A DNA stretch of 64,000 bases from Myxococcales bacterium (GTDB lineage: Bacteria > Myxococcota_A > Polyangia > Polyangiales > DASUME01). The notes beneath the pieces were generated by a model. It was not told the DNA's origin and ran no database searches. It worked only from the letters and a program-made list of their open reading frames with translations. The stretch covers positions 6,976,001 through 7,040,000 of the forward strand of contig JASGJH010000001.1 of assembly GCA_047601445.1 (NCBI GenBank). The letters are read 5' to 3'. This document shows, piece by piece, positions 1 to 64,000 of this stretch. Both the position numbers and the translations under genes were made by a program. Each line of letters starts with the position of its first letter. Positions within the stretch are counted from its first letter, which is position 1.

Positions 1-1
1 G

Positions 2-166
2 ATCGATGCGTTCTATGCGCGAGCACTGGCCGAGGGAGCCACGAGCGACGGCAAGCCGGGCTTGCGGCCCGAGTACCACGAGACGTATTACGCGGCGTTC
101 GTGCGGGATTTTGATCAGAACCTGGTGGAAGTGGTGACGTTCTTGGGAGCGGAGCGGGGGGACTAA
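2..166 (+). CDS. VOC/glyoxalase family protein, C-terminal part (truncated by window edge)
   Basis: Manual translation gives IDAFYARALAEGATSDGKPGLRPEYHETYYAAFVRDFDQNLVEVV, a typical VOC C-terminal motif (PG.RP.YH..YYAAFV.D.DGN.IE). TAA at 164-166. Confidence 0.85.
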   Translation: MDAFYARALAEGATSDGKPGLRPEYHETYYAAFVRDFDQNLVEVVTFLGAERGD

Positions 167-260
167 TGGGGGCGCGGCTCTTCGATTGGGCCGTGTTGCC
201 TTGGATTACGACGTGGGCTGACCAGCTCATGTGGACGTTGGACAGACAAAGCAAGAACCC

Positions 261-1007
261 ATGCGAACTGTCGCGATCGCAGCGTGTCTGACAGGATTGG
301 CAATCAGCGGGATTGCGCTCGCGCTCCTAAGCTTCGCACCGCGCCTTGTTGAAGATCATGTCCGGGATGCCGTCGTGAGCCTGCTGCGGAGCGAAGTGGC
401 CGAGAGCGTTGGTCCCAAGGTGGACGTCGAGGCGGTCGCCGAACTTGCCAAGAGAGCGGTCGAGCGGAAAATGGCTGGCCTCAGCGAGAGGATGGAGAGC
501 CAACTCCCAGAGGCGGTTGCGCTCATCTTCACTCACCTGTGCCATTACGAATGCAGCTCTCGTAACGAGGTCGCGGCGTCGCTGCGCGCGAAACTGGCCG
601 AAAAAGTGATTGGTTTGGAGCGCGGTCTGGCCCGGGTCAGCGTGTGGGCAGAGAGCAGGTACGCTCGGCTGGTCACCGAATTCGTTCACGAGTTGACCAT
701 CTTCTTCGGTGCAAACGCAGGGCTCTTTGCGCTGGCGCTCCTAGGCCTGTTGCGAGCGCCACGAAATTCCGTGATCGAGAAGACCTCGCTACTCCTTCTA
801 GTCTCGACCCTTACGGTGGCCGCAACGTATTTCGCCAGTCAGAACTGGCTGCTGACCTTCGTCACGGCGGATTACCTGGGTTGGTCGTACCTCGCGTGCG
901 TCGCAGCAGCTTTCGTCTTGCTCGTCGACAACGCATTCTTGAAAGCGACGATAACCAGCGCGTTGCTGAACGCCATCGGGGCGCTTGTTCCAGGCGGAGC
1001 TACCTAG
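261..1007 (+). CDS. Hypothetical membrane protein
   Basis: One N-terminal hydrophobic helix, a helical soluble part and about 3-4 C-terminal TM segments. Start could be 231 (GTG) or 261 (ATG). Confidence 0.7.
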   Translation: MRTVAIAACLTGLAISGIALALLSFAPRLVEDHVRDAVVSLLRSEVAESVGPKVDVEAVAELAKRAVERKMAGLSERMESQLPEAVALIFTHLCHYECSSRNEVAASLRAKLAEKVIGLERGLARVSVWAESRYARLVTEFVHELTIFFGANAGLFALALLGLLRAPRNSVIEKTSLLLLVSTLTVAATYFASQNWLLTFVTADYLGWSYLACVAAAFVLLVDNAFLKATITSALLNAIGALVPGGAT

Positions 1008-1228
1008 CTCAGGGAGGCCAAGAGAACCGTGCGCGGGTGCTGCAATGCGCGCTGAACCGGGGGCCCTTTAAGTGATGAAATTGGGGTGCCCTTGCGAGGC
1101 GTCCAAGCACTATCGCCAAACAGCCGAACAGCTGGGAAGCGCGGAGCGGAGGCAACCGCGGGCACTGGTAGCGACACCTATCGCCGGGCTCGGCGGACCA
1201 ACCAGCGGACGCGGACGACAACCGCCGC

Positions 1229-2533
1229 CTAGTACTGATCCTTTAGAGAATACGTTGCGTTCGAACCGGAGCTCCAGCTGAGGTCCGTCCAGCCCCAAGA
1301 GTTGCCGCTGCTCCAGTATTCATGCAGATGGTTGTCCGTGGCGATGTAGAAAATGTGGCTCGTGCCGGTCGCATCCTGATAGCCGGCGATTGGGCTTAGG
1401 GCACCGTCCGCTGCTTTAGCAGCAGGAAATCCCACCTTCTGAGTGATGTTCTCGTTCACGTTCGGATTGTAGATGTTCTGGTCCGACCCGATGTAGAAGG
1501 GGATGCCGTTGTACGAGACGGTTGGGCTGCTCGAGGTCAAATACGGCGCATTGATCACGCCGCTCACCCAATGATTGTAGTAAGCCAGCCAGCGCATCCC
1601 CGGGGCGCCCCCTTGCTGCGCACCCCAGATGGTCTGGATGCCGTTGGCAACGGAGCTGGAAAACTTTCCCGCGGGGATTTGCGCTGAGGTGAGGTTCGGT
1701 TGAACCGCGGCGCTCAAGTTGTTGGGCCACCATTGGTTACCGGATGTGTAGAGCTCATGGAAAATGCCATCCAGACCGTTGTAATAGATATGCTGAGCGG
1801 TGCCGTCCCAGCCACCCGATATTCCTTCACTGCCGTTGGCTCCGATGTTGATCGCGGCGTCATGCGTCTCCGCAGCCCAGTTCCAAGTGTTGTTACTGAC
1901 GTAGGTGTGCATGAGGACGTTTGGATAATCGCCCGCCACTCGGGATCCATAGGCCCAGACGCTCTGGTTTGTGCCGTCGTAATATGCGACCAGGGGCGGA
2001 CTTCCGGTGACGGGTCCCAAGAGGCAACCCATCGGCGTATCGGTTCTTCCGACCGGCTGCTTTCCAGCAGGCACGAAGGTCGTGTAGTTATGCCCGGGGC
2101 CACTGGACGGCTCCGGTAGGTTGTCTCGGCTCCAAGTCTGCCCCGAGCCATGGAGACCGTCTCCGGTGCGGATCCCGACAACCTTCAGCGTATAGGGAGG
2201 GTTCGGATCGTAGCTTAGGAAGTAGAGGTGATCCTGGTTGTCGTGTCTCTCGTAGAGACCCGCAAAACTGCCCCCGAGAACGACGAATGGCGACAGTACT
2301 TTGGAGTACCGCCACCCCGCGGACGGCGAGTAGAAGTACTCTTCGATATAGTAATACTTGCAGTATGGCTGCGGGCCGTCATCCGATCGCATGACGAACA
2401 CGTGCGCGTCGGTGCCGTTCGCGCCCGGATACGCCACGATCTTGGCGTAGGCCTCGGCATCGTTGGGGGCGACGGCCTGAAGAAGAGTCGCCGTTCCTGC
2501 GAGTGCAGCGGCAAGTGTCACTTTGTTGCGCAT
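1229..2533 (-). CDS. Secreted protein with fucose-specific-lectin-like (AAL/RSL-type beta-propeller) repeats
   Basis: Signal peptide MRNKVTLAAALAG...AEA. Repeats QHIYYNGLDGIFHELY...WWPNNLS and SHIFYIATDNHLHEYW...WGWTDLS. Rich in Trp, Tyr and Gly. AGGAG lies upstream of the ATG at 2533. Confidence 0.7.
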   Translation of the reverse strand: MRNKVTLAAALAGTATLLQAVAPNDAEAYAKIVAYPGANGTDAHVFVMRSDDGPQPYCKYYYIEEYFYSPSAGWRYSKVLSPFVVLGGSFAGLYERHDNQDHLYFLSYDPNPPYTLKVVGIRTGDGLHGSGQTWSRDNLPEPSSGPGHNYTTFVPAGKQPVGRTDTPMGCLLGPVTGSPPLVAYYDGTNQSVWAYGSRVAGDYPNVLMHTYVSNNTWNWAAETHDAAINIGANGSEGISGGWDGTAQHIYYNGLDGIFHELYTSGNQWWPNNLSAAVQPNLTSAQIPAGKFSSSVANGIQTIWGAQQGGAPGMRWLAYYNHWVSGVINAPYLTSSSPTVSYNGIPFYIGSDQNIYNPNVNENITQKVGFPAAKAADGALSPIAGYQDATGTSHIFYIATDNHLHEYWSSGNSWGWTDLSWSSGSNATYSLKDQY

Positions 2534-2647
2534 AGTTGAACTCCTGTTCTTGATGGCCAAAAGCGCAGTAGTCGGCGGCGGGCCTCGGCCGGTTAGGCCG
2601 GACTGAGTGTGCAGTCGTCTATGCGTTTGGACCTATATATGCGCGGT

Positions 2648-2663
2648 CGCAACGATCGTTCCA
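2648..2663 (-). promoter_or_regulatory. Putative sigma-54 promoter of the lectin-like gene
   Basis: Minus strand reads TGGAACGATCGTTGCG (GG-N10-GC, TTGC), about 115 bp upstream of the start. Confidence 0.6.
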
Positions 2664-3199
2664 TGGCAACTTCCTTTAGAGGATGCTTGGTGCCATCGGC
2701 CTCCGTGGGCGAAACGCGCGCCGAAACACGCCAAATTTACGGTTACTCGGCATGCTCGTCGGGAACGTGGCTCATCAGTTGAACGCCCTGCTGCAGTGTG
2801 AGGACGGCTATCTATCCCTCGCTGCTGGAGGCTGCGCACCGCTCGGTGAGCCGGCCCTGCTCGCTGCACTCCATTCACGCAGCGCAGTCGGCGACCGAGA
2901 ACATGCGAGAGCTCGTCGGAGACCTGCGACACTTTTCGGAAGTAGACGAGCCGACGCCAAGCAAGCACTGGGGGCGGCAATGGGCATCAGTGCACCGCAT
3001 TCTGCGGTCCGACGCTCAGCTCGAGGGTCTAAGCCGCCTCTACGAATCACCCCGACGTTTGTGCTTGAGCGCAACAGAGCACTCGGCCCGTCGCCAGCGC
3101 GGGCTTGGCTTCCGGCCGGCACTCCGCGCTCAGTACTGGTTGCCGTGTTCCGGGTGTCATACGATCCGCGGTCTGTCACACAACGCGAGTCTGAGGTCG

Positions 3200-4184
3200 A
3201 TGTTCAAAGGTTCTGAAGCGTCCCTGTCGCGCCCCGGGTGGCGTACCACGTGCCATGTCTTGTTCGTCTTGACGGCGCTCCTGCACACACCTGCCTGCTC
3301 CGAGCAGTCAGCGTCGACGGGCAAGAACGGCAGCAGCTGCATGTCCTCCGTCGAGTGCCAGGAGCCGCTCTACTGTGACCGCTGGAGTGATCACACGTGC
3401 GCGCAGCGAGGAGCGCTCGGCCGCCTCTGTGAGGAAGGAAAATGCAGCGCAGGACTGGTGTGCGACCGGGACGAACGCTGCTCTCCACCAGGGGAAAGAG
3501 GGCGATCGCTGCACTGACGACGAGCAGTGCGCTGCGCCGCTCTATTGCAACTTCGACGAGTGGACGCCGAAGCAGGAGCTGGGTGACGCTTGCGAGTACC
3601 CATGGGAGTGCGACGACGGGCTTGCGTGTAACTTTGAATCCGCCGGGGAAGATGAGCTCGGCGTGTGTGAGGAAGTCGGTAGCGAGGGGAAGCCCTGCAC
3701 GCCCGACCACTTCTGCGACGAGGGCCTGACTTGCCGGGCCAATGTTTGCACGAGCGGGTCGGGCAAGCCCCTCGAGGCCCCCTGCACGATGGACTACGAG
3801 TGCGAGAGTGCGCGTTGCGAGTTGCGGGGTGGCGCAGCGGTCGCGGTGTGTCTGCCCGCCCTCTCGGAGTACTGCGAACTGAGCAGAGGTTACTGCGAAT
3901 ACTTTGCCGGCGGCCCACTCTATCCGAACACCTGTGGGGGCCTGCTTTCGGACTGCACCCCCTCGCAGAGCTGTCAGCCCCTCTCCTTCAACAGCAGCAC
4001 TTGGGTTTGCCGTGATGCGTGCGCAGGCAACGGCGCGTGCCCGAACAACGGCACATGCAGCGCCGGCTACTGCATTCCCCATCCGCAATGGGAGCTCGTG
4101 CGCGACGCGCCCGAGGAGCACGTGTGCGTCAGCAACGAGAACTGCGCCTCCGGAGTGTGCGACGACAACCTCTGCGGCGGATAG
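3200..4184 (+). pseudogene. Cys-rich repeat lipoprotein with an apparent +1 frameshift at about 3491-3494 (possibly an assembly error)
   Basis: Lipobox-like TPAC, then G..C....C...L.C repeats. These continue in another frame after GGGG at 3491-3494. Removing one G gives CSPPGKEGDRCTDDEQC. Confidence 0.7.
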
Positions 4185-4301
4185 GCGGTGAGCGTGGATG
4201 GGGCCGGCGGAAAGGTCGCTTCCTATTCGTCCGAGCCTATCGGTGTCGGCTTCGGTCCGCTTCATCGGTTGCCATCGAAATGCGAGCCTCCGCCTGACCG
4301 C

Positions 4302-6362
4302 TTATCCCCTCAGCTGCTCCAGCACGCTGCGAAGCTCCCGCTCCAGCTCCCCAGCATCCCGATAGCGATCGGCGGGCTTCTTCGCGAGACAACGCAGCGT
4401 GAGTTGCTCCAGCGCCGGATGGACTTCGCTCGCTCCGCTCACGCTGGGCGGAGCGGGCGTCTGCGCTGCGTGCGCCAACAAGAGCGCGCCTGCCTCGCCG
4501 TGTTCGAAGGGGGGCCGCCCTGTCAGCAGGAAGTAGAGGACTCCGCCGAGCGCGTATACGTCGCTGCGGGCGTCAGCGGGTTGTCCGAGCGCGACTTCGG
4601 GCGAAACGTACTGGGGCGTCCCAACCATCCGCTCGCCGACGGTGAGAGAGTGCGCGACCTCTGCGTCCAGGAGCTTCGCGACCCCGAAGTCGAGCACCTT
4701 TACGAAGTCCGAGATGCCGCCCGCCTTGCAGACGAAGACATTGGCGGGCTTGATGTCGCGATGGATCACGCCCTGCTGGTGGGCTTCAGCCATCGCACCT
4801 GCCACCTGCAGCATGATATGCAAGCAACGATGCTGGTTTAGAGCTCCTTCCCTCAGGACCAGTGCGTTCAGGTCGTCGCCTTCGAGAAACTCCATCGCGT
4901 AGTACCAGAGGCCGTCCTCCGTTGCGCCGTAGTCGAAGATGCGCACGGTGTTCGGATGAGTGAGGCTCGTGGTGGCTTGAACTTCGCGTTCGAAGCGCTG
5001 CAATGCATGGGGGCTCGAGCGGTCCATCCGCATGATCTTCACCGCGACGTTGCGACGAAGAGTGGCATGGTGGGCCAACCAAACCTCACCCATGCCGCCA
5101 CGCCCGATACAGTGCATGAGGCGGTAGCGTCCGAGGTTGCGCGCGGCGAAGATCTGTCTGCGCAGGGCCCACACGGCGTGCCCGCCCGCCACGGTGTAGA
5201 AGAAGGCGGTGAAGACCAAACTGCTGTAGAAGTAAAACAGCGACAGGGCGGCCGGATCGTGGAGCTTGGCGGCAAGTTCGGGCGAGATCATCATCCCGAT
5301 GACCTGGGCGACCGGATACGAGAAGGCGGCCACGCCTCCAGAGATGAGACTCTGACGCCAGGGCACCGCGATGAAGGCGTTGCGAGACATCAACACGACT
5401 GGCAGGCCGGCTGCATAGGGCGAGGACATTCCCCCGGACATTACGCACATGGCCGAGATCGCCACGCCCGCAGACCCAAACGAATAGGCATCCAAGCGCG
5501 CCAGCGCTGCCGGCGTGGGCAACGGCGAGCGCCGCAGACGCCAGGCCACATACGGCGGAAAGAACCAGGCCAGGCCGCGCGCGACCACGTACCACCAGAA
5601 TTCTCCCGGGTGGATATAGGTGACCATGAGCCAGTCGCACAGAAAGAACGAAGGCCAGACGAAGCTCGCGATGTCGCCGACCTTTCTGAGCCGCAGCACG
5701 TTGGCCACGTGCTCCTCGTCAGAAAGCTTCTTCTCCATGTCGGCGCGTTCGCTGGAGCGGCGGTCTTCCACGCGCAGCGGAGAACCCGTGCTCATCTGGC
5801 CGGCGGCGGACTTGGCCACGTCGATAGAACGTGTGGGCTCGAGCTCTCCACAGGCGGCCAGGAGCTCCCGGGCGCTGGCGAAGCCGCCGGTCTCCGGGGC
5901 GCGGTCGGTCCGGCGTAGGGCCTCCACGAGGGGGGAGAGGACGTCCGGACGCTGCTCTTCCAAGCTGCGCGTGAGCTGGTCCAGATAGGCGGGCGTGGCG
6001 TCGTTCTCGACGATGCCCAGCAGGGCACGAGCGACCAACACGCCGATGGCTGTCAGATCGGCCTGGACGGCGCGTGGTGTCAGCGGAGTGCCGTGTCCTC
6101 CATGCTGGCCGGCCTGCTTGGAGACATCGATCTCTACGGCCAAGTGGCCAGAGGGGCGGGGCTTGCGTAGCCAAATCCGTGATAGCTCGGGGAGCACCGC
6201 TCGTTGCCCAGTGGCGTGGGCATTCATCGCGGCCATGGTCAGGCCGCGCAGGATCTGCACAGCTTCGGCGATGGTCAGGTGGCGCGTGCGTAAGAGCTCA
6301 TCGAGTGAGACCGCAGAGCTGCTTGGCGAGCCGTTTTCAGCAGGCGATTCGACTCCCGACAC
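4302..6362 (-). CDS. Membrane-bound Hanks-type Ser/Thr protein kinase
   Basis: The C-terminal kinase has IGRGGMGEV, VAVK, HRDIKPAN, DFG, GTPQYVSPE and DVYALG. About 5-6 TM helices precede it. Confidence 0.95.
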   Translation of the reverse strand: MSGVESPAENGSPSSSAVSLDELLRTRHLTIAEAVQILRGLTMAAMNAHATGQRAVLPELSRIWLRKPRPSGHLAVEIDVSKQAGQHGGHGTPLTPRAVQADLTAIGVLVARALLGIVENDATPAYLDQLTRSLEEQRPDVLSPLVEALRRTDRAPETGGFASARELLAACGELEPTRSIDVAKSAAGQMSTGSPLRVEDRRSSERADMEKKLSDEEHVANVLRLRKVGDIASFVWPSFFLCDWLMVTYIHPGEFWWYVVARGLAWFFPPYVAWRLRRSPLPTPAALARLDAYSFGSAGVAISAMCVMSGGMSSPYAAGLPVVLMSRNAFIAVPWRQSLISGGVAAFSYPVAQVIGMMISPELAAKLHDPAALSLFYFYSSLVFTAFFYTVAGGHAVWALRRQIFAARNLGRYRLMHCIGRGGMGEVWLAHHATLRRNVAVKIMRMDRSSPHALQRFEREVQATTSLTHPNTVRIFDYGATEDGLWYYAMEFLEGDDLNALVLREGALNQHRCLHIMLQVAGAMAEAHQQGVIHRDIKPANVFVCKAGGISDFVKVLDFGVAKLLDAEVAHSLTVGERMVGTPQYVSPEVALGQPADARSDVYALGGVLYFLLTGRPPFEHGEAGALLLAHAAQTPAPPSVSGASEVHPALEQLTLRCLAKKPADRYRDAGELERELRSVLEQLRG

Positions 6363-6628
6363 GCGGCGGATGATACGCGAGTCTCGCGCGCGAGCCTCGG
6401 CAATTCGAAACCACGACCAAACCCCTGGTGACCAGGCCGAAAGTCGGCAGGACTAGCGAGTGGCTCGCACTTTCGCGCGTGCATCGGCGGGTCGGACAGC
6501 TGCTGGCTCAACGCGGCTACCGCGGCCTACGTTGGGCTATGGGAGGCTTTCGGCGGCTTGCGGCAGTCGGCGCGCGAGCAGCGAATGAGTGCGGCGGACC
6601 GGCGTAGTGAGGGCCACGAGGCCTTTGA

Positions 6629-8521
6629 CTACCATATGAAACTCGCTCCCCCGAGGTACGTCTGTTCGAGCGTGTCGTGAGCGAAATGATAGCGAACCGA
6701 CGAGTCCAGGTTGAGCGCGAACCAGTCCCGCACGTGAATGCGAATGAGCGGCTGGGGCCGGAGGCCCATGCTTTGCACCGAGCCCACGGCGAGCTGCACC
6801 GCCCCCTCGGGGCTGCGCCAGCTCTGATCCGCGAGCTCTCCCTCCCAGAGTTGATTCTGCGAGATGGAGAGCGCCAGATGAAACGTCACGGTGTCCGCGA
6901 GCGTGTGCGTGTAGCCCACGGCCGCGTGCACGCGCCAGGTGTTCGGGGGCGTCCAACGAGGCGGGTAGGCGCTCTCTGGGGAAGCGCTCAGGCGCGACTC
7001 GGCCGTCATCTGCGCCGGTTGCGGATTCACATCGTGATCGCCGGAGTCTCTGGCGATCCAACGCAGGCCAGAGCTAGCCCCCAGGCTGAAGTCGAATGAA
7101 GAGCGCTGCGAGATCCAACGGCGCAAGTCCACGCCAAAGGCCGGCTGCGCCGTGAGAATGAAACCAGCGAAGTTGTTGAACCCCATCCCCCAGCCCACGA
7201 TGCCGCCCCAGGGCAGCCACTCGAAGCCGCCGTGCTCCCCTCCGCGGTACGTGATGGCGAGCGTGGGAAGAACCCATTGCCAGCGGTCGGTGAGCCCGCG
7301 CGGTGCGAGCATCCCGAACGCGAAGTGGTTGTCGGTCGCGATGTTCATGCCGAGCGTCGACCCTTCCGTGACACCGAGCCAGCCCGTAATCTCCTGCATA
7401 CCCTTGGGGACCGTGGTGAGTGTCAGCGGCCGTGGCGCTCCATGCTTGACGGCAAGCAAACTCGAACCGACCAGCGAGAGACGCTCCTCGTCGATGTGCG
7501 TGGTCTGACCGGGCTCGACGGCGATCTCTTCCGCCCATACCTGACTGCCGCTACGGCGTCGCAGGAGGTAGCGCCCCGGCGCCACTGCCAGCTGCAGGCT
7601 TCGTTCGCCCTTTGGCAGCTCCAGCACCACCAGCCCGCTTCCCAGGTGCAGCAGTTCGAGCGGCCCCTGGCGCTGATCTACCGAGAGCAGCGCACCGGCA
7701 GCGTGCAGCGTCGCCAGTCGCAGGTCGTTGCGTCCGCGCAGCTGCATCGAGAAGCTCGGATGCTGCGGCGACGCCGTGTGGAGCGCCGTGTCGCGAATCG
7801 TCAAGGCTCGCGCATACTCGAAGGCCTCCGTCAGCATGACCTGACCATCGGCGTTGCGGTCGCCCGCTCCACGCAGGCCGGCAATCCAGTGATGTGTGAA
7901 GAACGAGCCGCCGAGCGCCTCGGACTCGTGCGCGTCCTCGAGACCCGAGCTCGAGGCGATCAACACCGATCCCTCACTCGAGAGCGCCGTCGGCAGGTCG
8001 ACTTCGAACAGCTCGGTCTCGTTCAGCCCCTTGGCCCCCGTCCATCCCCCGCCGCGGCAAGCGTCGATGATGCCGATGCGCACACTCACCTTGGGGCTTT
8101 GCAGGCGTGCGCGCAGATCCGCGAGCGCGAGGGGACGTCCCGCAGGATAGAGCGAGGTCGTATCGGCGTGCCCCGAGTAGTAGAAGAGCAACAGGGCTTC
8201 TCGATCCTGCGCATGCACACGCTCGAGCTGGGCATCCAGCGCGCGCAGGACGGCAGCCGGATCGGGGTCGAGCAGCACGTTCACGTCGGATGGCGCAAAA
8301 CCTCCGAGCTCGACCAGCACCCTGCCCACGGCTTCGGCATCGTCTCGCGCATAGCGAAGCGCCTTGCGACCCGGCGCTGCGGCGTTGGCTCCAATGACGA
8401 GCGCCATGCGGCGCGGGCCACCGGCAGCGGAGGGGTCGGCGCGGACGATGCTCGCAGTGACCGACTGCACGCACGCCAGCAAGACGAGCGAGGCGAGCGC
8501 GCGCACGACTTTCCGGTTCAC
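6629..8521 (-). CDS. Secreted caspase-family (peptidase C14) protein with a probable C-terminal beta-barrel
   Basis: ALVIGAN, LRYARDDA, YYSGHA (His) and IIDACRGG (Cys). Signal peptide present. The GTG start overlaps the upstream stop (GTGA). The C-terminal region has amphipathic strands ending GASFIW. Confidence 0.9.
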   Translation of the reverse strand: MNRKVVRALASLVLLACVQSVTASIVRADPSAAGGPRRMALVIGANAAAPGRKALRYARDDAEAVGRVLVELGGFAPSDVNVLLDPDPAAVLRALDAQLERVHAQDREALLLFYYSGHADTTSLYPAGRPLALADLRARLQSPKVSVRIGIIDACRGGGWTGAKGLNETELFEVDLPTALSSEGSVLIASSSGLEDAHESEALGGSFFTHHWIAGLRGAGDRNADGQVMLTEAFEYARALTIRDTALHTASPQHPSFSMQLRGRNDLRLATLHAAGALLSVDQRQGPLELLHLGSGLVVLELPKGERSLQLAVAPGRYLLRRRSGSQVWAEEIAVEPGQTTHIDEERLSLVGSSLLAVKHGAPRPLTLTTVPKGMQEITGWLGVTEGSTLGMNIATDNHFAFGMLAPRGLTDRWQWVLPTLAITYRGGEHGGFEWLPWGGIVGWGMGFNNFAGFILTAQPAFGVDLRRWISQRSSFDFSLGASSGLRWIARDSGDHDVNPQPAQMTAESRLSASPESAYPPRWTPPNTWRVHAAVGYTHTLADTVTFHLALSISQNQLWEGELADQSWRSPEGAVQLAVGSVQSMGLRPQPLIRIHVRDWFALNLDSSVRYHFAHDTLEQTYLGGASFIW

Positions 8522-9210
8522 TTGGCAGCTCCTCGCTTGGGGAAATTCAAGCGCACAACCCATACTTCGCCCGGGTCGTGCGCGCGCAGAAGCTCCTGGG
8601 CTGCGAGCGGGGAGATCTCCCAGCGCGAGAGCATGACTGCGATCTGCTCTGCCCCTGGCGCCGCATCGAGCTCCCATGCCTTGGGCAGCATGGACAACGT
8701 TCGCGGCGGCAGCCGTCCTGTGTAGAGCAACTTCGGAACGGCCTCCTGCGTGGCCACGTTGAAGACGGACACATGACTGAACTCTTCGGGCATGATCTGC
8801 AGGCGGATGCGATCACCCGCGACGAGCGGCGCGCCGTCCCACAAGCCACTCACGCCCTCGTGCTGCACGTACACCCCCACGGCCGGCGCGCCCTTCACGC
8901 CGTCGTAGCTCGGGTCCACGTCCTTGGGACGCAGAATCGCGAGGCTCACCGCGGCAGCCAGGGCTAACGCCCCTACCGTCCACAAGCGCCGGGGTCGTGT
9001 GCGCGGCACCGTCTTCCCAGGCGTCCGTACAGACAGCGCAGCGCGCTCCTCGAGCCAGGCCGGCACCGCACCCGTTGGTTGGTGGCTCGCGACGTACGCG
9101 CGGCAGCGCGCACAGTCGGCCAGGTGGTTGGCCGTAGCCACACCCGAGCTGGCCCCCAACACATGCCGGTCGAGCTCCAGGTATGAAGGATGAAGGGTCG
9201 CATCGCTCAT
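8518..9210 (-). CDS. Putative anti-sigma factor (zf-HC2-like motif, TM, DUF4384-like domain)
   Basis: HLADCARC (H-x3-C-x2-C), one TM, then a GVKG...GDRIRL periplasmic domain. Coupled to the sigma gene by an ATGA overlap. Confidence 0.75.
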   Translation of the reverse strand: MSDATLHPSYLELDRHVLGASSGVATANHLADCARCRAYVASHQPTGAVPAWLEERAALSVRTPGKTVPRTRPRRLWTVGALALAAAVSLAILRPKDVDPSYDGVKGAPAVGVYVQHEGVSGLWDGAPLVAGDRIRLQIMPEEFSHVSVFNVATQEAVPKLLYTGRLPPRTLSMLPKAWELDAAPGAEQIAVMLSRWEISPLAAQELLRAHDPGEVWVVRLNFPKRGAAK

Positions 9211-9719
9211 CGTTCACTCCTCGTGCGCAGGCGCACCGCGCGCTCCTCGAACCTCACCAACAAACGCCGCACGCTGCGCTCGTGGATTCCGAGCACCTCG
9301 GCAATCTCTTGCTGTTTCAGGCCATCCACATGACTGAGCAGGGCCGCCGAGAGTTCGTCCTCGGGCAACCGGCGAACGAGCTCGGCCCACATCCCCGCGA
9401 ACAGAGCCTGCCTCTCTGGAGAAGCCTGGCTAGAAAGACTGTCGAAGGCGTGGTCTTCGGAGACGAGCCGTGCGCGCGACCGCAAGCGGTCCACGGCCAG
9501 CCGCGTGCTGGTGCGGTACAGCCAGGCGGTCACCCGACGGGGGTCATCGAGCGCGATCCCAGCGTCATGGAGCCGGAGGAACGCCTCCTGGGCGACGTCC
9601 TCCGCCTCGTGCCCGTCCCCGAGCATGCGGGCGCACTTGCGGACGAGGAGGGGGAAGTAGAGACGGTACGCGTGGATGAGCTCGGAAGGCATGCAGAAAG
9701 AGGCGCCTTGCGGGCGCAT
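9207..9719 (-). CDS. ECF-type RNA polymerase sigma-70 factor
   Basis: Region 2 AEDVAQEAFLRL...AWLYR...AVDRLR. Region 4 GLKQQEIAEVLGIHERSVRR. Confidence 0.92.
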   Translation of the reverse strand: MRPQGASFCMPSELIHAYRLYFPLLVRKCARMLGDGHEAEDVAQEAFLRLHDAGIALDDPRRVTAWLYRTSTRLAVDRLRSRARLVSEDHAFDSLSSQASPERQALFAGMWAELVRRLPEDELSAALLSHVDGLKQQEIAEVLGIHERSVRRLLVRFEERAVRLRTRSER

Positions 9720-9899
9720 GGTGAAAGACGACGCAGGACATGCAAACCGGACAAAAAAGGTGAAGGAGCCTGCTCCCCGGTCGGTCTTTCACCCCAAGCG
9801 CATGTAATCAGCTCGTGCCTACGTCCGATCACGGGCTCCACGACGTGCACGTCGTCCGAGGCGGACCAAATGGCGGGCTCAGCCTTTGGAACTCCGCAA

Positions 9900-11009
9900 T
9901 CACGGCCCCTTCACGCGCGGACTGGCAAGTACCGACCCCAAGCCAGCGCAAAGCGCCGCCTCGAGCGGTGGCGTCACGATACGCGTCTCCACGGCGCCCA
10001 CTCGAATCCCGAGCGTGGGTGCGTCGCGAACGCCGGGCATACATTCGAGACCTCCGAAGGGAATCGCAGTGGTCGTGTCGCATTCGTCGAGCGTCGGAAG
10101 GTCTTTGAGCCGCTCTTCGAGCTGCGACAGAACGTCGATCGCTTCGCTGCACCTGAACGGGAGCTCGAGTGTGTCTCTCGATTGGCCGACGCTCCAATCG
10201 AGATGCGCGCTGCCGAAGCCGGAGGTTGGCCTGGAAGAGCAGGTCTCACGGAGGCGCTTGCTGAGGTCAAGCAGCGCCTGAGGATCGAGCCGCTGGTGGA
10301 AGTCTTCGATACTGACGCGGCGATATACCACTTCGCGTGTTGGCGCTTCGGGGAAGGGGTCGCGAGTCTGCATGCGCACCCGTTCGAGCTGGAACTTGCG
10401 GCGACGACCGTGGCGCTCGACGCGCGTTCGGTCTGCAAGAACGATTTCAGGTTCACTCACGAGCGCGTAGTGAATCCCGAGCGGAGCGCGTTCGAGGTAG
10501 GTCCAGGCCTGCCTCCTCGAGTCCGGCCCTGCCTTCGACCTTTGCGTCGTGTCAACGACGAGGCAAGGGCCACAGGTCCGCTCCGAGAGGCCGATGCAAT
10601 CGCAGGTCTCGGTGTCAACGCCCTTGTAGGCGAGTCTCAACATGGGGAGACCAGGGTCCGCAATGCAGCCGCCGCTCGCGAAGCGCAGCTCGAGCGGTCG
10701 TCCGTTGTGAGCGTGCCGTCCCATGTCGAAGGGGACGCAGCCGTCCTCCTTGATGAATCCGAGGTCGTCCTCCCAACACCGTCGAGCCGTCGAGAGTGTG
10801 TCCATGTCATGAGCGGGATCGAATGACTTGGGAATGACACGCCGCGTGCATTCACGGGCTCGCTCGCAACGCGGGCTCGGCGGAGGAGGTAGGGTCAAGC
10901 TAGGGCGATGGAGGGGATCGCTCGGATCGGTCGTACAGCGATCACCCCTGGCATGCTCGAGAGGAGCGGCGACGGCGAACAGGAGGACCCAGGGAAGGGA
11001 GCGACCCAC
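9900..11009 (-). CDS. Hypothetical secreted protein
   Basis: 369-aa ORF with a signal-like N-terminus and several Cys. It fills the gap between clear genes. No family recognised. Confidence 0.5.
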   Translation of the reverse strand: MGRSLPWVLLFAVAAPLEHARGDRCTTDPSDPLHRPSLTLPPPPSPRCERARECTRRVIPKSFDPAHDMDTLSTARRCWEDDLGFIKEDGCVPFDMGRHAHNGRPLELRFASGGCIADPGLPMLRLAYKGVDTETCDCIGLSERTCGPCLVVDTTQRSKAGPDSRRQAWTYLERAPLGIHYALVSEPEIVLADRTRVERHGRRRKFQLERVRMQTRDPFPEAPTREVVYRRVSIEDFHQRLDPQALLDLSKRLRETCSSRPTSGFGSAHLDWSVGQSRDTLELPFRCSEAIDVLSQLEERLKDLPTLDECDTTTAIPFGGLECMPGVRDAPTLGIRVGAVETRIVTPPLEAALCAGLGSVLASPRVKGP

Positions 11010-11239
11010 GCTGCTAGCATCTCACGAAGAGGCGAGGACCGGTTGAGCTAGTTGCCACTCCGGCACCTGACTGCACGGGGTGCCGCCACCAACCACTGGC
11101 CCGCCCGCGACCAACAGCATCAAGGCGCCATTCGCGTTTACTCGTCTGCCCATGAAGGGAGCACCTTTCGTGTGGCGCTCGTGCCAGCACCGGCCACCGA
11201 ACAGGCGTAGCGCCCGGGCCGCGCTAGGCTGGGCCCACC

Positions 11240-11599
11240 ATGACCGCCGACAAAGCGCGCATCTACCACAACCCCCGCTGCTCGAAGAGCCGCGAAGCGC
11301 TCGCGCTCTTGCGTGAACACGGCATCGAGCCTGAGGTCGTGCTGTATCTGGAGCATCCGCCGAGTGCGCGCGAACTGGAGGTGATGCTGGGTCAGCTCGG
11401 GGTCGAACCTCGGGCGCTGCTGCGCACCAAGGAGGACGCCTATGCCGAGTCCGGGCTCACGGAGGAGAGCAGCATGCGCGAGATCGCGGATGCCATCGTG
11501 GCGCAACCGATCCTGTTGGAGCGTCCGCTGGTGGTGATCGGTGATCGTGCCGTGATTGGACGTCCGCCTGAGCGCGTGCTCGAGCTGCTCGAGGGCTAG
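11240..11599 (+). CDS. arsC: Arsenate reductase (glutaredoxin-dependent ArsC family)
   Basis: IYHNPRCSKSR, LLRTKE, PILLERP and IGRPPE motifs. Confidence 0.93.
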   Translation: MTADKARIYHNPRCSKSREALALLREHGIEPEVVLYLEHPPSARELEVMLGQLGVEPRALLRTKEDAYAESGLTEESSMREIADAIVAQPILLERPLVVIGDRAVIGRPPERVLELLEG

Positions 11600-11642
11600 G
11601 GGGCTTGATGCTGGTCGCAGCTTGGGGCGTGTGCAGCGTCTG

Positions 11643-12575
11643 CTAGGGCTTCAACGCCCGGACTTTGCGCCCCGGCTCCGCGCATGCACGAACCGCTTCC
11701 GAGACCTGGGTGCGCAGCCAGCGGTGTCGCGCGTCGTGCGTGAAGCGCGGCGCCCAGGCGACGCACATGGGGAGCTCGGGCGTGGGCACGGGGCACGCTG
11801 TGCAATGCAGCGCGGGCGCGAGTGCGCGCACCACGTCATCCGGCAGGGTGGCGATCAGGTCGGTGCTCTGCACCAGGGATAGGGCCGCGAGGAAGCTCGG
11901 TACGGCCACGGCCACACGGCGGCGTTGTCCACCGGCACGCAGGGCGTCGTCCACGTAGCCGCCTTCTTCGCCGCTCGGGGACACCAGCACGTGTTCGGCC
12001 GCAAGGAATGCGTCCAGGCCGAGGCGGCGCTTGCGGCGGGATACGGTGACGAAGCGGCGCGTGTACTGCACGCTCAGCACGAGCTCGCCGACCGAGGGGA
12101 TGTTGTACTGGCCGCGCAGGTCCGGGAACACGGCGAGCTCGATGGCGCCGCGCAGGGCCTCGCGGGCGCTGTCGAGGTGGATGGGGCGCACGCGGATGTC
12201 GAGCGCGGGGGCTGCGTCGCGCAGCCGGGTGAGCAGAGGCCCTGTGAGCACGGCCTGCATGTCGTCGCCCAACGCCAAGGTGATCACGCCGCGGGCCGTC
12301 TTGGGATCGAACTGACCGGCCGGGGAAAGCACGCGCTCGGCCGAGGCCAAGAGCTCCGACAGGGCGGGCAACAGCTCGGCGCCGCGCCGGGTGCGTACGA
12401 GCCGCCGGCCTTCGCGCACCAGCAGGGGATCGCCCGTGGTCGCGCGCAGCTTCTCGAGCGTGCGGCTCATGGCAGGCTGTCCGATGTGCATGCGCTGGGC
12501 GGCCAGCGTGACGCTCTCGGTCTCGAGCAGCGCGAGTAGGGCCGGCAGGAGTTCGGTCGGAGTGGCGGTGTTCAT
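11643..12575 (-). CDS. LysR family transcriptional regulator
   Basis: HTH ESVTLAAQRMHIGQPAMSRTLEKLR...DPLLVR plus a substrate-binding domain. Divergent from the epimerase gene. Confidence 0.95.
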   Translation of the reverse strand: MNTATPTELLPALLALLETESVTLAAQRMHIGQPAMSRTLEKLRATTGDPLLVREGRRLVRTRRGAELLPALSELLASAERVLSPAGQFDPKTARGVITLALGDDMQAVLTGPLLTRLRDAAPALDIRVRPIHLDSAREALRGAIELAVFPDLRGQYNIPSVGELVLSVQYTRRFVTVSRRKRRLGLDAFLAAEHVLVSPSGEEGGYVDDALRAGGQRRRVAVAVPSFLAALSLVQSTDLIATLPDDVVRALAPALHCTACPVPTPELPMCVAWAPRFTHDARHRWLRTQVSEAVRACAEPGRKVRALKP

Positions 12576-12588
12576 GCTCTGTAAGCAT
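12574..12588. promoter_or_regulatory. LysR recognition box (T-N11-A palindrome)
   Basis: ATGC-TCTGTAA-GCAT overlaps the LysR start, within the divergent promoter region. Confidence 0.65.
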
Positions 12589-12661
12589 GGATGATAGTAC
12601 TTCAATCGATTTTCGGCATGCATTGTTCCGGGGCAGGCTGTATCTCGGAAAGGCGGTTCAC

Positions 12662-13612
12662 ATGGGCAGCAGCGAGCAGAAGCAGGGGTTGGTTCAGCGG
12701 CACGTGGCGGTGGTGGGAGCGGGGCAGATCGGCACGCCGGTGGTGGAGCGACTGCACGGCATGGGGATGCGCGTGACCTGGCTCAGCCGCAGTCGTCCCC
12801 GCGATGTCCCGGCGGGCGTCGAGCACGTGCAGGTGGATGCGAGCGATGCCGAGGCGCTGGCTGCGGCACTGGGGGATGCCAGCGCGGTGATCGCGGCCGT
12901 GAACCCCGCCGTGTACGACGCCAAAGTGTGGCGTGAGACCCTGCCTCCGCTGCACCGCGGTCTGATCGACGGCGTGGGGCGTACTGGGGCCCGCCTCGTG
13001 GTGCTCGATGCGCTCTACCTGTACGCCACCGACCAGGGGCCGCTCTCGCCGAGTACACCGCAGACGCCGCACACGGAGAAGGGCAAGGTGCGCAAGCAGA
13101 TCGCGGACATGTTGGCCGAGGCCCAGGCGCAGGGCCGCGTGCGTGCCACCGTCTTGCGCGCGCCCGACTTCTGGGGACCCGCGCTCAGCTCGGCCCTGTT
13201 CACGCAGCAGGGGATCGAGGGGTTGAAGGTAGGCAAGCGGCCCTTCTTGATCGGGGATCCCGACCAGCCCCATGCATTCTCTCACCGCGATGATGTGGTG
13301 AGCGCCCTGGTGAACCTGGCGATCGCGGGGGACGACGTGGAAGGCAAGGTCTTCCATGCACCCGTGCTTCACGTGACCCCGCGCGAGCTGAGCGTGGCCC
13401 TGGCACGGGAGCTCGGCGTCGACGTGAAGCCCTTCGTCACGCCGTCGTGGCTGCTGCGCGTGATGGGGCTGTTCTCCAAGCCCATGGGCGGTCTGGTCGA
13501 GATGTTGCCGCAGTGGCAGTCGCCGTATCTGGTGGATGACCGCAGCTACTGCGAGCGCTTCGGAGCGCGCGCCGTGACGCTGGCCGAGGGCGTGGCGCAG
13601 CTCGCGACTTGA
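12662..13612 (+). CDS. NAD-dependent epimerase/dehydratase family protein
   Basis: VAVVGAGQIG Rossmann motif, KGKVR, RAPDFWGP. Confidence 0.9.
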   Translation: MGSSEQKQGLVQRHVAVVGAGQIGTPVVERLHGMGMRVTWLSRSRPRDVPAGVEHVQVDASDAEALAAALGDASAVIAAVNPAVYDAKVWRETLPPLHRGLIDGVGRTGARLVVLDALYLYATDQGPLSPSTPQTPHTEKGKVRKQIADMLAEAQAQGRVRATVLRAPDFWGPALSSALFTQQGIEGLKVGKRPFLIGDPDQPHAFSHRDDVVSALVNLAIAGDDVEGKVFHAPVLHVTPRELSVALARELGVDVKPFVTPSWLLRVMGLFSKPMGGLVEMLPQWQSPYLVDDRSYCERFGARAVTLAEGVAQLAT

Positions 13613-13848
13613 GTGGGCTCAGGCGCTGAGTCTGCAGACGATGCTCGAGGTCCGATTGGATGTTCGGTCGAATCTGGCGTGCGTTCGCGCATCTTCTGGA
13701 TCGAACCTTCACGGCCCCACTTTGGACTCGAACCCGTGTAACCTTGGCCGCGTCCCGGTCGAAGTAGCAATGCTGGCGCGGATCTGCGTCCCCATTTGCG
13801 GGTGCGTGGGTTCATCCGTGCGCCGCACTCTCTTGCGAGGAGGTCGCG

Positions 13849-14896
13849 ATGAACGAGCAGAAGCTTGCAGATTTCATGGGGAAGTTGGTGGGTGACATGG
13901 GCGGCGCCGCGATCATGGCGAGCGTCCTATTGGGAGCGGAGCTGGGGCTCTATCGAGCGATGGGGAATGCCGAGCCCATCAGCGCTGATGAGCTGGCCGC
14001 CAAGACGAAGTGCAACCCGCGCCTGACTCTCGAGTGGCTGCGCGCGCAAGCCGCGTCTGGCTATGTGGAGATCGTGGGAGAAAAGTTCCGGCTGCCATCT
14101 GAGCACGCCATGGCGCTGGCGGACGAGGACTCCCCCGTGTTCGTGGCCGGCGGAACTCATGTGCTGGCCAGCATGTTCCTCGACAAGGACAAGCTGATCT
14201 CCGCCATGCGAGGCAATGGAGCGCTTGCATGGGGCGATCATCATCCATGTCTGTTCTCGGGCACGGAGCGCTTCTTTCGTCCGGGCTATCGAGCCAACTT
14301 GGTTTCGGCGTGGTTGCCTGCGCTCGATGGCGTGGTGGGCAAGCTGGAGTCGGGCGCCAAAGTGGCCGACGTGGGGTGCGGACACGGAGCCTCCACCGTC
14401 GTGATGGCCAAGGCTTATCCCAAGTCCGAGTTTCACGGCTTCGACTATCATGGGCCCTCCATCGAGGTCGCGCAGGCGAGAGCGGCCGAGGCCGGTGTCG
14501 CGGAGCGCACCACCTTCAAACGAGCCGCGGCCAAGGACTATCCTGGCGCGGACTTCGATTCTGATTTGCTTCTTCGACTGCCTGCACGACATGGGCGATC
14601 CACTGGGTGCAGCCCAGCATGCTCTCGCCGCGCTCAAGCCGGGCGGTACGGTGCTGCTCGTGGAGCCGTTTGCACACGATCATCTGGCCGAGAACGTCAA
14701 TCCGGTCGGGCGCCTGTTCTATGCAGCGTCTACCTTCGTGTGCACGCCGAACTCGCTCTCGCAGGAGGTGGGCACAGCCCTCGGCGCTCAGGCTGGCGAG
14801 GGGCGCCTCCGCGAGATCTTCCAAAAAGCCGGCTTCAAGCGCTTCAGGCGGGCCACGGAGACTCCGTTCAATCTCGTGCTGGAGGCACAGAAGTAG
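13849..14896 (+). pseudogene. Class I SAM-dependent methyltransferase with N-terminal wHTH, apparent +1 frameshift at about 14560 (possibly an assembly error)
   Basis: VADVGCGHG in the first frame. LICFFDCLHDMGDP...ETPFNLVLEA follows in the second frame. Removing one T from GATTCTG restores DFDLICFFD. Confidence 0.88.
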
Positions 14897-14920
14897 TCCG
14901 CACGCGCATGTTCGGACCGG

Positions 14921-15682
14921 TTAGAGGCTCAGCGGCGGCTCTAGATCGAAGGGATACGTCACGATGACGTGGCCATCGGGCTTCGGCATCGCCCAATTCC
15001 GGACCGAGTGGGCGATGCAGCAGGCCACGAGGGACTGGCCGAGCTCGTCCTGCAGTACGTTGGCGGACTGAACCGTTCCGTCGGCCCTGACGTGGAACTC
15101 GATGACCACGCGTCCCGCGAGATTGGGCCACCAGACGAGGCCATCCTCGTAGCACCTGTGCACGTCGGTCATCTGCCGGTCGATGGCCTCTCGAATGGAA
15201 TCCTGGGAGACCGAGCCGATGACGATGGGCTCCCGGCTGAGCCCCACGCGCTCGTGCGAAATCACACCAAACACCGTGCCGGCTGGGACTGCCTTCACCT
15301 CGCCGAGCTCGCGCAGCACACAGGCGCTCACGTCTTCGGGCGGCGTAGGTTTGGCTTCGGCAGGCACGAGTTCCGCGCTGCCTTCGCGGAACGCGACGTC
15401 GACGATGAGGTCCGGGGTCTTCTCGAAGCACGCGCTGAGGGTGGCCCTTCGATCTGCCAGCAGATCCTTCAAGTCGGGATCGGAGAGCTCGGGGCGGGTC
15501 CAATCGCGTGCCTCGCAGGCGCCGTGCAGATCGGTGTAAGCACGTTCGGCGCGCTGCTTCTGGCGTTGCGTCTGGAACTGAGGAACCGTCAAGTTGCAGG
15601 CCGAGAGGCCAACCAGCCAGAGCGCGAGGCCAACGCCACCTGCGAGCCAAGGGGTGGAGCGAAGCGAGTTTACGGACTGCAC
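14921..15682 (-). CDS. Lipoprotein with an AgmX/PglI-type TonB C-terminal domain
   Basis: LSAC lipobox. IREAI...RCYEDGL...LAGRVVIEFHVRADGTV...CI...W.MPKP...VTYPF. Start uncertain. Confidence 0.8.
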   Translation of the reverse strand: MQSVNSLRSTPWLAGGVGLALWLVGLSACNLTVPQFQTQRQKQRAERAYTDLHGACEARDWTRPELSDPDLKDLLADRRATLSACFEKTPDLIVDVAFREGSAELVPAEAKPTPPEDVSACVLRELGEVKAVPAGTVFGVISHERVGLSREPIVIGSVSQDSIREAIDRQMTDVHRCYEDGLVWWPNLAGRVVIEFHVRADGTVQSANVLQDELGQSLVACCIAHSVRNWAMPKPDGHVIVTYPFDLEPPLSL

Positions 15683-15711
15683 GCTGCCACCATACGCGAT
15701 CGCGCGGGCAC

Positions 15712-16416
15712 TTAGAAAGGCAGCTCCACGGCCTCGCACAGAAAGCGCATCAGCGCCTTACCGGCCTTGAAGCGCGTCTCCACCGCGTCGAGGAAGCCGG
15801 CGCCGAGGAGGTCCTTGTGGGAGAGCTTGGAGACCGCGATGAAGTCCTTGCGCTTGAGGTCCTGGACGAGCGGGTGGTCGGCTGCGTAGCCCTTGGGCGG
15901 GCGAGAGAGGCTGTCGCCGCCGAGGGCGAGGTGCTCGCTGAAGCTGGCCGCTTGGACGACCTTCTTCCAGGCGCCCTGACGCTCGTCGAGGTGGGCGCGG
16001 ATCTTGGCGAGTGCGATGGGGTCGGGGTGCCACAGACCTACACCGATGAAGACCTCGGCCGGATCGAAGTGCACGTAGAGACCCGGCGCGTGCACGTCCT
16101 TGCCTGCCACATGGCGAAACTGGATGCCTACATTGGTCTTGTAGGGCGTCTTGTCGCTGCCGAAGCGCGTGTCGCGCTGGGGCCGCATCATGGAGCCGCC
16201 GACCTTGTCGTCGCTGGCCACCAGGTGGGGCGAGAGCTTCTTGAGGCGTGGGGCCATGGCGCGAATGAAGGCGCGCGCGGGTTCTCGCACGTGGGCTTCG
16301 TAGCGGGTTTGGTTGGCCTTGAACCAGTCGCGGTCGTTGTTCTCGGTGAGCTCGACGAGGAAGCGGATCGCCTGCACGTTGAAGCCCGGGAACGCGGGGG
16401 CTTTGCTGCTTGCCAT
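15712..16416 (-). CDS. DUF2461 (TIGR02453-type) protein
   Basis: FPGF...FL.EL.ENNDRDWF, RDTRFGSDKTPYK, L.RPPKGY..DHP...DLKRK. Confidence 0.92.
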   Translation of the reverse strand: MASSKAPAFPGFNVQAIRFLVELTENNDRDWFKANQTRYEAHVREPARAFIRAMAPRLKKLSPHLVASDDKVGGSMMRPQRDTRFGSDKTPYKTNVGIQFRHVAGKDVHAPGLYVHFDPAEVFIGVGLWHPDPIALAKIRAHLDERQGAWKKVVQAASFSEHLALGGDSLSRPPKGYAADHPLVQDLKRKDFIAVSKLSHKDLLGAGFLDAVETRFKAGKALMRFLCEAVELPF

Positions 16417-16524
16417 GGCTGAGATGCTCCGGGGTGGGCCCGTAGTGTAGCGAGCGCCGCGCGGCGCACCCATGACCGCACCGAAGCTTGCTTCGATGAG
16501 GAACGAGTGGAGGGGGCCTTTGCC

Positions 16525-17541
16525 TCAAGCTTGACGGTAGGTGGCAGGGGCCACGCCCACGCAGCGCTTGAAGGCCTTGCTCAGGGCGCCCTCGGAGCTG
16601 TAGCCCACCTGTTGAGCGATCTCCGCCAAGCTCGCGCTGCTCGCACGCAGCTGCGAGGCTGCGAGTTGAATGCGCCAGCGCGCCAGGTACTGCATCGGTG
16701 GGATGCCCACCAGGCGAGTAAAGCGCTCGGCGAGCACGGAGCGCGAGACGCCGGCTCCCTTGGCGAGTCGATTCAAGGTCCAGGGATCCGCCGGCTGGGC
16801 ATGCAGCTTTTGCAGCGCCCGACCCACCTGCGGATCCTGCAGTCCAGCGAACCAGCCACCTTGCTCTTGGGGCAGCGTCTCGACGTAGTGACGCACCACC
16901 TCCACGAACAAGAGCTCGCTCAGGCGTGCGAGCACGCAATCGCTGCCGGGTTCGCGCGCGTTGGACTCCACCACGGCGAGTTCCACCAGGCGCTGGAGGA
17001 TCGAGCGGCGCTCTCCCGTGCCCCGCACGTGCAACAGGCGGGGTAGTGCGCTGAGCAGCGGGTTGAAGGGATGCGCGTCGCAGCCGAGGAAGCCGCAGAT
17101 CAGCTTCACGTGTCGTGGGCCGCCGCCGCGGATGTCGATGGAGATGGGCAAGCGCGCGTGCTGCATGTCGAGGCTGTCGGGGCTGGGGCCGCCGCGCATG
17201 CCAGGCGCGCTCGAGACCACGTGGCGATCGCCTTGCGGAAAGACCAACACGTCGCCGGCCTCGAGCTGGACCGCAGGTTCATCGACGATGCCGCCCCAAC
17301 ACGAGCCCGCGGTCACCACGTGATATTCGATGACATGCTCCGCGCGCGGCAGGATGCGGGGCCCGATTTCGCGCGATGGCGGCGTCTCCGCGACCCACGG
17401 GTCCGAGGCTTCGATGGCGAAGTACACGGCTCCTGTGAGGTGCACGGCGCGCAAGACTTGGGACAGCGCATCGGCCAGAGGTACATCTTGGCCGCAGTGC
17501 GCATTCGGGTGACAAGGGGGCAATACCGGGTGCATGGGCAC
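16525..17541 (-). CDS. AraC family regulator with N-terminal cupin domain
   Basis: DALSQVL, GDVLVFPQGD.H, C-terminal double HTH (SRSVLAERF...GY.SEGALSKAFKR). Start uncertain. Confidence 0.93.
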   Translation of the reverse strand: MPMHPVLPPCHPNAHCGQDVPLADALSQVLRAVHLTGAVYFAIEASDPWVAETPPSREIGPRILPRAEHVIEYHVVTAGSCWGGIVDEPAVQLEAGDVLVFPQGDRHVVSSAPGMRGGPSPDSLDMQHARLPISIDIRGGGPRHVKLICGFLGCDAHPFNPLLSALPRLLHVRGTGERRSILQRLVELAVVESNAREPGSDCVLARLSELLFVEVVRHYVETLPQEQGGWFAGLQDPQVGRALQKLHAQPADPWTLNRLAKGAGVSRSVLAERFTRLVGIPPMQYLARWRIQLAASQLRASSASLAEIAQQVGYSSEGALSKAFKRCVGVAPATYRQA

Positions 17542-17706
17542 GCCCGCTCAGCCTAGGACCAAGGCTTTCATTCGAACATCGCGTGAGCGCAGATCCGGAT
17601 GGGCGGACATGCATCACGGACGCCCAGACATGCACGTGTGGCGCCCTCCGCTAGCTCCCCCCAGGATGCCCTGACCCCGTCATGAACTGCAGCCATCGCG
17701 CAAGGA

Positions 17707-18504
17707 TTGTGTCTTTCCAGACTCGCCGTTACCCTAGACATCCTCGTGAATCACCTGTCGTCCGTAAGTCTCCTGATGGTCCTGGGAATGCTCGGGTCCG
17801 CATGCAGTGAGCCCACCTCGGGCGCACCCACTTCCGCCGGCACGGTGTCCGTCGGGGCCGTCGACTCCGCTTGGCCGGCCGTCGCAGTGCCTGCGTTTCT
17901 CTCGCGCAGCCCGTGCTTGCCGCCCTACACGGCTTTTCGCGAGGGGTGCGTGCACGCGGCCTACTCGGCCCGCACGTCGACGGCCGACCTGGCAACCCAG
18001 TTCGATGCGTATCAACGAGGGGCCGCACCACCGCGCGTGGGCGGACCGATCCAACAGGCGGCAGCGACCGGCCGCGCGAACGCGCACACGCCTCGACTGG
18101 ACCCTGGTGCACTGGCCAAAGGCAGCGGCACGGGCGCACAGGATGCCGAACTCGCGCGGCAACGCAGGTTGCGTGCGCTCGAAGAGATGCTGATCATGGT
18201 GAACGAGAAGCTGGCCCGCGATCGCAAGCGGCGCACCGGGCCGGCTCGCACGCAGGACGGTACGGACGAGGCCAACGCTGGCGGAGCCTCCGCCAACCCC
18301 CGTGGGACCTATACCGCAGGGGCTTCTTCCGCTGCGGGCGACGAGTCAGTCGCTCAGCTGGTCGGCGCGCTGAAGCAAATGGAGCAGGGGCAAGCCGCGA
18401 CCATGCTGCAACAGATGGAAGCCAAGGGGTTGCGCCAGGAGCTGGGCGAAGAGGTTTGGAGTCAGCTCAGCACGGAGGCGCGCGGGACCGCAGCAGGACG
18501 CTGA
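17707..18504 (+). CDS. Hypothetical lipoprotein
   Basis: LGSAC lipobox-like motif, CLPPY...GC and a coiled-coil-like C-terminus. Start uncertain. Confidence 0.55.
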   Translation: MCLSRLAVTLDILVNHLSSVSLLMVLGMLGSACSEPTSGAPTSAGTVSVGAVDSAWPAVAVPAFLSRSPCLPPYTAFREGCVHAAYSARTSTADLATQFDAYQRGAAPPRVGGPIQQAAATGRANAHTPRLDPGALAKGSGTGAQDAELARQRRLRALEEMLIMVNEKLARDRKRRTGPARTQDGTDEANAGGASANPRGTYTAGASSAAGDESVAQLVGALKQMEQGQAATMLQQMEAKGLRQELGEEVWSQLSTEARGTAAGR

Positions 18505-18642
18505 CAAGTCAGCGCTTTCGCTCTCCGTGCTCACGGGCCAGCTTGCCTCCTCCACGCCAGGGACCACTTGCACTCGCAGTGAACGTGGCGACGCGCGGAC
18601 ACGAGTATCTTCGCCCGCAGCCCGAAGCAGAGGAGCCCTTCC

Positions 18643-19608
18643 ATGGCACAAGAGACGATGCGAGCCATGGCCGTCGATCACTTCGGCGGTCCCGAAAACC
18701 TTACGCTGCACCAGCTCCCTGTCCCGCAGCCTGGCCCCAAGGACGTGCTCATCCGCGTCCAGTTCGCGGGCGTGGGTGAGTGGGATCCCTACGAGCGTGA
18801 GGGCGGCTTCGCCGAGATGTTGCCCCGGCCACCCAAGTTTCCCTACGTGCTGGGCTCGGAGGGCGCCGGCAAAGTCGAAGCGTGTGGACGGGAGGTGCAG
18901 GGGCTGGCGGTGGGCGACCGCGTGTATGCCGTGGCCTTCCCCAACGCCCGCGGCGGCTTTTACGCGGAGTACGCCGTGATCAACCAGGCTCTGGTGGCCA
19001 AGGTGCCTTCGGAGCAGGGCATGCTGGAGGCGAGCGTGATGGCCGGCGTGGGCATCACCGCGCTGCGCGGGCTCGCGGACGTGCTCCAAGTTTCGCAGGA
19101 TGACAGCGTCGCCATCGTGGGCGCGAGCGGCGGCATCGGGCATCTCGCAGTGCAGCTCGCCAAGCGCATGGGGGGGCGCGTATTCGCGGTGGCCTCCGGG
19201 GCCGACGGCGTGGCGCTGGCGCAGAGGCTCGGAGCCGACGCGGCGATCGACGGCCACCTCGACGGCGTGCTCGAGACAGCGCGAGCTTTTGCAGAGGGGG
19301 GCATCTCCAAGGCGCTCCTCACCACGGGCGGGGATGTGGCTGAGCGGGTATTGATGGCCATGCGTGAGGCGGGACAGGTGGCTTACCCGAGCGGCGTCAT
19401 GCCCGAGCCTGCGCCGCGCGCGAACCTGAAGATCGTGCGCTACGACGGGATGCCCGATGCAGACATCCTCGAGCGCTTCGAGGCCATGGCCAAGCAGGAA
19501 CCCTTCGATGTGCATGTGGCCCATAGCTTTCCGCTGCAGGAGGCGCCGGCGGCCCAGGAGGCGCTCAAGCGTCATTTCCTGGGCAAGCTCGCGCTGCGCG
19601 TAAGCTGA
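18643..19608 (+). CDS. NADP-dependent oxidoreductase (MDR/quinone oxidoreductase family)
   Basis: MRAM...FGGPE, VLGSEGAG, GASGGIGHLAVQLAK, GKLAL. GAGGAG RBS. Confidence 0.93.
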   Translation: MAQETMRAMAVDHFGGPENLTLHQLPVPQPGPKDVLIRVQFAGVGEWDPYEREGGFAEMLPRPPKFPYVLGSEGAGKVEACGREVQGLAVGDRVYAVAFPNARGGFYAEYAVINQALVAKVPSEQGMLEASVMAGVGITALRGLADVLQVSQDDSVAIVGASGGIGHLAVQLAKRMGGRVFAVASGADGVALAQRLGADAAIDGHLDGVLETARAFAEGGISKALLTTGGDVAERVLMAMREAGQVAYPSGVMPEPAPRANLKIVRYDGMPDADILERFEAMAKQEPFDVHVAHSFPLQEAPAAQEALKRHFLGKLALRVS

Positions 19609-19689
19609 GCCGCATCCGTGGTGAAATCGAGGGGTGAAAGCCCCTCTCGGGCGCGCCACGTGCGCCGCCTGGTGTCATCATGCCGCGCC

Positions 19690-21105
19690 ATGAAGTTCGC
19701 AGGGTGCCTTGGTGGGGGTGGAGTCGACGGTAAAGGGACGGGTCGCAGCCTGAGAGGGTGGCTCGCGGGATTGGCGCTCTCGCTGATCAGCGCATCCGTT
19801 CAGGCCCAGGGCTTCGTGACCGATCGCGGCGTGCGTGCCCTGGGGCGCGGCACGGCGTTCGTGGCTGGCGCCGAAGGTGCGGAGGCACTCTGGTACAATC
19901 CGGCCGGCTTGGCCTACGCCGGTCGCAGTTTGCGTCTGGAGGGTACGCTGGGGCTGAACTCGGCGTCGTTTCGGCGCGTGGACGAAGCCGCGAGCTATCA
20001 ATACCCGTCGGTGAGTGAAGGGACCACGCTCAACGTGGTGCCGCTGCTCGGCTACACCGAGAATTTCGGCCTCAGTGACTTCACCTTCGGGCTCGCAGCG
20101 TTCGGCCAAAACACGCGTCAACACGACTGGCCCACGACGGTCATGTCCACGGTGCCTGCACCGCAGCGCTACGCGGGCTTCGAGAGCAGCCAGCAGCAAT
20201 GGCACGCGGCCCTCGGCATGGCCTGGCACGGCGTGCGCGGCCTGTCCTTGGGCATCGCCCCCCAGTTGGTGCTCGGGCGCTGGAAGCGCACGCTCGACGT
20301 GAGCCAGTGCGACTCCTTCGCGTGCACCTATCCGGAAGATCCGAACTTCGACAGCCGAACTCAGCTCGGTCCTGTCGTGCTGCCCGCGGTCACCGTGGGG
20401 CTAGGGCTTACCTATCTCGCGCGCTACGTGCGCGTCGGCGCGTCCCTCCAGACCCCGTTCCGCAGCAGCGGCAAGGCCGACGTCAGCATGCAGCTACCCA
20501 CCGCTCCGCTCTACGACCGCGCGTCCATTGGGGCAGGCACCGTCGACGCGCAGCTGTCGCTGCCATGGATCGCGCGCGCGGGCATCGAGTTTTTGCCCGT
20601 GGAGGGGCTTCGCATCGAGCTCGCGGGCACCTTCGAGCGCTGGTCGAAGCGGCCAGGATGGCAGATGACCTCACCGTCGACCGCGCTCGTGAGCAACGTG
20701 GTGGGCATCGGAGACTATCAAGCAGCCTGGAGCGCGGCGATGCCCATGCAGGACAGCTTCAGCGCGCGCTTGGGCGCCGAGTACCGCATTTTTCCGGCCC
20801 ATTTGAGCCTGCGCGCGGGCGCCGCGTACATGAGTAGCTCGGTCCCCACGCAGGCTCTCACGGCCGTGCACTACGACGCCAATCGCGTGCTCTACAGCCT
20901 CGGTGCCAGCGTGCACATCCAGGATCGCGCGGACATCGACGGCGTGGTCGGCTACGTGCTGCAGCTCGACCAGGACGTCAGCGACTCCGAGGTGGTGCAG
21001 CCCTCCGCGAACCTCGTGCCCGGCATCGCCAACAATGGAATCGGCAACGGGCACTACCACGCGAACGCCGTCTTCCTCGGGTTGGGTGCCACGATTCGTC
21101 TCTGA
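19690..21105 (+). CDS. FadL/OmpP1-type outer-membrane transporter for hydrophobic compounds
   Basis: GVRALGRGTAFVAGA...ALWYNPAGL N-terminal motif, amphipathic strands and a barrel-type C-terminus. Confidence 0.88.
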   Translation: MKFAGCLGGGGVDGKGTGRSLRGWLAGLALSLISASVQAQGFVTDRGVRALGRGTAFVAGAEGAEALWYNPAGLAYAGRSLRLEGTLGLNSASFRRVDEAASYQYPSVSEGTTLNVVPLLGYTENFGLSDFTFGLAAFGQNTRQHDWPTTVMSTVPAPQRYAGFESSQQQWHAALGMAWHGVRGLSLGIAPQLVLGRWKRTLDVSQCDSFACTYPEDPNFDSRTQLGPVVLPAVTVGLGLTYLARYVRVGASLQTPFRSSGKADVSMQLPTAPLYDRASIGAGTVDAQLSLPWIARAGIEFLPVEGLRIELAGTFERWSKRPGWQMTSPSTALVSNVVGIGDYQAAWSAAMPMQDSFSARLGAEYRIFPAHLSLRAGAAYMSSSVPTQALTAVHYDANRVLYSLGASVHIQDRADIDGVVGYVLQLDQDVSDSEVVQPSANLVPGIANNGIGNGHYHANAVFLGLGATIRL

Positions 21106-21150
21106 TCCGCGGCGGGCAGCCCAGGCGCCGCCGTGCCGATATCTTCGCGT

Positions 21151-22263
21151 TCACTTCAGCGGGATGCGCCCAATCGTGCCGCCGAAGGTTGCCACGTACG
21201 CGTACTGATCGTCGAAGGCCATGGCCTCCACGGTGGACACCTTGCCGAAAGCCTGCAGGCTGCCCTTGGCCTCATCGTAGCGATACAGACAGTGGTTCTT
21301 CTGATCGCTGACGAACACCGAGCTGCCGTTGCCGAACATGCCATTGACGACGAAGTCACCGGCGAGCAGCTCGATGTTGCCTCCGGCCACCGGTACGCGT
21401 CCCAGGTAGCTGCTGATCAGATCGCGCCCCACGCTCACGTAGACGTTGCCATCGGTGGCGGCCATGAAGTTGTCGAGGTTGTCCGCGCTGGCCAGCTGCT
21501 TGGCGTCCTTGGACTCGCCCCCCGCGACCGCCGACATCACTCGGTAGCCATCACCGGCGTAGTCGACAGCGTAGTACTTGCCGGCGCGCTCCACCGCGGA
21601 TCCCACGCACTGGAACTCCACGTAGTCGTCCGCCGAGGCATTGTCTTGATGGAGGATGTGCACGCTCGAGCCGCGGTTGGCACAGTCGAAGTTGATGGTG
21701 TCCCACGTGTAGACCGTGCTGCCGTCGCGGGCGAGCTCGGATCGACCCGCGCCCTGGGTGATCGTGCCGGTGGAGATGGTCAGGTGATCGGAGCTGATGG
21801 CATCGGCGAACCACAGGTCGTTGCCGAAGCCCTTCACCTGGATCAGGTTCTTCTGGTCGACGACCTTGGTGGGCTCGGCCGGCGCGCCCTTGGGCAGGCT
21901 GAAGAGGCCGTCGTTCGAGGCGAAGTAGATCGAGTCTCCGATCAGGTCCATGCCATGGGTGGTCACCGCGTGCTGGTGGAGCACTTCCACGGCGGCGGCG
22001 GAGTCACATGGGGGAATGGTCACGGACGTGTTCCACTTGGCGTCGTCGTCCTGTCCTTCGTCCGCCCCGTCTCCTGCCTGCGAGGGATCGGTGGAGTGGC
22101 TCTGCTGGCCCGGATCGCCCGGAGTGCCCGCGTCGCCGGATGTGTCGTCGACCGCAGCATCGGACGGGTTCCCGTCTCCCTTTTCTTCGGGCGGATCGCA
22201 CGCGGTCAAAAGGAGAGGGGCGCAGAGACTCAGGCAGAGCAAGGATGAATAGGTGGGCTTCAC
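21151..22263 (-). CDS. Hypothetical lipoprotein with a probable beta-propeller
   Basis: LLTAC lipobox, acidic linker and blade-like motifs (IYFA...LFSLPK, MAFDDQYAYVA...IGRIPL). Confidence 0.7.
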   Translation of the reverse strand: MKPTYSSLLCLSLCAPLLLTACDPPEEKGDGNPSDAAVDDTSGDAGTPGDPGQQSHSTDPSQAGDGADEGQDDDAKWNTSVTIPPCDSAAAVEVLHQHAVTTHGMDLIGDSIYFASNDGLFSLPKGAPAEPTKVVDQKNLIQVKGFGNDLWFADAISSDHLTISTGTITQGAGRSELARDGSTVYTWDTINFDCANRGSSVHILHQDNASADDYVEFQCVGSAVERAGKYYAVDYAGDGYRVMSAVAGGESKDAKQLASADNLDNFMAATDGNVYVSVGRDLISSYLGRVPVAGGNIELLAGDFVVNGMFGNGSSVFVSDQKNHCLYRYDEAKGSLQAFGKVSTVEAMAFDDQYAYVATFGGTIGRIPLK

Positions 22264-22791
22264 GGAGGCTTCCTTCGAACCAGATCGCCGCGCGCACGTG
22301 CGGAACATCATGCACCGTCGTGGTTGCGCTTGAGATGTGCGACGACCTGTGGATGCAACTCTTCACGCTCAGCAGTCACGCCGCACGGCCGTTCGGGGTG
22401 ATTTGCAGCGGTCTTCTACGCGGGCAAACCGCGCAGCCCTTGCTCGATGCGGTTAACCTCGAGCGCTACTTGCTCGCGTAGCGCACGCTGTTCGTAACGC
22501 CCCAGTACACGCGGTCGAGCACGACGACGATGATGAACGCCTTCAAGCTTGCGAACGATACGGCTTGGGACGTCTGATGTGGACGTGCACGCAGCATGGT
22601 TTTCTCCTCATGTCGCGCACGCGGGAGCATGTGCGTCAGCTGACAGGAGGAGTTACGCGGCGCGGTGAGTCGATGCTCCCGCGGCGCGCGTAGGCCCTTT
22701 TTCAAGTGCAGTCGTCCCTGCATGTCAGGAACACGCGAGACTCGACGTGCGTGGCTTTAGGTTGATAGGCGCGCGGAACTTCGGCGCGGGT

Positions 22792-23541
22792 TCACTTGAG
22801 CTTGCCCTGGCTGCCCTTGGACTTGCCCGGGTTGTCCTCATCCACGCGGTCCGCGTCGTTGCCGTGGCCGCGGTCATGATCGCCCTGCTTGGCCTCGGCT
22901 TTGGCGAGCGCCTTCTCGGACGACTTGGACTTACCAGGGTTGTCCTCATCCACACCGTCCGCGTCGTTGCCATGGCCGCGATCGTGATCACCGCCCGTGC
23001 TGGCCGGCTTGGCGCCCGGCGCGGCGGCGACTGTGGGCGCTTGGACCACGGGCTTCGCGACCGGAGCCGGGTTCGCCTTCGGCGGTTGCGGTGCAGCAGG
23101 TTGCGCGACAGGCGGGCTTGCCGCAGGCGCTGCAGGCTTCGACGTCGCGAGAACCGGAGGTTGTGGAGCGGCCGGTTGCGCGACGGGTGCCGCGGGCACG
23201 GGCGCATGTGCGGTGGATTTTTGTTCGGCAGGGGTCGTCTTCGGCGCTTCGGGCGTGTGCGAAGCGTGCTCGTCGCGCTGCTTGTGTTCGTGATGGCCTG
23301 CAGGAGACGCCGCCTGATGCTCGTGTTCTGCCGAGCCGTGATGCTTCCCGTGATGGCCCGTGCTCAGGTGAAAGCCTCCCGAGCCATCGGCGCCCGATGT
23401 GTGTGAGCCCGAGCTGGAGCTGGAGCCCTCGAGTTGACCGGATTGGGATCCCGTACGCGTGCCACTCTGCATGCTCGCGTGGAACGTGCAGCCCCCGAGC
23501 AGCGCGAACATCGTCATCATCAAACCAAGCTTGCCTGTCAT
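22792..23541 (-). CDS. Low-complexity His/Pro-rich lipoprotein with two HDRGHGND...DEDNPGKS motifs
   Basis: LGGC lipobox, His-rich and Ala/Pro-rich segments and a duplicated C-terminal motif. Confidence 0.75.
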   Translation of the reverse strand: MTGKLGLMMTMFALLGGCTFHASMQSGTRTGSQSGQLEGSSSSSGSHTSGADGSGGFHLSTGHHGKHHGSAEHEHQAASPAGHHEHKQRDEHASHTPEAPKTTPAEQKSTAHAPVPAAPVAQPAAPQPPVLATSKPAAPAASPPVAQPAAPQPPKANPAPVAKPVVQAPTVAAAPGAKPASTGGDHDRGHGNDADGVDEDNPGKSKSSEKALAKAEAKQGDHDRGHGNDADRVDEDNPGKSKGSQGKLK

Positions 23542-23763
23542 GTCCCCCCCAAGTGCCTCTAGGTTCAGGGGCCCCGACCGTCGCCGCAAGCACGACATTC
23601 TAGGGAGAGCTCCGGGCAAGAGAAGAACGCGCTCTGCGCGTATCCGAGCCCACGAAAGTTACGGGGGTCGCGTCGGCGCTCTGCATACAGCACGCGTCCG
23701 TCCAAGGACAAGCCCGGACCTCGGCGCAACTCGACGTCAGTGTGGGCGGGTGCGGAGAGGCCC

Positions 23764-24237
23764 TTACGGAATGGCCGCGGCGCTCGCGGGGGCCGCGTTG
23801 CTGGCGACCTGGGCAGGGGCCTGCGGTGCCGGGCGGCAAGCGCTCGGGTGCGCGCTCACTTCGGAGCCCAGCACGCTGCGCGCCGGGAAATATCCCTCAT
23901 CCTGCTGCACGAAGACCTGGCGCTCGGCTGGATAGGCGCAGCCGGTGAAGCTGTCCTTCTGCCACGCGTTTGGCTCGTCGAAGGGACGGCGCTCATCGAC
24001 GGCGAAGCGGTAGAACTGCTTCCCGCGCACGTCGGTAAGGGCCACTTCATCGAGTACTCGGACGCGCCGCTGCACGGCCACCGGTGCGGCGCGAGAGAAC
24101 AGGCTGCGACTGGACTCAGACTTCCTGAGCGGTGCCAGGATTTGCTTGGTTACCAGCTCATTGACGGCGCTCGAGGGCGGCTCGGCAAGGGCCACGCTCG
24201 AACAGAGGATCAGAGCGATACACGGCAGCGATTTCAT
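23764..24237 (-). CDS. Hypothetical secreted protein
   Basis: Signal peptide MKSLPCIALILCSSVALA. GC-rich third codon positions. Confidence 0.7.
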   Translation of the reverse strand: MKSLPCIALILCSSVALAEPPSSAVNELVTKQILAPLRKSESSRSLFSRAAPVAVQRRVRVLDEVALTDVRGKQFYRFAVDERRPFDEPNAWQKDSFTGCAYPAERQVFVQQDEGYFPARSVLGSEVSAHPSACRPAPQAPAQVASNAAPASAAAIP

Positions 24238-24257
24238 GGCGAGACCCTTTCTAATTC

Positions 24258-24386
24258 TTTGCACGGGGAGGTCACGCGACCTCCCCGCCCGTCGCGTTGT
24301 TTGCACGGGGAGGTTCGCTTCGCTCGCCGCGCCGGGACCCACCTCACCGCGAGGTTCGCTTCGCTCACGGGCCCACGCGTAGGTTC
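24258..24386. repeat. Cluster of short direct and inverted repeats
   Basis: TTTGCACGGGGAGGT twice (24258, 24300), GAGGTTCGCTTCGCTC twice (24310, 24351) and the hairpin GGGGAGGTC-ACGC-GACCTCCCC (24265-24286). Confidence 0.75.
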
Positions 24387-25066
24387 ACGCGAGCTGGCGC
24401 GCCCACGAACAGCGGGCTGGGGCGTCCGCGCGAAAACAGGAGGGAACCCGTCGCGAGCTCGGCGATGCACGCGCAGCCGAGCACGGGAACCCAGAGCGCA
24501 GCGATGTAGACCCACTCGTCGTAGATCTCGGCGAACTCGGCGCCCACCAACAACATGCGCGACACCACGGCCACTGCGAGCTGCGCCGCCACGTGAGTGC
24601 TGAAGCGGCGGTGCGCGCGCATGTCGCGGGCTCGGGCCGTCTGGACGCTGCGCAGCATGGCGACGAACGTGATGGTGCCGGTGAGCCAGAACCCGAGCGT
24701 GCTCGGGAGTCCGCCCTGGGCGAACAGCGCGAGGTACATGCCAGAAGGGACGACCACGCTCAGGATCAGCACCGCGGTCATGCGGCCGAGCCAGCGGTGG
24801 AAGCGAGGAAATCGTGTGCGTACGCGCTGGCTCAAGAGCACCAGGCAGGCAGGGAGTGCGAACAACGCGCCAGGGACGTGGGCATACAGGGCGGCCAACC
24901 AAAGCCGGGGGCGTGCCAGGGGCAACTTCTCGAGGAAGAACGGATGGGCGTCGCCGAGCTCGATGTAGGAGGTGCTGGCCGAGCCCATGAGGCACAGCCC
25001 GACCGCCATCAGCAAAAAGAAGCCGCCGCGCCCCAGACGGGCGGAAACCTTGGCCAACGTGTCCAT
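24365..25066 (-). CDS. DUF2306-type membrane protein
   Basis: LYAHV.G...P, R..FHRWLGR, SGMYLA..AQGG and HRR motifs, with about 6 TM helices. Confidence 0.8.
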   Translation of the reverse strand: MDTLAKVSARLGRGGFFLLMAVGLCLMGSASTSYIELGDAHPFFLEKLPLARPRLWLAALYAHVPGALFALPACLVLLSQRVRTRFPRFHRWLGRMTAVLILSVVVPSGMYLALFAQGGLPSTLGFWLTGTITFVAMLRSVQTARARDMRAHRRFSTHVAAQLAVAVVSRMLLVGAEFAEIYDEWVYIAALWVPVLGCACIAELATGSLLFSRGRPSPLFVGAPARVNLRVGP

Positions 25067-25285
25067 GTCTGATTGCAGACGTGCCAGCGCGCGAAAAGTT
25101 CCAGCCGATCGGGGTGGGATCGCGCACAACCGCGAAATTCCGTGCGGCGGCACGGATGGATAGAAAGCCCCGGCTCGCCTGTGAGCCCGGTTACCGCGCA
25201 ACGCTGGGACGGCCCGAAAGCTTCCCTGCGGCAGCTCCAAGGCGGCGCGGAGCTGCTTCGAAACATAGGCGCTATCCTGCCGGGG

Positions 25286-26098
25286 ATGGGTAAGCGTGCG
25301 CCGCGTCTGCGTGTGGTGAGCTGGAACGTGAACGGCCTGCGAGCCTGCGCCGGCAAGGGCTTCCTCGAGTGGCTTCGAGGCGCGGGCGCGCACGTGGTCG
25401 GCTTGCAGGAAGTGCGCGCCGAGGCGAGTCAGTTACCTCGCGAGCTGCGCGAGCCTGCGCGCTGGCACACGCATTTCGTGGCGGCAGAACGGCGCGGCTA
25501 CAGCGGAGTGGGGTTGTACTCACGGTTTGCCCCCGACGGCGTGGAGTCATGCGTCGAGGCTCCGGACTTCGACCGAGAAGGGCGCGTACAGATCGCGCAC
25601 TTCGGCCGCCTCTCCGTGGCCAACATCTACTTTCCCAAAGGCAGCGGGAGAGAGCGCGACAACAGCCGAGTGCCTTACAAGCTCGCGTTCTACGAGCACG
25701 TGCTCGCGCGGTTGTCCGCGTTGCGTGCGCGCGGGCAGCGCGTGCTGGTCATGGGCGACTTCAACACGGCGCATCGCGAAATCGATCTCGCGCGGCCGCG
25801 GGCGAACCGCAAGAACAGCGGCTTCTTGCCCGAGGAATGTGCGGCGCTGGATGCCTGGGTGCAGGCGGGCTTCGTCGACACGTTTCGACACTTCGAGTGC
25901 ACGGGCGGTCACTACACCTGGTGGCGGCAGTGGGGGCCATCGCGCGAGAACAACGTGGGCTGGCGCATCGACTACGTGTTCGCGTGCCCTGAGGCCATGC
26001 CCTACGTCCAACGTGCGTTCATCTGGCCAGACGTCCGCATGTCGGACCACTGTCCCGTGGGAGTCGAGCTCCGCGCCGATATCATGGCCGACGGTTGA
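25286..26098 (+). CDS. xth: Exodeoxyribonuclease III
   Basis: VSWNVNGLRA, GLQEV, GYSGV, GDFNTAH, YTWW, GWRIDY and SDHCP. Confidence 0.96.
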   Translation: MGKRAPRLRVVSWNVNGLRACAGKGFLEWLRGAGAHVVGLQEVRAEASQLPRELREPARWHTHFVAAERRGYSGVGLYSRFAPDGVESCVEAPDFDREGRVQIAHFGRLSVANIYFPKGSGRERDNSRVPYKLAFYEHVLARLSALRARGQRVLVMGDFNTAHREIDLARPRANRKNSGFLPEECAALDAWVQAGFVDTFRHFECTGGHYTWWRQWGPSRENNVGWRIDYVFACPEAMPYVQRAFIWPDVRMSDHCPVGVELRADIMADG

Positions 26099-26172
26099 GC
26101 AATCCGTTGTCCGCGCGACCAGCGAAAGTCGCATGTCGGATGGCGTCTCCAATCATCAGTTGACCACGCCGC

Positions 26173-35304
<9,132 letters not shown>

Positions 35305-35310
35305 CGGCTC

Positions 35311-35341
35311 GGGCCTGGGCGCCCCGGAGCTGCCCAGGCCC
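35311..35341 (+). terminator. GC-rich stem-loop just after the giant gene
   Basis: GGGCCTGGGC-N11-GCCCAGGCCC. There is no U-tract, so it may be a stabilising hairpin. Confidence 0.5.
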
Positions 35342-35442
35342 GCAGTCGACCCCTCGAGCTGGCGATCGGCCGCGCCCCGGAGCCTGAAACGCGCCGGAAG
35401 TTTGCCCCCGATTGGGAATGGTGCTTTGGCTAGGGCTTGCTC

Positions 35443-35838
35443 ATGCTCGCCCAAGGCACCTTCGAGACCTCGACCTCCCAGGCCACTCCCTACGACTCCC
35501 TGGAGGGCGTGGTGTTCTCCCGCTCGCGCTGGCAGCGCCGCTTCACCGGCGACCTCGCTGGCGAGGGGCAGCTCGAGATGCTCGGCGCGCGAACCCCGAC
35601 CCCGGGTTCGGCCGGCTATGTGGCCCTCGAGCGGATCACCTGCGAGCTACACGGAAAGCGCGGCTCGTTCGCGCTCCTGCACACCGCGCTCATGGGACAT
35701 GGGCCCCGTACCCTGGTGATCCAGATCGTGCCTGACTCCGGCACCGGGGCACTGCGATCCATCCGGGGCAGCATGGAGGTGAGCGTGGAAGGGGGAGCCC
35801 GCTCCTATCGCCTGCACTACGAGTTGAGGCCGGCTTAG
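35443..35838 (+). CDS. DUF3224 protein
   Basis: AQGTFE...FTGDLAG...GSAGYVALE.I...L.GKRGSFALLH...IVPDSGTG.L..I.G. Confidence 0.88.
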   Translation: MLAQGTFETSTSQATPYDSLEGVVFSRSRWQRRFTGDLAGEGQLEMLGARTPTPGSAGYVALERITCELHGKRGSFALLHTALMGHGPRTLVIQIVPDSGTGALRSIRGSMEVSVEGGARSYRLHYELRPA

Positions 35839-36022
35839 GGGTCTGTCCCAATTTCGGAGTCTGGGCCTGGATCGTACGCGTGCCCGTGCCCGCAAACGAT
35901 CCCGCTGGTTTGCAACTGGGTATCCCGTGGCTTGCAGGTCCGGGTCCGTAGCCAAACGGTGTGGCTCGCCGAAGCTCACTCGCTATCATGGCGTCAGGAC
36001 TACCCTACGGAAGGGAGCGCCC

Positions 36023-36580
36023 GTGGCCTACGAGCGAATGAGTAGCACCGAGCTGCACCAGGCTCTGCGAGACTCCAGCAACAGGGCCCTGTGTGCCGAG
36101 GACGCGAGCTTGCGTCTGCTGTTCGAGCTGCAGGTTCACCAGATCGAGCTGGAGATGCAGAACCGGGAGATGCGCGAGATGCGCGCTGAACTCGAGGCCT
36201 CCCGGGACCGCTATGCGAGCAGGTACGACTTCTCGCCGGTCGTGCTGTGCACCTTGGACGATCGCGGGGTCATCGTGGACCTCAACTTGACGGCAGCGGA
36301 GTTCTTCGGGCGAGAGCGAGAGTTCCTGCGGCGCCTGCCCATCACCGTATTCTTGAAGGACGACACGCTGCGCCTGTGGCAGCTGATGGGCGAAGCCGCC
36401 ACGACTGGCAGGCGAGTACGCGGCACGTTCAAGCTGTTGCTTGCTGGAAAGTCGCTCTCCGCGGAGTTTCTCTGTGTCCCCGCCGAGCGCGGGCACGGGT
36501 CGAAGAAGAACCGAGTGTTCGAGGTCGCCATCGTCGAAACCAAGGTCGTCCAGGAAGCGGTCGAGGTCTCCAGCGGGTAG
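36023..36580 (+). CDS. Stand-alone PAS domain protein
   Basis: ELQVHQIELEMQN coiled coil followed by YDFSPV...TLD..G.I...NLTAA. No output domain. Confidence 0.85.
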   Translation: MAYERMSSTELHQALRDSSNRALCAEDASLRLLFELQVHQIELEMQNREMREMRAELEASRDRYASRYDFSPVVLCTLDDRGVIVDLNLTAAEFFGREREFLRRLPITVFLKDDTLRLWQLMGEAATTGRRVRGTFKLLLAGKSLSAEFLCVPAERGHGSKKNRVFEVAIVETKVVQEAVEVSSG

Positions 36581-36663
36581 CCGCCAACTGGTGTCCGCCA
36601 ATCAGCCTGGGTCGTTCCTAGGCTCGAAGCCCGGGTGCGCCTCCTTCGGTCGCCGCGTGTGTC

Positions 36664-38646
36664 TTAGGTCCGACGGCTGCGTCGCCACCCGAACCACCAC
36701 ATCAAGCAGGCCGCCAGCAGCGCACCACCTTGGGGCAGCTCGTGGCCCGCTCCGAGCGTGCGACAGGCGCAGTCGCCGGGCGTCGAGGGCCGCACCGTGT
36801 CGTTCCCGAGGTTGTAGCCATGGTCGCCCGCGTCGCTTTCAATGCCCAAGTCGTCCGGAGCCGAGTCATCCTCGTCATCAGGCGTGCTTCCCGCGTCCGC
36901 TTCCGTGCCTGCATCGAGATCGACGGCGGGCACGTCGAGCGCACCTGGCAGCGAGCCCGCCGCCAACGGGATCACGAGTTCGCTCGGGTGCTCGTCGTCC
37001 GTATACAGCGTCAGCGTGGTGGCCACAGGCTTGGCCGAGACCAGCGGATCACCCACGTTGGGATTCGGCTCGTAGCGTGGGCTGCTGGTGCCCGACACGG
37101 CGATGCGCAGGGCCTGCCCCGGTGCGAGCTTCACCGCCATCGGTCCGAGCTGGATGTCGAAGCGGACGGGTTGGCCCGGTACGAGCGGCACGCGCTTGTC
37201 GTTGCCCGCCACGAAGCGACCGCGCCGTATGCCGTCGCTGAGCGCCACGGCTTTGCCCATCGCGGTGAGCACCTCCGCACGCACGATCACGTCGACGTCG
37301 CTGGTGGCGCTACTCGCCCACAAATGAAGCCGCAAATTGCCACGAATTTGCGTGATCTCCGTGACGGGCATGGAGGCCGCCACGAACACCGCGGGCGACG
37401 CGTCGAGCTTGGCTTGATCGAACGGACCCGCTGCGGTCGCGAGGTTGCCACCGCCCAGGGAGGCCAGCGGCGCGGCAGGGTCCACGGGCAACGCGCGCGG
37501 TGCGTCTTGCGATGGGGCCGAACCGAGTGCCCCCGACGATTGCACGAAGAGCCGCTTGTCGACGCTCTCGGGAGGAGGCCAGGTGCCGCTCTCGAGCCAG
37601 GTCCCGTGCGCCACGATGCGGGGCGTATTGTCGGCCGGGTCGTTGGCCATCTCGTCGGTGACTTCGGTCTCGTAGTAGCGAACCGGAGCGAACTGCGGTC
37701 GCGCGCCGTCCTGCGTGCACCAGCGCACGTAGGCGAGTAGTTCGTCGCCCGCCGCGGTGTAGGGCGCGTCCTCGGGGAACAGCAGCTCGCCCTGCGTGCG
37801 CGTGCCGATGCCGCCGTGGGTCCATGGACCGAGGATGAGGAACACGTTCTCGCGCGCCTCGGGTGCGGCATAGGTCTGCAACTCACGCAGCGCGCGCACC
37901 TCACTGGGCGCGAAGATGTCGAACATACCGCCGATGATGAACACGGGGTGCTTGACCTTGCTCATCTCATCGGTGGTCAGCGTCGCGTCGTCCCAGTAGC
38001 TGTCGCGGACCTCGTGACTCTTCCAGAGCGTCACCACATCGGCCGCTCCCAGATCCGTGAGCCAGCGCGTGCCGAGATCGGTGCGCCAGGCGCCGCCCGG
38101 AAAGAGGCCCTCGTACACGTCGTGGGTCGGCATGCCGAGGTGCGCGCAACGCAGGGCCTCGGGGGCATCACCCATGGCCATGAACTGCACGATGCCCTCG
38201 GCGGAATTGCTGTAGGTGGCGATGCGTCCGTTCGACCAGGATTGCTTCGTAATCCATTCCATGGTGGCGCGACCATCCACCTGGTCGTCGAAGAAGGGCT
38301 CGAAGGTGCCCTGGGAGTTGCCGCGTCCACGCACGTCCTGCGAGACCAGCACGAAGCCGCTGTTGACGATGGCCTGCGCCAGCGAGAAATCCACGCCGCG
38401 TCCGTAGGGAGTGCGCCGCAGCAGCACCGGCCGCTTCTCCTGCGAGAGCAGCGGCTGCCACACGTCGGTGGCCAGCGTCACGCCGTCGGGCATGGCCACC
38501 TGGACCGTGGTGGGTAAGGCCTGCGCGAGAGCGGGTGCAGGAGCGAGCGCGAAGCAAGCGAGCGTGAAGACACCGAGCGCGAAGCAAGCGAGCGCGAAGA
38601 CACCGAGCGCGGAGCAAGCGAGCAAGATAAGACGGCGACTAGACAT
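36664..38646 (-). CDS. CocE/NonD family hydrolase with MYXO-CTERM-like anchor
   Basis: MPDGVTLATDV, RTPYG, QDVRGRG.S.G, WSNGRI, GPWTHG and a PepX-like C-terminal domain. The tail reads GDCAC...hydrophobic...RRSRR. Confidence 0.92.
   Translation of the reverse strand: MSSRRLILLACSALGVFALACFALGVFTLACFALAPAPALAQALPTTVQVAMPDGVTLATDVWQPLLSQEKRPVLLRRTPYGRGVDFSLAQAIVNSGFVLVSQDVRGRGNSQGTFEPFFDDQVDGRATMEWITKQSWSNGRIATYSNSAEGIVQFMAMGDAPEALRCAHLGMPTHDVYEGLFPGGAWRTDLGTRWLTDLGAADVVTLWKSHEVRDSYWDDATLTTDEMSKVKHPVFIIGGMFDIFAPSEVRALRELQTYAAPEARENVFLILGPWTHGGIGTRTQGELLFPEDAPYTAAGDELLAYVRWCTQDGARPQFAPVRYYETEVTDEMANDPADNTPRIVAHGTWLESGTWPPPESVDKRLFVQSSGALGSAPSQDAPRALPVDPAAPLASLGGGNLATAAGPFDQAKLDASPAVFVAASMPVTEITQIRGNLRLHLWASSATSDVDVIVRAEVLTAMGKAVALSDGIRRGRFVAGNDKRVPLVPGQPVRFDIQLGPMAVKLAPGQALRIAVSGTSSPRYEPNPNVGDPLVSAKPVATTLTLYTDDEHPSELVIPLAAGSLPGALDVPAVDLDAGTEADAGSTPDDEDDSAPDDLGIESDAGDHGYNLGNDTVRPSTPGDCACRTLGAGHELPQGGALLAACLMWWFGWRRSRRT
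38544..38623. repeat. 30-bp tandem repeat (about 2.7 copies) in the hydrolase signal peptide
   Basis: The unit CGAGCGCGAAGCAAGCGAGCG(T/C)GAAGACAC starts at 38544 and 38574, with a partial copy at 38604. It encodes (A/T)LACFALGVF. Confidence 0.9.
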
Positions 38647-38783
38647 TTGGGCCTATCTTAGACAGACCCCGGCGCGTGCAAAGCGGGGCTGATTGACATC
38701 CGAGGCCACTACGACGGGCCCCCGTGTCAGCCGGGCCCACGCACGAAATCCGCCGCCTTCGTGCTACAAGGGGCCCCACGTCC

Positions 38784-39800
38784 ATGATCTCCCCACGCCT
38801 GCTCCGCGCGTTTGGGCTCGTTGCGTCCTTCGCATGCGGTCCGCGCGTGGAGGTCCTCGAGCCCGACGACAGCACCGATGCGGGCGCCGAGCATGCCCTC
38901 GCCCCGCGCGACGCCGGACCGAGCGAGGAGCCAGCGTCACGGGACGCATCATCGGATCCCGAGCCTGCCCGCGCCCCAAAGGACGGCGGTGCGGCCGACC
39001 TCCCCATGGCGCAGGACCCCGAGTGCGATCTCCATGGATCGTGGATTGCGCGTCAGGCCAGCTTGAGTCGCGCGCTGGGCGCGCCGCAGGTGGCAAGTAC
39101 TTGGTACTACTTGGAGTTCGCGCAGGACGGCGATCAGGTGGTGGTGACGCGCCACTTCGACTGCGGGGTGGAGGTCCACGGCACGGTGCTCGTGCAGCTG
39201 ACCCCGGCCACGGTCCGCGCCTTCATCGCCCACAATCTCCAGGCCGGCCGCAAGGGGACGATGCGCAAGGCAGGAGCGCGCTGTGAGTTTTCGCTGGAGC
39301 GTTTCTGGAGCGTGCGCGGGGCTGACGAGCAGCGCTTTCGGCCGCAAAGCAACGCCGCCAAGCTGAGCATCCCGGACCTCGCCGCGAGCAATCCGTTGCC
39401 GACCAAAGACCACCTCGATGGTGCACTCGACTGGGAAAAGGACGGTCAGCTGGGGGTGGCCTGGCAGGTCTCGGGCATCGTGAGTGGCACGCGCAACACC
39501 GTGCAGCGCGACTGGACGGAGTGGTTCACGGACACCACGCGGGTGATCGCGCCGGCCAAGGACTGGAGCGAGGACCTGGTGGCGCGCGTACGGGTGGACA
39601 ACGAGGAGAACGTGCTCGAAGCGAGCTCGCCCACGGTGAGCTCGGGAGGTACCTCGGACAGCACGGCCGCCAACCATGTGACGCTGCGTTTCCTAGGACG
39701 GAATCCGGACGACTCGCGTGCCCAGGCGCTGATCGCGGACGATCCCTTCGAGACCTGCAACGCCATCCGTGAGGCGCTACCCGCGCTCGATGAGCTCTGA
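38784..39800 (+). CDS. Hypothetical lipoprotein
   Basis: SFAC lipobox, acidic/Pro linker, CDLHGSW and a DWEKDGQLG loop. Confidence 0.8.
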   Translation: MISPRLLRAFGLVASFACGPRVEVLEPDDSTDAGAEHALAPRDAGPSEEPASRDASSDPEPARAPKDGGAADLPMAQDPECDLHGSWIARQASLSRALGAPQVASTWYYLEFAQDGDQVVVTRHFDCGVEVHGTVLVQLTPATVRAFIAHNLQAGRKGTMRKAGARCEFSLERFWSVRGADEQRFRPQSNAAKLSIPDLAASNPLPTKDHLDGALDWEKDGQLGVAWQVSGIVSGTRNTVQRDWTEWFTDTTRVIAPAKDWSEDLVARVRVDNEENVLEASSPTVSSGGTSDSTAANHVTLRFLGRNPDDSRAQALIADDPFETCNAIREALPALDEL

Positions 39801-39863
39801 GTGGAGAGGCATGTAGCGGGTTCGAGAGCGACCTCCAGCGAGGGCCTGCTAGACTCCGCCGGC

Positions 39864-40745
39864 ATGCAAGGAGACCTCGTTGGTGACGCGAGCGCGGGCG
39901 CGACTTCCTCGGGTCCTACGCTTCGGATTTGGTCCAGCCATGCGGGCAAGCGCACGCTCGAGAAGCTCTGGCTCGCCTACACGCCGGTCTGGGGGGCCGT
40001 GTGTGGCGTGGTGATGGTGGGCGGCTTCGCCGAGACCTGGGGCGACTTCGGCCTGCTCTCGCTGGGCATGGGCATCGCGTTGCCAGCTGTGCTGCTCCCG
40101 CTCTGGGCGCGCACTCCGGAGGAACTGGGTCGCCCCCTTCACGAGAGTGCCAGCTTCAAGCTCTCCCTGTCGGTGTTGGCGTTCTCTTTCTTGCTCAACT
40201 ACACGCAGACGCCCTTCTTCTTCGACGTGCTGCACGCCCACTTCGGCTTCCACAGCACGCTGAACATCCGCAACAATCCCTTCTTCCTGTACCTCATGAC
40301 GGTGGCCTACTTCAGCACCTACTCGGTGCTGCTAATGATGGCCTACCGCGTCTCCCAGGCCCTGTTCGTGTCGGCGCCGCGTTTCGTGCGTATCCTGGCC
40401 GCTGGCAGCGCGTGCGTGCTGGTGGCTGCCATGGAGGCCGTGTTCAACGCCAACCCGTTCACCGCCCGGCTCTACTGCTTCGACGACACCGCCTTCGCGC
40501 TCTGGTTCGGCAGCCTTGCCTACGGCCTCTCCTTCATGTTCATCCTGCCCGTCTGGATCGGCATCGACGAGCGCCCGGGTGTGCGCACGCCGTGGTTCCA
40601 CGTGTTGGTGGGCGTGCTCGCTGCGGTCTACGCCGACTCACTCGCCCTCGACTTCCTGCGCTACCACGTGGCGCCGCGCTACACGGTGGTGCACGAGAAC
40701 GCCGTGGGCCTCCTGGACGTGGCCACGAGCTGCCTCGGGCGTTGA
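39864..40745 (+). CDS. Cycloeucalenol cycloisomerase (CPI1)-like membrane protein
   Basis: KR..E..WL.YTPVW, K..L....FSF..NY..T.FFF.VL.A.FGF, N.P...Y..T.AYF..Y, A.ME and FGS..Y...F...P match my recollection of plant CPI1 motifs. Multiple TM helices. Confidence 0.8.
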   Translation: MQGDLVGDASAGATSSGPTLRIWSSHAGKRTLEKLWLAYTPVWGAVCGVVMVGGFAETWGDFGLLSLGMGIALPAVLLPLWARTPEELGRPLHESASFKLSLSVLAFSFLLNYTQTPFFFDVLHAHFGFHSTLNIRNNPFFLYLMTVAYFSTYSVLLMMAYRVSQALFVSAPRFVRILAAGSACVLVAAMEAVFNANPFTARLYCFDDTAFALWFGSLAYGLSFMFILPVWIGIDERPGVRTPWFHVLVGVLAAVYADSLALDFLRYHVAPRYTVVHENAVGLLDVATSCLGR

Positions 40746-40888
40746 GTTGGGTCGTCGGGAGGGCAGGGCGCCTCCCGCCCGAAATGCCCATCTCGGCGAC
40801 CGCCTCGTTCGGCGAATGAACTGCACGGGCCTTCGCAGGATTTGCGCATGATGGCGTGAAAATGCCGAAAACCGCCGAAATTCGACCG

Positions 40889-40904
40889 TGGCGTGAAGCT
40901 TGCT
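40889..40904 (+). promoter_or_regulatory. Putative sigma-54 promoter of the HPF-CBS pair
   Basis: TGGCGTGAAGCTTGCT (GG-N10-GC, TTGC). Confidence 0.65.
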
Positions 40905-40916
40905 CTCCAGCCCAGC

Positions 40917-41267
40917 ATGGAACCCACTCTGCAAATCAACTTCCATGGCCTCGCCCATTCGGACGCAGCGGAGGCCCTCGTACGTGAACGAATGATCGAG
41001 CTGGCACGGGAGGGGCGACCTCTCACGCGCTGTCGCGTGACCATCGAGGCTCCGCACCGGCATCACCGCAAGGGCAATCGGTTCGACATCCATCTCGAGC
41101 TGCACGGCATGGGCGGGCATCGCATCGTCCACCGCAAGAGCTCCCATGAAGACGCCTTCGCGGCCATCCGCGACGTGTTCGACGCGGCGCGTCGCGGCTT
41201 GCAGGTTCGGCGCGGTCGTGGCGCAGACGCTGGGCACGGTTCGAAGCAACAGAGGTTGATGCCATGA
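40917..41267 (+). CDS. HPF/RaiA family ribosome-associated protein
   Basis: LQINFHGL.HS.A.E...CRVTIEAPHRHHRKG...F.I.LEL...HEDAFAAIRD.FD.A.R.L. Confidence 0.88.
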   Translation: MEPTLQINFHGLAHSDAAEALVRERMIELAREGRPLTRCRVTIEAPHRHHRKGNRFDIHLELHGMGGHRIVHRKSSHEDAFAAIRDVFDAARRGLQVRRGRGADAGHGSKQQRLMP

Positions 41268-41671
41268 AATCCATTCCGACCATCGAGAAGTACATGACGA
41301 CGAGCCCGCATACGATCGGGGTCGATCAACCTCTCAGCCAAGCTCACGGGGTGCTGCGAGAGCATCGCATCCGTCATCTGCCCGTGCTGCGGGGTGGCAA
41401 GCTTGCTGGCGTCTTGAGTGAGCGCGACCTGGCTTTGATCGAGACGCTGCGAGAGGTCGATCCGCGCAAGGTTGTGGTGGAGGAGGCGATGAACGCCGAG
41501 GTCTATGCGGTGTCGCCCAAGGCCTCGCTGGACGAAGTGGTGCGCGACATGGCTGCGCGCCGGTACGGCTGCGCGGTGGTGGTCGACAATCTAAAGGTCG
41601 TGGGCATTTTCACGGCGGTCGACGCTTGTCGGGCGTTCGCCGAGCTCCTTCAGCAGCGCCTGTCGCACTGA
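41264..41671 (+). CDS. CBS domain pair protein
   Basis: YMT..P.TI...IRHLPV...G.LSERD and YGCAVVV...VGIFT..D. ATGA overlap with the upstream gene. Confidence 0.92.
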   Translation: MKSIPTIEKYMTTSPHTIGVDQPLSQAHGVLREHRIRHLPVLRGGKLAGVLSERDLALIETLREVDPRKVVVEEAMNAEVYAVSPKASLDEVVRDMAARRYGCAVVVDNLKVVGIFTAVDACRAFAELLQQRLSH

Positions 41672-41709
41672 GGGGAGGCAACGGTAGGCGCGCGGGGCGT
41701 AGGCAAGCC

Positions 41710-41830
41710 GAGCACGAGGACGAGCACGAGACGCGAACGCCAACCGAGCCGGGCGACGCGAGCGTCATCCTTCGCGTCGCCGTGCTTGTTCTCGTGCTTG
41801 TTCTCGTGCCCGTGCTCGTGCTCGTGCTCG
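41710..41830. repeat. Intergenic hexamer-based inverted repeat
   Basis: The left arm GAGCACGAGGACGAGCACGAG is complementary to the right arm of GTGCTC/GTGCTT/GTTCTC hexamers. Confidence 0.75.
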
Positions 41831-41980
41831 CACGTGTTCGGTTTCACACCGCTCACTCACAGGAGCACACGCTCGATATGCCTCGCCAACGCCTTGATTC
41901 TCTCCTTCTCCGGTGCCGCACCCCCGCACGGGTACACCTCGCGGAGTGTCCAAGACTCAGCGAGCAAGAGAGGTGCACCG

Positions 41981-42511
41981 ATGGAGAAGCAGCCCGTCAA
42001 GAAGCCCAGCGCACGCAGCGCCACGCGAGAGCGCGCCCAGTCCGACTTTAGCCCGGAAGCGATCGAGCAGATCAGCGTCGCTCTCAACACGCTGCTGGCC
42101 GATACCTTTGGCCTTTACGTGAAGACCAAGAACTTCCACTGGCACTTGGAGGGGCCGCACTTTCGGGACTACCACCTGTTGCTCGACGAGCAGTCCGATC
42201 AGATCTTCGCCATGTCCGACCCACTGGCCGAGCGCGTGCGCAAGGTCGGTGGTCGCACGCTGACGTCGCTGGGACAGATGGCGCGGCTCGAGCGCATCGC
42301 CGACAACGATCAGGAGTCCGTGCTCGCTCCGGACATGCTGCGCGAGCTGCAGCAGGACAATCGCTCGTTGGCCGGGCACCTGCGCGAGGCGCACGAGGTG
42401 TGCGACAAGCATCAGGACTTTGCCTCGGCCAGCCTGATCGAGAACTGGATCGACGAGGCCGAGCGCCGCGCCTGGTTCCTCTACGAAGCCACCCAGCGCG
42501 GCGAGACCTGA
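41981..42511 (+). CDS. dps: Dps family DNA-protection ferritin-like protein
   Basis: LYVKTKNFHWH..GPHFRDYHLLLDEQ...D.LAERVRK.GG and IDEAERR.WFL. Confidence 0.95.
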   Translation: MEKQPVKKPSARSATRERAQSDFSPEAIEQISVALNTLLADTFGLYVKTKNFHWHLEGPHFRDYHLLLDEQSDQIFAMSDPLAERVRKVGGRTLTSLGQMARLERIADNDQESVLAPDMLRELQQDNRSLAGHLREAHEVCDKHQDFASASLIENWIDEAERRAWFLYEATQRGET

Positions 42512-42867
42512 GCGGTCCGGGGGCAGGGCCGGAGGTATCCTGCAGAGCACCAAAGCCCTCGATTCGAGGCGTGTCCCTGTGCTCGCCCGTCCACCAGGGA
42601 TCACCTTGGCCTCGATTCCCTACATCCTCGATCGGTGCCGCTCGACCGAAGCTCCGGGTGATCAGGCGCGGCACACAACGTCCTCCCTTCCTGCGTGGAC
42701 GCAGATGCGTCTAACATTCCTAGAGCGGGGGCGCTGAACCGCGCGGCCTGAGCGAGTGGCTTCACCGATGGCGTGTGAGCTCGATCGCTCGCTCATGCCG
42801 AACCGCCGTGTACGGGCTGGTGTGTCACGGGCTACAGGGGTTCGCGGCAGAAGGAAGGGGTCGGGGT

Positions 42868-43965
42868 ATGGATGGTGCGCGGGCAGACTCCGTGAACGGA
42901 GCATCGAATCAGGGGTTCAGCTCGAAGCTTGCCCCTGGAGCACAGCGGTTCTTGTCCTATGCGATCGAGCACGCGCTCAAGTGCGGCAGACGCTCGCCCA
43001 GGGACTTCATCCGGCACTTCTCGCCCGCGACCATCATGAGCGGCCTGGAGAACGAGCCTCAGCTGCGCGCCAATATCTTGGTGGTGGCCACCGGCACGCG
43101 CATGAACATCGCGCTCAAGAAGTCGTCGGCCTCCTGCGGCAGTGACCTGCAGATCGCCCTCGACGAGCGCGAGACCGACGCCGACACGGTGGTCTCGCTG
43201 TTCGACCCGGACGACCGCGTGCGCTTCCTGGACAACCGCGCGCTGTGGACCTTCTTGACCGAGGGCCAGTTCTGGCAGGTCGAAACCAAGGAAGTCGGCG
43301 CGCACGCGCTGGCGTCGGCGCACATCAGCTATCTGATCGAGCGCGCCCTGGAGGATCACCTGCTCTCGCACCGCGACGTGGTGCGCGGCATCAGCGTCGA
43401 GGCGATGACGGAGTATCTGCCGCGCTCGGAGCTGCCCAAGATCATTGAGGCCGCGCTGCAGTTGGGCGACGCCAAGCGGCCGTTCCTCGAGCGGGATCTC
43501 TTGGCGTCCATCGGCATCCCGACGCTCACCGAGTACATCCCGTTGATCGCCATCTGGCATCGCGTGGTGGTGCCCTTCATCGCCGAGGCTCACGCCCTGG
43601 TGCGCAACGAAGATCCCGGGCCCAGCGAAGACACCTTGATGGAGCAGGGCTTCTTCCAGCGCGTGCGCGAAGCCGCCGCTGCCCAGGCCGCAGCCGCAGC
43701 CTCAGCGCCGCAACCCGCCGCCCCCACCGCGGCTGCCCCCACTGCGCAAGCGCCCGCGCCCGTCGCCAGTGCCCCTGGCAGCGTCCTCAAGCCCATCCCG
43801 CGTCCTGCTACGGCCATGCCGCTGTCGCCCGTCAAGAGTGCGCCGCGCAGCGAGGAGCGCAGCGTGGAGATCGACCTCGACGAGAGCGGCAGCGGGCTCG
43901 CCAATGCGCGCTCGCTGGCCAAGAAGCCGCTCAAGCGACCGGGCTCCATTCCTCCCACGGCGTGA
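42868..43965 (+). CDS. Hypothetical protein with internal helical repeats and an Ala/Pro-rich tail
   Basis: Strong GC3 bias. Recurrent I(E)xAL...xRD segments. Confidence 0.8.
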   Translation: MDGARADSVNGASNQGFSSKLAPGAQRFLSYAIEHALKCGRRSPRDFIRHFSPATIMSGLENEPQLRANILVVATGTRMNIALKKSSASCGSDLQIALDERETDADTVVSLFDPDDRVRFLDNRALWTFLTEGQFWQVETKEVGAHALASAHISYLIERALEDHLLSHRDVVRGISVEAMTEYLPRSELPKIIEAALQLGDAKRPFLERDLLASIGIPTLTEYIPLIAIWHRVVVPFIAEAHALVRNEDPGPSEDTLMEQGFFQRVREAAAAQAAAAASAPQPAAPTAAAPTAQAPAPVASAPGSVLKPIPRPATAMPLSPVKSAPRSEERSVEIDLDESGSGLANARSLAKKPLKRPGSIPPTA

Positions 43966-44005
43966 CGTCGCACGGGCTCGTGGCGGCTCGCCGGGTGCGA
44001 GCGAG

Positions 44006-45001
44006 CTAAGGAGCGCTCCCGCGCACGCAGCGCACCAGGGCCATGCCGACGTCGTCTTCGACCCAGTTGTCGAAGCCCTGGTCGAAGCTTACCGTCCACA
44101 CGTCGTGCTCGAAGTTCGTCAGGTGCGACGAGGTCCAGTAGGCGGACGGAGCGGTCCCGGGAAACGCCTTGGGATCGATGGACGGGTTGGATTTGGTCTC
44201 GTCCACCAACGTGTGAAGTTCCTTGATGGTGGGCAAGCGGAACCCTTTGCCGCCGAGGTCGAGCTCGCGGCAGTACACCGCGGCGTCGTCCCATGACTTG
44301 GCGTCGAGCGGTGGGCTTTGCTGCCAGGTGAGCTTGGTGGCGGTGTCTCGGACGGTGGGGCCGGCGACCTCGAACTGACCTGGCGTGGCGTCGCTGCGCA
44401 CGCAGCGCACGCGGTGCTCTGCCGTGACGTCGTCCTCGAACACGAAGCCCGTGCCGAACTCGAAGTTCACGATCCAGGCCGCCGGGAACAGCTCGAAATA
44501 GGGCGAGGCAGACCAGAAGCGTTGGGCGGGCGCGTCCGGAAAAGCGTCTTCGTCGATCAGCGTGTTCGGGCGCGTGAAGTCCAACAGCGAGAGCAGCTCG
44601 ATGCGTGACGGCAGGCGAAAGCCTCCACCGCCGAGCTCCAGGGCCTCACAGAGGGCGCGCGCCTCGGTCCACGCGTGGGTGTCCGGATCCACCTCTCGTT
44701 GCCACTCGAGCCCCGTCACGAGATCGCGCACTACACCGTCCTCGACTCGATAGCTCTGTGGGTTCTCGAGGCCAGGTTGCGCGGGGTTGGGCATTTGCCA
44801 CGCGGCGCGGGCGAACAAGCTCGTCGGTAGCGCTCCGCCGTCGTACGTCTCGAGGTCGGGCAGATCCGGACCGGAGCTCGCTCCGGCATCTCGCGGATGA
44901 GAGACCGTGAGCGCGGCGGGCTCTTCGATTCCGAGCACCGCATTGCACGCCCCGGTCGTCAACGTGAGGCCGAGCGCCGCCGAGAGCAGTGCGGGCCGCA
45001 T
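44006..45001 (-). CDS. DUF1566 (Lcl C-terminal, C-type-lectin-fold) lipoprotein with two domains
   Basis: TGAC lipobox. V.D..T.L.WQ...W..A...C..L..GG..FRLP...EL occurs twice, ending VRCVR. Confidence 0.9.
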   Translation of the reverse strand: MRPALLSAALGLTLTTGACNAVLGIEEPAALTVSHPRDAGASSGPDLPDLETYDGGALPTSLFARAAWQMPNPAQPGLENPQSYRVEDGVVRDLVTGLEWQREVDPDTHAWTEARALCEALELGGGGFRLPSRIELLSLLDFTRPNTLIDEDAFPDAPAQRFWSASPYFELFPAAWIVNFEFGTGFVFEDDVTAEHRVRCVRSDATPGQFEVAGPTVRDTATKLTWQQSPPLDAKSWDDAAVYCRELDLGGKGFRLPTIKELHTLVDETKSNPSIDPKAFPGTAPSAYWTSSHLTNFEHDVWTVSFDQGFDNWVEDDVGMALVRCVRGSAP

Positions 45002-46071
45002 CAGAAGCGCCCGCTGACTTGGGCTCCCACGGAGCCTTGGAAGAGCCATGGGGACAGGTTCGCGCGTGCGCGTTGCTCGGCTTCCTTGGAGCCCTTGAGT
45101 CGCCACCACAAGAACGTCGCGAGCCCGCCCGCCGCGAGCGCACCGCCCACCGAGACGAGGATCGTGGCGTTGCGCGCGTAGTCTCGGGCTTCCAGGCGGT
45201 CGGCCCGGCCGTCGGGAGTGCACTGGTTGCCCACGCAATTGACGTCGGACACGTGATTGGAGTGCACGGCGCGCAACGTGTAAAGAAAGCTCGCGCTGAG
45301 CGCCACGCCGCCCGCGCTCATCGCGCTGATGGCGACCCATTCCACCGGCGAGCGGGCGGCCGGGCCGTGTTCCGAGCGGCTCATTTCGGGCACACGAGCC
45401 ACGCTGACCTTGGGTGCCTTGCGTGGTGTCGAGCTTGGCGGGGCAGGGCTCGCGGCTTGGGGAGCGGCTTCGGGCGGGAGCGCGGGGATACTCACGAGCT
45501 GGCTGTCGCCCTGCCCCGAGAGCACGAGCTGCGTGGTCCATTCTTGTTTGCCGACGGCTTTGGCGCGCAACCTGTGGGCACCGCCGTCCAAGTAGAGGCG
45601 CTTGCCCAACTGGCCTTGTTCCAGAGGCAGGTCATCGAGTTCCACGAGGACCTGGCTATCGCTGGGCGCGGACACGATGACACTCGATACGCGAGCCTCG
45701 AGGTCGGCCTCCTTCTGCGCGGCAGCCGCCTCGCGGTCGCGGCGCCCCTCCGCGGCTGCGCGGGCTTTGACCTCGCGATACGTGGAGAGCGCGCTCGCGA
45801 GCCTACCGGCGCGCTCGTAGCAGACGGCCAAGGCGAGGAGACATCCCGTCGCAGGCTCGAGCCGAAAGCTCTCTGAGAAGAGCGGACAGGCACGCTCGTA
45901 GTCTTCCTGTGCGAGTCGATCCTTACCACTCTGAAAGAGCTGCTCCGCGGTCGGGTCTTCGGCACGCGCGCGCCGCGGGCGTGCCGTGATCGTGACGATC
46001 AGCGTGAGCAGACACAGCACCATCATTACGAAGAGGTGCCAGCGCGGCATCGCTCGCGTGCTCCGGATCAT
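45001..46071 (-). CDS. TPR + PEGA-like exported protein
   Basis: AEQLFQSG...ACPLFSES.RLEP..G.LL.LA.CYE..G.LASA TPR, a beta-sandwich segment and a hydrophobic C-terminus ending GRF. Confidence 0.85.
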   Translation of the reverse strand: MIRSTRAMPRWHLFVMMVLCLLTLIVTITARPRRARAEDPTAEQLFQSGKDRLAQEDYERACPLFSESFRLEPATGCLLALAVCYERAGRLASALSTYREVKARAAAEGRRDREAAAAQKEADLEARVSSVIVSAPSDSQVLVELDDLPLEQGQLGKRLYLDGGAHRLRAKAVGKQEWTTQLVLSGQGDSQLVSIPALPPEAAPQAASPAPPSSTPRKAPKVSVARVPEMSRSEHGPAARSPVEWVAISAMSAGGVALSASFLYTLRAVHSNHVSDVNCVGNQCTPDGRADRLEARDYARNATILVSVGGALAAGGLATFLWWRLKGSKEAEQRARANLSPWLFQGSVGAQVSGRF

Positions 46072-47789
46072 TCGCGTGTCTCGAAAAGGTTCGCGCCGAC
46101 GTCGCTCGCGGGGGGAGTGACCTCGGGTTGGGAAGACCGCGTTGCTTCGGGAGGGTCCGCTTCGCCGGACAGCGCCGCAGCATGAGCTCGGCGGTGCCGA
46201 CGCGGGGCCTCGTCGAGTCCGCTGGAGTGTTCGTCCAGCGCGGGTACTTCCTGGCGTCGATGATGCTTGGGTGGAGGAAGAGCGGAATCTGGTGGAGGCG
46301 CGTTCGCCACCGTGCCGACCGGGAGCTGCGCCAGCGCGGGTACGACTTTTGGCTCGGCCGTGGGCAGTTCCTTGGCGACCGCACCAATCGCTGCGGCAGG
46401 CTGTGCCTGGGCGACCACCGGCAATGCGGAGAGAGTTGGCTCGACGGGACGCGCGCTGAAGCCTCGCACGGCGAGTCCGCCCAGTACACCGAGCGTCACG
46501 GCCGAAACCAGCAGCCACTTGGAGTCTCGCTTGACCTCGGCGGCCCGCCCCGGTGCCAGGCTCGGAATCGGCTCACTGCGGAGCGGCTGATAGGCCCGCG
46601 CTGCCTGCGTCGCGGCGAGCTTGAGGGGCGGAGGCGTGGAGGGCTGGGCCTGCGCGGTGACGTTGTGTTCGACGGCGGCCTGGCTGACCTTGGGGCCGCT
46701 GCCCACCTCGACAGCCGCGGACTCCAGCTCCGCGGTAGTCCCATCGTCTTCGCGAAGCGCTGCGTGCTCCGCGGTCGGTTCGTCCGCGAGCTCCTCGACC
46801 CAACTCGCTTCCGCCGCTGCGACCTTCTCCGGCGGCACCGGCTTCGGGCGCTCCGACTCGGGATTCCGTTCACGTGGCGCGCGCGCCGCGGTCAGCGCGA
46901 ACGCCGCCAGTGGATTTCCTTTGGGTGGCGTCGACTCATGCTTGGCTTCGAGTGCCTCGTGGGTGACGTGCGCTGCGTCTTGTTCGAGTTTGCGGCCGAG
47001 CCAGGAGCGCAGCCGCTGGGCACGCTTGGAGGCCGCTTCGAGCCCTTGTTGACGTTGCCGAGCCTCTCCTTCTCGGACCACGCGCTCCTGCGCGACTCGC
47101 CACGGGCGATACCTGCGGGCGAGCTCACGAACGGACTCGACGCGTCCGTCGAGCACGCCCAGGTTGATGTCCGCCGGATTCTCGGCCCAGTGGTTGCGCA
47201 GCCACCAGCAATTGCTGCTGGCATCGTGCCAAATCAGATGGCCATCCTTGAGCACCTGGAAGGGCGTCGCGATCGCTCCACGAAAGCTGTAGCGCTCCTG
47301 GCCGCTTGCCCCCGTCCTCCACAGGGCAGGCGTGGCGAAGTCGGAGACCACGACGTCGTTGACGAGGTACGCATCACGCTCGGAGCAAGGCGAGCAGACC
47401 TCGATGATGAAGTCCACCAGCCCTTGATCGGAGCGAGGAGAATAGGCCGAGATGGTCCGTTGTCCGAATGGATTGACCAGCAGCTCGAGGCAAACTCGGC
47501 TCACCGCCAGCGACCAATCTGGTTTGAGTTCTACCTGGGCGTATGGCTGACCGTTCTCATCGAGGTGGATGCCTGCCCCATGTCCGAGCGAGGCTTGGGT
47601 GATCAGCACGGGCCAGTAGCCCACGGGCACGTCGTCGAGGCGCGGAAACGGGTCGACGGTGGCGCTGAGGGACCAAAGCGGCGCCAGGTCTCGGACCACC
47701 TGCTTCTGTATCGCCGCACTCACCCGTGCAAGATCCGATAAGTCTACGCCGTCCGCTTCGGGCACCAGGGCGATGTGTTGGGTGTTCAT
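46068..47789 (-). CDS. Hypothetical membrane protein: conserved-looking N-terminal domain, acidic linker, TM, Pro-rich tail
   Basis: RVSAAIQKQV.RDLAP.W...G.H...QPYA...EVC.P...VVSDF.TP domain, then TM WLLVSAVTLGVLGGLAV. Confidence 0.8.
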   Translation of the reverse strand: MNTQHIALVPEADGVDLSDLARVSAAIQKQVVRDLAPLWSLSATVDPFPRLDDVPVGYWPVLITQASLGHGAGIHLDENGQPYAQVELKPDWSLAVSRVCLELLVNPFGQRTISAYSPRSDQGLVDFIIEVCSPCSERDAYLVNDVVVSDFATPALWRTGASGQERYSFRGAIATPFQVLKDGHLIWHDASSNCWWLRNHWAENPADINLGVLDGRVESVRELARRYRPWRVAQERVVREGEARQRQQGLEAASKRAQRLRSWLGRKLEQDAAHVTHEALEAKHESTPPKGNPLAAFALTAARAPRERNPESERPKPVPPEKVAAAEASWVEELADEPTAEHAALREDDGTTAELESAAVEVGSGPKVSQAAVEHNVTAQAQPSTPPPLKLAATQAARAYQPLRSEPIPSLAPGRAAEVKRDSKWLLVSAVTLGVLGGLAVRGFSARPVEPTLSALPVVAQAQPAAAIGAVAKELPTAEPKVVPALAQLPVGTVANAPPPDSALPPPKHHRRQEVPALDEHSSGLDEAPRRHRRAHAAALSGEADPPEATRSSQPEVTPPASDVGANLFETRE

Positions 47790-47818
47790 TGTCTAGACCT
47801 CACGCTGCGCCCGCGTGG

Positions 47819-47834
47819 AGCACGGGACATGCCA
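47819..47834 (-). promoter_or_regulatory. Putative sigma-54 promoter of the 47789-44006 operon
   Basis: Minus strand reads TGGCATGTCCCGTGCT, about 30 bp upstream of the ATG. GAGG RBS present. Confidence 0.65.
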
Positions 47835-47986
47835 GATGGGGCTCTCTGCGGATGCATGTTGCGCCGCAATCTCACGCTGATTTTTCCCGTTCACGATCCT
47901 CTCCCATCGGCTCGTCTCCTTCATCCCGTGACGGCCCCTAGGCTCCCCACGTCCGGCCCTGGCACCCAGGCCCGGTCCCGGGGACC

Positions 47987-48958
47987 TCAGCGCACACAGC
48001 GGACTCGATGCACGCTGTCGGCCGCGAACCAGGCGTCTGATCCATGTCCAAAGTCCACCGCCCAATGGAAATCGGTGAAGCGCGCCAGCGACGTCGCAGA
48101 CCAGTAGTAAGCTGACGGTTCACCCGCGAAAGCTTCCTGGTCGAGGGCCGGGCCGGCACGCGTCTCGTCTACCAGCGAATGCAGCTCCTTGAGCGTGGGC
48201 AGTCGCCAGAGCTCCTCCGCAGTAGCCAGACCCATGCAGTACGCCTCTGCGCCCGCAGCGTCGTAGGTGGAGTCGGGAGACTTCGTCTGCCAGACCAGGC
48301 GTGTTCCCGCATCACGAACGCCGTTCGATAGGGCCTTGAAGGGCGACCCTTGCGCTTGTGAGCCCCCGCGCACGCAGCGAACCGGGTGGAGTTCATCGAT
48401 GGACACCGGAAGTACGTTCGTGCCCGAGAATCCAAAGTCCACCAGCCAGGCTGTGCCTGCACGACCTGCCAGGGGCGACGCGGACCAGTAGCGGTCTGCG
48501 ACGAAGCCAGGGAACGCCTCGAGCTCGTCGCTCTCGCTGTTCTGATCGAGAGCTAGCAACGACACGAGCTCGATGCGTGCAGGGAGCCGAAACCCTCCGC
48601 CATCCACGGTGAGCGCCGCACAATAGGTCTCCGCATCCAGCCAGCTGCGTGGCGTGGAATCGGTGCCGGCTTGCCACTCGAGCTTGGTCACGTCGTCCCG
48701 GACGACGCCCTCCACCGGGCTGCTATAGGCACGTGGGTAGGAGCCCTCCGGGGTGCCGTCCGGCATGGGCCAGCGCGCCCAGGCGTAGGGCGAGGGCTGG
48801 AGTGCGAGCCCGCCGTCGGCGCTGGGGCCCTCGGCGGTCGCATGAATCAGCACGCCGGCTTCATGCTCGGGTGGATCCGGCAAGTCGATGCCGAGCATCG
48901 CGCTGCACGCGCTGGAGGCGAGCGAGATCAGCGTGATCGGGCCCCGTGCAGCACGCAT
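47987..48958 (-). CDS. DUF1566 lipoprotein with two domains (paralog of 44006-45001)
   Basis: SSAC lipobox, VRDDVTKLEWQ, FRLPARIEL, WRLPTLKEL and VRCVR twice. Confidence 0.9.
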   Translation of the reverse strand: MRAARGPITLISLASSACSAMLGIDLPDPPEHEAGVLIHATAEGPSADGGLALQPSPYAWARWPMPDGTPEGSYPRAYSSPVEGVVRDDVTKLEWQAGTDSTPRSWLDAETYCAALTVDGGGFRLPARIELVSLLALDQNSESDELEAFPGFVADRYWSASPLAGRAGTAWLVDFGFSGTNVLPVSIDELHPVRCVRGGSQAQGSPFKALSNGVRDAGTRLVWQTKSPDSTYDAAGAEAYCMGLATAEELWRLPTLKELHSLVDETRAGPALDQEAFAGEPSAYYWSATSLARFTDFHWAVDFGHGSDAWFAADSVHRVRCVR

Positions 48959-48977
48959 GGGTGAGGCCTGGGAGCGT

Positions 48978-51900
48978 CTACTCGAGGTTTTCACATTTGT
49001 CATAGGCGGGCTGCGGCTGCTTGCCGACCAGGGCGTCGCGCGAGAGGCCATCGAGATAGAGAAACACGGCAAAGCCGGCGTTCATCGCGCCGCGCAGGGT
49101 CCAGGTCTCGAAGTCGTCTTGCTTGATTCGGTTCTCCTCGGTGAGCCAGGTGCTGGGACAAATGGGCAGCGGGTTGTCGGGAGAGCGTGCGGCTTGCACT
49201 TCTTCCACGCGCGGCACGTTCTTGGGATCGGTCGGCCACATCACGCACCATGGACCCAAATTGCCAGTGGCCACACCGGTCACGCTGTTCGCGCTCACGA
49301 TGCCGCGCTCGTCGCCGACCAAGGCGTACGCGGGGTACGTTTCCGGGCGGTACCACGACGATCGTGCGTCCAGGTTGGACGGCGCGCTCTTGATCTTGAA
49401 ATCGCCATTGTCGTAGTAGATTGCGCGCACCGGCGGTCGAGTGCCCCAGGCGCACAGCTTTTGCCAGACTTCGGCGTCTGCGTTCGTCCCGATCAGTGCC
49501 GAGCCCGTGTAGTCCGTGCGCCCGCTCTGCACGTTGAAGATGGGCGCGCTGTTCAGGTTGTAGCCCAACGACTGCCCGCACAGGCTCTGCGCGATGGCCA
49601 ACATGTTGGCGGAGCCTGCCTTGGCCGGATAGTCACGCGACACCCCGAGCACGCTCACTGCGCCCACTACGTCGAGGATCGCGTTGGGGATCTGGCGCTG
49701 CGTGCCTCCGAGGCCCATCCAGGCCACGTAGCGGGCGGTCCAGTCGTCGTAGGTCAGACCCTCGGTGAGATACTTGGACAACCCGAACACGCGCTTGCGG
49801 TTTTCGCCGGGTGCCGAGGAAGGGCCGAGGATGCCCTCCTTGAAGTTGGCCACGCGGGCTTCGCCTCCGGTGAGCGACATCAAGGTGTCGGCCTGGCGCC
49901 CTCGCGAGTCGTACTTGGCGCCGTGGCAGTTGACGCAAATCTCATTGAAGACCATGGCGCCAGGGGACTGGTAGTACAGCGGATCGGTGGGCCTCGGAGT
50001 GGGGGTCTTCTTGTCGAACCACCACGGGCGCGTCTCGGGTGTCAGCGACGAGACGCGAGGGATGTCCTGATAGGTGCAGTCGTCCTTGGGCTGCCAGAGC
50101 CCGAACGGCACGGGGGTGGTCGCGAACGCGCGGAAGCCGTTGGTCAGGCGCGCCTGCTTGAGCATGCTCACCACCTTCTTCTGCTGCGGATCCGAGCCGA
50201 CTTCGCCGTCCACCAACACCGAGGCCCAATCCGTGCGCCGCGGATACCACTCGCCTGGCGTCTCGGTAATGTCCGTTAGCACCCAGTGCGCGTGATCGGG
50301 CACGCCGTCGTTCTTGAGGGAGGCGAACAGGCCGTCGACGCTCTGGTCGGAGTCGAGCTCCGCCTGCTTGCTCATGGAGGGCAGAGAGGAGTGATCGCCC
50401 GGCGTGAGCTGAGTACCGCCGACGTTCGGATCCAGGATATCGCTGGTATCGGGGCAATACTTGGTCGCGCGATCGGGGGACAGGAACAACAAGCTCAGCT
50501 CTGGGTTCTGCACCGCGAAGGTCTGGCGGTCACCCGGCGCGGTCTTGTCGATGCCGACTGCACCGCCCACGTGATAGGCAGTCAATCGTTGATCGGCGCC
50601 CGCGAGGGCATCCTGATAGCCGGGATCGCCAGGCTTGACCTCGGAATACAGCGTTTGACCTTCGGCGAGTCCGCCGGTGGACCAGTCCATTTTGAAGCAG
50701 ATCCCCGTGCAGCCCTCCGCGTCGTTCATGCGCGCCGGAATGCTGATCATCCAGTTGCCGAAGATCTCGGGCACACGGCAGTCGAAGCCCACCGAGTTCA
50801 TCGGCATGTGCGGGAACAACGCGTAGTCCTCTGCATAGGTGAAAGGACTCTCCACGTTGCGATAGATCAGGCTGCGCCAGGGCGCGACCATGTAGTAGCC
50901 ATTGAAGGCCCCGTTGCTGCCCGGGTAGCCCATCCACTTCTGCGCGTAAATCGAGCTGTTCGGCTGCTCCTCGTCGAACAGCCAGGGCACGATGTACGGA
51001 ATCTGCGATTCCTGCTTCTCGCCGCGCTTGATGCGCGGGCTCGTGCGCTCCAGAGGGAACTGGAAGACACCGCCGCTCTGTTCGTTCGGAAAGAAATCGA
51101 GTAAGTCCTTCAGCTCCGGGTTCTGCGTGGTGGGAAAGCCACGGGGGTTGTGGCAATGGGCGCAGTTCCCAAGCATGTAGCCCTGGGCCTTGAGCTCGTG
51201 GTCGTTGCGCGGCGGGCGCGCGCCCTGGGATTGTTCGAGCGTCTTGACCTCGTCAGGGCTCGAAAGGCCAGTGATGGTACCGTATTCGATCAGACGCTCG
51301 AGTTGCTCGAGCTCGTCTTCGCTGGTGTCCTCGTAGGTCCCGCCTTCGCCAGTAGCGCGCCGACGCATTTGCAGCGGTGTGAGCCCGAGCAGGAAGCTTC
51401 GGTTGTGGCTGCCCATGTGGCACTGGATACAGCGCTCGCGGCCGGGGATCGCGTAGTTCCGCATGGCGCCTGCTCTGAACAGCGCTGCCACTCTGTTGGA
51501 GGGCTCCTTGGCCACCACCTCGGCGGCTTTGACCTCGTTGGACACGTAGCTCAGCATGACGTCGCGAAACGGCTTGCCGTCGCGTAGCGCCCCCGTGACC
51601 AAGATGGCCTCGGTCTCCTCTTCGTTCCACGCATAGGTTCCGAATAGGGAGCGCGTCTCGTGGGACCCGTCCGGCTCGTCGGGCCCATCGGCGCGCACTA
51701 CGATCAGGCGGGTCTCGATCTTCTTGTAGCGCGCGTTTCCGTTCGCATCGATGACCTCTTTCATGAAGGTCTTGTACACGCGCGTGTTATCCGGGACGTC
51801 GAACTCCTGGGTCTTGGCGTCGAACGCCAGGGACTCGCCGCGCGGCAAGCGCAGATGGCGCATCTTGCGTGCGTTGTCCGAGAAGAGCGGGTAAGCGGGC

Positions 51901-52715
51901 GCGTACGAAAGCACGCCCTGGTGCGCCAGGACCTCGGAGTCGTAGCTGACGAGGTCCGTCTGATCCAAGCGACTGGGAAGCGCCGTGGCGGATGCGAAGA
52001 AGGCATCCTTGGCGTCCATGGAGCTCTCGTCGGTGGCCAGCATGGCCCGGTTCGGGAGGCAGCTGCCGATGTTGGTGAGGCTCTGGGCCACGCTCTTGCG
52101 GAGCACGTAGGTATTCGCGGGGCCTGTCGTGCTGTCGTCTCCCACGTACAAGAGATCACCGGGCGAACCGGCCTTGAACCACAGCTCGAGCAGTTGCGCG
52201 AGCTCGACCAAGGGGTCGGTCTCCGCACGTTCGGACCAGGGCTTGGCGTTCGACTGTCCTGGCGGCGGCATGTACTTGTTGGGATCCTCGGAGCGGATGC
52301 GCTCGAGGATGAGGGCCTGGCGTGAGCTGGTCGCCTCGGCGAACTCGCCTACGTCCTTGACCTGAAAATCTCCGCGGATGGTCTCCACGTGGCAGGCACC
52401 ACAAGCACCCTTGAAGAGGCCGAACAAGTTGCTCGTGAGCACCGCGCGCTGGCCGGGCTTGAGGTTCAGCACACTCACCACGTCGCGCGCAGGGACAGGC
52501 TCGGCGGACTGCACGCTGGCGCACTTGGCGACCTCGGGTCCGGGATCGGGGACCTCGGACTCGCCGTCATCCTCTCCGCCGACGCCGGCATCGAACACGC
52601 ATAGCTTGGCGTGCGCAGCGGGACGCTCGCGCGAACAACCCGCGGTCCCGGCCAGGCTCCACGAGAGCAAGAGCATCAGCGACACACGACGGAAGAGCAT
52701 TCGTGACATGACCAT
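48978..52715 (-). CDS. Large multiheme c-type cytochrome lipoprotein (4 CxxCH, SO2930-like diheme core)
   Basis: TAGC lipobox. CGACH (52389-52403), CIQCH (51417-51431), CAHCH (51150-51164) and CVNCH (49923-49937). PLFSD.A.K.R, KTF, IETRL and Y.WN...TEA motifs. Start approximate. Confidence 0.85.
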   Translation of the reverse strand: MVMSRMLFRRVSLMLLLSWSLAGTAGCSRERPAAHAKLCVFDAGVGGEDDGESEVPDPGPEVAKCASVQSAEPVPARDVVSVLNLKPGQRAVLTSNLFGLFKGACGACHVETIRGDFQVKDVGEFAEATSSRQALILERIRSEDPNKYMPPPGQSNAKPWSERAETDPLVELAQLLELWFKAGSPGDLLYVGDDSTTGPANTYVLRKSVAQSLTNIGSCLPNRAMLATDESSMDAKDAFFASATALPSRLDQTDLVSYDSEVLAHQGVLSYAPAYPLFSDNARKMRHLRLPRGESLAFDAKTQEFDVPDNTRVYKTFMKEVIDANGNARYKKIETRLIVVRADGPDEPDGSHETRSLFGTYAWNEEETEAILVTGALRDGKPFRDVMLSYVSNEVKAAEVVAKEPSNRVAALFRAGAMRNYAIPGRERCIQCHMGSHNRSFLLGLTPLQMRRRATGEGGTYEDTSEDELEQLERLIEYGTITGLSSPDEVKTLEQSQGARPPRNDHELKAQGYMLGNCAHCHNPRGFPTTQNPELKDLLDFFPNEQSGGVFQFPLERTSPRIKRGEKQESQIPYIVPWLFDEEQPNSSIYAQKWMGYPGSNGAFNGYYMVAPWRSLIYRNVESPFTYAEDYALFPHMPMNSVGFDCRVPEIFGNWMISIPARMNDAEGCTGICFKMDWSTGGLAEGQTLYSEVKPGDPGYQDALAGADQRLTAYHVGGAVGIDKTAPGDRQTFAVQNPELSLLFLSPDRATKYCPDTSDILDPNVGGTQLTPGDHSSLPSMSKQAELDSDQSVDGLFASLKNDGVPDHAHWVLTDITETPGEWYPRRTDWASVLVDGEVGSDPQQKKVVSMLKQARLTNGFRAFATTPVPFGLWQPKDDCTYQDIPRVSSLTPETRPWWFDKKTPTPRPTDPLYYQSPGAMVFNEICVNCHGAKYDSRGRQADTLMSLTGGEARVANFKEGILGPSSAPGENRKRVFGLSKYLTEGLTYDDWTARYVAWMGLGGTQRQIPNAILDVVGAVSVLGVSRDYPAKAGSANMLAIAQSLCGQSLGYNLNSAPIFNVQSGRTDYTGSALIGTNADAEVWQKLCAWGTRPPVRAIYYDNGDFKIKSAPSNLDARSSWYRPETYPAYALVGDERGIVSANSVTGVATGNLGPWCVMWPTDPKNVPRVEEVQAARSPDNPLPICPSTWLTEENRIKQDDFETWTLRGAMNAGFAVFLYLDGLSRDALVGKQPQPAYDKCENLE

Positions 52716-52807
52716 GGGATGCACGCGACCCCTGGCGTCGCTTGCCGCGACGTCAGGGGCGCTTTGGATGGACGTTTTCGAGCCCGGCGACATCCGCGAA
52801 GGAGCGG

Positions 52808-54706
52808 CTACTTTGCGAAGTAAGTGGCGTTGTCGAGCGAGATCTTGGGCGCGCTCGGGCTGTTGGCGTCGTTGCTGCAAGTCACGGCGTAGGGATCGAC
52901 GCCGGGCGCCAGTGCCAAGAAGCCGCGCTTCTCCACGGCCGCGTTCGCACGATCGGGACGACGCGAGTCCGTGTAGATGGCCTTCACGAGGTTCCACTGG
53001 GCATCGACCTGCTGCTGGGGCGTGATGGTCCCGGAGAGGGGGGCTCCCTGGTACGTGTACACGCTGGAGCTGCCGGTGCGGGATTCCGCGGACTCACCGA
53101 GGCTGTTGAAGCCCTTGAGGCTGCTCACGAACACGTAGCGCGAGAGGGCGTAGCTGCGGTCGCGGATCGTGGCGTAGTCGCTGGCGATGGGATCGTTGTT
53201 GAGGCTGAACACGCGCGGCTGGGTGACGCCCGCGGCAACCGTGTCCTTGTACACGGGCAACGCGCCGAAGCCGATGCTGTTGAGGTCGTTGGGTACGGCC
53301 GTGGTCAAGCACGCGACCTGCAGGTCCGAGGCAAGGGTCTGCGTGCAGCGCGTGGTGAACGGACGATTGCCCACGTTGGAGAGGCCGCGGTTGGTGGTGG
53401 CCAGGCGATAGAACGCGAGGGCCGGCGCGGTGGCGCTCGGCTTGATGTTGCCCGTGGCCGGATCGCGCAGAAACAGGTTGTGAACGCGCGGATCCTGCCG
53501 GCGGAACGCGGCGGGGACGCCGACGTTGCAGCAGCGCGACGCGGTGGGCAGGCCGTTGAAGGCGGTGTTGGTCTTGGCGCCCCACGCGATGGGCGTGTTG
53601 TCGCGGGTGCCGTCATCGCCGTTGAGCACGCCAAAGGCGGGCGCTGTAGAGGCCTGCGGAACCTGGCAGCCCGAGCCGAACTTCACGTTCCAGTTGAAGC
53701 GACGAGCTTCGGGAGAGTTCGGGTTCTCGAAGTGTGCGGGGACGGGGTAGCGGCAGTCGCAGCGCGTGAGATTGGAGAGCGTCGCGGGAGCTCCCGCGGC
53801 CAGGCCCGCGTATGCCGAGGCGGGCACGCCGAGGCTGGCCGACGAGGGGTCGATGGAGCTCGGACCGCCAGAGCACGCTTGGCCCTGGGCACCGGAGAAC
53901 TTTCCGAACGCAGCCGTGGAGGTACCGTTGGCGCCCGTGTAGAGATCGGGCAGGTTGTTGGAGAAGGTGGGCACCACGATGGGCAGCACCAGACCGAGCG
54001 TGCCGTCGGCCTCGGCGACCTGGTCGTTGGCGTCGGCGTAGCGACGGATCGGGTCGAGATCCTGGGCGTCGGTGCCGTTGCACCACTTCTGGTTGGTGCC
54101 GGGAATGCCTAGCAGGGCGATGAAGAGCTTGGCCGTCGCGCTCGCTTCACCGCGGCGATAGATGTGGCGGATCTGGGTGTTGGCGGGGACGCTCGAGCTG
54201 GCGAACAGGCTGCCGTAGTCAGCCGCCAAAGCGCGGCGCGCAGCGCTGTTGCAGTCCTGAGTTTGGTCGCGCAGATCATAGCCCGCGTAGAGCAGCGAGA
54301 GCGCGTTCTGCCAGGTGCCGTAGTTCGTGCCGATGGTGGGGTTGCCCTCCGGGAAGCGGTTCGGATGACCCACGTTCAAAATGCCATCGATGGCGAGCAC
54401 GATGTCTTGGGCATTGGGGTAGGTGCCGCACAGGCTGTCGCCGAGCTGCGCTGTGAAGAAGGCGATCACCTGGTTGCTGGTGGTGCTCTTCAAGGCCGTC
54501 TCGCCCGGGGTCTGACCGCCGCCCGCGTAGTCGAGGAACGAGCCGAGGTCCGCGTTGGCCGACAGCGCCGGATCCGCGAGGAACGCGGGCCGCACGACGG
54601 GCTCCCACGAGTCCGAGCCGGCCAGCCTGAGGAGCTGCGCGTCGGCCGCGAGCGGCACCGCGCTCAGCGCGGTCACCACGGAGATGAGTGATAGTCCTTT
54701 GTTCAT
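52808..54706 (-). CDS. Secreted PstS-like (type II periplasmic-binding fold) protein with large insertions
   Basis: Signal peptide, then L.LAGSDS, GGG..PGE.AL, LAIDGI, YRRGEASAT, SIGF and Y.LSRYVFV in the order expected for the PstS-like fold. No ABC permease nearby. Confidence 0.7.
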   Translation of the reverse strand: MNKGLSLISVVTALSAVPLAADAQLLRLAGSDSWEPVVRPAFLADPALSANADLGSFLDYAGGGQTPGETALKSTTSNQVIAFFTAQLGDSLCGTYPNAQDIVLAIDGILNVGHPNRFPEGNPTIGTNYGTWQNALSLLYAGYDLRDQTQDCNSAARRALAADYGSLFASSSVPANTQIRHIYRRGEASATAKLFIALLGIPGTNQKWCNGTDAQDLDPIRRYADANDQVAEADGTLGLVLPIVVPTFSNNLPDLYTGANGTSTAAFGKFSGAQGQACSGGPSSIDPSSASLGVPASAYAGLAAGAPATLSNLTRCDCRYPVPAHFENPNSPEARRFNWNVKFGSGCQVPQASTAPAFGVLNGDDGTRDNTPIAWGAKTNTAFNGLPTASRCCNVGVPAAFRRQDPRVHNLFLRDPATGNIKPSATAPALAFYRLATTNRGLSNVGNRPFTTRCTQTLASDLQVACLTTAVPNDLNSIGFGALPVYKDTVAAGVTQPRVFSLNNDPIASDYATIRDRSYALSRYVFVSSLKGFNSLGESAESRTGSSSVYTYQGAPLSGTITPQQQVDAQWNLVKAIYTDSRRPDRANAAVEKRGFLALAPGVDPYAVTCSNDANSPSAPKISLDNATYFAK

Positions 54707-54755
54707 TGCATTCCTACTCTCTGTTGAGACGTTTCCTTCGGATTGAACTCAGCGC

Positions 54756-55724
54756 CTACGGCGTCGCCACGAGCGGTGCGCGTCGCAGGCGACGAAGCGT
54801 GAACACCAGCAGCAAGAGCGCGCCGAGCCCGCCCACCGCGAGCCAGCGTGTGAGCGGCTGCTCGCCCAGCTCGTACAGGGCGCGTTGCCAGGGCGAGCTA
54901 ACCTCGGCGGTGACGCGCGCCATGACCTCGACTGCGTCTGGCTTCATGGAGCTATGCCGAGCACGCTCGACGATCTGCGCCGCCCCCGCATAGTCCTGCT
55001 CCTGCATGGCCAGCGTCCACTCGTAGCCGAGGGTCTTGGCCTGGTTGGGGGCCGTGCCGCGCAGCGTTTCGAGGCAAGCACGCAGGCGCCCCGTATCGCG
55101 CACGCGAACGCCGACGTCGCAACGCAGCTGCGCCACGAGCGTCGGATCCACCTTCGCCTGCTCGAGATGCTTCAGCACCGCATCGAGGTCGTTCAGGCGC
55201 GAGGTCGGCACGGCTCCCGGCTGAACCAACGCCAGGCGCACGTAGCGCATGTAGTCGTCCACCACCACGCCGGGCTTGGTCAAGGCCATGGCGCAGGCCG
55301 AAAGACCGCGCGCCTTGTCGTCGCCCTCTTCGTAGGCCTGGCAGAGCTTCGAGAAGCCTGCCGCGACGCCAGGGACCGCCAGTGTGATCGCACGCAGATA
55401 CTTGGCGGCTTGCGCATGATCTCCGCGTTGACTCGCGCGGTCGGAGCGCTCTGCAAGTTCCATCAGATAGTTCGCGAAATCGATCGGGGCCGCGTTGCGC
55501 TCGGCCTCGCTCGGCACGGCGATCTCGGCCGCGCCGTCGTCGATGGGGAAACCGGTCACGAACAGCGAGTCGCCCATCCGCCGGGCCTCTTCGGGAGACT
55601 CCGTGGGCAGGATCTGGGCGTTTTGGGCGCCCGACGAACTCGCTGACCACGCCTGGCAGAGCACGAGTAGCGGCAACAGAAGAGACCGCCAACGACGAAC
55701 ATCGATCGAACTGCGCTTGAACAT
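54756..55724 (-). CDS. Exported TPR-like helical protein with C-terminal membrane anchor
   Basis: Signal peptide, helical repeats with Cys and a C-terminal TM followed by RRLRR. Confidence 0.75.
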   Translation of the reverse strand: MFKRSSIDVRRWRSLLLPLLVLCQAWSASSSGAQNAQILPTESPEEARRMGDSLFVTGFPIDDGAAEIAVPSEAERNAAPIDFANYLMELAERSDRASQRGDHAQAAKYLRAITLAVPGVAAGFSKLCQAYEEGDDKARGLSACAMALTKPGVVVDDYMRYVRLALVQPGAVPTSRLNDLDAVLKHLEQAKVDPTLVAQLRCDVGVRVRDTGRLRACLETLRGTAPNQAKTLGYEWTLAMQEQDYAGAAQIVERARHSSMKPDAVEVMARVTAEVSSPWQRALYELGEQPLTRWLAVGGLGALLLLVFTLRRLRRAPLVATP

Positions 55725-55740
55725 CGTGACATCACCTCAT

Positions 55741-56508
55741 TCAGAAGAAGCACTGCGTGGGGCAGAAGATTCCATCACCTTCGATCACCATCTCGGCGAG
55801 CCCGATCGGGTAGGTCGGATCCAAAAAGCGGTTCTGCACTTCTTTGATGCCGTCCATTTCGGCCTCCGAGGCCGCGGTGATCTCGCGCACACAGGCGCCA
55901 GCCGCGTCTGCGAGCGGTGTCGTCAAGCACGTGGTGGACTCCACGCCGGGGCCGCAGAGGCAATCGGTGAGGTACACCGTTCCGCTCTCGTCGGGTTTGG
56001 TGCATCCAGTGCGCCAAATGCACTTGAGCAGGTCAGTGCAGAGCACCGAGCGCTTGCGCCCGGCTCCGATGCCCATTTCAGCCTTGCCTTCCATGGCGAG
56101 GCACGCCGCGCGCGCGTGATAGTAGGCGCTCTCGGGATTGATCGTCTCTTCGCAGGACGCGCACTCGAGGGGATCGCCGAACGGTCCCTTGGTGGGGTCG
56201 TTCCCTGCGTCCGATCCGGCGTCGTCCTCGGACTGCGACGCGTCGATAGCAGAAAGCCACGATCCACCGGTGCCGCCGTCGAAGAACTCGTCGGAGACCA
56301 CGTCGGCATCCACCTCGGGGCTGGCGGCATCGCCCGCATCCGGCTTGCCCGCGTCCAGTCCGCCCGCATCGCTCGGCGGGAAGACACAGAGGGCTTGATT
56401 CGGACCTGCCATGGGTTCTGCACCACAGCCCAGGGCGAGCAGAGCCAGCCCGCTGCCGAGGCGCGCGACGCGAAGCGTGAAGAGGTGCCGGTTTCCATGA
56501 AGGGTCAT
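55741..56508 (-). CDS. Lipoprotein with a 12-Cys C-terminal domain (paralog of the upstream gene)
   Basis: ALGC lipobox, DAG-rich linker and C..CE...C...GC...DC.CG.GVE.TTC...G.C...NRF.DPTY.IG.A. Confidence 0.8.
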   Translation of the reverse strand: MTLHGNRHLFTLRVARLGSGLALLALGCGAEPMAGPNQALCVFPPSDAGGLDAGKPDAGDAASPEVDADVVSDEFFDGGTGGSWLSAIDASQSEDDAGSDAGNDPTKGPFGDPLECASCEETINPESAYYHARAACLAMEGKAEMGIGAGRKRSVLCTDLLKCIWRTGCTKPDESGTVYLTDCLCGPGVESTTCLTTPLADAAGACVREITAASEAEMDGIKEVQNRFLDPTYPIGLAEMVIEGDGIFCPTQCFF

Positions 56509-56538
56509 CGGGAACAGAGGTGCCAAGCGGTGTTGGAG

Positions 56539-56610
56539 CTTCTCGCAAGGGGCCTTCCGGGGAAGGAAGGTCGCTCGCGAGAAGGCGCGACGCCATAGAT
56601 GACGTCGCGC
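56539..56610 (-). terminator. Two tandem stem-loops after the first operon gene
   Basis: GCGCGACG...CGTCGCGC (56585-56610) and CTTCTCGC...CCTTCC/GGAAGG...GCGAGAAG (56539-56584). No U-tract. Confidence 0.5.
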
Positions 56611-56621
56611 TCAGGTATCGC

Positions 56622-58016
56622 TCAGGGCGCCAAGCAGACGTCGACGCACGAGAACTGGTCGCAACCTTCGATCACGGAGTCCGCTGCGCCGATGGCGTAG
56701 GTCGGATCGGTGAAGCGGTTGTTGATGTCGGTGATGCTCTCGGACTCCGCACCCGCGGCGACCTGCTGCTTGCAGGGACCGGTGGCGGCGGCGTAGGTCG
56801 AGCCGAAGCAGGTGGTAGGTTCGACGCCGATGCCGCAGAAGCAGTCGGACACGAAGATGTTGCCGCCGTTGTCCGGCGCTGCGCAACCCGAGGTGTGCAC
56901 GCAATCCAGGATCGCCTTGAAGATCTCGGCGCGTGGCTTGCCCGAATAGGAGTTGCCCGCGATGGCCGTACCGGAGCCCGTGAGCGCGAGGCCAGCGGCG
57001 TAGCTGTCCGGGCAGCTGGGTTCGCCGTTGTGTTGCTGCGTTTCGCAGGCGGTGCAAGCGGCGAGCGGATCGGGCGGATTGCCGGTGGTGGTTCCAGTGG
57101 TGCCCGTCGTGGTGCCGGTGGTTCCGGTCGTGTCCGTCGTGGTTCCAGTGGTGCCCGTCGTGGTGCCGGTGGTTCCGGTCGTGTCCGTCGTGGTTCCAGT
57201 GGTGCCCGTCGTGGTGCCGGTGGTTCCGGTGGTCGTTCCGGTGGTTCCAGTGGTCGTTCCGGTGGTTCCAGTGGTCGTTCCGGTGGTTCCGCCCGCCGTG
57301 GTCACCGTAATGGTGAAGGGATAGGGGTCGCTCGTCGTGTCGCCGTCCGACACCACCAAGGTCACCGTCGTGGTCCCGGTGGCCGTGCCCGTGAAGGTCG
57401 CGGTCGGGTAGCCCGTGGTCACATCGCCGCCTGCGCTGGAGGTCCAGGTGTAGGTCAGCGCGCCGGGCTGGTTGTCGGGATCGTTCGCGGTGGCGACTAG
57501 CTGTGTGGTGCCGCCGAGGACGACGCTCGGCTTCAACGTCACGATGGACGAGATGACCGGCGCCACGTTGGCGTCACCGTTGACCAGCAGGGAGCCGCCC
57601 GTCACCGCCGGACCGCGGAAGATCAGGTGTACCGAGACCGTGGTCTGGTTGCGTGCGGTGATGCTGAAGGTGGCCGTGCCGGCGCCCTTCGTGACCCCGT
57701 CGGTGGCCGTCGCCGTGAGGTTCAAGGTGTAGTTCTGGCCCGCCGGGATGGGGCTGATCACGTGGGAGAACGTGTTGCCCGTGCCGGCCACGGAAAACGT
57801 CCCGGTGAGCGGCGCGGCGAGGCCACCGCCGGTGATGGTATAGGCGACGCTGTCGACGGTGACGTTGCCCGTGACGAGCCGGAGCTCGGCGCCGCCCACC
57901 TCGTGCTGAGCCTGCTCGGCGCTTGCATCTTCGCTGCTGCAGCCAACCAGCCCGACGCTGCCGTACGCTGCGGCGAGCGAGAAGATGATTGCACTGCGGA
58001 TCGATCTATTCTTCAC
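56622..58016 (-). CDS. Surface lipoprotein: Ig/PKD-like domains, Thr-Gly linker, 12-Cys C-terminal domain
   Basis: AGGAGGA RBS before the GTG at 58016. LVGC lipobox. N.AP.I...A.A.DPD...LTYTW...VTL.VSDG Ig-like motif. Confidence 0.88.
57082..57290. repeat. Nested 51-bp and 21-bp tandem repeats encoding the GTT/GTTT linker
   Basis: The 51-bp unit GTGGTTCCAGTGGTGCCCGTC...GTGTCCGTC occurs almost three times, followed by three copies of GTGGTCGTTCCGGTGGTTCC(A). Confidence 0.92.
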
Positions 58017-58141
58017 AAGTATCCTCCTTGCGAGCGTGCGCATCCGCTTGCCAGCGCACTCCAACCCGTTGCGCTGGGCGCATACGGACTCGAGTGCGTT
58101 GGTGTTGGCCGTCGCTCTTCGTCTTGCTGCGCCGAGCGCTA

Positions 58142-58157
58142 CGCAACCTGTGTGCCA
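58142..58157 (-). promoter_or_regulatory. Sigma-54 (-24/-12) promoter of the surface-protein operon
   Basis: Minus strand reads TGGCACACAGGTTGCG, an exact TGGCAC-N5-TTGC consensus. Confidence 0.85.
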
Positions 58158-58221
58158 TGGGAAGAGATGTGAGAATTGCCGTGAAAATGGCCTCGCTGTC
58201 GCCGAGGTCGGCGTCGCAGTC

Positions 58222-58268
58222 TGCTCATGAATGAGCAAGCTCTGCTGCTGACTGCTGATTGGTGAGCA
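58222..58268. promoter_or_regulatory. Tandem palindromic upstream activator sites
   Basis: TGCTCAT-GA-ATGAGCA (58222-58237) and TGCTGAT-TG-GTGAGCA (58253-58268), 31 bp apart. Confidence 0.7.
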
Positions 58269-58438
58269 ATGCGATGTCCGATTGCAGACGCACTGACAAT
58301 CGCTCGCGTCGTCGAGCGATCTGCAGTCCCGGATCACGCGCGTACGTGCTGACGTCACGCCGTTAACGGCCCGAGCGCCGCGCTCGCTGCTGGAGCGTGC
58401 GTGGACTCGAACCTCGATGGTGTGCGCCGAAGGCCGCT

Positions 58439-59570
58439 CTACTTGCCGTCTTCCTCTGCACTCGAACGACGAGTGGTGCCGGCAATTTCGCCCTGTTCGA
58501 TCAAGCGCGCGCGAACCACGTTGCGACTCAAGCCCAACAAGCGCGATGTCTGGAGCTGATTCCTTCCGCAGTACTCGTGGGCCACGCTCACCAAGCGACG
58601 CTCGATGTAGTGATGGAGGTGTTCGATGTTCTTCTCGAACAGACGGTGCAGGGCCTCTTCGAGCAGCGCGTCGGCGTCGTTGCGCTCGATGAGATTCCGA
58701 CCCCTGCGCAGCTTCCAGCGGCTTCACGCTGCGAGGCGGCGCGGCTCTCCTGAGGTTCAGTTGTGGCTCGTCGATGCTGTCTCCATCACGCACGAGGACC
58801 GCGTGATGGATGACGTTCTCGAGCTCGCGGATGTTGCCTGGCCAGCTGTGCTCCAGGAGCGCGCAGCAGGCCGCGGGAGCGAGCGTGAGTGGACCTGCAC
58901 CCACGGCTTCTCCATAGAGATTCAGAAAGTGTTCGGCCAGCGGGAGAATGTCCCGGGGACGCTCACGCAGGGGCGGAACCACGACGCTGGCGACGCTGAG
59001 TCGATAAAAGAGGTCCGAACGGAAGCGCCCCGCCGCCACGGCCTCTTCCAGGTTGACGTTGGTCGCCGTGATCAACCGGAAGTCCACCGCCACGGTGGTG
59101 CTCGATCCGAGCCGCACGATTTCGCGTTCCTGCAGCGCGCGCAGCAGCTTTACCTGCGCGGCCATGGAGAGGTCGCCCACTTCGTCGAGAAAGAGCGTCC
59201 CGCCGCGGGCGGCCTCGAACCAGCCCGTCTTGGCGCTCGTCGCGCCGGTGAAGGCCCCACGCTCGTGACCAAACAGCTCACTCTCCACCAGGGACTCGGT
59301 CAGCGCACCGCAGTTCACCGCTACGAAGGGGCCGCCGCTGCGGTTGCTCAGGCGATGGACGAGCCGCGCCGCCAGCTCCTTCCCGGTACCGGTCTCTCCA
59401 CACAGCATCACGCTGGCGTTGCTCGGCGCCACCAGCTCCAGGCGCCGCAGCAGCGCAGCCGATCGTTCGTCGGCAAACAGCAGGGCTCGCGCGCGTGCGT
59501 TTTCACCCGTGGCAGGAGCCGGGACGGTGCGGGTCTGAGGGTCCGCATCGTCGCGGAATTTGACGGGCAT
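58439..59570 (-). pseudogene. Sigma-54-dependent enhancer-binding protein, SfnR-like, with an apparent +1 frameshift at about 58701-58704 (possibly an assembly error)
   Basis: [31 protein letters not shown] and [10 protein letters not shown]. No N-terminal sensor domain. The [24 protein letters not shown]...K* lies in the shifted frame, with its stop at 58439-58441. Confidence 0.9.
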
Positions 59571-59612
59571 GAGAGTTCGCATTCCAGACGGGGCCGGCAC
59601 GGACGCGCGCTA

Positions 59613-59628
59613 TGCAAGAGCGGAACCA
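59613..59628 (-). promoter_or_regulatory. Putative sigma-54 promoter of the activator gene
   Basis: Minus strand reads TGGTTCCGCTCTTGCA (GG-N10-GC, TTGCA), about 45 bp upstream of the ATG. Confidence 0.6.
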
Positions 59629-59780
59629 TCGTCTGCTGTCAGGTGCTCGACCGTAGGAAAGGAGCAGAAACTTCGATCGAAAGGATCCGGTTGGAGAAGA
59701 CATGGGCCGTGCCGGGGCAAGGGCAGACCTCTTCGCTTGTGGACAGTCAAGGGAAGCCCGTGACGGGCCAGGGGGGGGCC

Positions 59781-60800
59781 CTAGCGCAGCTCACCTGGCC
59801 GCCCGTGCTCGACCACGGGGGAAGACGGCTGAATCAGGTTTTCGTTGCGCGTTCTAAATTCGCGTCTCTTGCCGAACTGCTGAATGAACTTGGCGCACTC
59901 ACGGACATCGTCTGCAGTCACGTGCGCTGCCCAGCCGACCAGCATGATCCACTCGAACAGGTAGATGTTCATGGCGTACTCGATGCCCAGGTGAAGCATC
60001 AAGATGGCGAGCAGGGCCAGGCGTCGTGTCTCCCGAAACCACACGAGCAACGGAGCCAGGATCTCGAGCAGCAATGAACCCCAGGTGGTCAGCCGGGAGA
60101 ACAGCAAGGACTCACGCAGGAAGTCCGGGATGGGCCCGTGCATCGCGAAGTCGTCGAGGTGGAGGATGAAGTACATCGCGGTCCCCTCGCGCCACATCGT
60201 TCCGCTCAGCTTCTCCACGCCAGCCGACCACAGCAGGGCAGCCATTTGAACCTGCACCAGACGCAAGCACCAGCCATCCACTTCCGTGGCCACTGCAAGG
60301 CCGCGCCTGCGCCGCACGAACGCGTCCAGGGACCAGACCTCCGACGAGCGCATGAAGATGGTCAAGAACAACAGAATACGGAAGATCTTGTCGCCTCCGT
60401 CGAGGATCATCGCGTTGCGAAAGTCGAAGCTCACTGCCCACACGAACACGCAGATCGCTTGCAGTCGAGTCGCCGCGCCCAGCGCCAGTAAGACTCCCTG
60501 TCCGAGCGCGATGGCCCAACACGTCCAAACCACGTTCGGCGTGCTCGGCAGCCAGTCCAGCAGACTCAAGGTCCCTGCGGGGGCAAACAGCTTGCGCTGG
60601 GTTAGCGGGAGCACTCCGCCGTCGGTCCACCACATGTCCACGTGGGGGATGGCGAGCAGAAGGTCGAGCACGAAGAGGCTAGCGAGAGCGATGCGATGAA
60701 AGGCGAGCCGGCGTGCGTCCACCGAGGCGTGTAGCCAGCGGTCGAGGGCCCTTCCGAGCTCCATCAGGGCCGGGAGATCGTCCTGTGCACGAGCGGTCAC
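59781..60800 (-). CDS. HTTM domain membrane protein
   Basis: LAFHRI, DGGVLP, RN..I.DGGD, WSLDA, RLVQVQ, AG.EKL.G..W..GTA, and H.GI...MNI..F...M. Confidence 0.9.
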   Translation of the reverse strand: MTARAQDDLPALMELGRALDRWLHASVDARRLAFHRIALASLFVLDLLLAIPHVDMWWTDGGVLPLTQRKLFAPAGTLSLLDWLPSTPNVVWTCWAIALGQGVLLALGAATRLQAICVFVWAVSFDFRNAMILDGGDKIFRILLFLTIFMRSSEVWSLDAFVRRRRGLAVATEVDGWCLRLVQVQMAALLWSAGVEKLSGTMWREGTAMYFILHLDDFAMHGPIPDFLRESLLFSRLTTWGSLLLEILAPLLVWFRETRRLALLAILMLHLGIEYAMNIYLFEWIMLVGWAAHVTADDVRECAKFIQQFGKRREFRTRNENLIQPSSPVVEHGRPGELR

Positions 60801-61399
60801 GGCAGGACCTCCACGTGAAAGAGATACTGATGAGGAAATACGGTTTGCCCGGGGATCGCGCGCCCGAAGTAGTTCGGTGCGCCCGGATTCGGGACGTCCC
60901 ACCAGTGACGGACCAGCTCCACCCGGGCCGGCACCAAACCCCGCTCGGGTCGTGCTAGCCGGGAGGCTGCGAAGCGAGCCAGCGCTGGCCACAACACACG
61001 CGAATCGTCGCGACGCAGCGCGTCCCACCACTTGGCGTGACGCCCCTGGAGGATTTCATCGCCCGCGCTTTGCTGCTCCCAGTCCGGACTCTTCCAGCTT
61101 CCGCTCTCGCCGTTGCGGAAGGTGACCTTGGCTTCGATCCAGGCGTTGGTGCGCTTGGGGTCGGGAGCAAAAAGCTTCCAGTCACCTTGCCAGAGTCCCA
61201 GTGGGTAGAGGACTTGGCCGCATAGCTGGCGCAAGCTCGTGCGCGCGGGGGAGTCACCGGGCAGAGCATCCTGCAGCAGCGCGCCCATGAGCAGCACGGC
61301 AAAGCCGTTGATTAGCCAACGCTCAAAGCGTGCCTTGGCGCCGCGCGCGAGCGAGAGATTCGCGAGTTCTGGGGTCGACACGCGCCCAGCGCTGAGCAA
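60797..61399 (-). CDS. HTTM-partner membrane-anchored protein (SdpA/DUF5819-like)
   Basis: N-terminal TM, LGLWQG.W.LFAPDP and R..KW. Its stop overlaps the HTTM start (GTGA). Confidence 0.75.
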   Translation of the reverse strand: MLSAGRVSTPELANLSLARGAKARFERWLINGFAVLLMGALLQDALPGDSPARTSLRQLCGQVLYPLGLWQGDWKLFAPDPKRTNAWIEAKVTFRNGESGSWKSPDWEQQSAGDEILQGRHAKWWDALRRDDSRVLWPALARFAASRLARPERGLVPARVELVRHWWDVPNPGAPNYFGRAIPGQTVFPHQYLFHVEVLP

Positions 61400-61467
61400 G
61401 CAACATGCCAGGAGTGGCTAAGAACACGGCCGAGGGGGGCTCCGCCGAGCCCGGCACGCCGCGGAAG

Positions 61468-61803
61468 TCAGGACCCATTCGAACAGGCGCCGCGGTCGGC
61501 CCCCAGGGGCGGGGAGCAGTAGCAATGATCGTCCACGACGCACTGGCAGCCCGCCTTGACGTCCTCCGTGCAATAGCCCTCGAGCCAGTCGACGCAGGCT
61601 GCAAGCGTGGTGAAGTGCGTGGGGGTGTCACGGGCCGCGAGCTCCTCGTCCGTGGGACACTCGCCGTCGGGGTTCCAATACTCCCCGTCGACGCAAGCCC
61701 AGACGGGCAACATGCGCTGATAGCGCTCGCAGGCGCTCGGAGGGTCGTCTCCGCCGCATCCGAGCAGGGTGGCGAGCAGTGTCCAACCAAGGGCGCGCTT
61801 CAT
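61468..61803 (-). CDS. Small Cys-rich lipoprotein
   Basis: MKR...LLGC lipobox followed by 10 more Cys in about 95 aa. GGAGG RBS. Confidence 0.75.
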   Translation of the reverse strand: MKRALGWTLLATLLGCGGDDPPSACERYQRMLPVWACVDGEYWNPDGECPTDEELAARDTPTHFTTLAACVDWLEGYCTEDVKAGCQCVVDDHCYCSPPLGADRGACSNGS

Positions 61804-61967
61804 GTAATCGTGTGCCTCCCGGCCTTTGAAGCCGTGGGCCGAGTGTAAGGCACGTCTCTGGCCGTGGTGCGGTGGTCACCCTGGATGCGCATCGAGCGCG
61901 GGTCATCGGTTGGCCCGCGACCTGGCCACGGCCTAGCTGCGGAGCGGCTCGCGCTTATCTCTCTCTG

Positions 61968-63065
61968 GTGGCCAACGCGGGCGACCGGCTGGAACAGTTG
62001 ATTCGCGAGGTGTGCGACCGCTCCTCGGTGATCTCGTTCGCTGGTGGGTTTCCGGCCACCGAGACGATTCCGCAGGAGGCCCTGTCCCAGGCTGCGCTCT
62101 CGGCCGTGCGCACGCTGCCGCGGGTGGAGGCGTCGCTCCAGTACTGTTGGCCCGAGGGCAAGCCGGCGCTTCGCAAGTGGGTCGCGGCGCGCCTCGCGCA
62201 GCGCGGAGTGCGTGTCGAACCAGACGAGGTGATCATCACGGCGGGTGCGCAGCAGGCGCTCTCGCTGAGCTATCGCGCCTTGGGTGAGCCCGGCACGCGG
62301 GTGCTGGTGGATCCCATCAGCTATCCAGGAGCGCTCGACGTGATGCGCTCGGCTGGCGCGCAGTTCACAGAGGACCCAGCTCGCGCGCAGGTGGCCTATT
62401 TGATGGCGGGTGTGGCGAACCCGGTCGGCCACGACAGTCTGCCCGTGCATTGGCGGGTGCTGCGCGAGCGCGACTGTCCTCTGATCGTCGATGAGGCTTA
62501 CGCCGAGCTGCGCTTCGATGGTGCGCTTCCGCCCGCCCTGCTGGGCGAGGCGCGTGAGCGCGTGTTCCACGTGGGCACGGTGTCCAAGAGCATTTGCCCG
62601 GGCTTGCGTATCGGCTGGTTGGTTCCGCCGCCCTCCCGCCTGCGAGGTTTCCTCGACGACAAGACCCACGACGACCTGCAGGCCGGTACCTTCGCGCAGA
62701 CGCTCTTGAGCGGACTCCTGTGCCGCATCGACTACGACGCACACCTGCGCGGTGTGCGCGCGCTCTATCGAGAGCGGGCCGCATGTCTGGCGCGCGCACT
62801 CCAGCGAAGCCTGCCCCAGCTCGCCTTTCGCGCGCCGGAGGGAGGCTTCTCGCTCTATGCCGACACGGGGTGTCGGATGGAGGAGGTCGCCTTCTTCGAG
62901 GCCTGCGTGGCGGAGGAGGTCATCTACGACCCGGGATCCCGCTTCGTGGCGGAGCCGCGCGACACCGATACGCTGAAGCTGCGCCTGTGCTTCTCGTCGC
63001 TCTCGCCGGAGCGCATCGAGCGGGGCGTCGAACGCCTGGCGCGAGCCTGGGCGCGGGTCAGCTAG
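61968..63065 (+). CDS. PLP-dependent aminotransferase (class I, MocR-like catalytic domain without HTH)
   Basis: ISFAGGFP, ITAGAQQAL, NPVG, DEAYAEL, GTVSKSICPGLRIGW and LRLCFS. Confidence 0.92.
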   Translation: MANAGDRLEQLIREVCDRSSVISFAGGFPATETIPQEALSQAALSAVRTLPRVEASLQYCWPEGKPALRKWVAARLAQRGVRVEPDEVIITAGAQQALSLSYRALGEPGTRVLVDPISYPGALDVMRSAGAQFTEDPARAQVAYLMAGVANPVGHDSLPVHWRVLRERDCPLIVDEAYAELRFDGALPPALLGEARERVFHVGTVSKSICPGLRIGWLVPPPSRLRGFLDDKTHDDLQAGTFAQTLLSGLLCRIDYDAHLRGVRALYRERAACLARALQRSLPQLAFRAPEGGFSLYADTGCRMEEVAFFEACVAEEVIYDPGSRFVAEPRDTDTLKLRLCFSSLSPERIERGVERLARAWARVS

Positions 63066-63135
63066 TCCGCGCGAATCAGCAAAAATGCAGACCAAAGTGC
63101 TTGACCCGAACCGAGCCCCCCTGCATGGCAGGGTG

Positions 63136-64000
63136 ATGCGAGCAGGGTACGGTTGGAAATACGCGAGTTGGGTCATGGCCCTTACGTTGACGGCCTGTGG
63201 CTCGACCGAGCACGGGCCTCACGGGGAGAACGGCCCCGGGGACGCGGGCGAACAGCAGGATGCGGCGGCAGGCGGCCACGACGCGAACACGGGCGATGCT
63301 GGAGCGGACGCGGCCGCGGGAGATGCTGGGGATGAAGAGCTAGTGCCGGTGCCCCAGGCCTTGATCGACGCCATCGCGGCAGCCGCCAACGGTGGCGACG
63401 TGGACCTCGACGCGGACGGCGTCACGGACCTGTCGGTGACGGTCGAGGCCGATCGGCGCGTGGTGAAGGTGATGGTGGGCGACAAGGTGCTCTTGCTCGT
63501 GACCCGCTACTTCAATGGCACGACCGAAAAGTCCGGCGACTTCAACCTGGACGGCGCCGAGGACTACACCGAGCTCGAGCTCACCACGGCGGAGCTCTTC
63601 AGCCGACAGACCACCCAGGATCGCAACTACGACGGCACCGTCGACTTCCACGAGACCTACGAGATCAACATCGCGAACCGCACGACGCATACGCTGCGCG
63701 AGGTGCTCAAGGGCCAGGCCTTCGAGGTCGAGGTGGAGGGCACCAACGACACCGGCAGCATCAACGCCGGCAACGGTTGCAGCGGGGACTACCCGCTCGA
63801 GGATTCCGCGCACCTCACCGAGGTGGAGGTCGTGGGTGAGCTTCGCATCGTGCAGTGCAAGTACGAGAACTCCGCGGGCTGCGTCGTCAACACGCCGAAG
63901 GGAGCCTGCACGAAGGCCCAGGTGAACCGCATCCTCAGCGAGCTCACGACCATGTTCCACGACGAGATCGACGAGCTGAAGCCGGTGCAAGAGGTGGGCA
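63136..64000 (+). CDS. Lipoprotein with DxDxDG-type loops (truncated by window edge)
   Basis: Manual translation gives MRAGYGWKYASWVMALTLTAC..., then DLDADGVTD, DFNLDGAED and DRNYDGTVD. The frame is open to the window end. Confidence 0.8.
   Translation, partial: MRAGYGWKYASWVMALTLTACGSTEHGPHGENGPGDAGEQQDAAAGGHDANTGDAGADAAAGDAGDEELVPVPQALIDAIAAAANGGDVDLDADGVTDLSVTVEADRRVVKVMVGDKVLLLVTRYFNGTTEKSGDFNLDGAEDYTELELTTAELFSRQTTQDRNYDGTVDFHETYEINIANRTTHTLREVLKGQAFEVEVEGTNDTGSINAGNGCSGDYPLEDSAHLTEVEVVGELRIVQCKYENSAGCVVNTPKGACTKAQVNRILSELTTMFHDEIDELKPVQEVG

Follow-up and report, generated by a model that had tools for sequence, protein, structure and literature searches.

Solved structures of cytochrome P460/c'-beta proteins have a five-coordinate heme, to which small molecules bind. 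The SO2930 family of diheme c-type cytochromes (TIGR03806) has no known function, and the single paper that the literature search found names SO2930 once. The porin-cytochrome conduits of metal reducers (Mtr, Pcc) include envelope lipoprotein c-type cytochromes and carry ten or more hemes. SfnR of Pseudomonas is, according to PMC8234197 and the titles of cited papers, a sigma-54 activator of the dimethyl-sulfone genes sfnFG and sfnA and is encoded with msu/sfn genes. These systems were compared with a locus in the window (by which is meant the whole 64,000-nucleotide stretch of Myxococcales DNA that was analysed). The preliminary description had placed in it an activator gene, palindromes, a promoter and six closely spaced genes for exported proteins; this layout was confirmed, with all genes of the locus on the minus strand (GC3 frame analysis and ORF lists; Table 1). 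Export of g1 to g6 was judged from their N-termini, without a predictor.

Table 1. Features of the locus, in window positions
Feature	Position	Strand	Remarks
Activator, AAA+ part with lid	58701..59600	-	300 codons; PF00158 E 1.6e-66 (residues 44-206), AAA_lid_14 E 4.6e-19
Frameshift interval (+1)	58690..58723	-	linker between AAA+ lid and HTH; three-frame translation and sequence
Activator, C-terminal part, Fis-type HTH	58439..58696	-	+1 frame relative to AAA+ part; NF002517 Fis family E 9.9e-7
Distal enhancer-like palindrome TGCTGATTGGTGAGCA	58253..58268	.	sequence and genome motif scan
Proximal enhancer-like perfect palindrome TGCTCATGAATGAGCA	58222..58237	.	~74 bp upstream of the -24 GG
Sigma-54 promoter TGGCAC-N5-TTGC (-24/-12)	58143..58157	-	~125 nt upstream of g1 start
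g1, lipoprotein, lipobox LVGC	56622..58016	-	no Pfam/NCBIfam family
g2, lipoprotein, lipobox ALGC	55741..56526	-	Cys-rich C-terminal domain as in g1
g3, exported helical protein, C-terminal membrane anchor	54756..55724	-	no Pfam family
g4, secreted protein, 632 aa, PstS-type periplasmic-binding fold	52808..54706	-	Foldseek
g5, four-heme c-type lipoprotein, 1245 aa	48978..52715	-	four CxxCH motifs
g6, DUF1566/Lcl_C lipoprotein	47987..~48958	-	PF07603 E 1.1e-42; two Lcl_C/DUF1566 stretches
g7, 573 aa	46068..47789	-	ORF list; co-directional after a 197-nt gap

The activator had been described as SfnR-like and sensorless, and both points were borne out. Pfam recognised the AAA+ domain and its lid and, because only about 43 residues precede the AAA+ domain, the protein has no receiver or sensor domain; like SfnR, it is short and combines an AAA+ domain with a Fis-type HTH. 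Among P. putida proteins it matches best (60% identity, 335 bits vs 259 for the next) a 367-aa sensorless activator encoded directly after msuE, msuD and an msuC-like gene, in an operon that adjoins SfnB- and MetQ-family genes; the AAA+ parts are 57-60% identical and the two proteins are collinear over their full length. The phylogeny that had been proposed as a check (89 activator domains) grouped the two together with an SH-aLRT of 98, and the second P. putida member of this clade has a MetQ/NlpA-family gene directly 3'. The same genome has an intact paralogue (at ~7.4075 Mb, 57-62% identical); at 2.4 kb from it a binding protein is encoded that weakly matches the SsuA family (E 7e-12, short of the cut-off), and at ~9 kb an NtaA/DmoA-family monooxygenase. 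On these sequence comparisons, membership of the SfnR family is judged to be real. The locus differs from SfnR in that the activator gene is split by a frameshift, in that the neighbours are exported heme and lipoprotein genes and not flavin monooxygenase genes, and in that the palindromes have no further copy in their own genome.

Both palindromes, 31 bp apart, and the perfect promoter of the preliminary description were recovered. The 9.5-Mb genome contains 17 exact TGGCAC-N5-TTGC sites, the window promoter among them. A genome scan for TGCTSAT-N2-RTGAGCA near ssu, tau, cys and ats genes had also been suggested; it gave two matches in the whole genome, both being the window palindromes themselves. 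The perfect palindrome had no other exact or one-mismatch copy in the genome, and copies with two mismatches numbered 48, compared to 13 for a reversed control. As it is unique in the genome, the palindrome defines no sulfur regulon. The P. putida matches to it that were inspected (one exact, one with one mismatch) both lay inside coding regions.

The lipoprotein with four CxxCH motifs (g5) was confirmed as described, all four being invariant in 18 aligned homologues. Residues 247-534, which hold two of the motifs, match TIGR03806 (E 1.2e-31; 110 bits against a cut-off of 313 bits); g5 is set apart from the SO2930 family by its length (~3-4 times greater), its lipoprotein signal and two additional heme domains. 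Elsewhere the genome encodes four stand-alone relatives of residues 247-534. An AF2 model of g5 was obtained (pLDDT 87, pTM 0.86), and its residues 198-407 gave the highest-scoring structural matches, to five cytochrome P460/c'-beta entries (Z 6.6, 6.1, 5.9, 4.4 and 4.2). With 6hiu, 8brk and 7s5o this region aligned over 122-134 of their 135-156 residues, a CxxCH lying near the C-terminal end of the aligned range, but at Z 5.9-6.6, a sequence identity of 8-13% and a Foldseek probability of at most 0.2. The N-terminal heme domain resembles a FoxE-like class I cytochrome c (Z 6.5) and the C-terminal region ActE-like monoheme cytochromes (Z 4.8). As these structural matches are modest (Z < 8) and Foldseek with the g5 model gave no match at E <= 1e-3, the P460-like assignment is a lead and not a result.

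The earlier reading of g4 as a PstS-like protein with a binding fold was upheld, since all 14 Foldseek matches to its model at E <= 1e-3 were phosphate-binding proteins; the 42 matches listed included none to a binding protein for sulfate, thiosulfate or molybdate. By its model (pLDDT 66, with residues 263-406 in the middle poorly modelled), g4 shares the type II periplasmic-binding fold of PstS/PBP_like_2 (PF12849), a family that matched 9 of 45 g4-family members, the window copy having no direct Pfam match. The wider g4 family keeps GSDTL, GGGSG.GE, PMSR and RRDD.SGTT, which we take to be PstS-like motifs, whereas in the window copy the corresponding positions are GSDSW, GGGQTPGE, AFFT and RRGEASAT; having diverged in this way the copy may bind nothing, and its ligand may differ or be lost. 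It is also about twice the size of PstS, with poorly modelled Cys-rich insertions, and no PstCAB-type permease or ATPase lies near it; as had been stated, Pfam matches of the operon and the 34 other window ORFs included no ABC permease or ATPase.

The g1 protein has an N-terminal domain that is joined by a linker rich in Thr and Gly to a C-terminal domain rich in Cys, and its N-terminal and Cys domains are found separately beside g5 homologues. Its GTG start is preceded by AGGAGG, and an alternative ATG lies ~30 nt upstream (~58046, by hand count). The C-terminal domain of g2 is 39-40% identical to that of g1, in agreement with its description as a paralogous Cys lipoprotein; matches to g2 in the Atlas were to unnamed Myxococcota clusters only. 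A signal peptide and a C-terminal membrane helix were found in g3, a copy of which (36.5% identical) is present at a second locus of this kind in the genome. The labels 'Ig' for g1 and 'TPR-like' for g3 had no Pfam support at E <= 0.01. While g6 is indeed a DUF1566 lipoprotein, with a reading frame that stays open up to 49072, its proposed membership of the system found no support: homologues were found in none of 79 related loci, the genome has paralogues of g6 at window positions 44006-45541 and close to its second locus, and on this comparison g6 is local to the window locus and outside the conserved set. The g7 protein lacks a signal peptide, has a single membrane helix and is rich in Pro and Ala in its middle; homologues of its N-terminal 265 residues were found near g5 homologues in 3 of the 79 loci and near the second locus (49% identity), and its place in the operon is uncertain.

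Relatives of g5 numbered 541 in the database at E <= 0.001. A g5 relative was encoded in 292 of 326 pattern-matched stretches from species-representative genomes, so that at least 292 are present in Polyangia genomes, this being a lower bound. The records of 78 of the 79 loci kept were titled Myxococcota or Polyangia or were loosely labelled proteobacterial MAGs. When the ORFs of 62 loci, the window's among them and each at least 12 kb long, were clustered all against all, g5 was present in 59, g4 in 53, g3 in 39 and the g1/g2 family, with 142 proteins, in 54; tblastn searches of 39 loci of at least 20 kb detected one or more partner families in 37 and two or more kinds in 29. These co-occurrence counts are conditional on g5, through which the loci were collected, and the related genomes in them are not independent. 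A second copy of the module is present in the same genome (~2.56-2.605 Mb). The neighbourhood search proposed earlier thus showed a gene set that is conserved in Polyangia, but with order and strands shuffled and g6 absent. The preliminary description knew of no described pathway of this composition, and our literature search likewise gave no published description of the gene set.

Short activators were encoded within 10 kb of g5 in 24 of the 79 loci, and 20 of the 21 activators neighbouring other module copies that were placed in the tree fell in a different short-activator clade. A few of the module loci inspected elsewhere had a palindrome of another sequence. Of 27 g1-like genes in other loci, 8 had sigma-54-like sites (<=2 mismatches) upstream, compared to 0 of 27 in the antisense control, with no enrichment upstream of g3-, g4- or g5-like genes. 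Since activators and palindromes differ between copies, the module itself is not tied to SfnR; the structural genes form a conserved module which is not sulfur-specific.

The locus is best explained (probability roughly 0.5) as an uncharacterised sigma-54-controlled envelope heme-redox module, widespread in Polyangia and here rewired to an SfnR-family activator; the gene set, of which this locus is one copy, is common in these soil bacteria. The core of the module is g5 (~1240 aa, four c-type hemes), travelling with g4, g1/g2 and g3. A sensorless activator of this kind is expected to be regulated by its own amount and not by a ligand. In the mechanism that we infer, the g5 protein would be a redox enzyme held by its lipid anchor on the periplasmic side or at the cell surface, in which the second heme, in the P460/c'-beta-like domain, may bind a small substrate and the other three may exchange electrons with soluble carriers. 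The g4 protein might hold an oxyanion, as substrate or product, or could otherwise serve as a scaffold, and g1, g2 and g3 may anchor or assemble the putative complex.

The preliminary description had instead proposed a surface system induced by sulfur starvation, in which scarce sulfur would act through the SfnR-type activator on a complex binding, and perhaps redox-processing, an extracellular sulfur source. That function had been drawn from the activator family only, and the kinship with the msu-linked P. putida activator, the SfnB-, MetQ- and MetQ/NlpA-family neighbours within the clade and the SsuA- and NtaA/DmoA-family genes near the intact paralogue are consistent with it, as are the oxyanion-binding fold of g4 and the almost Met-free g1, g4 and g7. 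It is nevertheless judged unlikely, and sulfur control of the locus is in itself doubtful, given the different clade of the activators at other module copies, the confinement of the palindrome to the window, the phosphate-binding neighbours of g4, the frameshifted activator and a scan of the 34 other window ORFs in which no ssu, tau, cys or ats gene turned up. The related suggestion of a low-sulfur replacement for a standard surface complex suits g1, g4 and g7 but fails for g2, g5 and g3, which stand at the 99th, 81st and 79th percentiles of Cys+Met content within the genome; g5 is above 94 of 119 homologues in this respect, and the locus proteins are not sulfur-poor overall. It is improbable that the module is a cell-surface electron conduit (for metal or mineral redox or extracellular electron transfer) and not an enzyme for a soluble small molecule. 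In favour of a conduit, the heme domain at the N-terminus of g5 has the iron oxidase FoxE as its closest match (24% identity over 84 residues), both g5 and g1/g2 are lipoproteins, and at 23 of 61 other loci there is a gene for a 412-aa protein with one CxxCH and a C-terminus read as outer-membrane beta-barrel-like, a possible heme-bearing barrel protein. The FoxE match, however, extends no further than a generic class I cytochrome c domain, g5 with its four hemes in 1245 residues is very unlike the densely packed heme chains of known conduits, nothing matched Mtr or Omc proteins in sequence or fold, and the 412-aa family had no Pfam match and was not found in this genome (tblastn, E <= 1e-4).

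Against the heme-redox module reading, the activator gene as assembled may be non-functional, as a +1 frameshift separates its AAA+ part from the HTH, the frame of which is closed upstream by a stop at 58726-58724. The activator could be a duplicate in decay, the genome's true SfnR-like gene being another. The operon would then be silent, or would be switched on by the AAA+ fragment, acting from solution without its HTH, or by another of ~50 sigma-54 activators in the genome, and kinship with SfnR would say nothing on the role of the operon. Such decay is quite unlikely, although it would agree with the intact paralogue (62% identical), with the 53 PF00158 matches in the genome and with database relatives that all show <= 69% identity to the activator. 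The frameshift interval contains a GGGG run (58701-58704), and a frame break of the same kind, from lid to HTH, was found in a second activator gene of the same assembly (~8.3275 Mb), so that homopolymer assembly errors are a plausible cause of both. Both halves of the activator keep good family similarity, the C-terminal part aligning with the C-termini of P. putida and own-genome relatives and being 53% identical to the genome's own paralogue (tblastn), and the promoter and palindromes (perfect in the proximal copy) are intact.

The window lies in a single-contig genome of 9,502,601 bases (~66% G+C), and all genes considered here were assigned to the minus strand from third-position G+C and the ORF lists. 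The strand, gene order, promoter and palindromes given in the preliminary description were re-found, and its account of the window sequence was correct; its labels 'Ig' and 'TPR-like' had no Pfam support. Genes g1 to g6 are separated by gaps of 16-95 nt. Scans for sigma-70 promoters and terminators gave counts no higher than shuffled controls, and in a search of an anti-phage defence library g1-g7 had no match, while the activator gene upstream of g1 matched RtcR-type AAA+ models only.

Features of the operon and its upstream region (window positions)
Feature	Position	Strand	Remark
Activator, AAA+ part	59600..58701	-	Pfam
Activator, HTH part	58696..58439	-	other side of frame break
Palindrome, distal	58268-58253		upstream of g1
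Palindrome, proximal	58237-58222		upstream of g1
Sigma-54 promoter TGGCAC-N5-TTGC	58157-58143	-	
g1 (Cys-domain lipoprotein)	58016..56622	-	
g2 (Cys-domain lipoprotein)	56526..55741	-	
g3 (helical anchor)	55724..54756	-	
g4 (PstS fold)	54706..52808	-	
g5 (four-heme lipoprotein)	52715..48978	-	
g6 (DUF1566)	about 48958..47987	-	
g7	47789..46068	-	197-nt gap after g6

The activator carries a sigma-54 interaction domain (PF00158, E 1.6e-66) and an AAA+ lid in Pfam, and the GAFTGA loop is visible in its translation. It has no N-terminal regulatory domain, as the AAA+ match begins at residue 44 with ~43 residues before it, and its N-terminus is collinear with that of a 367-aa Pseudomonas putida protein. 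As assembled, the HTH lies in the +1 frame relative to the AAA+ part and no intact C-terminal HTH is in frame. The break falls within a poorly conserved linker, in an interval containing a GGGG run, and among 48 activator genes examined in the same genome one other (~8327100-8328165 of the contig, minus strand) shows the same frame change between lid and HTH. Because of the GGGG run and this second case, homopolymer error in the assembly is a plausible explanation of the frameshift; the second broken gene hints either at such errors or at recurrent decay of activators. The AAA+ frame is also stop-free for 992 codons (56622-59600, minus strand), spanning the HTH region, palindromes and promoter and continuing in frame with g1 to the stop of that gene. 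This continuity is probably due to chance; by a rough estimate, ~140 stop-free non-coding codons at this G+C would have a chance of a few percent. Directly upstream of the activator, ~180 nt from its start, are two overlapping ORFs that run in its direction (59781-61399, minus strand), one for a membrane protein with an HTTM domain (PF05090) and the other of 200 aa.

The preliminary description had likened the activator to SfnR of Pseudomonas on the basis of sequence motifs. The window activator, the 367-aa P. putida protein and a paralogue from the window's own genome are collinear, these motifs included. Compared with 20 P. putida genes, the AAA+ part gave a best match of 60% identity (335 bits, against 259 for the next) to the gene for the 367-aa protein, which directly follows genes with matches to MsuE, an alkanesulfonate monooxygenase and a DszC/SfnB-like oxygenase (the MsuE and alkanesulfonate monooxygenase matches being above cut-off) and has SfnB- and MetQ-family genes nearby; it is treated here as SfnR, by gene context rather than experiment. 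A tree of 89 AAA+ domains (the window's one, 47 from its own genome, 20 from P. putida and 21 from other Polyangia loci) was built by a quick maximum-likelihood IQ-TREE search (LG+G4). It placed the window activator in a four-member clade (SH-aLRT 98) with this msuE-msuD-msuC-linked activator, a second P. putida activator that is followed by a MetQ/NlpA-family gene, and an intact paralogue from its own genome (~7.4075 Mb, 62% identical) that has a weak SsuA-family match and a monooxygenase of the NtaA/DmoA family in its vicinity. Since the activator clusters with SfnR as defined by context, the kinship stands. Its relatives among the matches listed are 58-69% identical, 297-398 aa long and generically named, and come from Polyangia, Sorangium, Burkholderia and others.

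The promoter is one of 17 sites in the whole genome that match the consensus TGGCAC-N5-TTGC exactly. Measured from the coordinates, the two palindromes are 31 bp apart, their centres preceding the -24 GG by ~74 and ~105 bp; such spacing from the promoter is the usual geometry of sigma-54 enhancers. The genome scan for the palindrome motif that the preliminary description had proposed returned only two sites, both at the window operon. No other exact or one-mismatch copy of the perfect palindrome occurs in the genome, where two-mismatch sites number 48 (13 for a reversed control). A consensus for the SfnR binding site was not found in the literature searched. The P. putida genome contains one exact and several one-mismatch matches to the window motif, of which the two inspected (the exact match and one palindromic one-mismatch match) are both inside coding regions; upstream of the P. 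putida SfnB-like gene there is a GG-N10-GC site with CTGTT/AACAG repeats, unlike the window palindrome.

Conservation of the structural genes was assessed through homologues of g5. The protein collection contains 541 of these at E <= 0.001 (unnamed, or 'mono/diheme cytochrome c family'), and 292 relatives were confirmed among species-representative genomes. Across the 79 related loci kept, tblastn matches were most frequent for g3-like (41 loci) and g4-like genes (39), followed by the Cys domain (33), a sigma-54 activator (24), the g1 N-terminal domain (20) and g7 (three); no locus gave a match to g6. At least one partner family was present in 37 of the 39 loci of 20 kb or more, and at least two kinds in 29. 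All-against-all ORF clustering of 62 loci, a more sensitive method than the tblastn count, detected the g5 family in 59 of them, that of g1/g2 in 54, that of g4 in 53 and that of g3 in 39; the window's 992-codon ORF was left out of this count because the fusion merged activators with lipoproteins. The neighbourhood search that had been suggested thus bore out a conserved gene set (g1/g2, g3, g4 and g5, hereafter the module), although gene order and strand vary among loci. Accessory genes recur in 6-8 related loci each, namely a TonB-dependent receptor (L100:4795-7860, plus strand), a TPR protein with a family-41 glycosyltransferase (L078:20770-22830, plus strand) and a matrixin-type peptidase (L050:22431-23681, plus strand), the L-numbers denoting individual loci.

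The window's own genome holds a second, divergent copy of the module at ~2.56-2.605 Mb (about 2563600-2604800), in which g3 is 36.5%, g5 38%, g7 49% and g6 41% identical. This copy includes a g3-like, two g4-like and a g5-like gene, with g1-, g7- and g6-like genes 30-40 kb away. The 20 kb taken from it as locus L021 (2588000-2607900) lack an activator, an exact match to the sigma-54 consensus and any CTCCG-N5-CGGAG palindrome. When 41 genomes from the same genus or order were searched with g4, eight gave matches, including the window genome, and these were weak, so the g4 subfamily of the window is rare among the genomes sampled; the nearest relatives are 75% identical for g4 and 56% for g5. 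Two metagenome scans with g4 gave no close relative, one returning no locus and the other a single locus at 30% identity.

The putative regulation of the module differs in the other loci. Of the 21 activators beside g5 homologues that were placed in the tree, 20 form a clade of their own (SH-aLRT 99), separate from the SfnR clade. Fourteen of 25 activator matches in related loci have stop-to-stop frames of only 335-384 codons, and these therefore also have no sensor domain. Exact TGGCAC-N5-TTGC was found once, against 2.5 sites expected, in 82 scanned loci (the 79 related loci, L013, L014 and L021), but sites with up to two mismatches occurred upstream of 8 of 27 g1-like genes (0 of 27 in an antisense control), with no such excess upstream of g3, g4 or g5. 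In the loci inspected, palindromes of the CTCCG-N5-CGGAG type precede those promoters as well as some genes resembling g4 and g5. The loose pattern has a density of 41.7 per Mb across the loci and of 14.7 per Mb in the window's genome, with no site in either the window's operon or the second locus. Recurrent sites have A/T-rich spacers and stand just upstream of g5-like and g4-like genes (examples are L031:9523 and 14880, L024:6761 and 6784, and L085:9785 and 15262). This palindrome is a candidate binding site for the activator clade that usually accompanies the module. Conversely, the window palindrome was not found at up to one mismatch in any of the 82 loci, L021 included. With a different clade and a different palindrome elsewhere, the window departs from the other loci in activator clade and enhancer together, in front of similar genes, which is useful for studies of sigma-54 regulon rewiring and of control by sensorless activators.

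The g5 product has four CxxCH motifs in 1245 aa, all invariant in 18 aligned homologues. TIGR03806, the model for SO2930-family diheme cytochromes, matches its residues 247-534 over profile positions 2-237 of 314, although the score of 110.1 bits is below the curated cut-off of 313.3; the matched region carries two of the motifs, CIQCH and CAHCH. Among solved structures the g5 profile hit CcoP alone, and through the heme motif only (best E 9.4e-4). An AF2 model of the protein only, with no heme, was confident (pLDDT 87.1, pTM 0.86), and as a whole it had no Foldseek match at E <= 1e-3, the top rows being unrelated large proteins. By exhaustive structural alignment, residues 46-141 resembled the class I domain of FoxE (Z 6.5) and residues 785-1186 monoheme subunits such as ActE (Z 4.8), while residues 198-407 aligned in VIA-align with cytochrome P460/c'-beta (Z 6.6, 6.1 and 5.9 over 122-134 residues), all values being in a range where a match may reflect a common arrangement only. 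Foldseek similarity to P460/c'-beta was weak (E 0.67 or weaker); that five entries of this one family head the list for this region is suggestive, and no more, of a P460/c'-beta-like domain in the model. Four further genes of the same genome, near 349 kb and 6.487, 9.299 and 9.437 Mb, match g5 over residues ~212-577, its SO2930-like diheme region, at 22-27% identity; these are probably stand-alone diheme cytochromes.

Unlike a porin-cytochrome conduit, g5 does not have a dense multiheme chain, with four hemes in 1245 aa. Nor did a two-query search of the window's genome detect the candidate barrel family of ~412 aa that other loci encode. This ~412-aa family occurs in 23 of 61 other loci (e.g. 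L039:12844-14082 and L048:5256-6500, both minus strand); it has one CxxCH near the N-terminus, a C-terminal ...HYFL ending that looks like that of an outer-membrane barrel, and no Pfam match.

The 'PstS-like' label given to g4 was confirmed as a fold, of the type II periplasmic-binding kind, since all 14 Foldseek matches of its predicted model at E <= 1e-3 were PstS-type phosphate-binding proteins (top 4n13, 9.6e-5); the model is of moderate quality (pLDDT 66 overall, 70-95 in the N-terminal lobe). PF12849 matches nine of 45 g4-family members (best E 3.2e-9), the window copy having no family at E <= 0.01. The family consensus contains GSDTL, GGGSG.GE, PMSR and RRDD.SGTT, which may correspond to the ligand residues of PstS, and R184 and R185 are invariant; several motifs are altered in the window subfamily, where the SGT-type loop reads SAT and PMSR is replaced. 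Unlike PstS, g4 has no partner ABC permease or ATPase gene in the window, as had been noted beforehand. Neither the Cys domain shared by g1 and g2 nor any part of g3 matched a known family in Pfam or NCBIfam, and an Atlas search with the Cys domain hit unnamed Myxococcota clusters only, along with structural rows at TM <= 0.35.

From sequence alone the operon had been proposed to be a sulfur-starvation surface system. Its induction by sulfur starvation would fit the clade of the activator, which in P. putida goes with sulfur-acquisition genes, and weakly so in the window's own genome, and also the near absence of Met from three products: apart from its GTG start, g1 is Met-free in 464 residues, and g4 (632 residues) and g7 (573 residues) have the start Met only. 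The Cys+Met content of g2, g3 and g5 is however ordinary or high, that of g5 exceeding 94 of 119 homologues, and the structural kin of g4 bind phosphate rather than sulfate. In addition, the module's usual activator belongs to another clade, the window palindrome marks no wider regulon, and no sfn, msu, ssu or other sulfur gene was found in the operon or the 34 other ORFs of the window. TIGR04021 had no match at cut-off in the genome; its seven sub-threshold matches all lie outside the window, the nearest ~378 kb away. Taken together, induction by sulfur starvation is considered unlikely.

The reading preferred here, at a probability of about 0.5, is of a sigma-54-dependent envelope heme-redox module. 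Beyond the gene set, conservation, folds and regulatory elements observed, we infer complex formation, catalysis, substrate and signal as follows: g5 would work on a small substrate at a P460/c'-beta-like heme, g4 would bind an oxyanion or scaffold the complex, g1-g3 would anchor or assemble it, and in the window's genome the amount of the sensorless SfnR-family activator would switch the module on. A wider proposal, that the four families form an unrecognised Polyangia-specific envelope complex carrying out redox chemistry on a small oxyanion or gas outside the cytoplasm under dedicated sensorless activators, and that the swap to an SfnR-family activator and enhancer puts this copy under sulfur-limitation control, is improbable; if true, a sulfur oxyanion, for instance sulfite or thiosulfate, would be the expected substrate of this copy.

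On the preferred reading of a heme-redox module, the locus is a sigma-54-controlled exported cytochrome operon, with a smaller chance of being a new enzyme system. Its parts belong to known superfamilies, and their combination appears to have no characterised counterpart; no characterised member of any of the four core families is known, and no description of the gene set was found in search listings of open full-text literature on SO2930/TIGR03806/HNE_0200 or on Polyangia multiheme lipoproteins. Polyangia are abundant, mostly uncultured soil bacteria, and the module is among their recurrent envelope gene sets, the heme protein having at least 292 relatives in genomes and many genomes holding two copies. 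It is a candidate, amenable to testing, for a new heme enzyme of the periplasm or surface with a binding protein of phosphate-transport lineage and no transporter.

Outside the operon, a 3043-aa ORF of the window (26173-35304, plus strand) carries DUF4215 Cys-rich repeats in 10 stretches (summed E 2.2e-228) together with a Big_9 domain; elsewhere, some members of the g1/g2 and g4 families likewise contain DUF4215. The gene for another Lcl_C/DUF1566 protein, which shares 39% identity with g6, lies 2.4 kb downstream of g7 (44006-45541, minus strand).

Follow-up and report, generated by a model that had tools for sequence, protein, structure and literature searches.

Three methionine-free proteins in one gene cluster of a Myxococcales bacterium: a possible case of sulfur sparing

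A gene cluster of a Myxococcales bacterium encodes three unrelated proteins without a single methionine (Met) after the initiator, and two of them have also lost cysteine (Cys) residues that are conserved in their relatives. The cluster lies in the stretch of 64,000 nucleotides that we analysed (hereafter the window). We consider sulfur sparing to be the best reading of this sulfur-lean cluster, and would rate it as somewhat more probable than the remaining readings together. The analysis establishes that Met and Cys have been purged in comparison with homologs and that this is specific to sulfur, and it shows predicted promoters, a paralogous cluster elsewhere in the genome and the same signature on genes of sulfur metabolism.

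An earlier note on this DNA had reported that a 632-amino acid (aa) protein (52808..54706, minus strand, as are the features given below unless marked) and a 464-aa lipoprotein (56622..58016) have no Met after the initiator, and the translations agree with this. The pattern is broader than had been noted, as a third protein of the same cluster, of 573 aa (46068..47789), is also free of internal Met. All statistics were based on the output of our own crude gene caller, which gave 7419 proteins for the 9.5-Mb genome, with a background of 1.69% internal Met and 1.28% Cys. Only 9 of the 2412 proteins of at least 400 aa are Met-free genome-wide, and the window's three make up 3 of these 9 and all lie inside 7 consecutive genes (permutation p = 3e-4, 200,000 permutations). 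The previous estimate, that zero Met in a protein of this size has a probability of a few in a million, was overstated; the plain binomial gives 2e-5 for 631 residues, as against 9e-4 (631 residues) and 3.5e-3 (463 residues) under a beta-binomial fitted to the genome, so that the overdispersed null is in the order of 1e-3 per protein. A regression on the other amino acids predicts 8.7, 7.5 and 7.7 Met for the three proteins, which rank 4th, 12th and 10th in the genome for Met depletion. Met-free secreted proteins of this length are rare, not common (3 of 698 secreted proteins of at least 400 aa). A single Met-free protein is thus unusual, and it is the clustering that is a real signal; comparisons within protein families are stronger evidence than any per-protein probability.

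The 632-aa protein is secreted, has a PstS-type binding fold, contains Met only at position 1 and 12 Cys, and is the sulfur minimum of its family. The family was sampled as 137 representatives of 450-1100 aa among the 147 matches listed, with 904 representatives at E<=1e-3. Past residue 30, these 137 have a median of 6 Met (minimum 1, none with 0) and a median of 26 Cys (minimum 16), against 0-1 Met and 12 Cys in the window's clade (n=5), which is thus below all 137 listed representatives in Cys. At two internal columns where 73% and 91% of 91 other members have Met, all five members of the clade have Leu and Phe, and of 21 conserved Cys columns 8 are still Cys and 13 are replaced. The earlier note had suggested that positions around one example motif may be Cys in homologs, and this is borne out for the flanking positions, which are Cys in 95-96% of the 91 other members and Ala in the window's clade. 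The lean clade is nested within the sulfur-rich family and joined to it by a long stem, with 0.85 changes per column (SH-aLRT 100); within the clade zero Met has been maintained across about 1 change per column, with one Met gained. The depletion is specific to sulfur, as within the family the clade lies at the 0th percentile for both Met and Cys, whereas Trp stands at the 86th, Tyr at the 99th and biosynthetic cost at the 93rd-98th.

An AlphaFold2 model of the 632-aa protein (pLDDT 82.1, from a 96-sequence alignment) has the two-lobed fold of type II binding proteins, and in a Foldseek comparison with solved structures all 15 matches at E<=1e-3 are phosphate-binding proteins, with PstS at the top (best E 6e-5), the TM score being low because of insertions. 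Neither Pfam nor NCBIfam gave a match for the window protein; Pfam PBP_like_2 matched 2 of 10 relatives weakly (best E 1.3e-4), and a profile search of solved structures found none. The family consensus retains the motifs GSDT, GGGSG, APMSR and RRxDxSGTT, which in the lean clade read GSDS, GGGQT, AFFT and RRGEASATA. We take the Ser/Thr loops and RxDxSGTT to be the anion-binding, ligand-contacting residues of PstS-type proteins. The fold is shared with PstS/DING phosphate-binding proteins, although the 632-aa protein has about double their length, large insertions and altered motifs. Moreover, PstS-type genes occur with those for an ABC permease and ATPase, whereas none was found among the 14 neighbouring proteins scanned here and the conserved gene partner of the binding protein is a cytochrome.

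The 464-aa lipoprotein, which begins with a GTG start behind a GGAGG ribosome-binding site, has a PKD-like N-terminal part without Cys, then a linker of Thr/Gly repeats and a Cys-rich C-terminal domain. As had been described, the lipobox holds one of its 13 Cys and the C-terminal domain the other 12, with none between, so that 12 non-lipobox Cys are left in this protein just as in the binding protein. Its C-terminal domain has a sulfur-rich paralog next door, a 255-aa lipoprotein (55741..56508, minus strand) with 5 Met and 14 Cys, which indeed carries 4 Met in the shared domain; across the paralogs the C-domain holds 1 to 4 Met. The N-domain has lost 4 Cys that are conserved in two paralogs, and the same 4 are missing from the N-domain of a sulfatase lipoprotein, itself Met-free, encoded at another place in the genome. 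The 573-aa protein, with 4 Cys, comprises a conserved but unnamed N-domain and an Ala/Pro-rich tail and is predicted to span the membrane once; its homologs have a mean of 6.4 Met (range 1-16), none of the 45 examined being Met-free. Since these two unrelated neighbours of the binding protein show the same purge, sulfur sparing is favoured.

Other genes of the presumed transcription unit are not lean. They encode a 1240-aa lipoprotein (48978..52700), a c-type cytochrome with four CxxCH motifs and partial similarity to SO2930-family dihaem cytochromes, which has 26 Met and 22 Cys, and a 273-aa protein of no known family (54756..55577; 6 Met, 4 Cys) with homologs in related clusters. Further along are a 303-aa Lcl_C (DUF1566) protein (47987..48898), a 349-aa TPR protein (45001..46050), whose order after the 573-aa gene recurs behind the paralog of that gene at 2.57 Mb, and a 331-aa Lcl_C (DUF1566) lipoprotein (44006..45001). 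No known sulfur-metabolism genes were found among the neighbouring proteins scanned, which speaks against sulfur sparing. In Met plus Cys content the 255-aa lipoprotein reaches the 98th percentile, the cytochrome the 82nd and the 273-aa protein the 78th. The 632-aa protein itself is at the 21st and the 464-aa lipoprotein at the 53rd, so that their absolute sulfur content is not low, and among the three Met-free proteins only that of 573 aa is low in absolute terms (1.5th percentile). Codon adaptation (CAI), estimated crudely from 37 ribosomal-cluster genes and serving as a proxy for abundance only, is highest in the cluster for the 632-aa protein (91st percentile) and the 464-aa lipoprotein (78th), with neighbours at the 37th-64th. 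The 573-aa protein is at the 6th percentile, and therefore selection in proportion to abundance should be weak on it, a further point against sulfur sparing.

The genome also holds a sulfur-richer paralogous cluster, which the earlier note had proposed looking for, at 2.56-2.60 Mb. It contains paralogs of the binding protein, the lipoprotein, the 573-aa protein, the 273-aa protein and the cytochrome, with 25-48% identity across the cluster. Its binding proteins (g2596376 and g2598553) have 8 Met and 24 Cys, one of them with a CAI at the 100th percentile, and share 25-28% identity with the lean protein. Given this low identity and the altered binding-site motifs, the lean and rich binding proteins may not be interchangeable. 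The cytochrome paralog (g2600960, 38% identity) has 24 Met and 23 Cys, and sulfur sparing is disfavoured to the extent that the window's cytochrome is no leaner than its own paralog. Also against it is a related cluster in genome L005, where the binding proteins are very rich in Cys although activator genes lie close by.

The lean copies have sigma-54-like sites and none was found upstream of the rich copies at 2.56-2.60 Mb. The sole exact match in the window to the sigma-54 consensus, TGGCAC-N5-TTGC with its GG and GC elements spaced by ten bases, is a predicted promoter (58143..58157) 127 nt upstream of the start of the 464-aa lipoprotein, and a site with two mismatches that keeps GG and GC (47820..47834) lies 31 nt before the 573-aa gene. 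At -97 from the latter gene is the element TCACGGG (47925-47931), which sulfur genes in other parts of the genome have in their upstream regions, between -78 and -103; being a frequent 7-mer it is a lead only, and its absence from the sigma-54 promoter of the lipoprotein counts against sulfur sparing. Beyond that promoter is a sigma-54 enhancer-binding protein without an N-terminal sensor domain (58439..59600), read in two frames. Its AAA+ domain, starting near residue 44, and lid run from 59600 down to about 58750 (Pfam Sigma54_activat, 5e-66, and AAA_lid_14), and its Fis-type helix-turn-helix (HTH; 58439-58723) is in the other frame owing to a +1 frameshift between about 58662 and 58751. The gene is broken as read, which counts against sulfur sparing. 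In its two frames the activator is colinear with its closest paralog, g7407215 (62% identity in the AAA+ domain, 53% in the HTH), an SfnR-like activator likewise without a sensor domain, which adjoins SsuE (207 bits, cutoff 164) and an SsuA-family gene, and this proximity to SsuE speaks in favour of the same reading.

As a positive control we scanned 40 of the 43 other Met-free proteins of at least 250 aa. The signature recurs in canonical sulfur-scavenging proteins of this genome: the set includes a sulfate-binding protein (Sbp), two SsuA-family proteins, a sulfatase and CysE, and the genome's SsuE has 0 Met and 0 Cys. For Sbp and the sulfatase, Met plus Cys is at the 0.2-0.3 percentile.

We propose that the window holds the sulfur-lean copy of a module conserved in Polyangiales/Myxococcales-type bacteria, which comprises genes for the secreted binding protein of PstS fold, for a c-type cytochrome lipoprotein of very large size, for lipoproteins that have a Cys-rich domain and for the 573-aa protein, then TPR and DUF1566 genes. 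The two components with the highest predicted expression, the binding protein and the first lipoprotein, together with the 573-aa protein, have lost all internal Met, and dispensable Cys have gone from them as well. When sulfur is scarce, SfnR-type activators could switch on the sigma-54 promoters, and the lean proteins would then be made instead of, or beside, the sulfur-rich paralogs. Each molecule of binding protein exported would thereby take about 20 fewer sulfur atoms (13 versus 33), and sulfur in an exported protein would not be recoverable by the cell. Within this scheme we infer both induction by sulfur limitation and functional equivalence of lean and rich copies. The sulfur sparing suggested in the earlier note is supported in part. 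Three checks proposed there (Cys at the flanking positions in homologs, a sulfur-richer paralogous cluster, and the rarity of Met-free secreted proteins of this size) all spoke for it. It holds up in the family purge, the rich paralogs and the control genes, but not in the absolute sulfur content, which is average, nor in the neighbours, which are rich, and the reading is disfavoured on both these counts.

An unlikely alternative is that Met has been selected against for chemical robustness, since it oxidises readily and is beyond repair once outside the cell, near a large haem protein or in an otherwise oxidising or thiol- and thioether-reactive setting. This would suit the complete absence of Met where 12 Cys per protein are left, an even number that is presumably paired in disulfides, and the four haem motifs of the cytochrome encoded in the cluster. 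The neighbouring giant repeat protein (26476-35304, plus strand) is likewise Met-poor (rank 8), as had been noted, with 14 Met in 2942 aa, though its 328 Cys amount to 11%. However, robustness leaves unexplained the 13 Cys columns lost from the binding protein and the 4 Cys lost from the lipoprotein N-domain; other oxidation-prone residues, Trp and Tyr, are not reduced, the cytochrome and two other secreted neighbours have normal Met, and ordinary sulfur-scavenging proteins bear the same signature.

Slightly less probable again is that the pattern has no adaptive meaning and reflects the tail of Met-poor secreted families in a GC-rich genome, grouped by shared function and history. The beta-binomial null expects 5.5 Met-free proteins of at least 400 aa, and 9 are seen; the families are themselves Met-poor, with a median of 0.95% in the binding-protein family (137 representatives among the matches listed), 1.1% in the 573-aa family and 3 Met in each lipoprotein paralog; and the Met-free finding was chosen post hoc. 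Against this, a single cluster holds the minimum of three unrelated families and the clustering has a low permutation probability, zero Met persists through the divergence of the clade with one Met gained, and Met and Cys positions conserved in the family are replaced in 5/5 clade members. A general economy of cost, by which exported proteins use cheaper amino acids as they are lost to the cell, is very improbable: although the sulfur content per residue of E. coli extracellular proteins is reported to be 46% below that of cytoplasmic proteins (PMC2932507), the lean clade, rich in Trp, Tyr and Phe, is costlier per residue than 93-98% of its family and the secreted class of this genome is not Met-poor (1.77% for signal-peptide proteins versus 1.73% for the rest).

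Sulfur sparing has precedents among known systems. In one, an abundant protein exists in a version stripped of Met and Cys that is tied to sulfur scarcity (cited in PMC2932507, PMC10551891). The window proteins resemble it in being Met- and Cys-stripped versions, but differ in that they are secreted and Cys-rich, with 12 Cys kept, that only some genes of the cluster are lean, that induction is here deduced, and that lean and rich copies are merely 25-28% identical. Others are sulfur-assimilation enzymes that are low in sulfur and, in yeast, sulfur sparing by isozyme switching, so that proteins formed under sulfur shortage hold little Met and Cys (Baudouin-Cornu 2001; Fauchon 2002; cited in PMC10551891, PMC2932507). 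The Sbp, SsuA-family proteins, SsuE, sulfatases and CysE of this genome are like those enzymes, whereas the window proteins are not sulfur-assimilation enzymes and have average absolute sulfur. Finally, in Pseudomonas putida the use of dimethyl sulfone is activated by SfnR, a sigma-54 activator under the control of CysB (Endoh 2003, 2005; cited in PMC8234197). Unlike SfnR, the window's candidate activator is frameshifted and has no sfn, msu, sulfonate or sulfone genes beside it; like SfnR, it is without an N-terminal sensor domain and lies beside a predicted sigma-54 promoter, and its closest paralog adjoins the FMN reductase SsuE.

The 632-amino-acid binding protein (52808-54706, reverse strand) has its sole Met at position 1 and carries 12 Cys, and the 464-amino-acid lipoprotein (56622-58016, reverse strand), which starts at a GTG preceded by a GGAGG ribosome-binding site, likewise has no internal Met, its 13 Cys being one in the lipobox and 12 in the C-terminal domain; translation thus bears out what the earlier note had said of both. 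The 573-amino-acid protein (46068-47789, reverse strand), absent from that note, is also Met-free. The single-contig genome (9.50 Mb, 66.3% G+C; its bases 6,976,001-7,040,000 form the window) was called for genes by a simple codon-log-odds method, giving 7419 proteins that cover 86% of it, with start positions and a few split genes being unreliable. Internal Met amounts to 1.69% genome-wide, and by our own gene calls it is lacking from 9 of the 2412 proteins of at least 400 amino acids and from 3 of the 1447 of at least 500, two of these three lying in the window. A beta-binomial distribution fitted to all proteins gives a probability of zero Met of about 9e-4 for the 632-, 1.4e-3 for the 573- and 3.5e-3 for the 464-amino-acid protein, and an expectation of 5.5 Met-free proteins of at least 400 amino acids against the 9 seen. 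As these values are in the range of 1e-3, the per-protein probability of a few in a million proposed earlier is an underestimate by two to three orders of magnitude. The unexpected part is the clustering of the three proteins, not the probability of any one of them: three of the nine Met-free proteins of at least 400 amino acids fall in seven consecutive genes (permutation p = 3e-4). When Met is regressed on the 19 other residues, 8.7, 7.5 and 7.7 Met are expected for the three, which rank 4th, 12th and 10th in the genome for Met depletion. Also Met-poor, as had been cautioned, is the window's giant, Cys-rich repeat protein (26476-35304, forward strand; 2942 amino acids, 328 Cys or 11%, 14 Met), which ranks 8th; its codon adaptation index (CAI, our own estimate) reaches the 95th percentile.

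A word-indexed search turned up just nine further homologs of the 632-amino-acid protein. The four close ones (62-75% identity) have 0, 0, 0 and 1 Met beyond the signal peptide and 12 Cys each, and the five distant ones have between 1 and 9 internal Met and between 15 and 23 Cys, a partial sequence accounting for the lowest counts. An exhaustive profile search with the family returned 904 cluster representatives at E<=1e-3, and the comparison set was formed by the 137 sequences of 450-1100 amino acids among 147 listed profile matches other than the homologs above. Counted beyond residue 30, the medians of these 137 listed representatives are 6 Met (lowest count 1, and 0 in none), 26 Cys (lowest 16) and 32 sulfur atoms (lowest 18), against 12 sulfur atoms in the clade made up of the window's protein and its four close orthologs, hereafter the lean clade. 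In an alignment of 96 sequences, all five members of the lean clade have Leu and Phe in the two internal columns where 73% and 91% of the 91 other members have Met. Conserved Cys columns, with Cys in 60% or more of the other members, number 21; the lean clade still has Cys in 8 of them, the other 13 being replaced by Ala, Ser, Val, Asn, Thr, Gly or a deletion. Two positions that the earlier note had singled out are among these replaced columns. In the tree the lean clade (SH-aLRT 100) branches from within the sulfur-rich family, its stem being 0.85 changes per column long, and over its internal divergence of about 1 change per column Met was gained once. Against the same 137 listed representatives it stands at the 0th percentile for Met and for Cys but at the 86th, 99th and 80th for Trp, Tyr and Phe; the depletion is specific to sulfur residues. 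A close ortholog was present in none of 60 related genomes, seven of which gave distant, partial matches; a scan of the genome collection for orthologs returned distant relatives only, and two metagenome scans for the contigs that carry the close orthologs (P0003-P0006) found no relative.

The other two Met-free proteins were compared with their own relatives. Among the best 45 of 73 homologs of the 573-amino-acid protein internal Met averages 6.4 (range 1-16) and none is Met-free, and a Met in a conserved motif of these homologs is Leu in the window's protein. In its predicted structure, residues 1-235 match a domain that has no name and that occurs in fusions with phospholipase-D-like and phosphoesterase proteins as well. 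Relatives of the 464-amino-acid lipoprotein are few, its in-genome paralogs having 3 Met each, and the homologs found for its C-terminal domain, one in-genome paralog and one Met-rich metagenome protein, are too few for statistics. Four conserved N-terminal Cys that are present in two lipoprotein paralogs are absent from it, and the same four are missing from a Met-free sulfatase lipoprotein encoded at another site of the genome; all twelve Cys of the C-terminal domain are retained. Its linker is encoded by a tandem DNA repeat (57085-57291, reverse strand; period 21 to 51, at most 10 copies) specifying Thr/Gly repeats. Judged by these comparisons, three unrelated families reach a sulfur or Met minimum in one gene cluster, and chance or family composition is therefore hard to invoke.

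This cluster runs on the reverse strand from 59600 down to 44006 and comprises ten genes, in order those for a sigma-54 activator (58439-59600), the 464-amino-acid lipoprotein, a 255-amino-acid lipoprotein paralogous to the C-terminal domain of the former (55741-56508), a 273-amino-acid protein that matches no known family (54756-55577), the 632-amino-acid protein, a 1240-amino-acid lipoprotein that is a c-type cytochrome, carries four CxxCH motifs and in part resembles SO2930-family dihaem cytochromes (48978-52700), an Lcl_C/DUF1566 protein, the 573-amino-acid protein, a TPR protein and a second Lcl_C lipoprotein. A scan for terminators and sigma-70 promoters gave no signal exceeding that of shuffled sequence. 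Upstream lies a small operon (59781-61803, reverse strand) for a 111-amino-acid lipoprotein with 11 Cys, a DUF5819-like protein and an HTTM/SdpB-family membrane protein, with a sigma-54-like site (one mismatch, 61396-61410) 15 nt ahead of the DUF5819 gene.

Pfam and NCBIfam gave no match to the 632-amino-acid protein, and a profile search of solved structures matched nothing. Its structure model rose from a pLDDT of 32.8 with 10 sequences to 82.1 with 96, and all 15 solved structures that the latter matches at E<=1e-3 are PstS-type phosphate-binding proteins, which points to a PstS-like fold. PstS-like loops are found in the family consensus and are changed in the lean clade, and there are no ABC transporter genes near the gene. 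The conserved partners of the family are a large cytochrome, a homolog of the 273-amino-acid protein and lipoproteins with the Cys-rich domain, and the arrangement with these partners is present in several Polyangiales/Myxococcales MAG contigs.

A sulfur-richer paralogous cluster of the kind that the earlier note had suggested looking for lies at 2.56-2.60 Mb of the same genome. It contains two tandem, near-identical genes for 644-amino-acid PstS-fold proteins (2596376-2600487), each with 8 Met and 24 Cys and one with a CAI at the 100th percentile, a cytochrome 38% identical to that of the window, and paralogs of the 273-amino-acid, 573-amino-acid and lipoprotein genes, TPR and DUF1566 genes again following the 573-amino-acid paralog. 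An exact sigma-54 promoter match, predicted from the sequence, is found at 58143-58157, 127 nt ahead of the 464-amino-acid lipoprotein gene, and a weaker sigma-54-like site at 47820-47834, 31 nt ahead of the 573-amino-acid gene, whereas no such site was found upstream of the sulfur-rich copies even when two mismatches were allowed; predicted control thus differs between lean and rich copies, and the purge coincides with putative promoters that the rich paralogs lack.

Outside the lean set there are 43 Met-free proteins of at least 250 amino acids, and the 40 that were scanned for families include a sulfate-binding protein (507 bits; 1 Cys), two SsuA-family proteins within an ssu island, a sulfatase with a PKD domain and CysE. 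SsuE has neither Met nor Cys, and most genes of the island, at 7.434-7.464 Mb, encode proteins with less than 1% sulfur residues. The organism thus economises on sulfur in the very proteins that acquire it. Genome-wide, 174 genes have a sigma-54-like site of no more than one mismatch ahead of them, and their products include three of the nine Met-free proteins of at least 400 amino acids: the lipoprotein of the window, the sulfatase lipoprotein and a DUF1254/DUF1214 protein that has neither Met nor Cys. The sulfatase lipoprotein shares its N-terminal domains with the window's lipoprotein and is followed by a 767-amino-acid protein with multihaem-cytochrome-like and TPR matches, so that the pairing of lipoprotein and cytochrome recurs at 7526021-7530436 of the genome, behind a sigma-54-like site.

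The activator adjacent to the cluster has no sensor domain, and its nearest paralog (62% identity in the AAA+ part, 53% in the HTH part) adjoins SsuE and an SsuA-family gene. In the window's gene the AAA+ and HTH parts are read in different frames, the +1 shift falling between about 58662 and 58751, and the AAA+ frame meets no stop until the end of the lipoprotein gene (56622), giving an open frame of 992 codons; the gene is either a pseudogene or disrupted by an assembly error. The element TCACGGG/CCCGTGA occurs 78-103 bases upstream of the sigma-54 sites of a homocysteine synthase-MetA-CysE operon, an arylsulfatase, the sulfatase lipoprotein, the DUF1254 gene and the gene divergent from the SsuE-linked activator, and it is also found at -97 of the 573-amino-acid gene. 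It is absent at the usual distance from the lipoprotein promoter, and a genome-wide search with palindromes upstream of that promoter yielded no informative co-regulated gene set. The motif is a common 7-mer picked by inspecting low-sulfur genes, with 16 copies in the window against 12.4 expected, and it is not enriched at -115 to -45 of sigma-54-like sites (17 of 886, with 14-16 in control windows). Its link to sulfur is therefore weak, only its placement and the low sulfur of the genes downstream being suggestive. The homocysteine synthase-MetA-CysE operon (3960632-3963849 of the genome) lies behind a sigma-54-like site with a palindromic TCACGGG-CG-CCCGTGA at -87/-78, an arrangement suggesting that the organism assimilates sulfur under sigma-54 control. 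A weak sigma-54-like site (two mismatches, 59614-59628, reverse strand) stands 32 nt ahead of the likely ATG of the window's activator at 59582, with TCACGGG, a common motif, about 135 bases further upstream (59757-59763, reverse strand), and this pair hints at a regulatory cascade.

The absence of Met is real and extends to a third gene, and the purge reaches positions conserved in the families and is common to unrelated neighbours. Sulfur sparing is in our view the best explanation of the lean proteins, held at somewhat better than even confidence. Against it, low absolute sulfur does not hold: owing to the abundant Cys of their families, the 632- and 464-amino-acid proteins are at the 21st and 53rd percentiles in Met plus Cys, Sbp and the sulfatase being at 0.2-0.3. 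Of their neighbours, the cytochrome, which is no leaner than its paralog, is at the 82nd percentile, the 255-amino-acid lipoprotein at the 98th and the 273-amino-acid protein at the 78th. A difference in abundance could explain such sulfur-rich neighbours beside Met-free genes, the 632- and 464-amino-acid genes having the highest CAI in the cluster (91st and 78th percentiles, against 37th-64th for neighbours), but the 573-amino-acid gene, at the 6th percentile, is contrary to this. The lack of TCACGGG at the lipoprotein promoter and the frameshift of the activator gene also speak against sulfur sparing. In a related cluster of another genome, activator genes lie near binding proteins that are very Cys-rich, so that sigma-54 control may go with the module itself and not with sulfur limitation. 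That loss of Met protects the proteins against oxidation is less well supported than sulfur sparing and seems unlikely to us. Slightly less probable again is that the absence of Met has no adaptive cause, a reading that meets the difficulty of three unrelated families at their minimum in one cluster. General economy of cost is highly improbable and was rejected, the lean clade lying at the 93rd-98th percentile of the 137 listed representatives in biosynthetic cost.

Going beyond sulfur sparing itself, we tentatively propose, as a possibility well short of even, that the lean cluster belongs to the regulon of a sigma-54 sulfur-limitation cascade and that the module of PstS-fold protein and giant cytochrome is an extracellular machine for a sulfur oxyanion or related anion. 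The SsuE-linked activator (g7407215) would recognise TCACGGG some 80-100 bases upstream of sigma-54 promoters, where it occurs at the homocysteine synthase-MetA-CysE operon, two sulfatases, the DUF1254/DUF1214 gene and the 573-amino-acid gene, and a further TCACGGG upstream (-135) of the weak site before the window's own activator gene would provide the cascade step. The PstS-fold protein and the cytochrome would capture the anion outside the cell and process it by redox chemistry, the lean copy being the module's starvation-time version.

If this is true, elemental composition could label the condition under which proteins without an assigned function are produced. Sulfur sparing by itself makes sulfur limitation the predicted growth condition for expression of a widespread, uncharacterised myxobacterial module of PstS-fold protein, very large cytochrome and lipoproteins. 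In the literature collection that we searched for sulfur starvation in myxobacteria and for sulfur-depleted isoforms, no paper describing a case of this kind among myxobacteria was listed. Sulfur sparing is a known phenomenon, as excerpts of two papers describe (PMC10551891, PMC2932507); it is accepted, clear natural cases being few, and the present case would extend it to secreted, Cys-rich proteins, the purge having taken 13 of 21 conserved Cys positions and left 12 Cys per protein, which we take to be structurally needed. The findings also point to a predicted sigma-54 sulfur regulon in myxobacteria, and the arrangement of the SsuE-linked activator resembles that of SfnR in pseudomonads, as far as the latter is set out in excerpts of PMC8234197.
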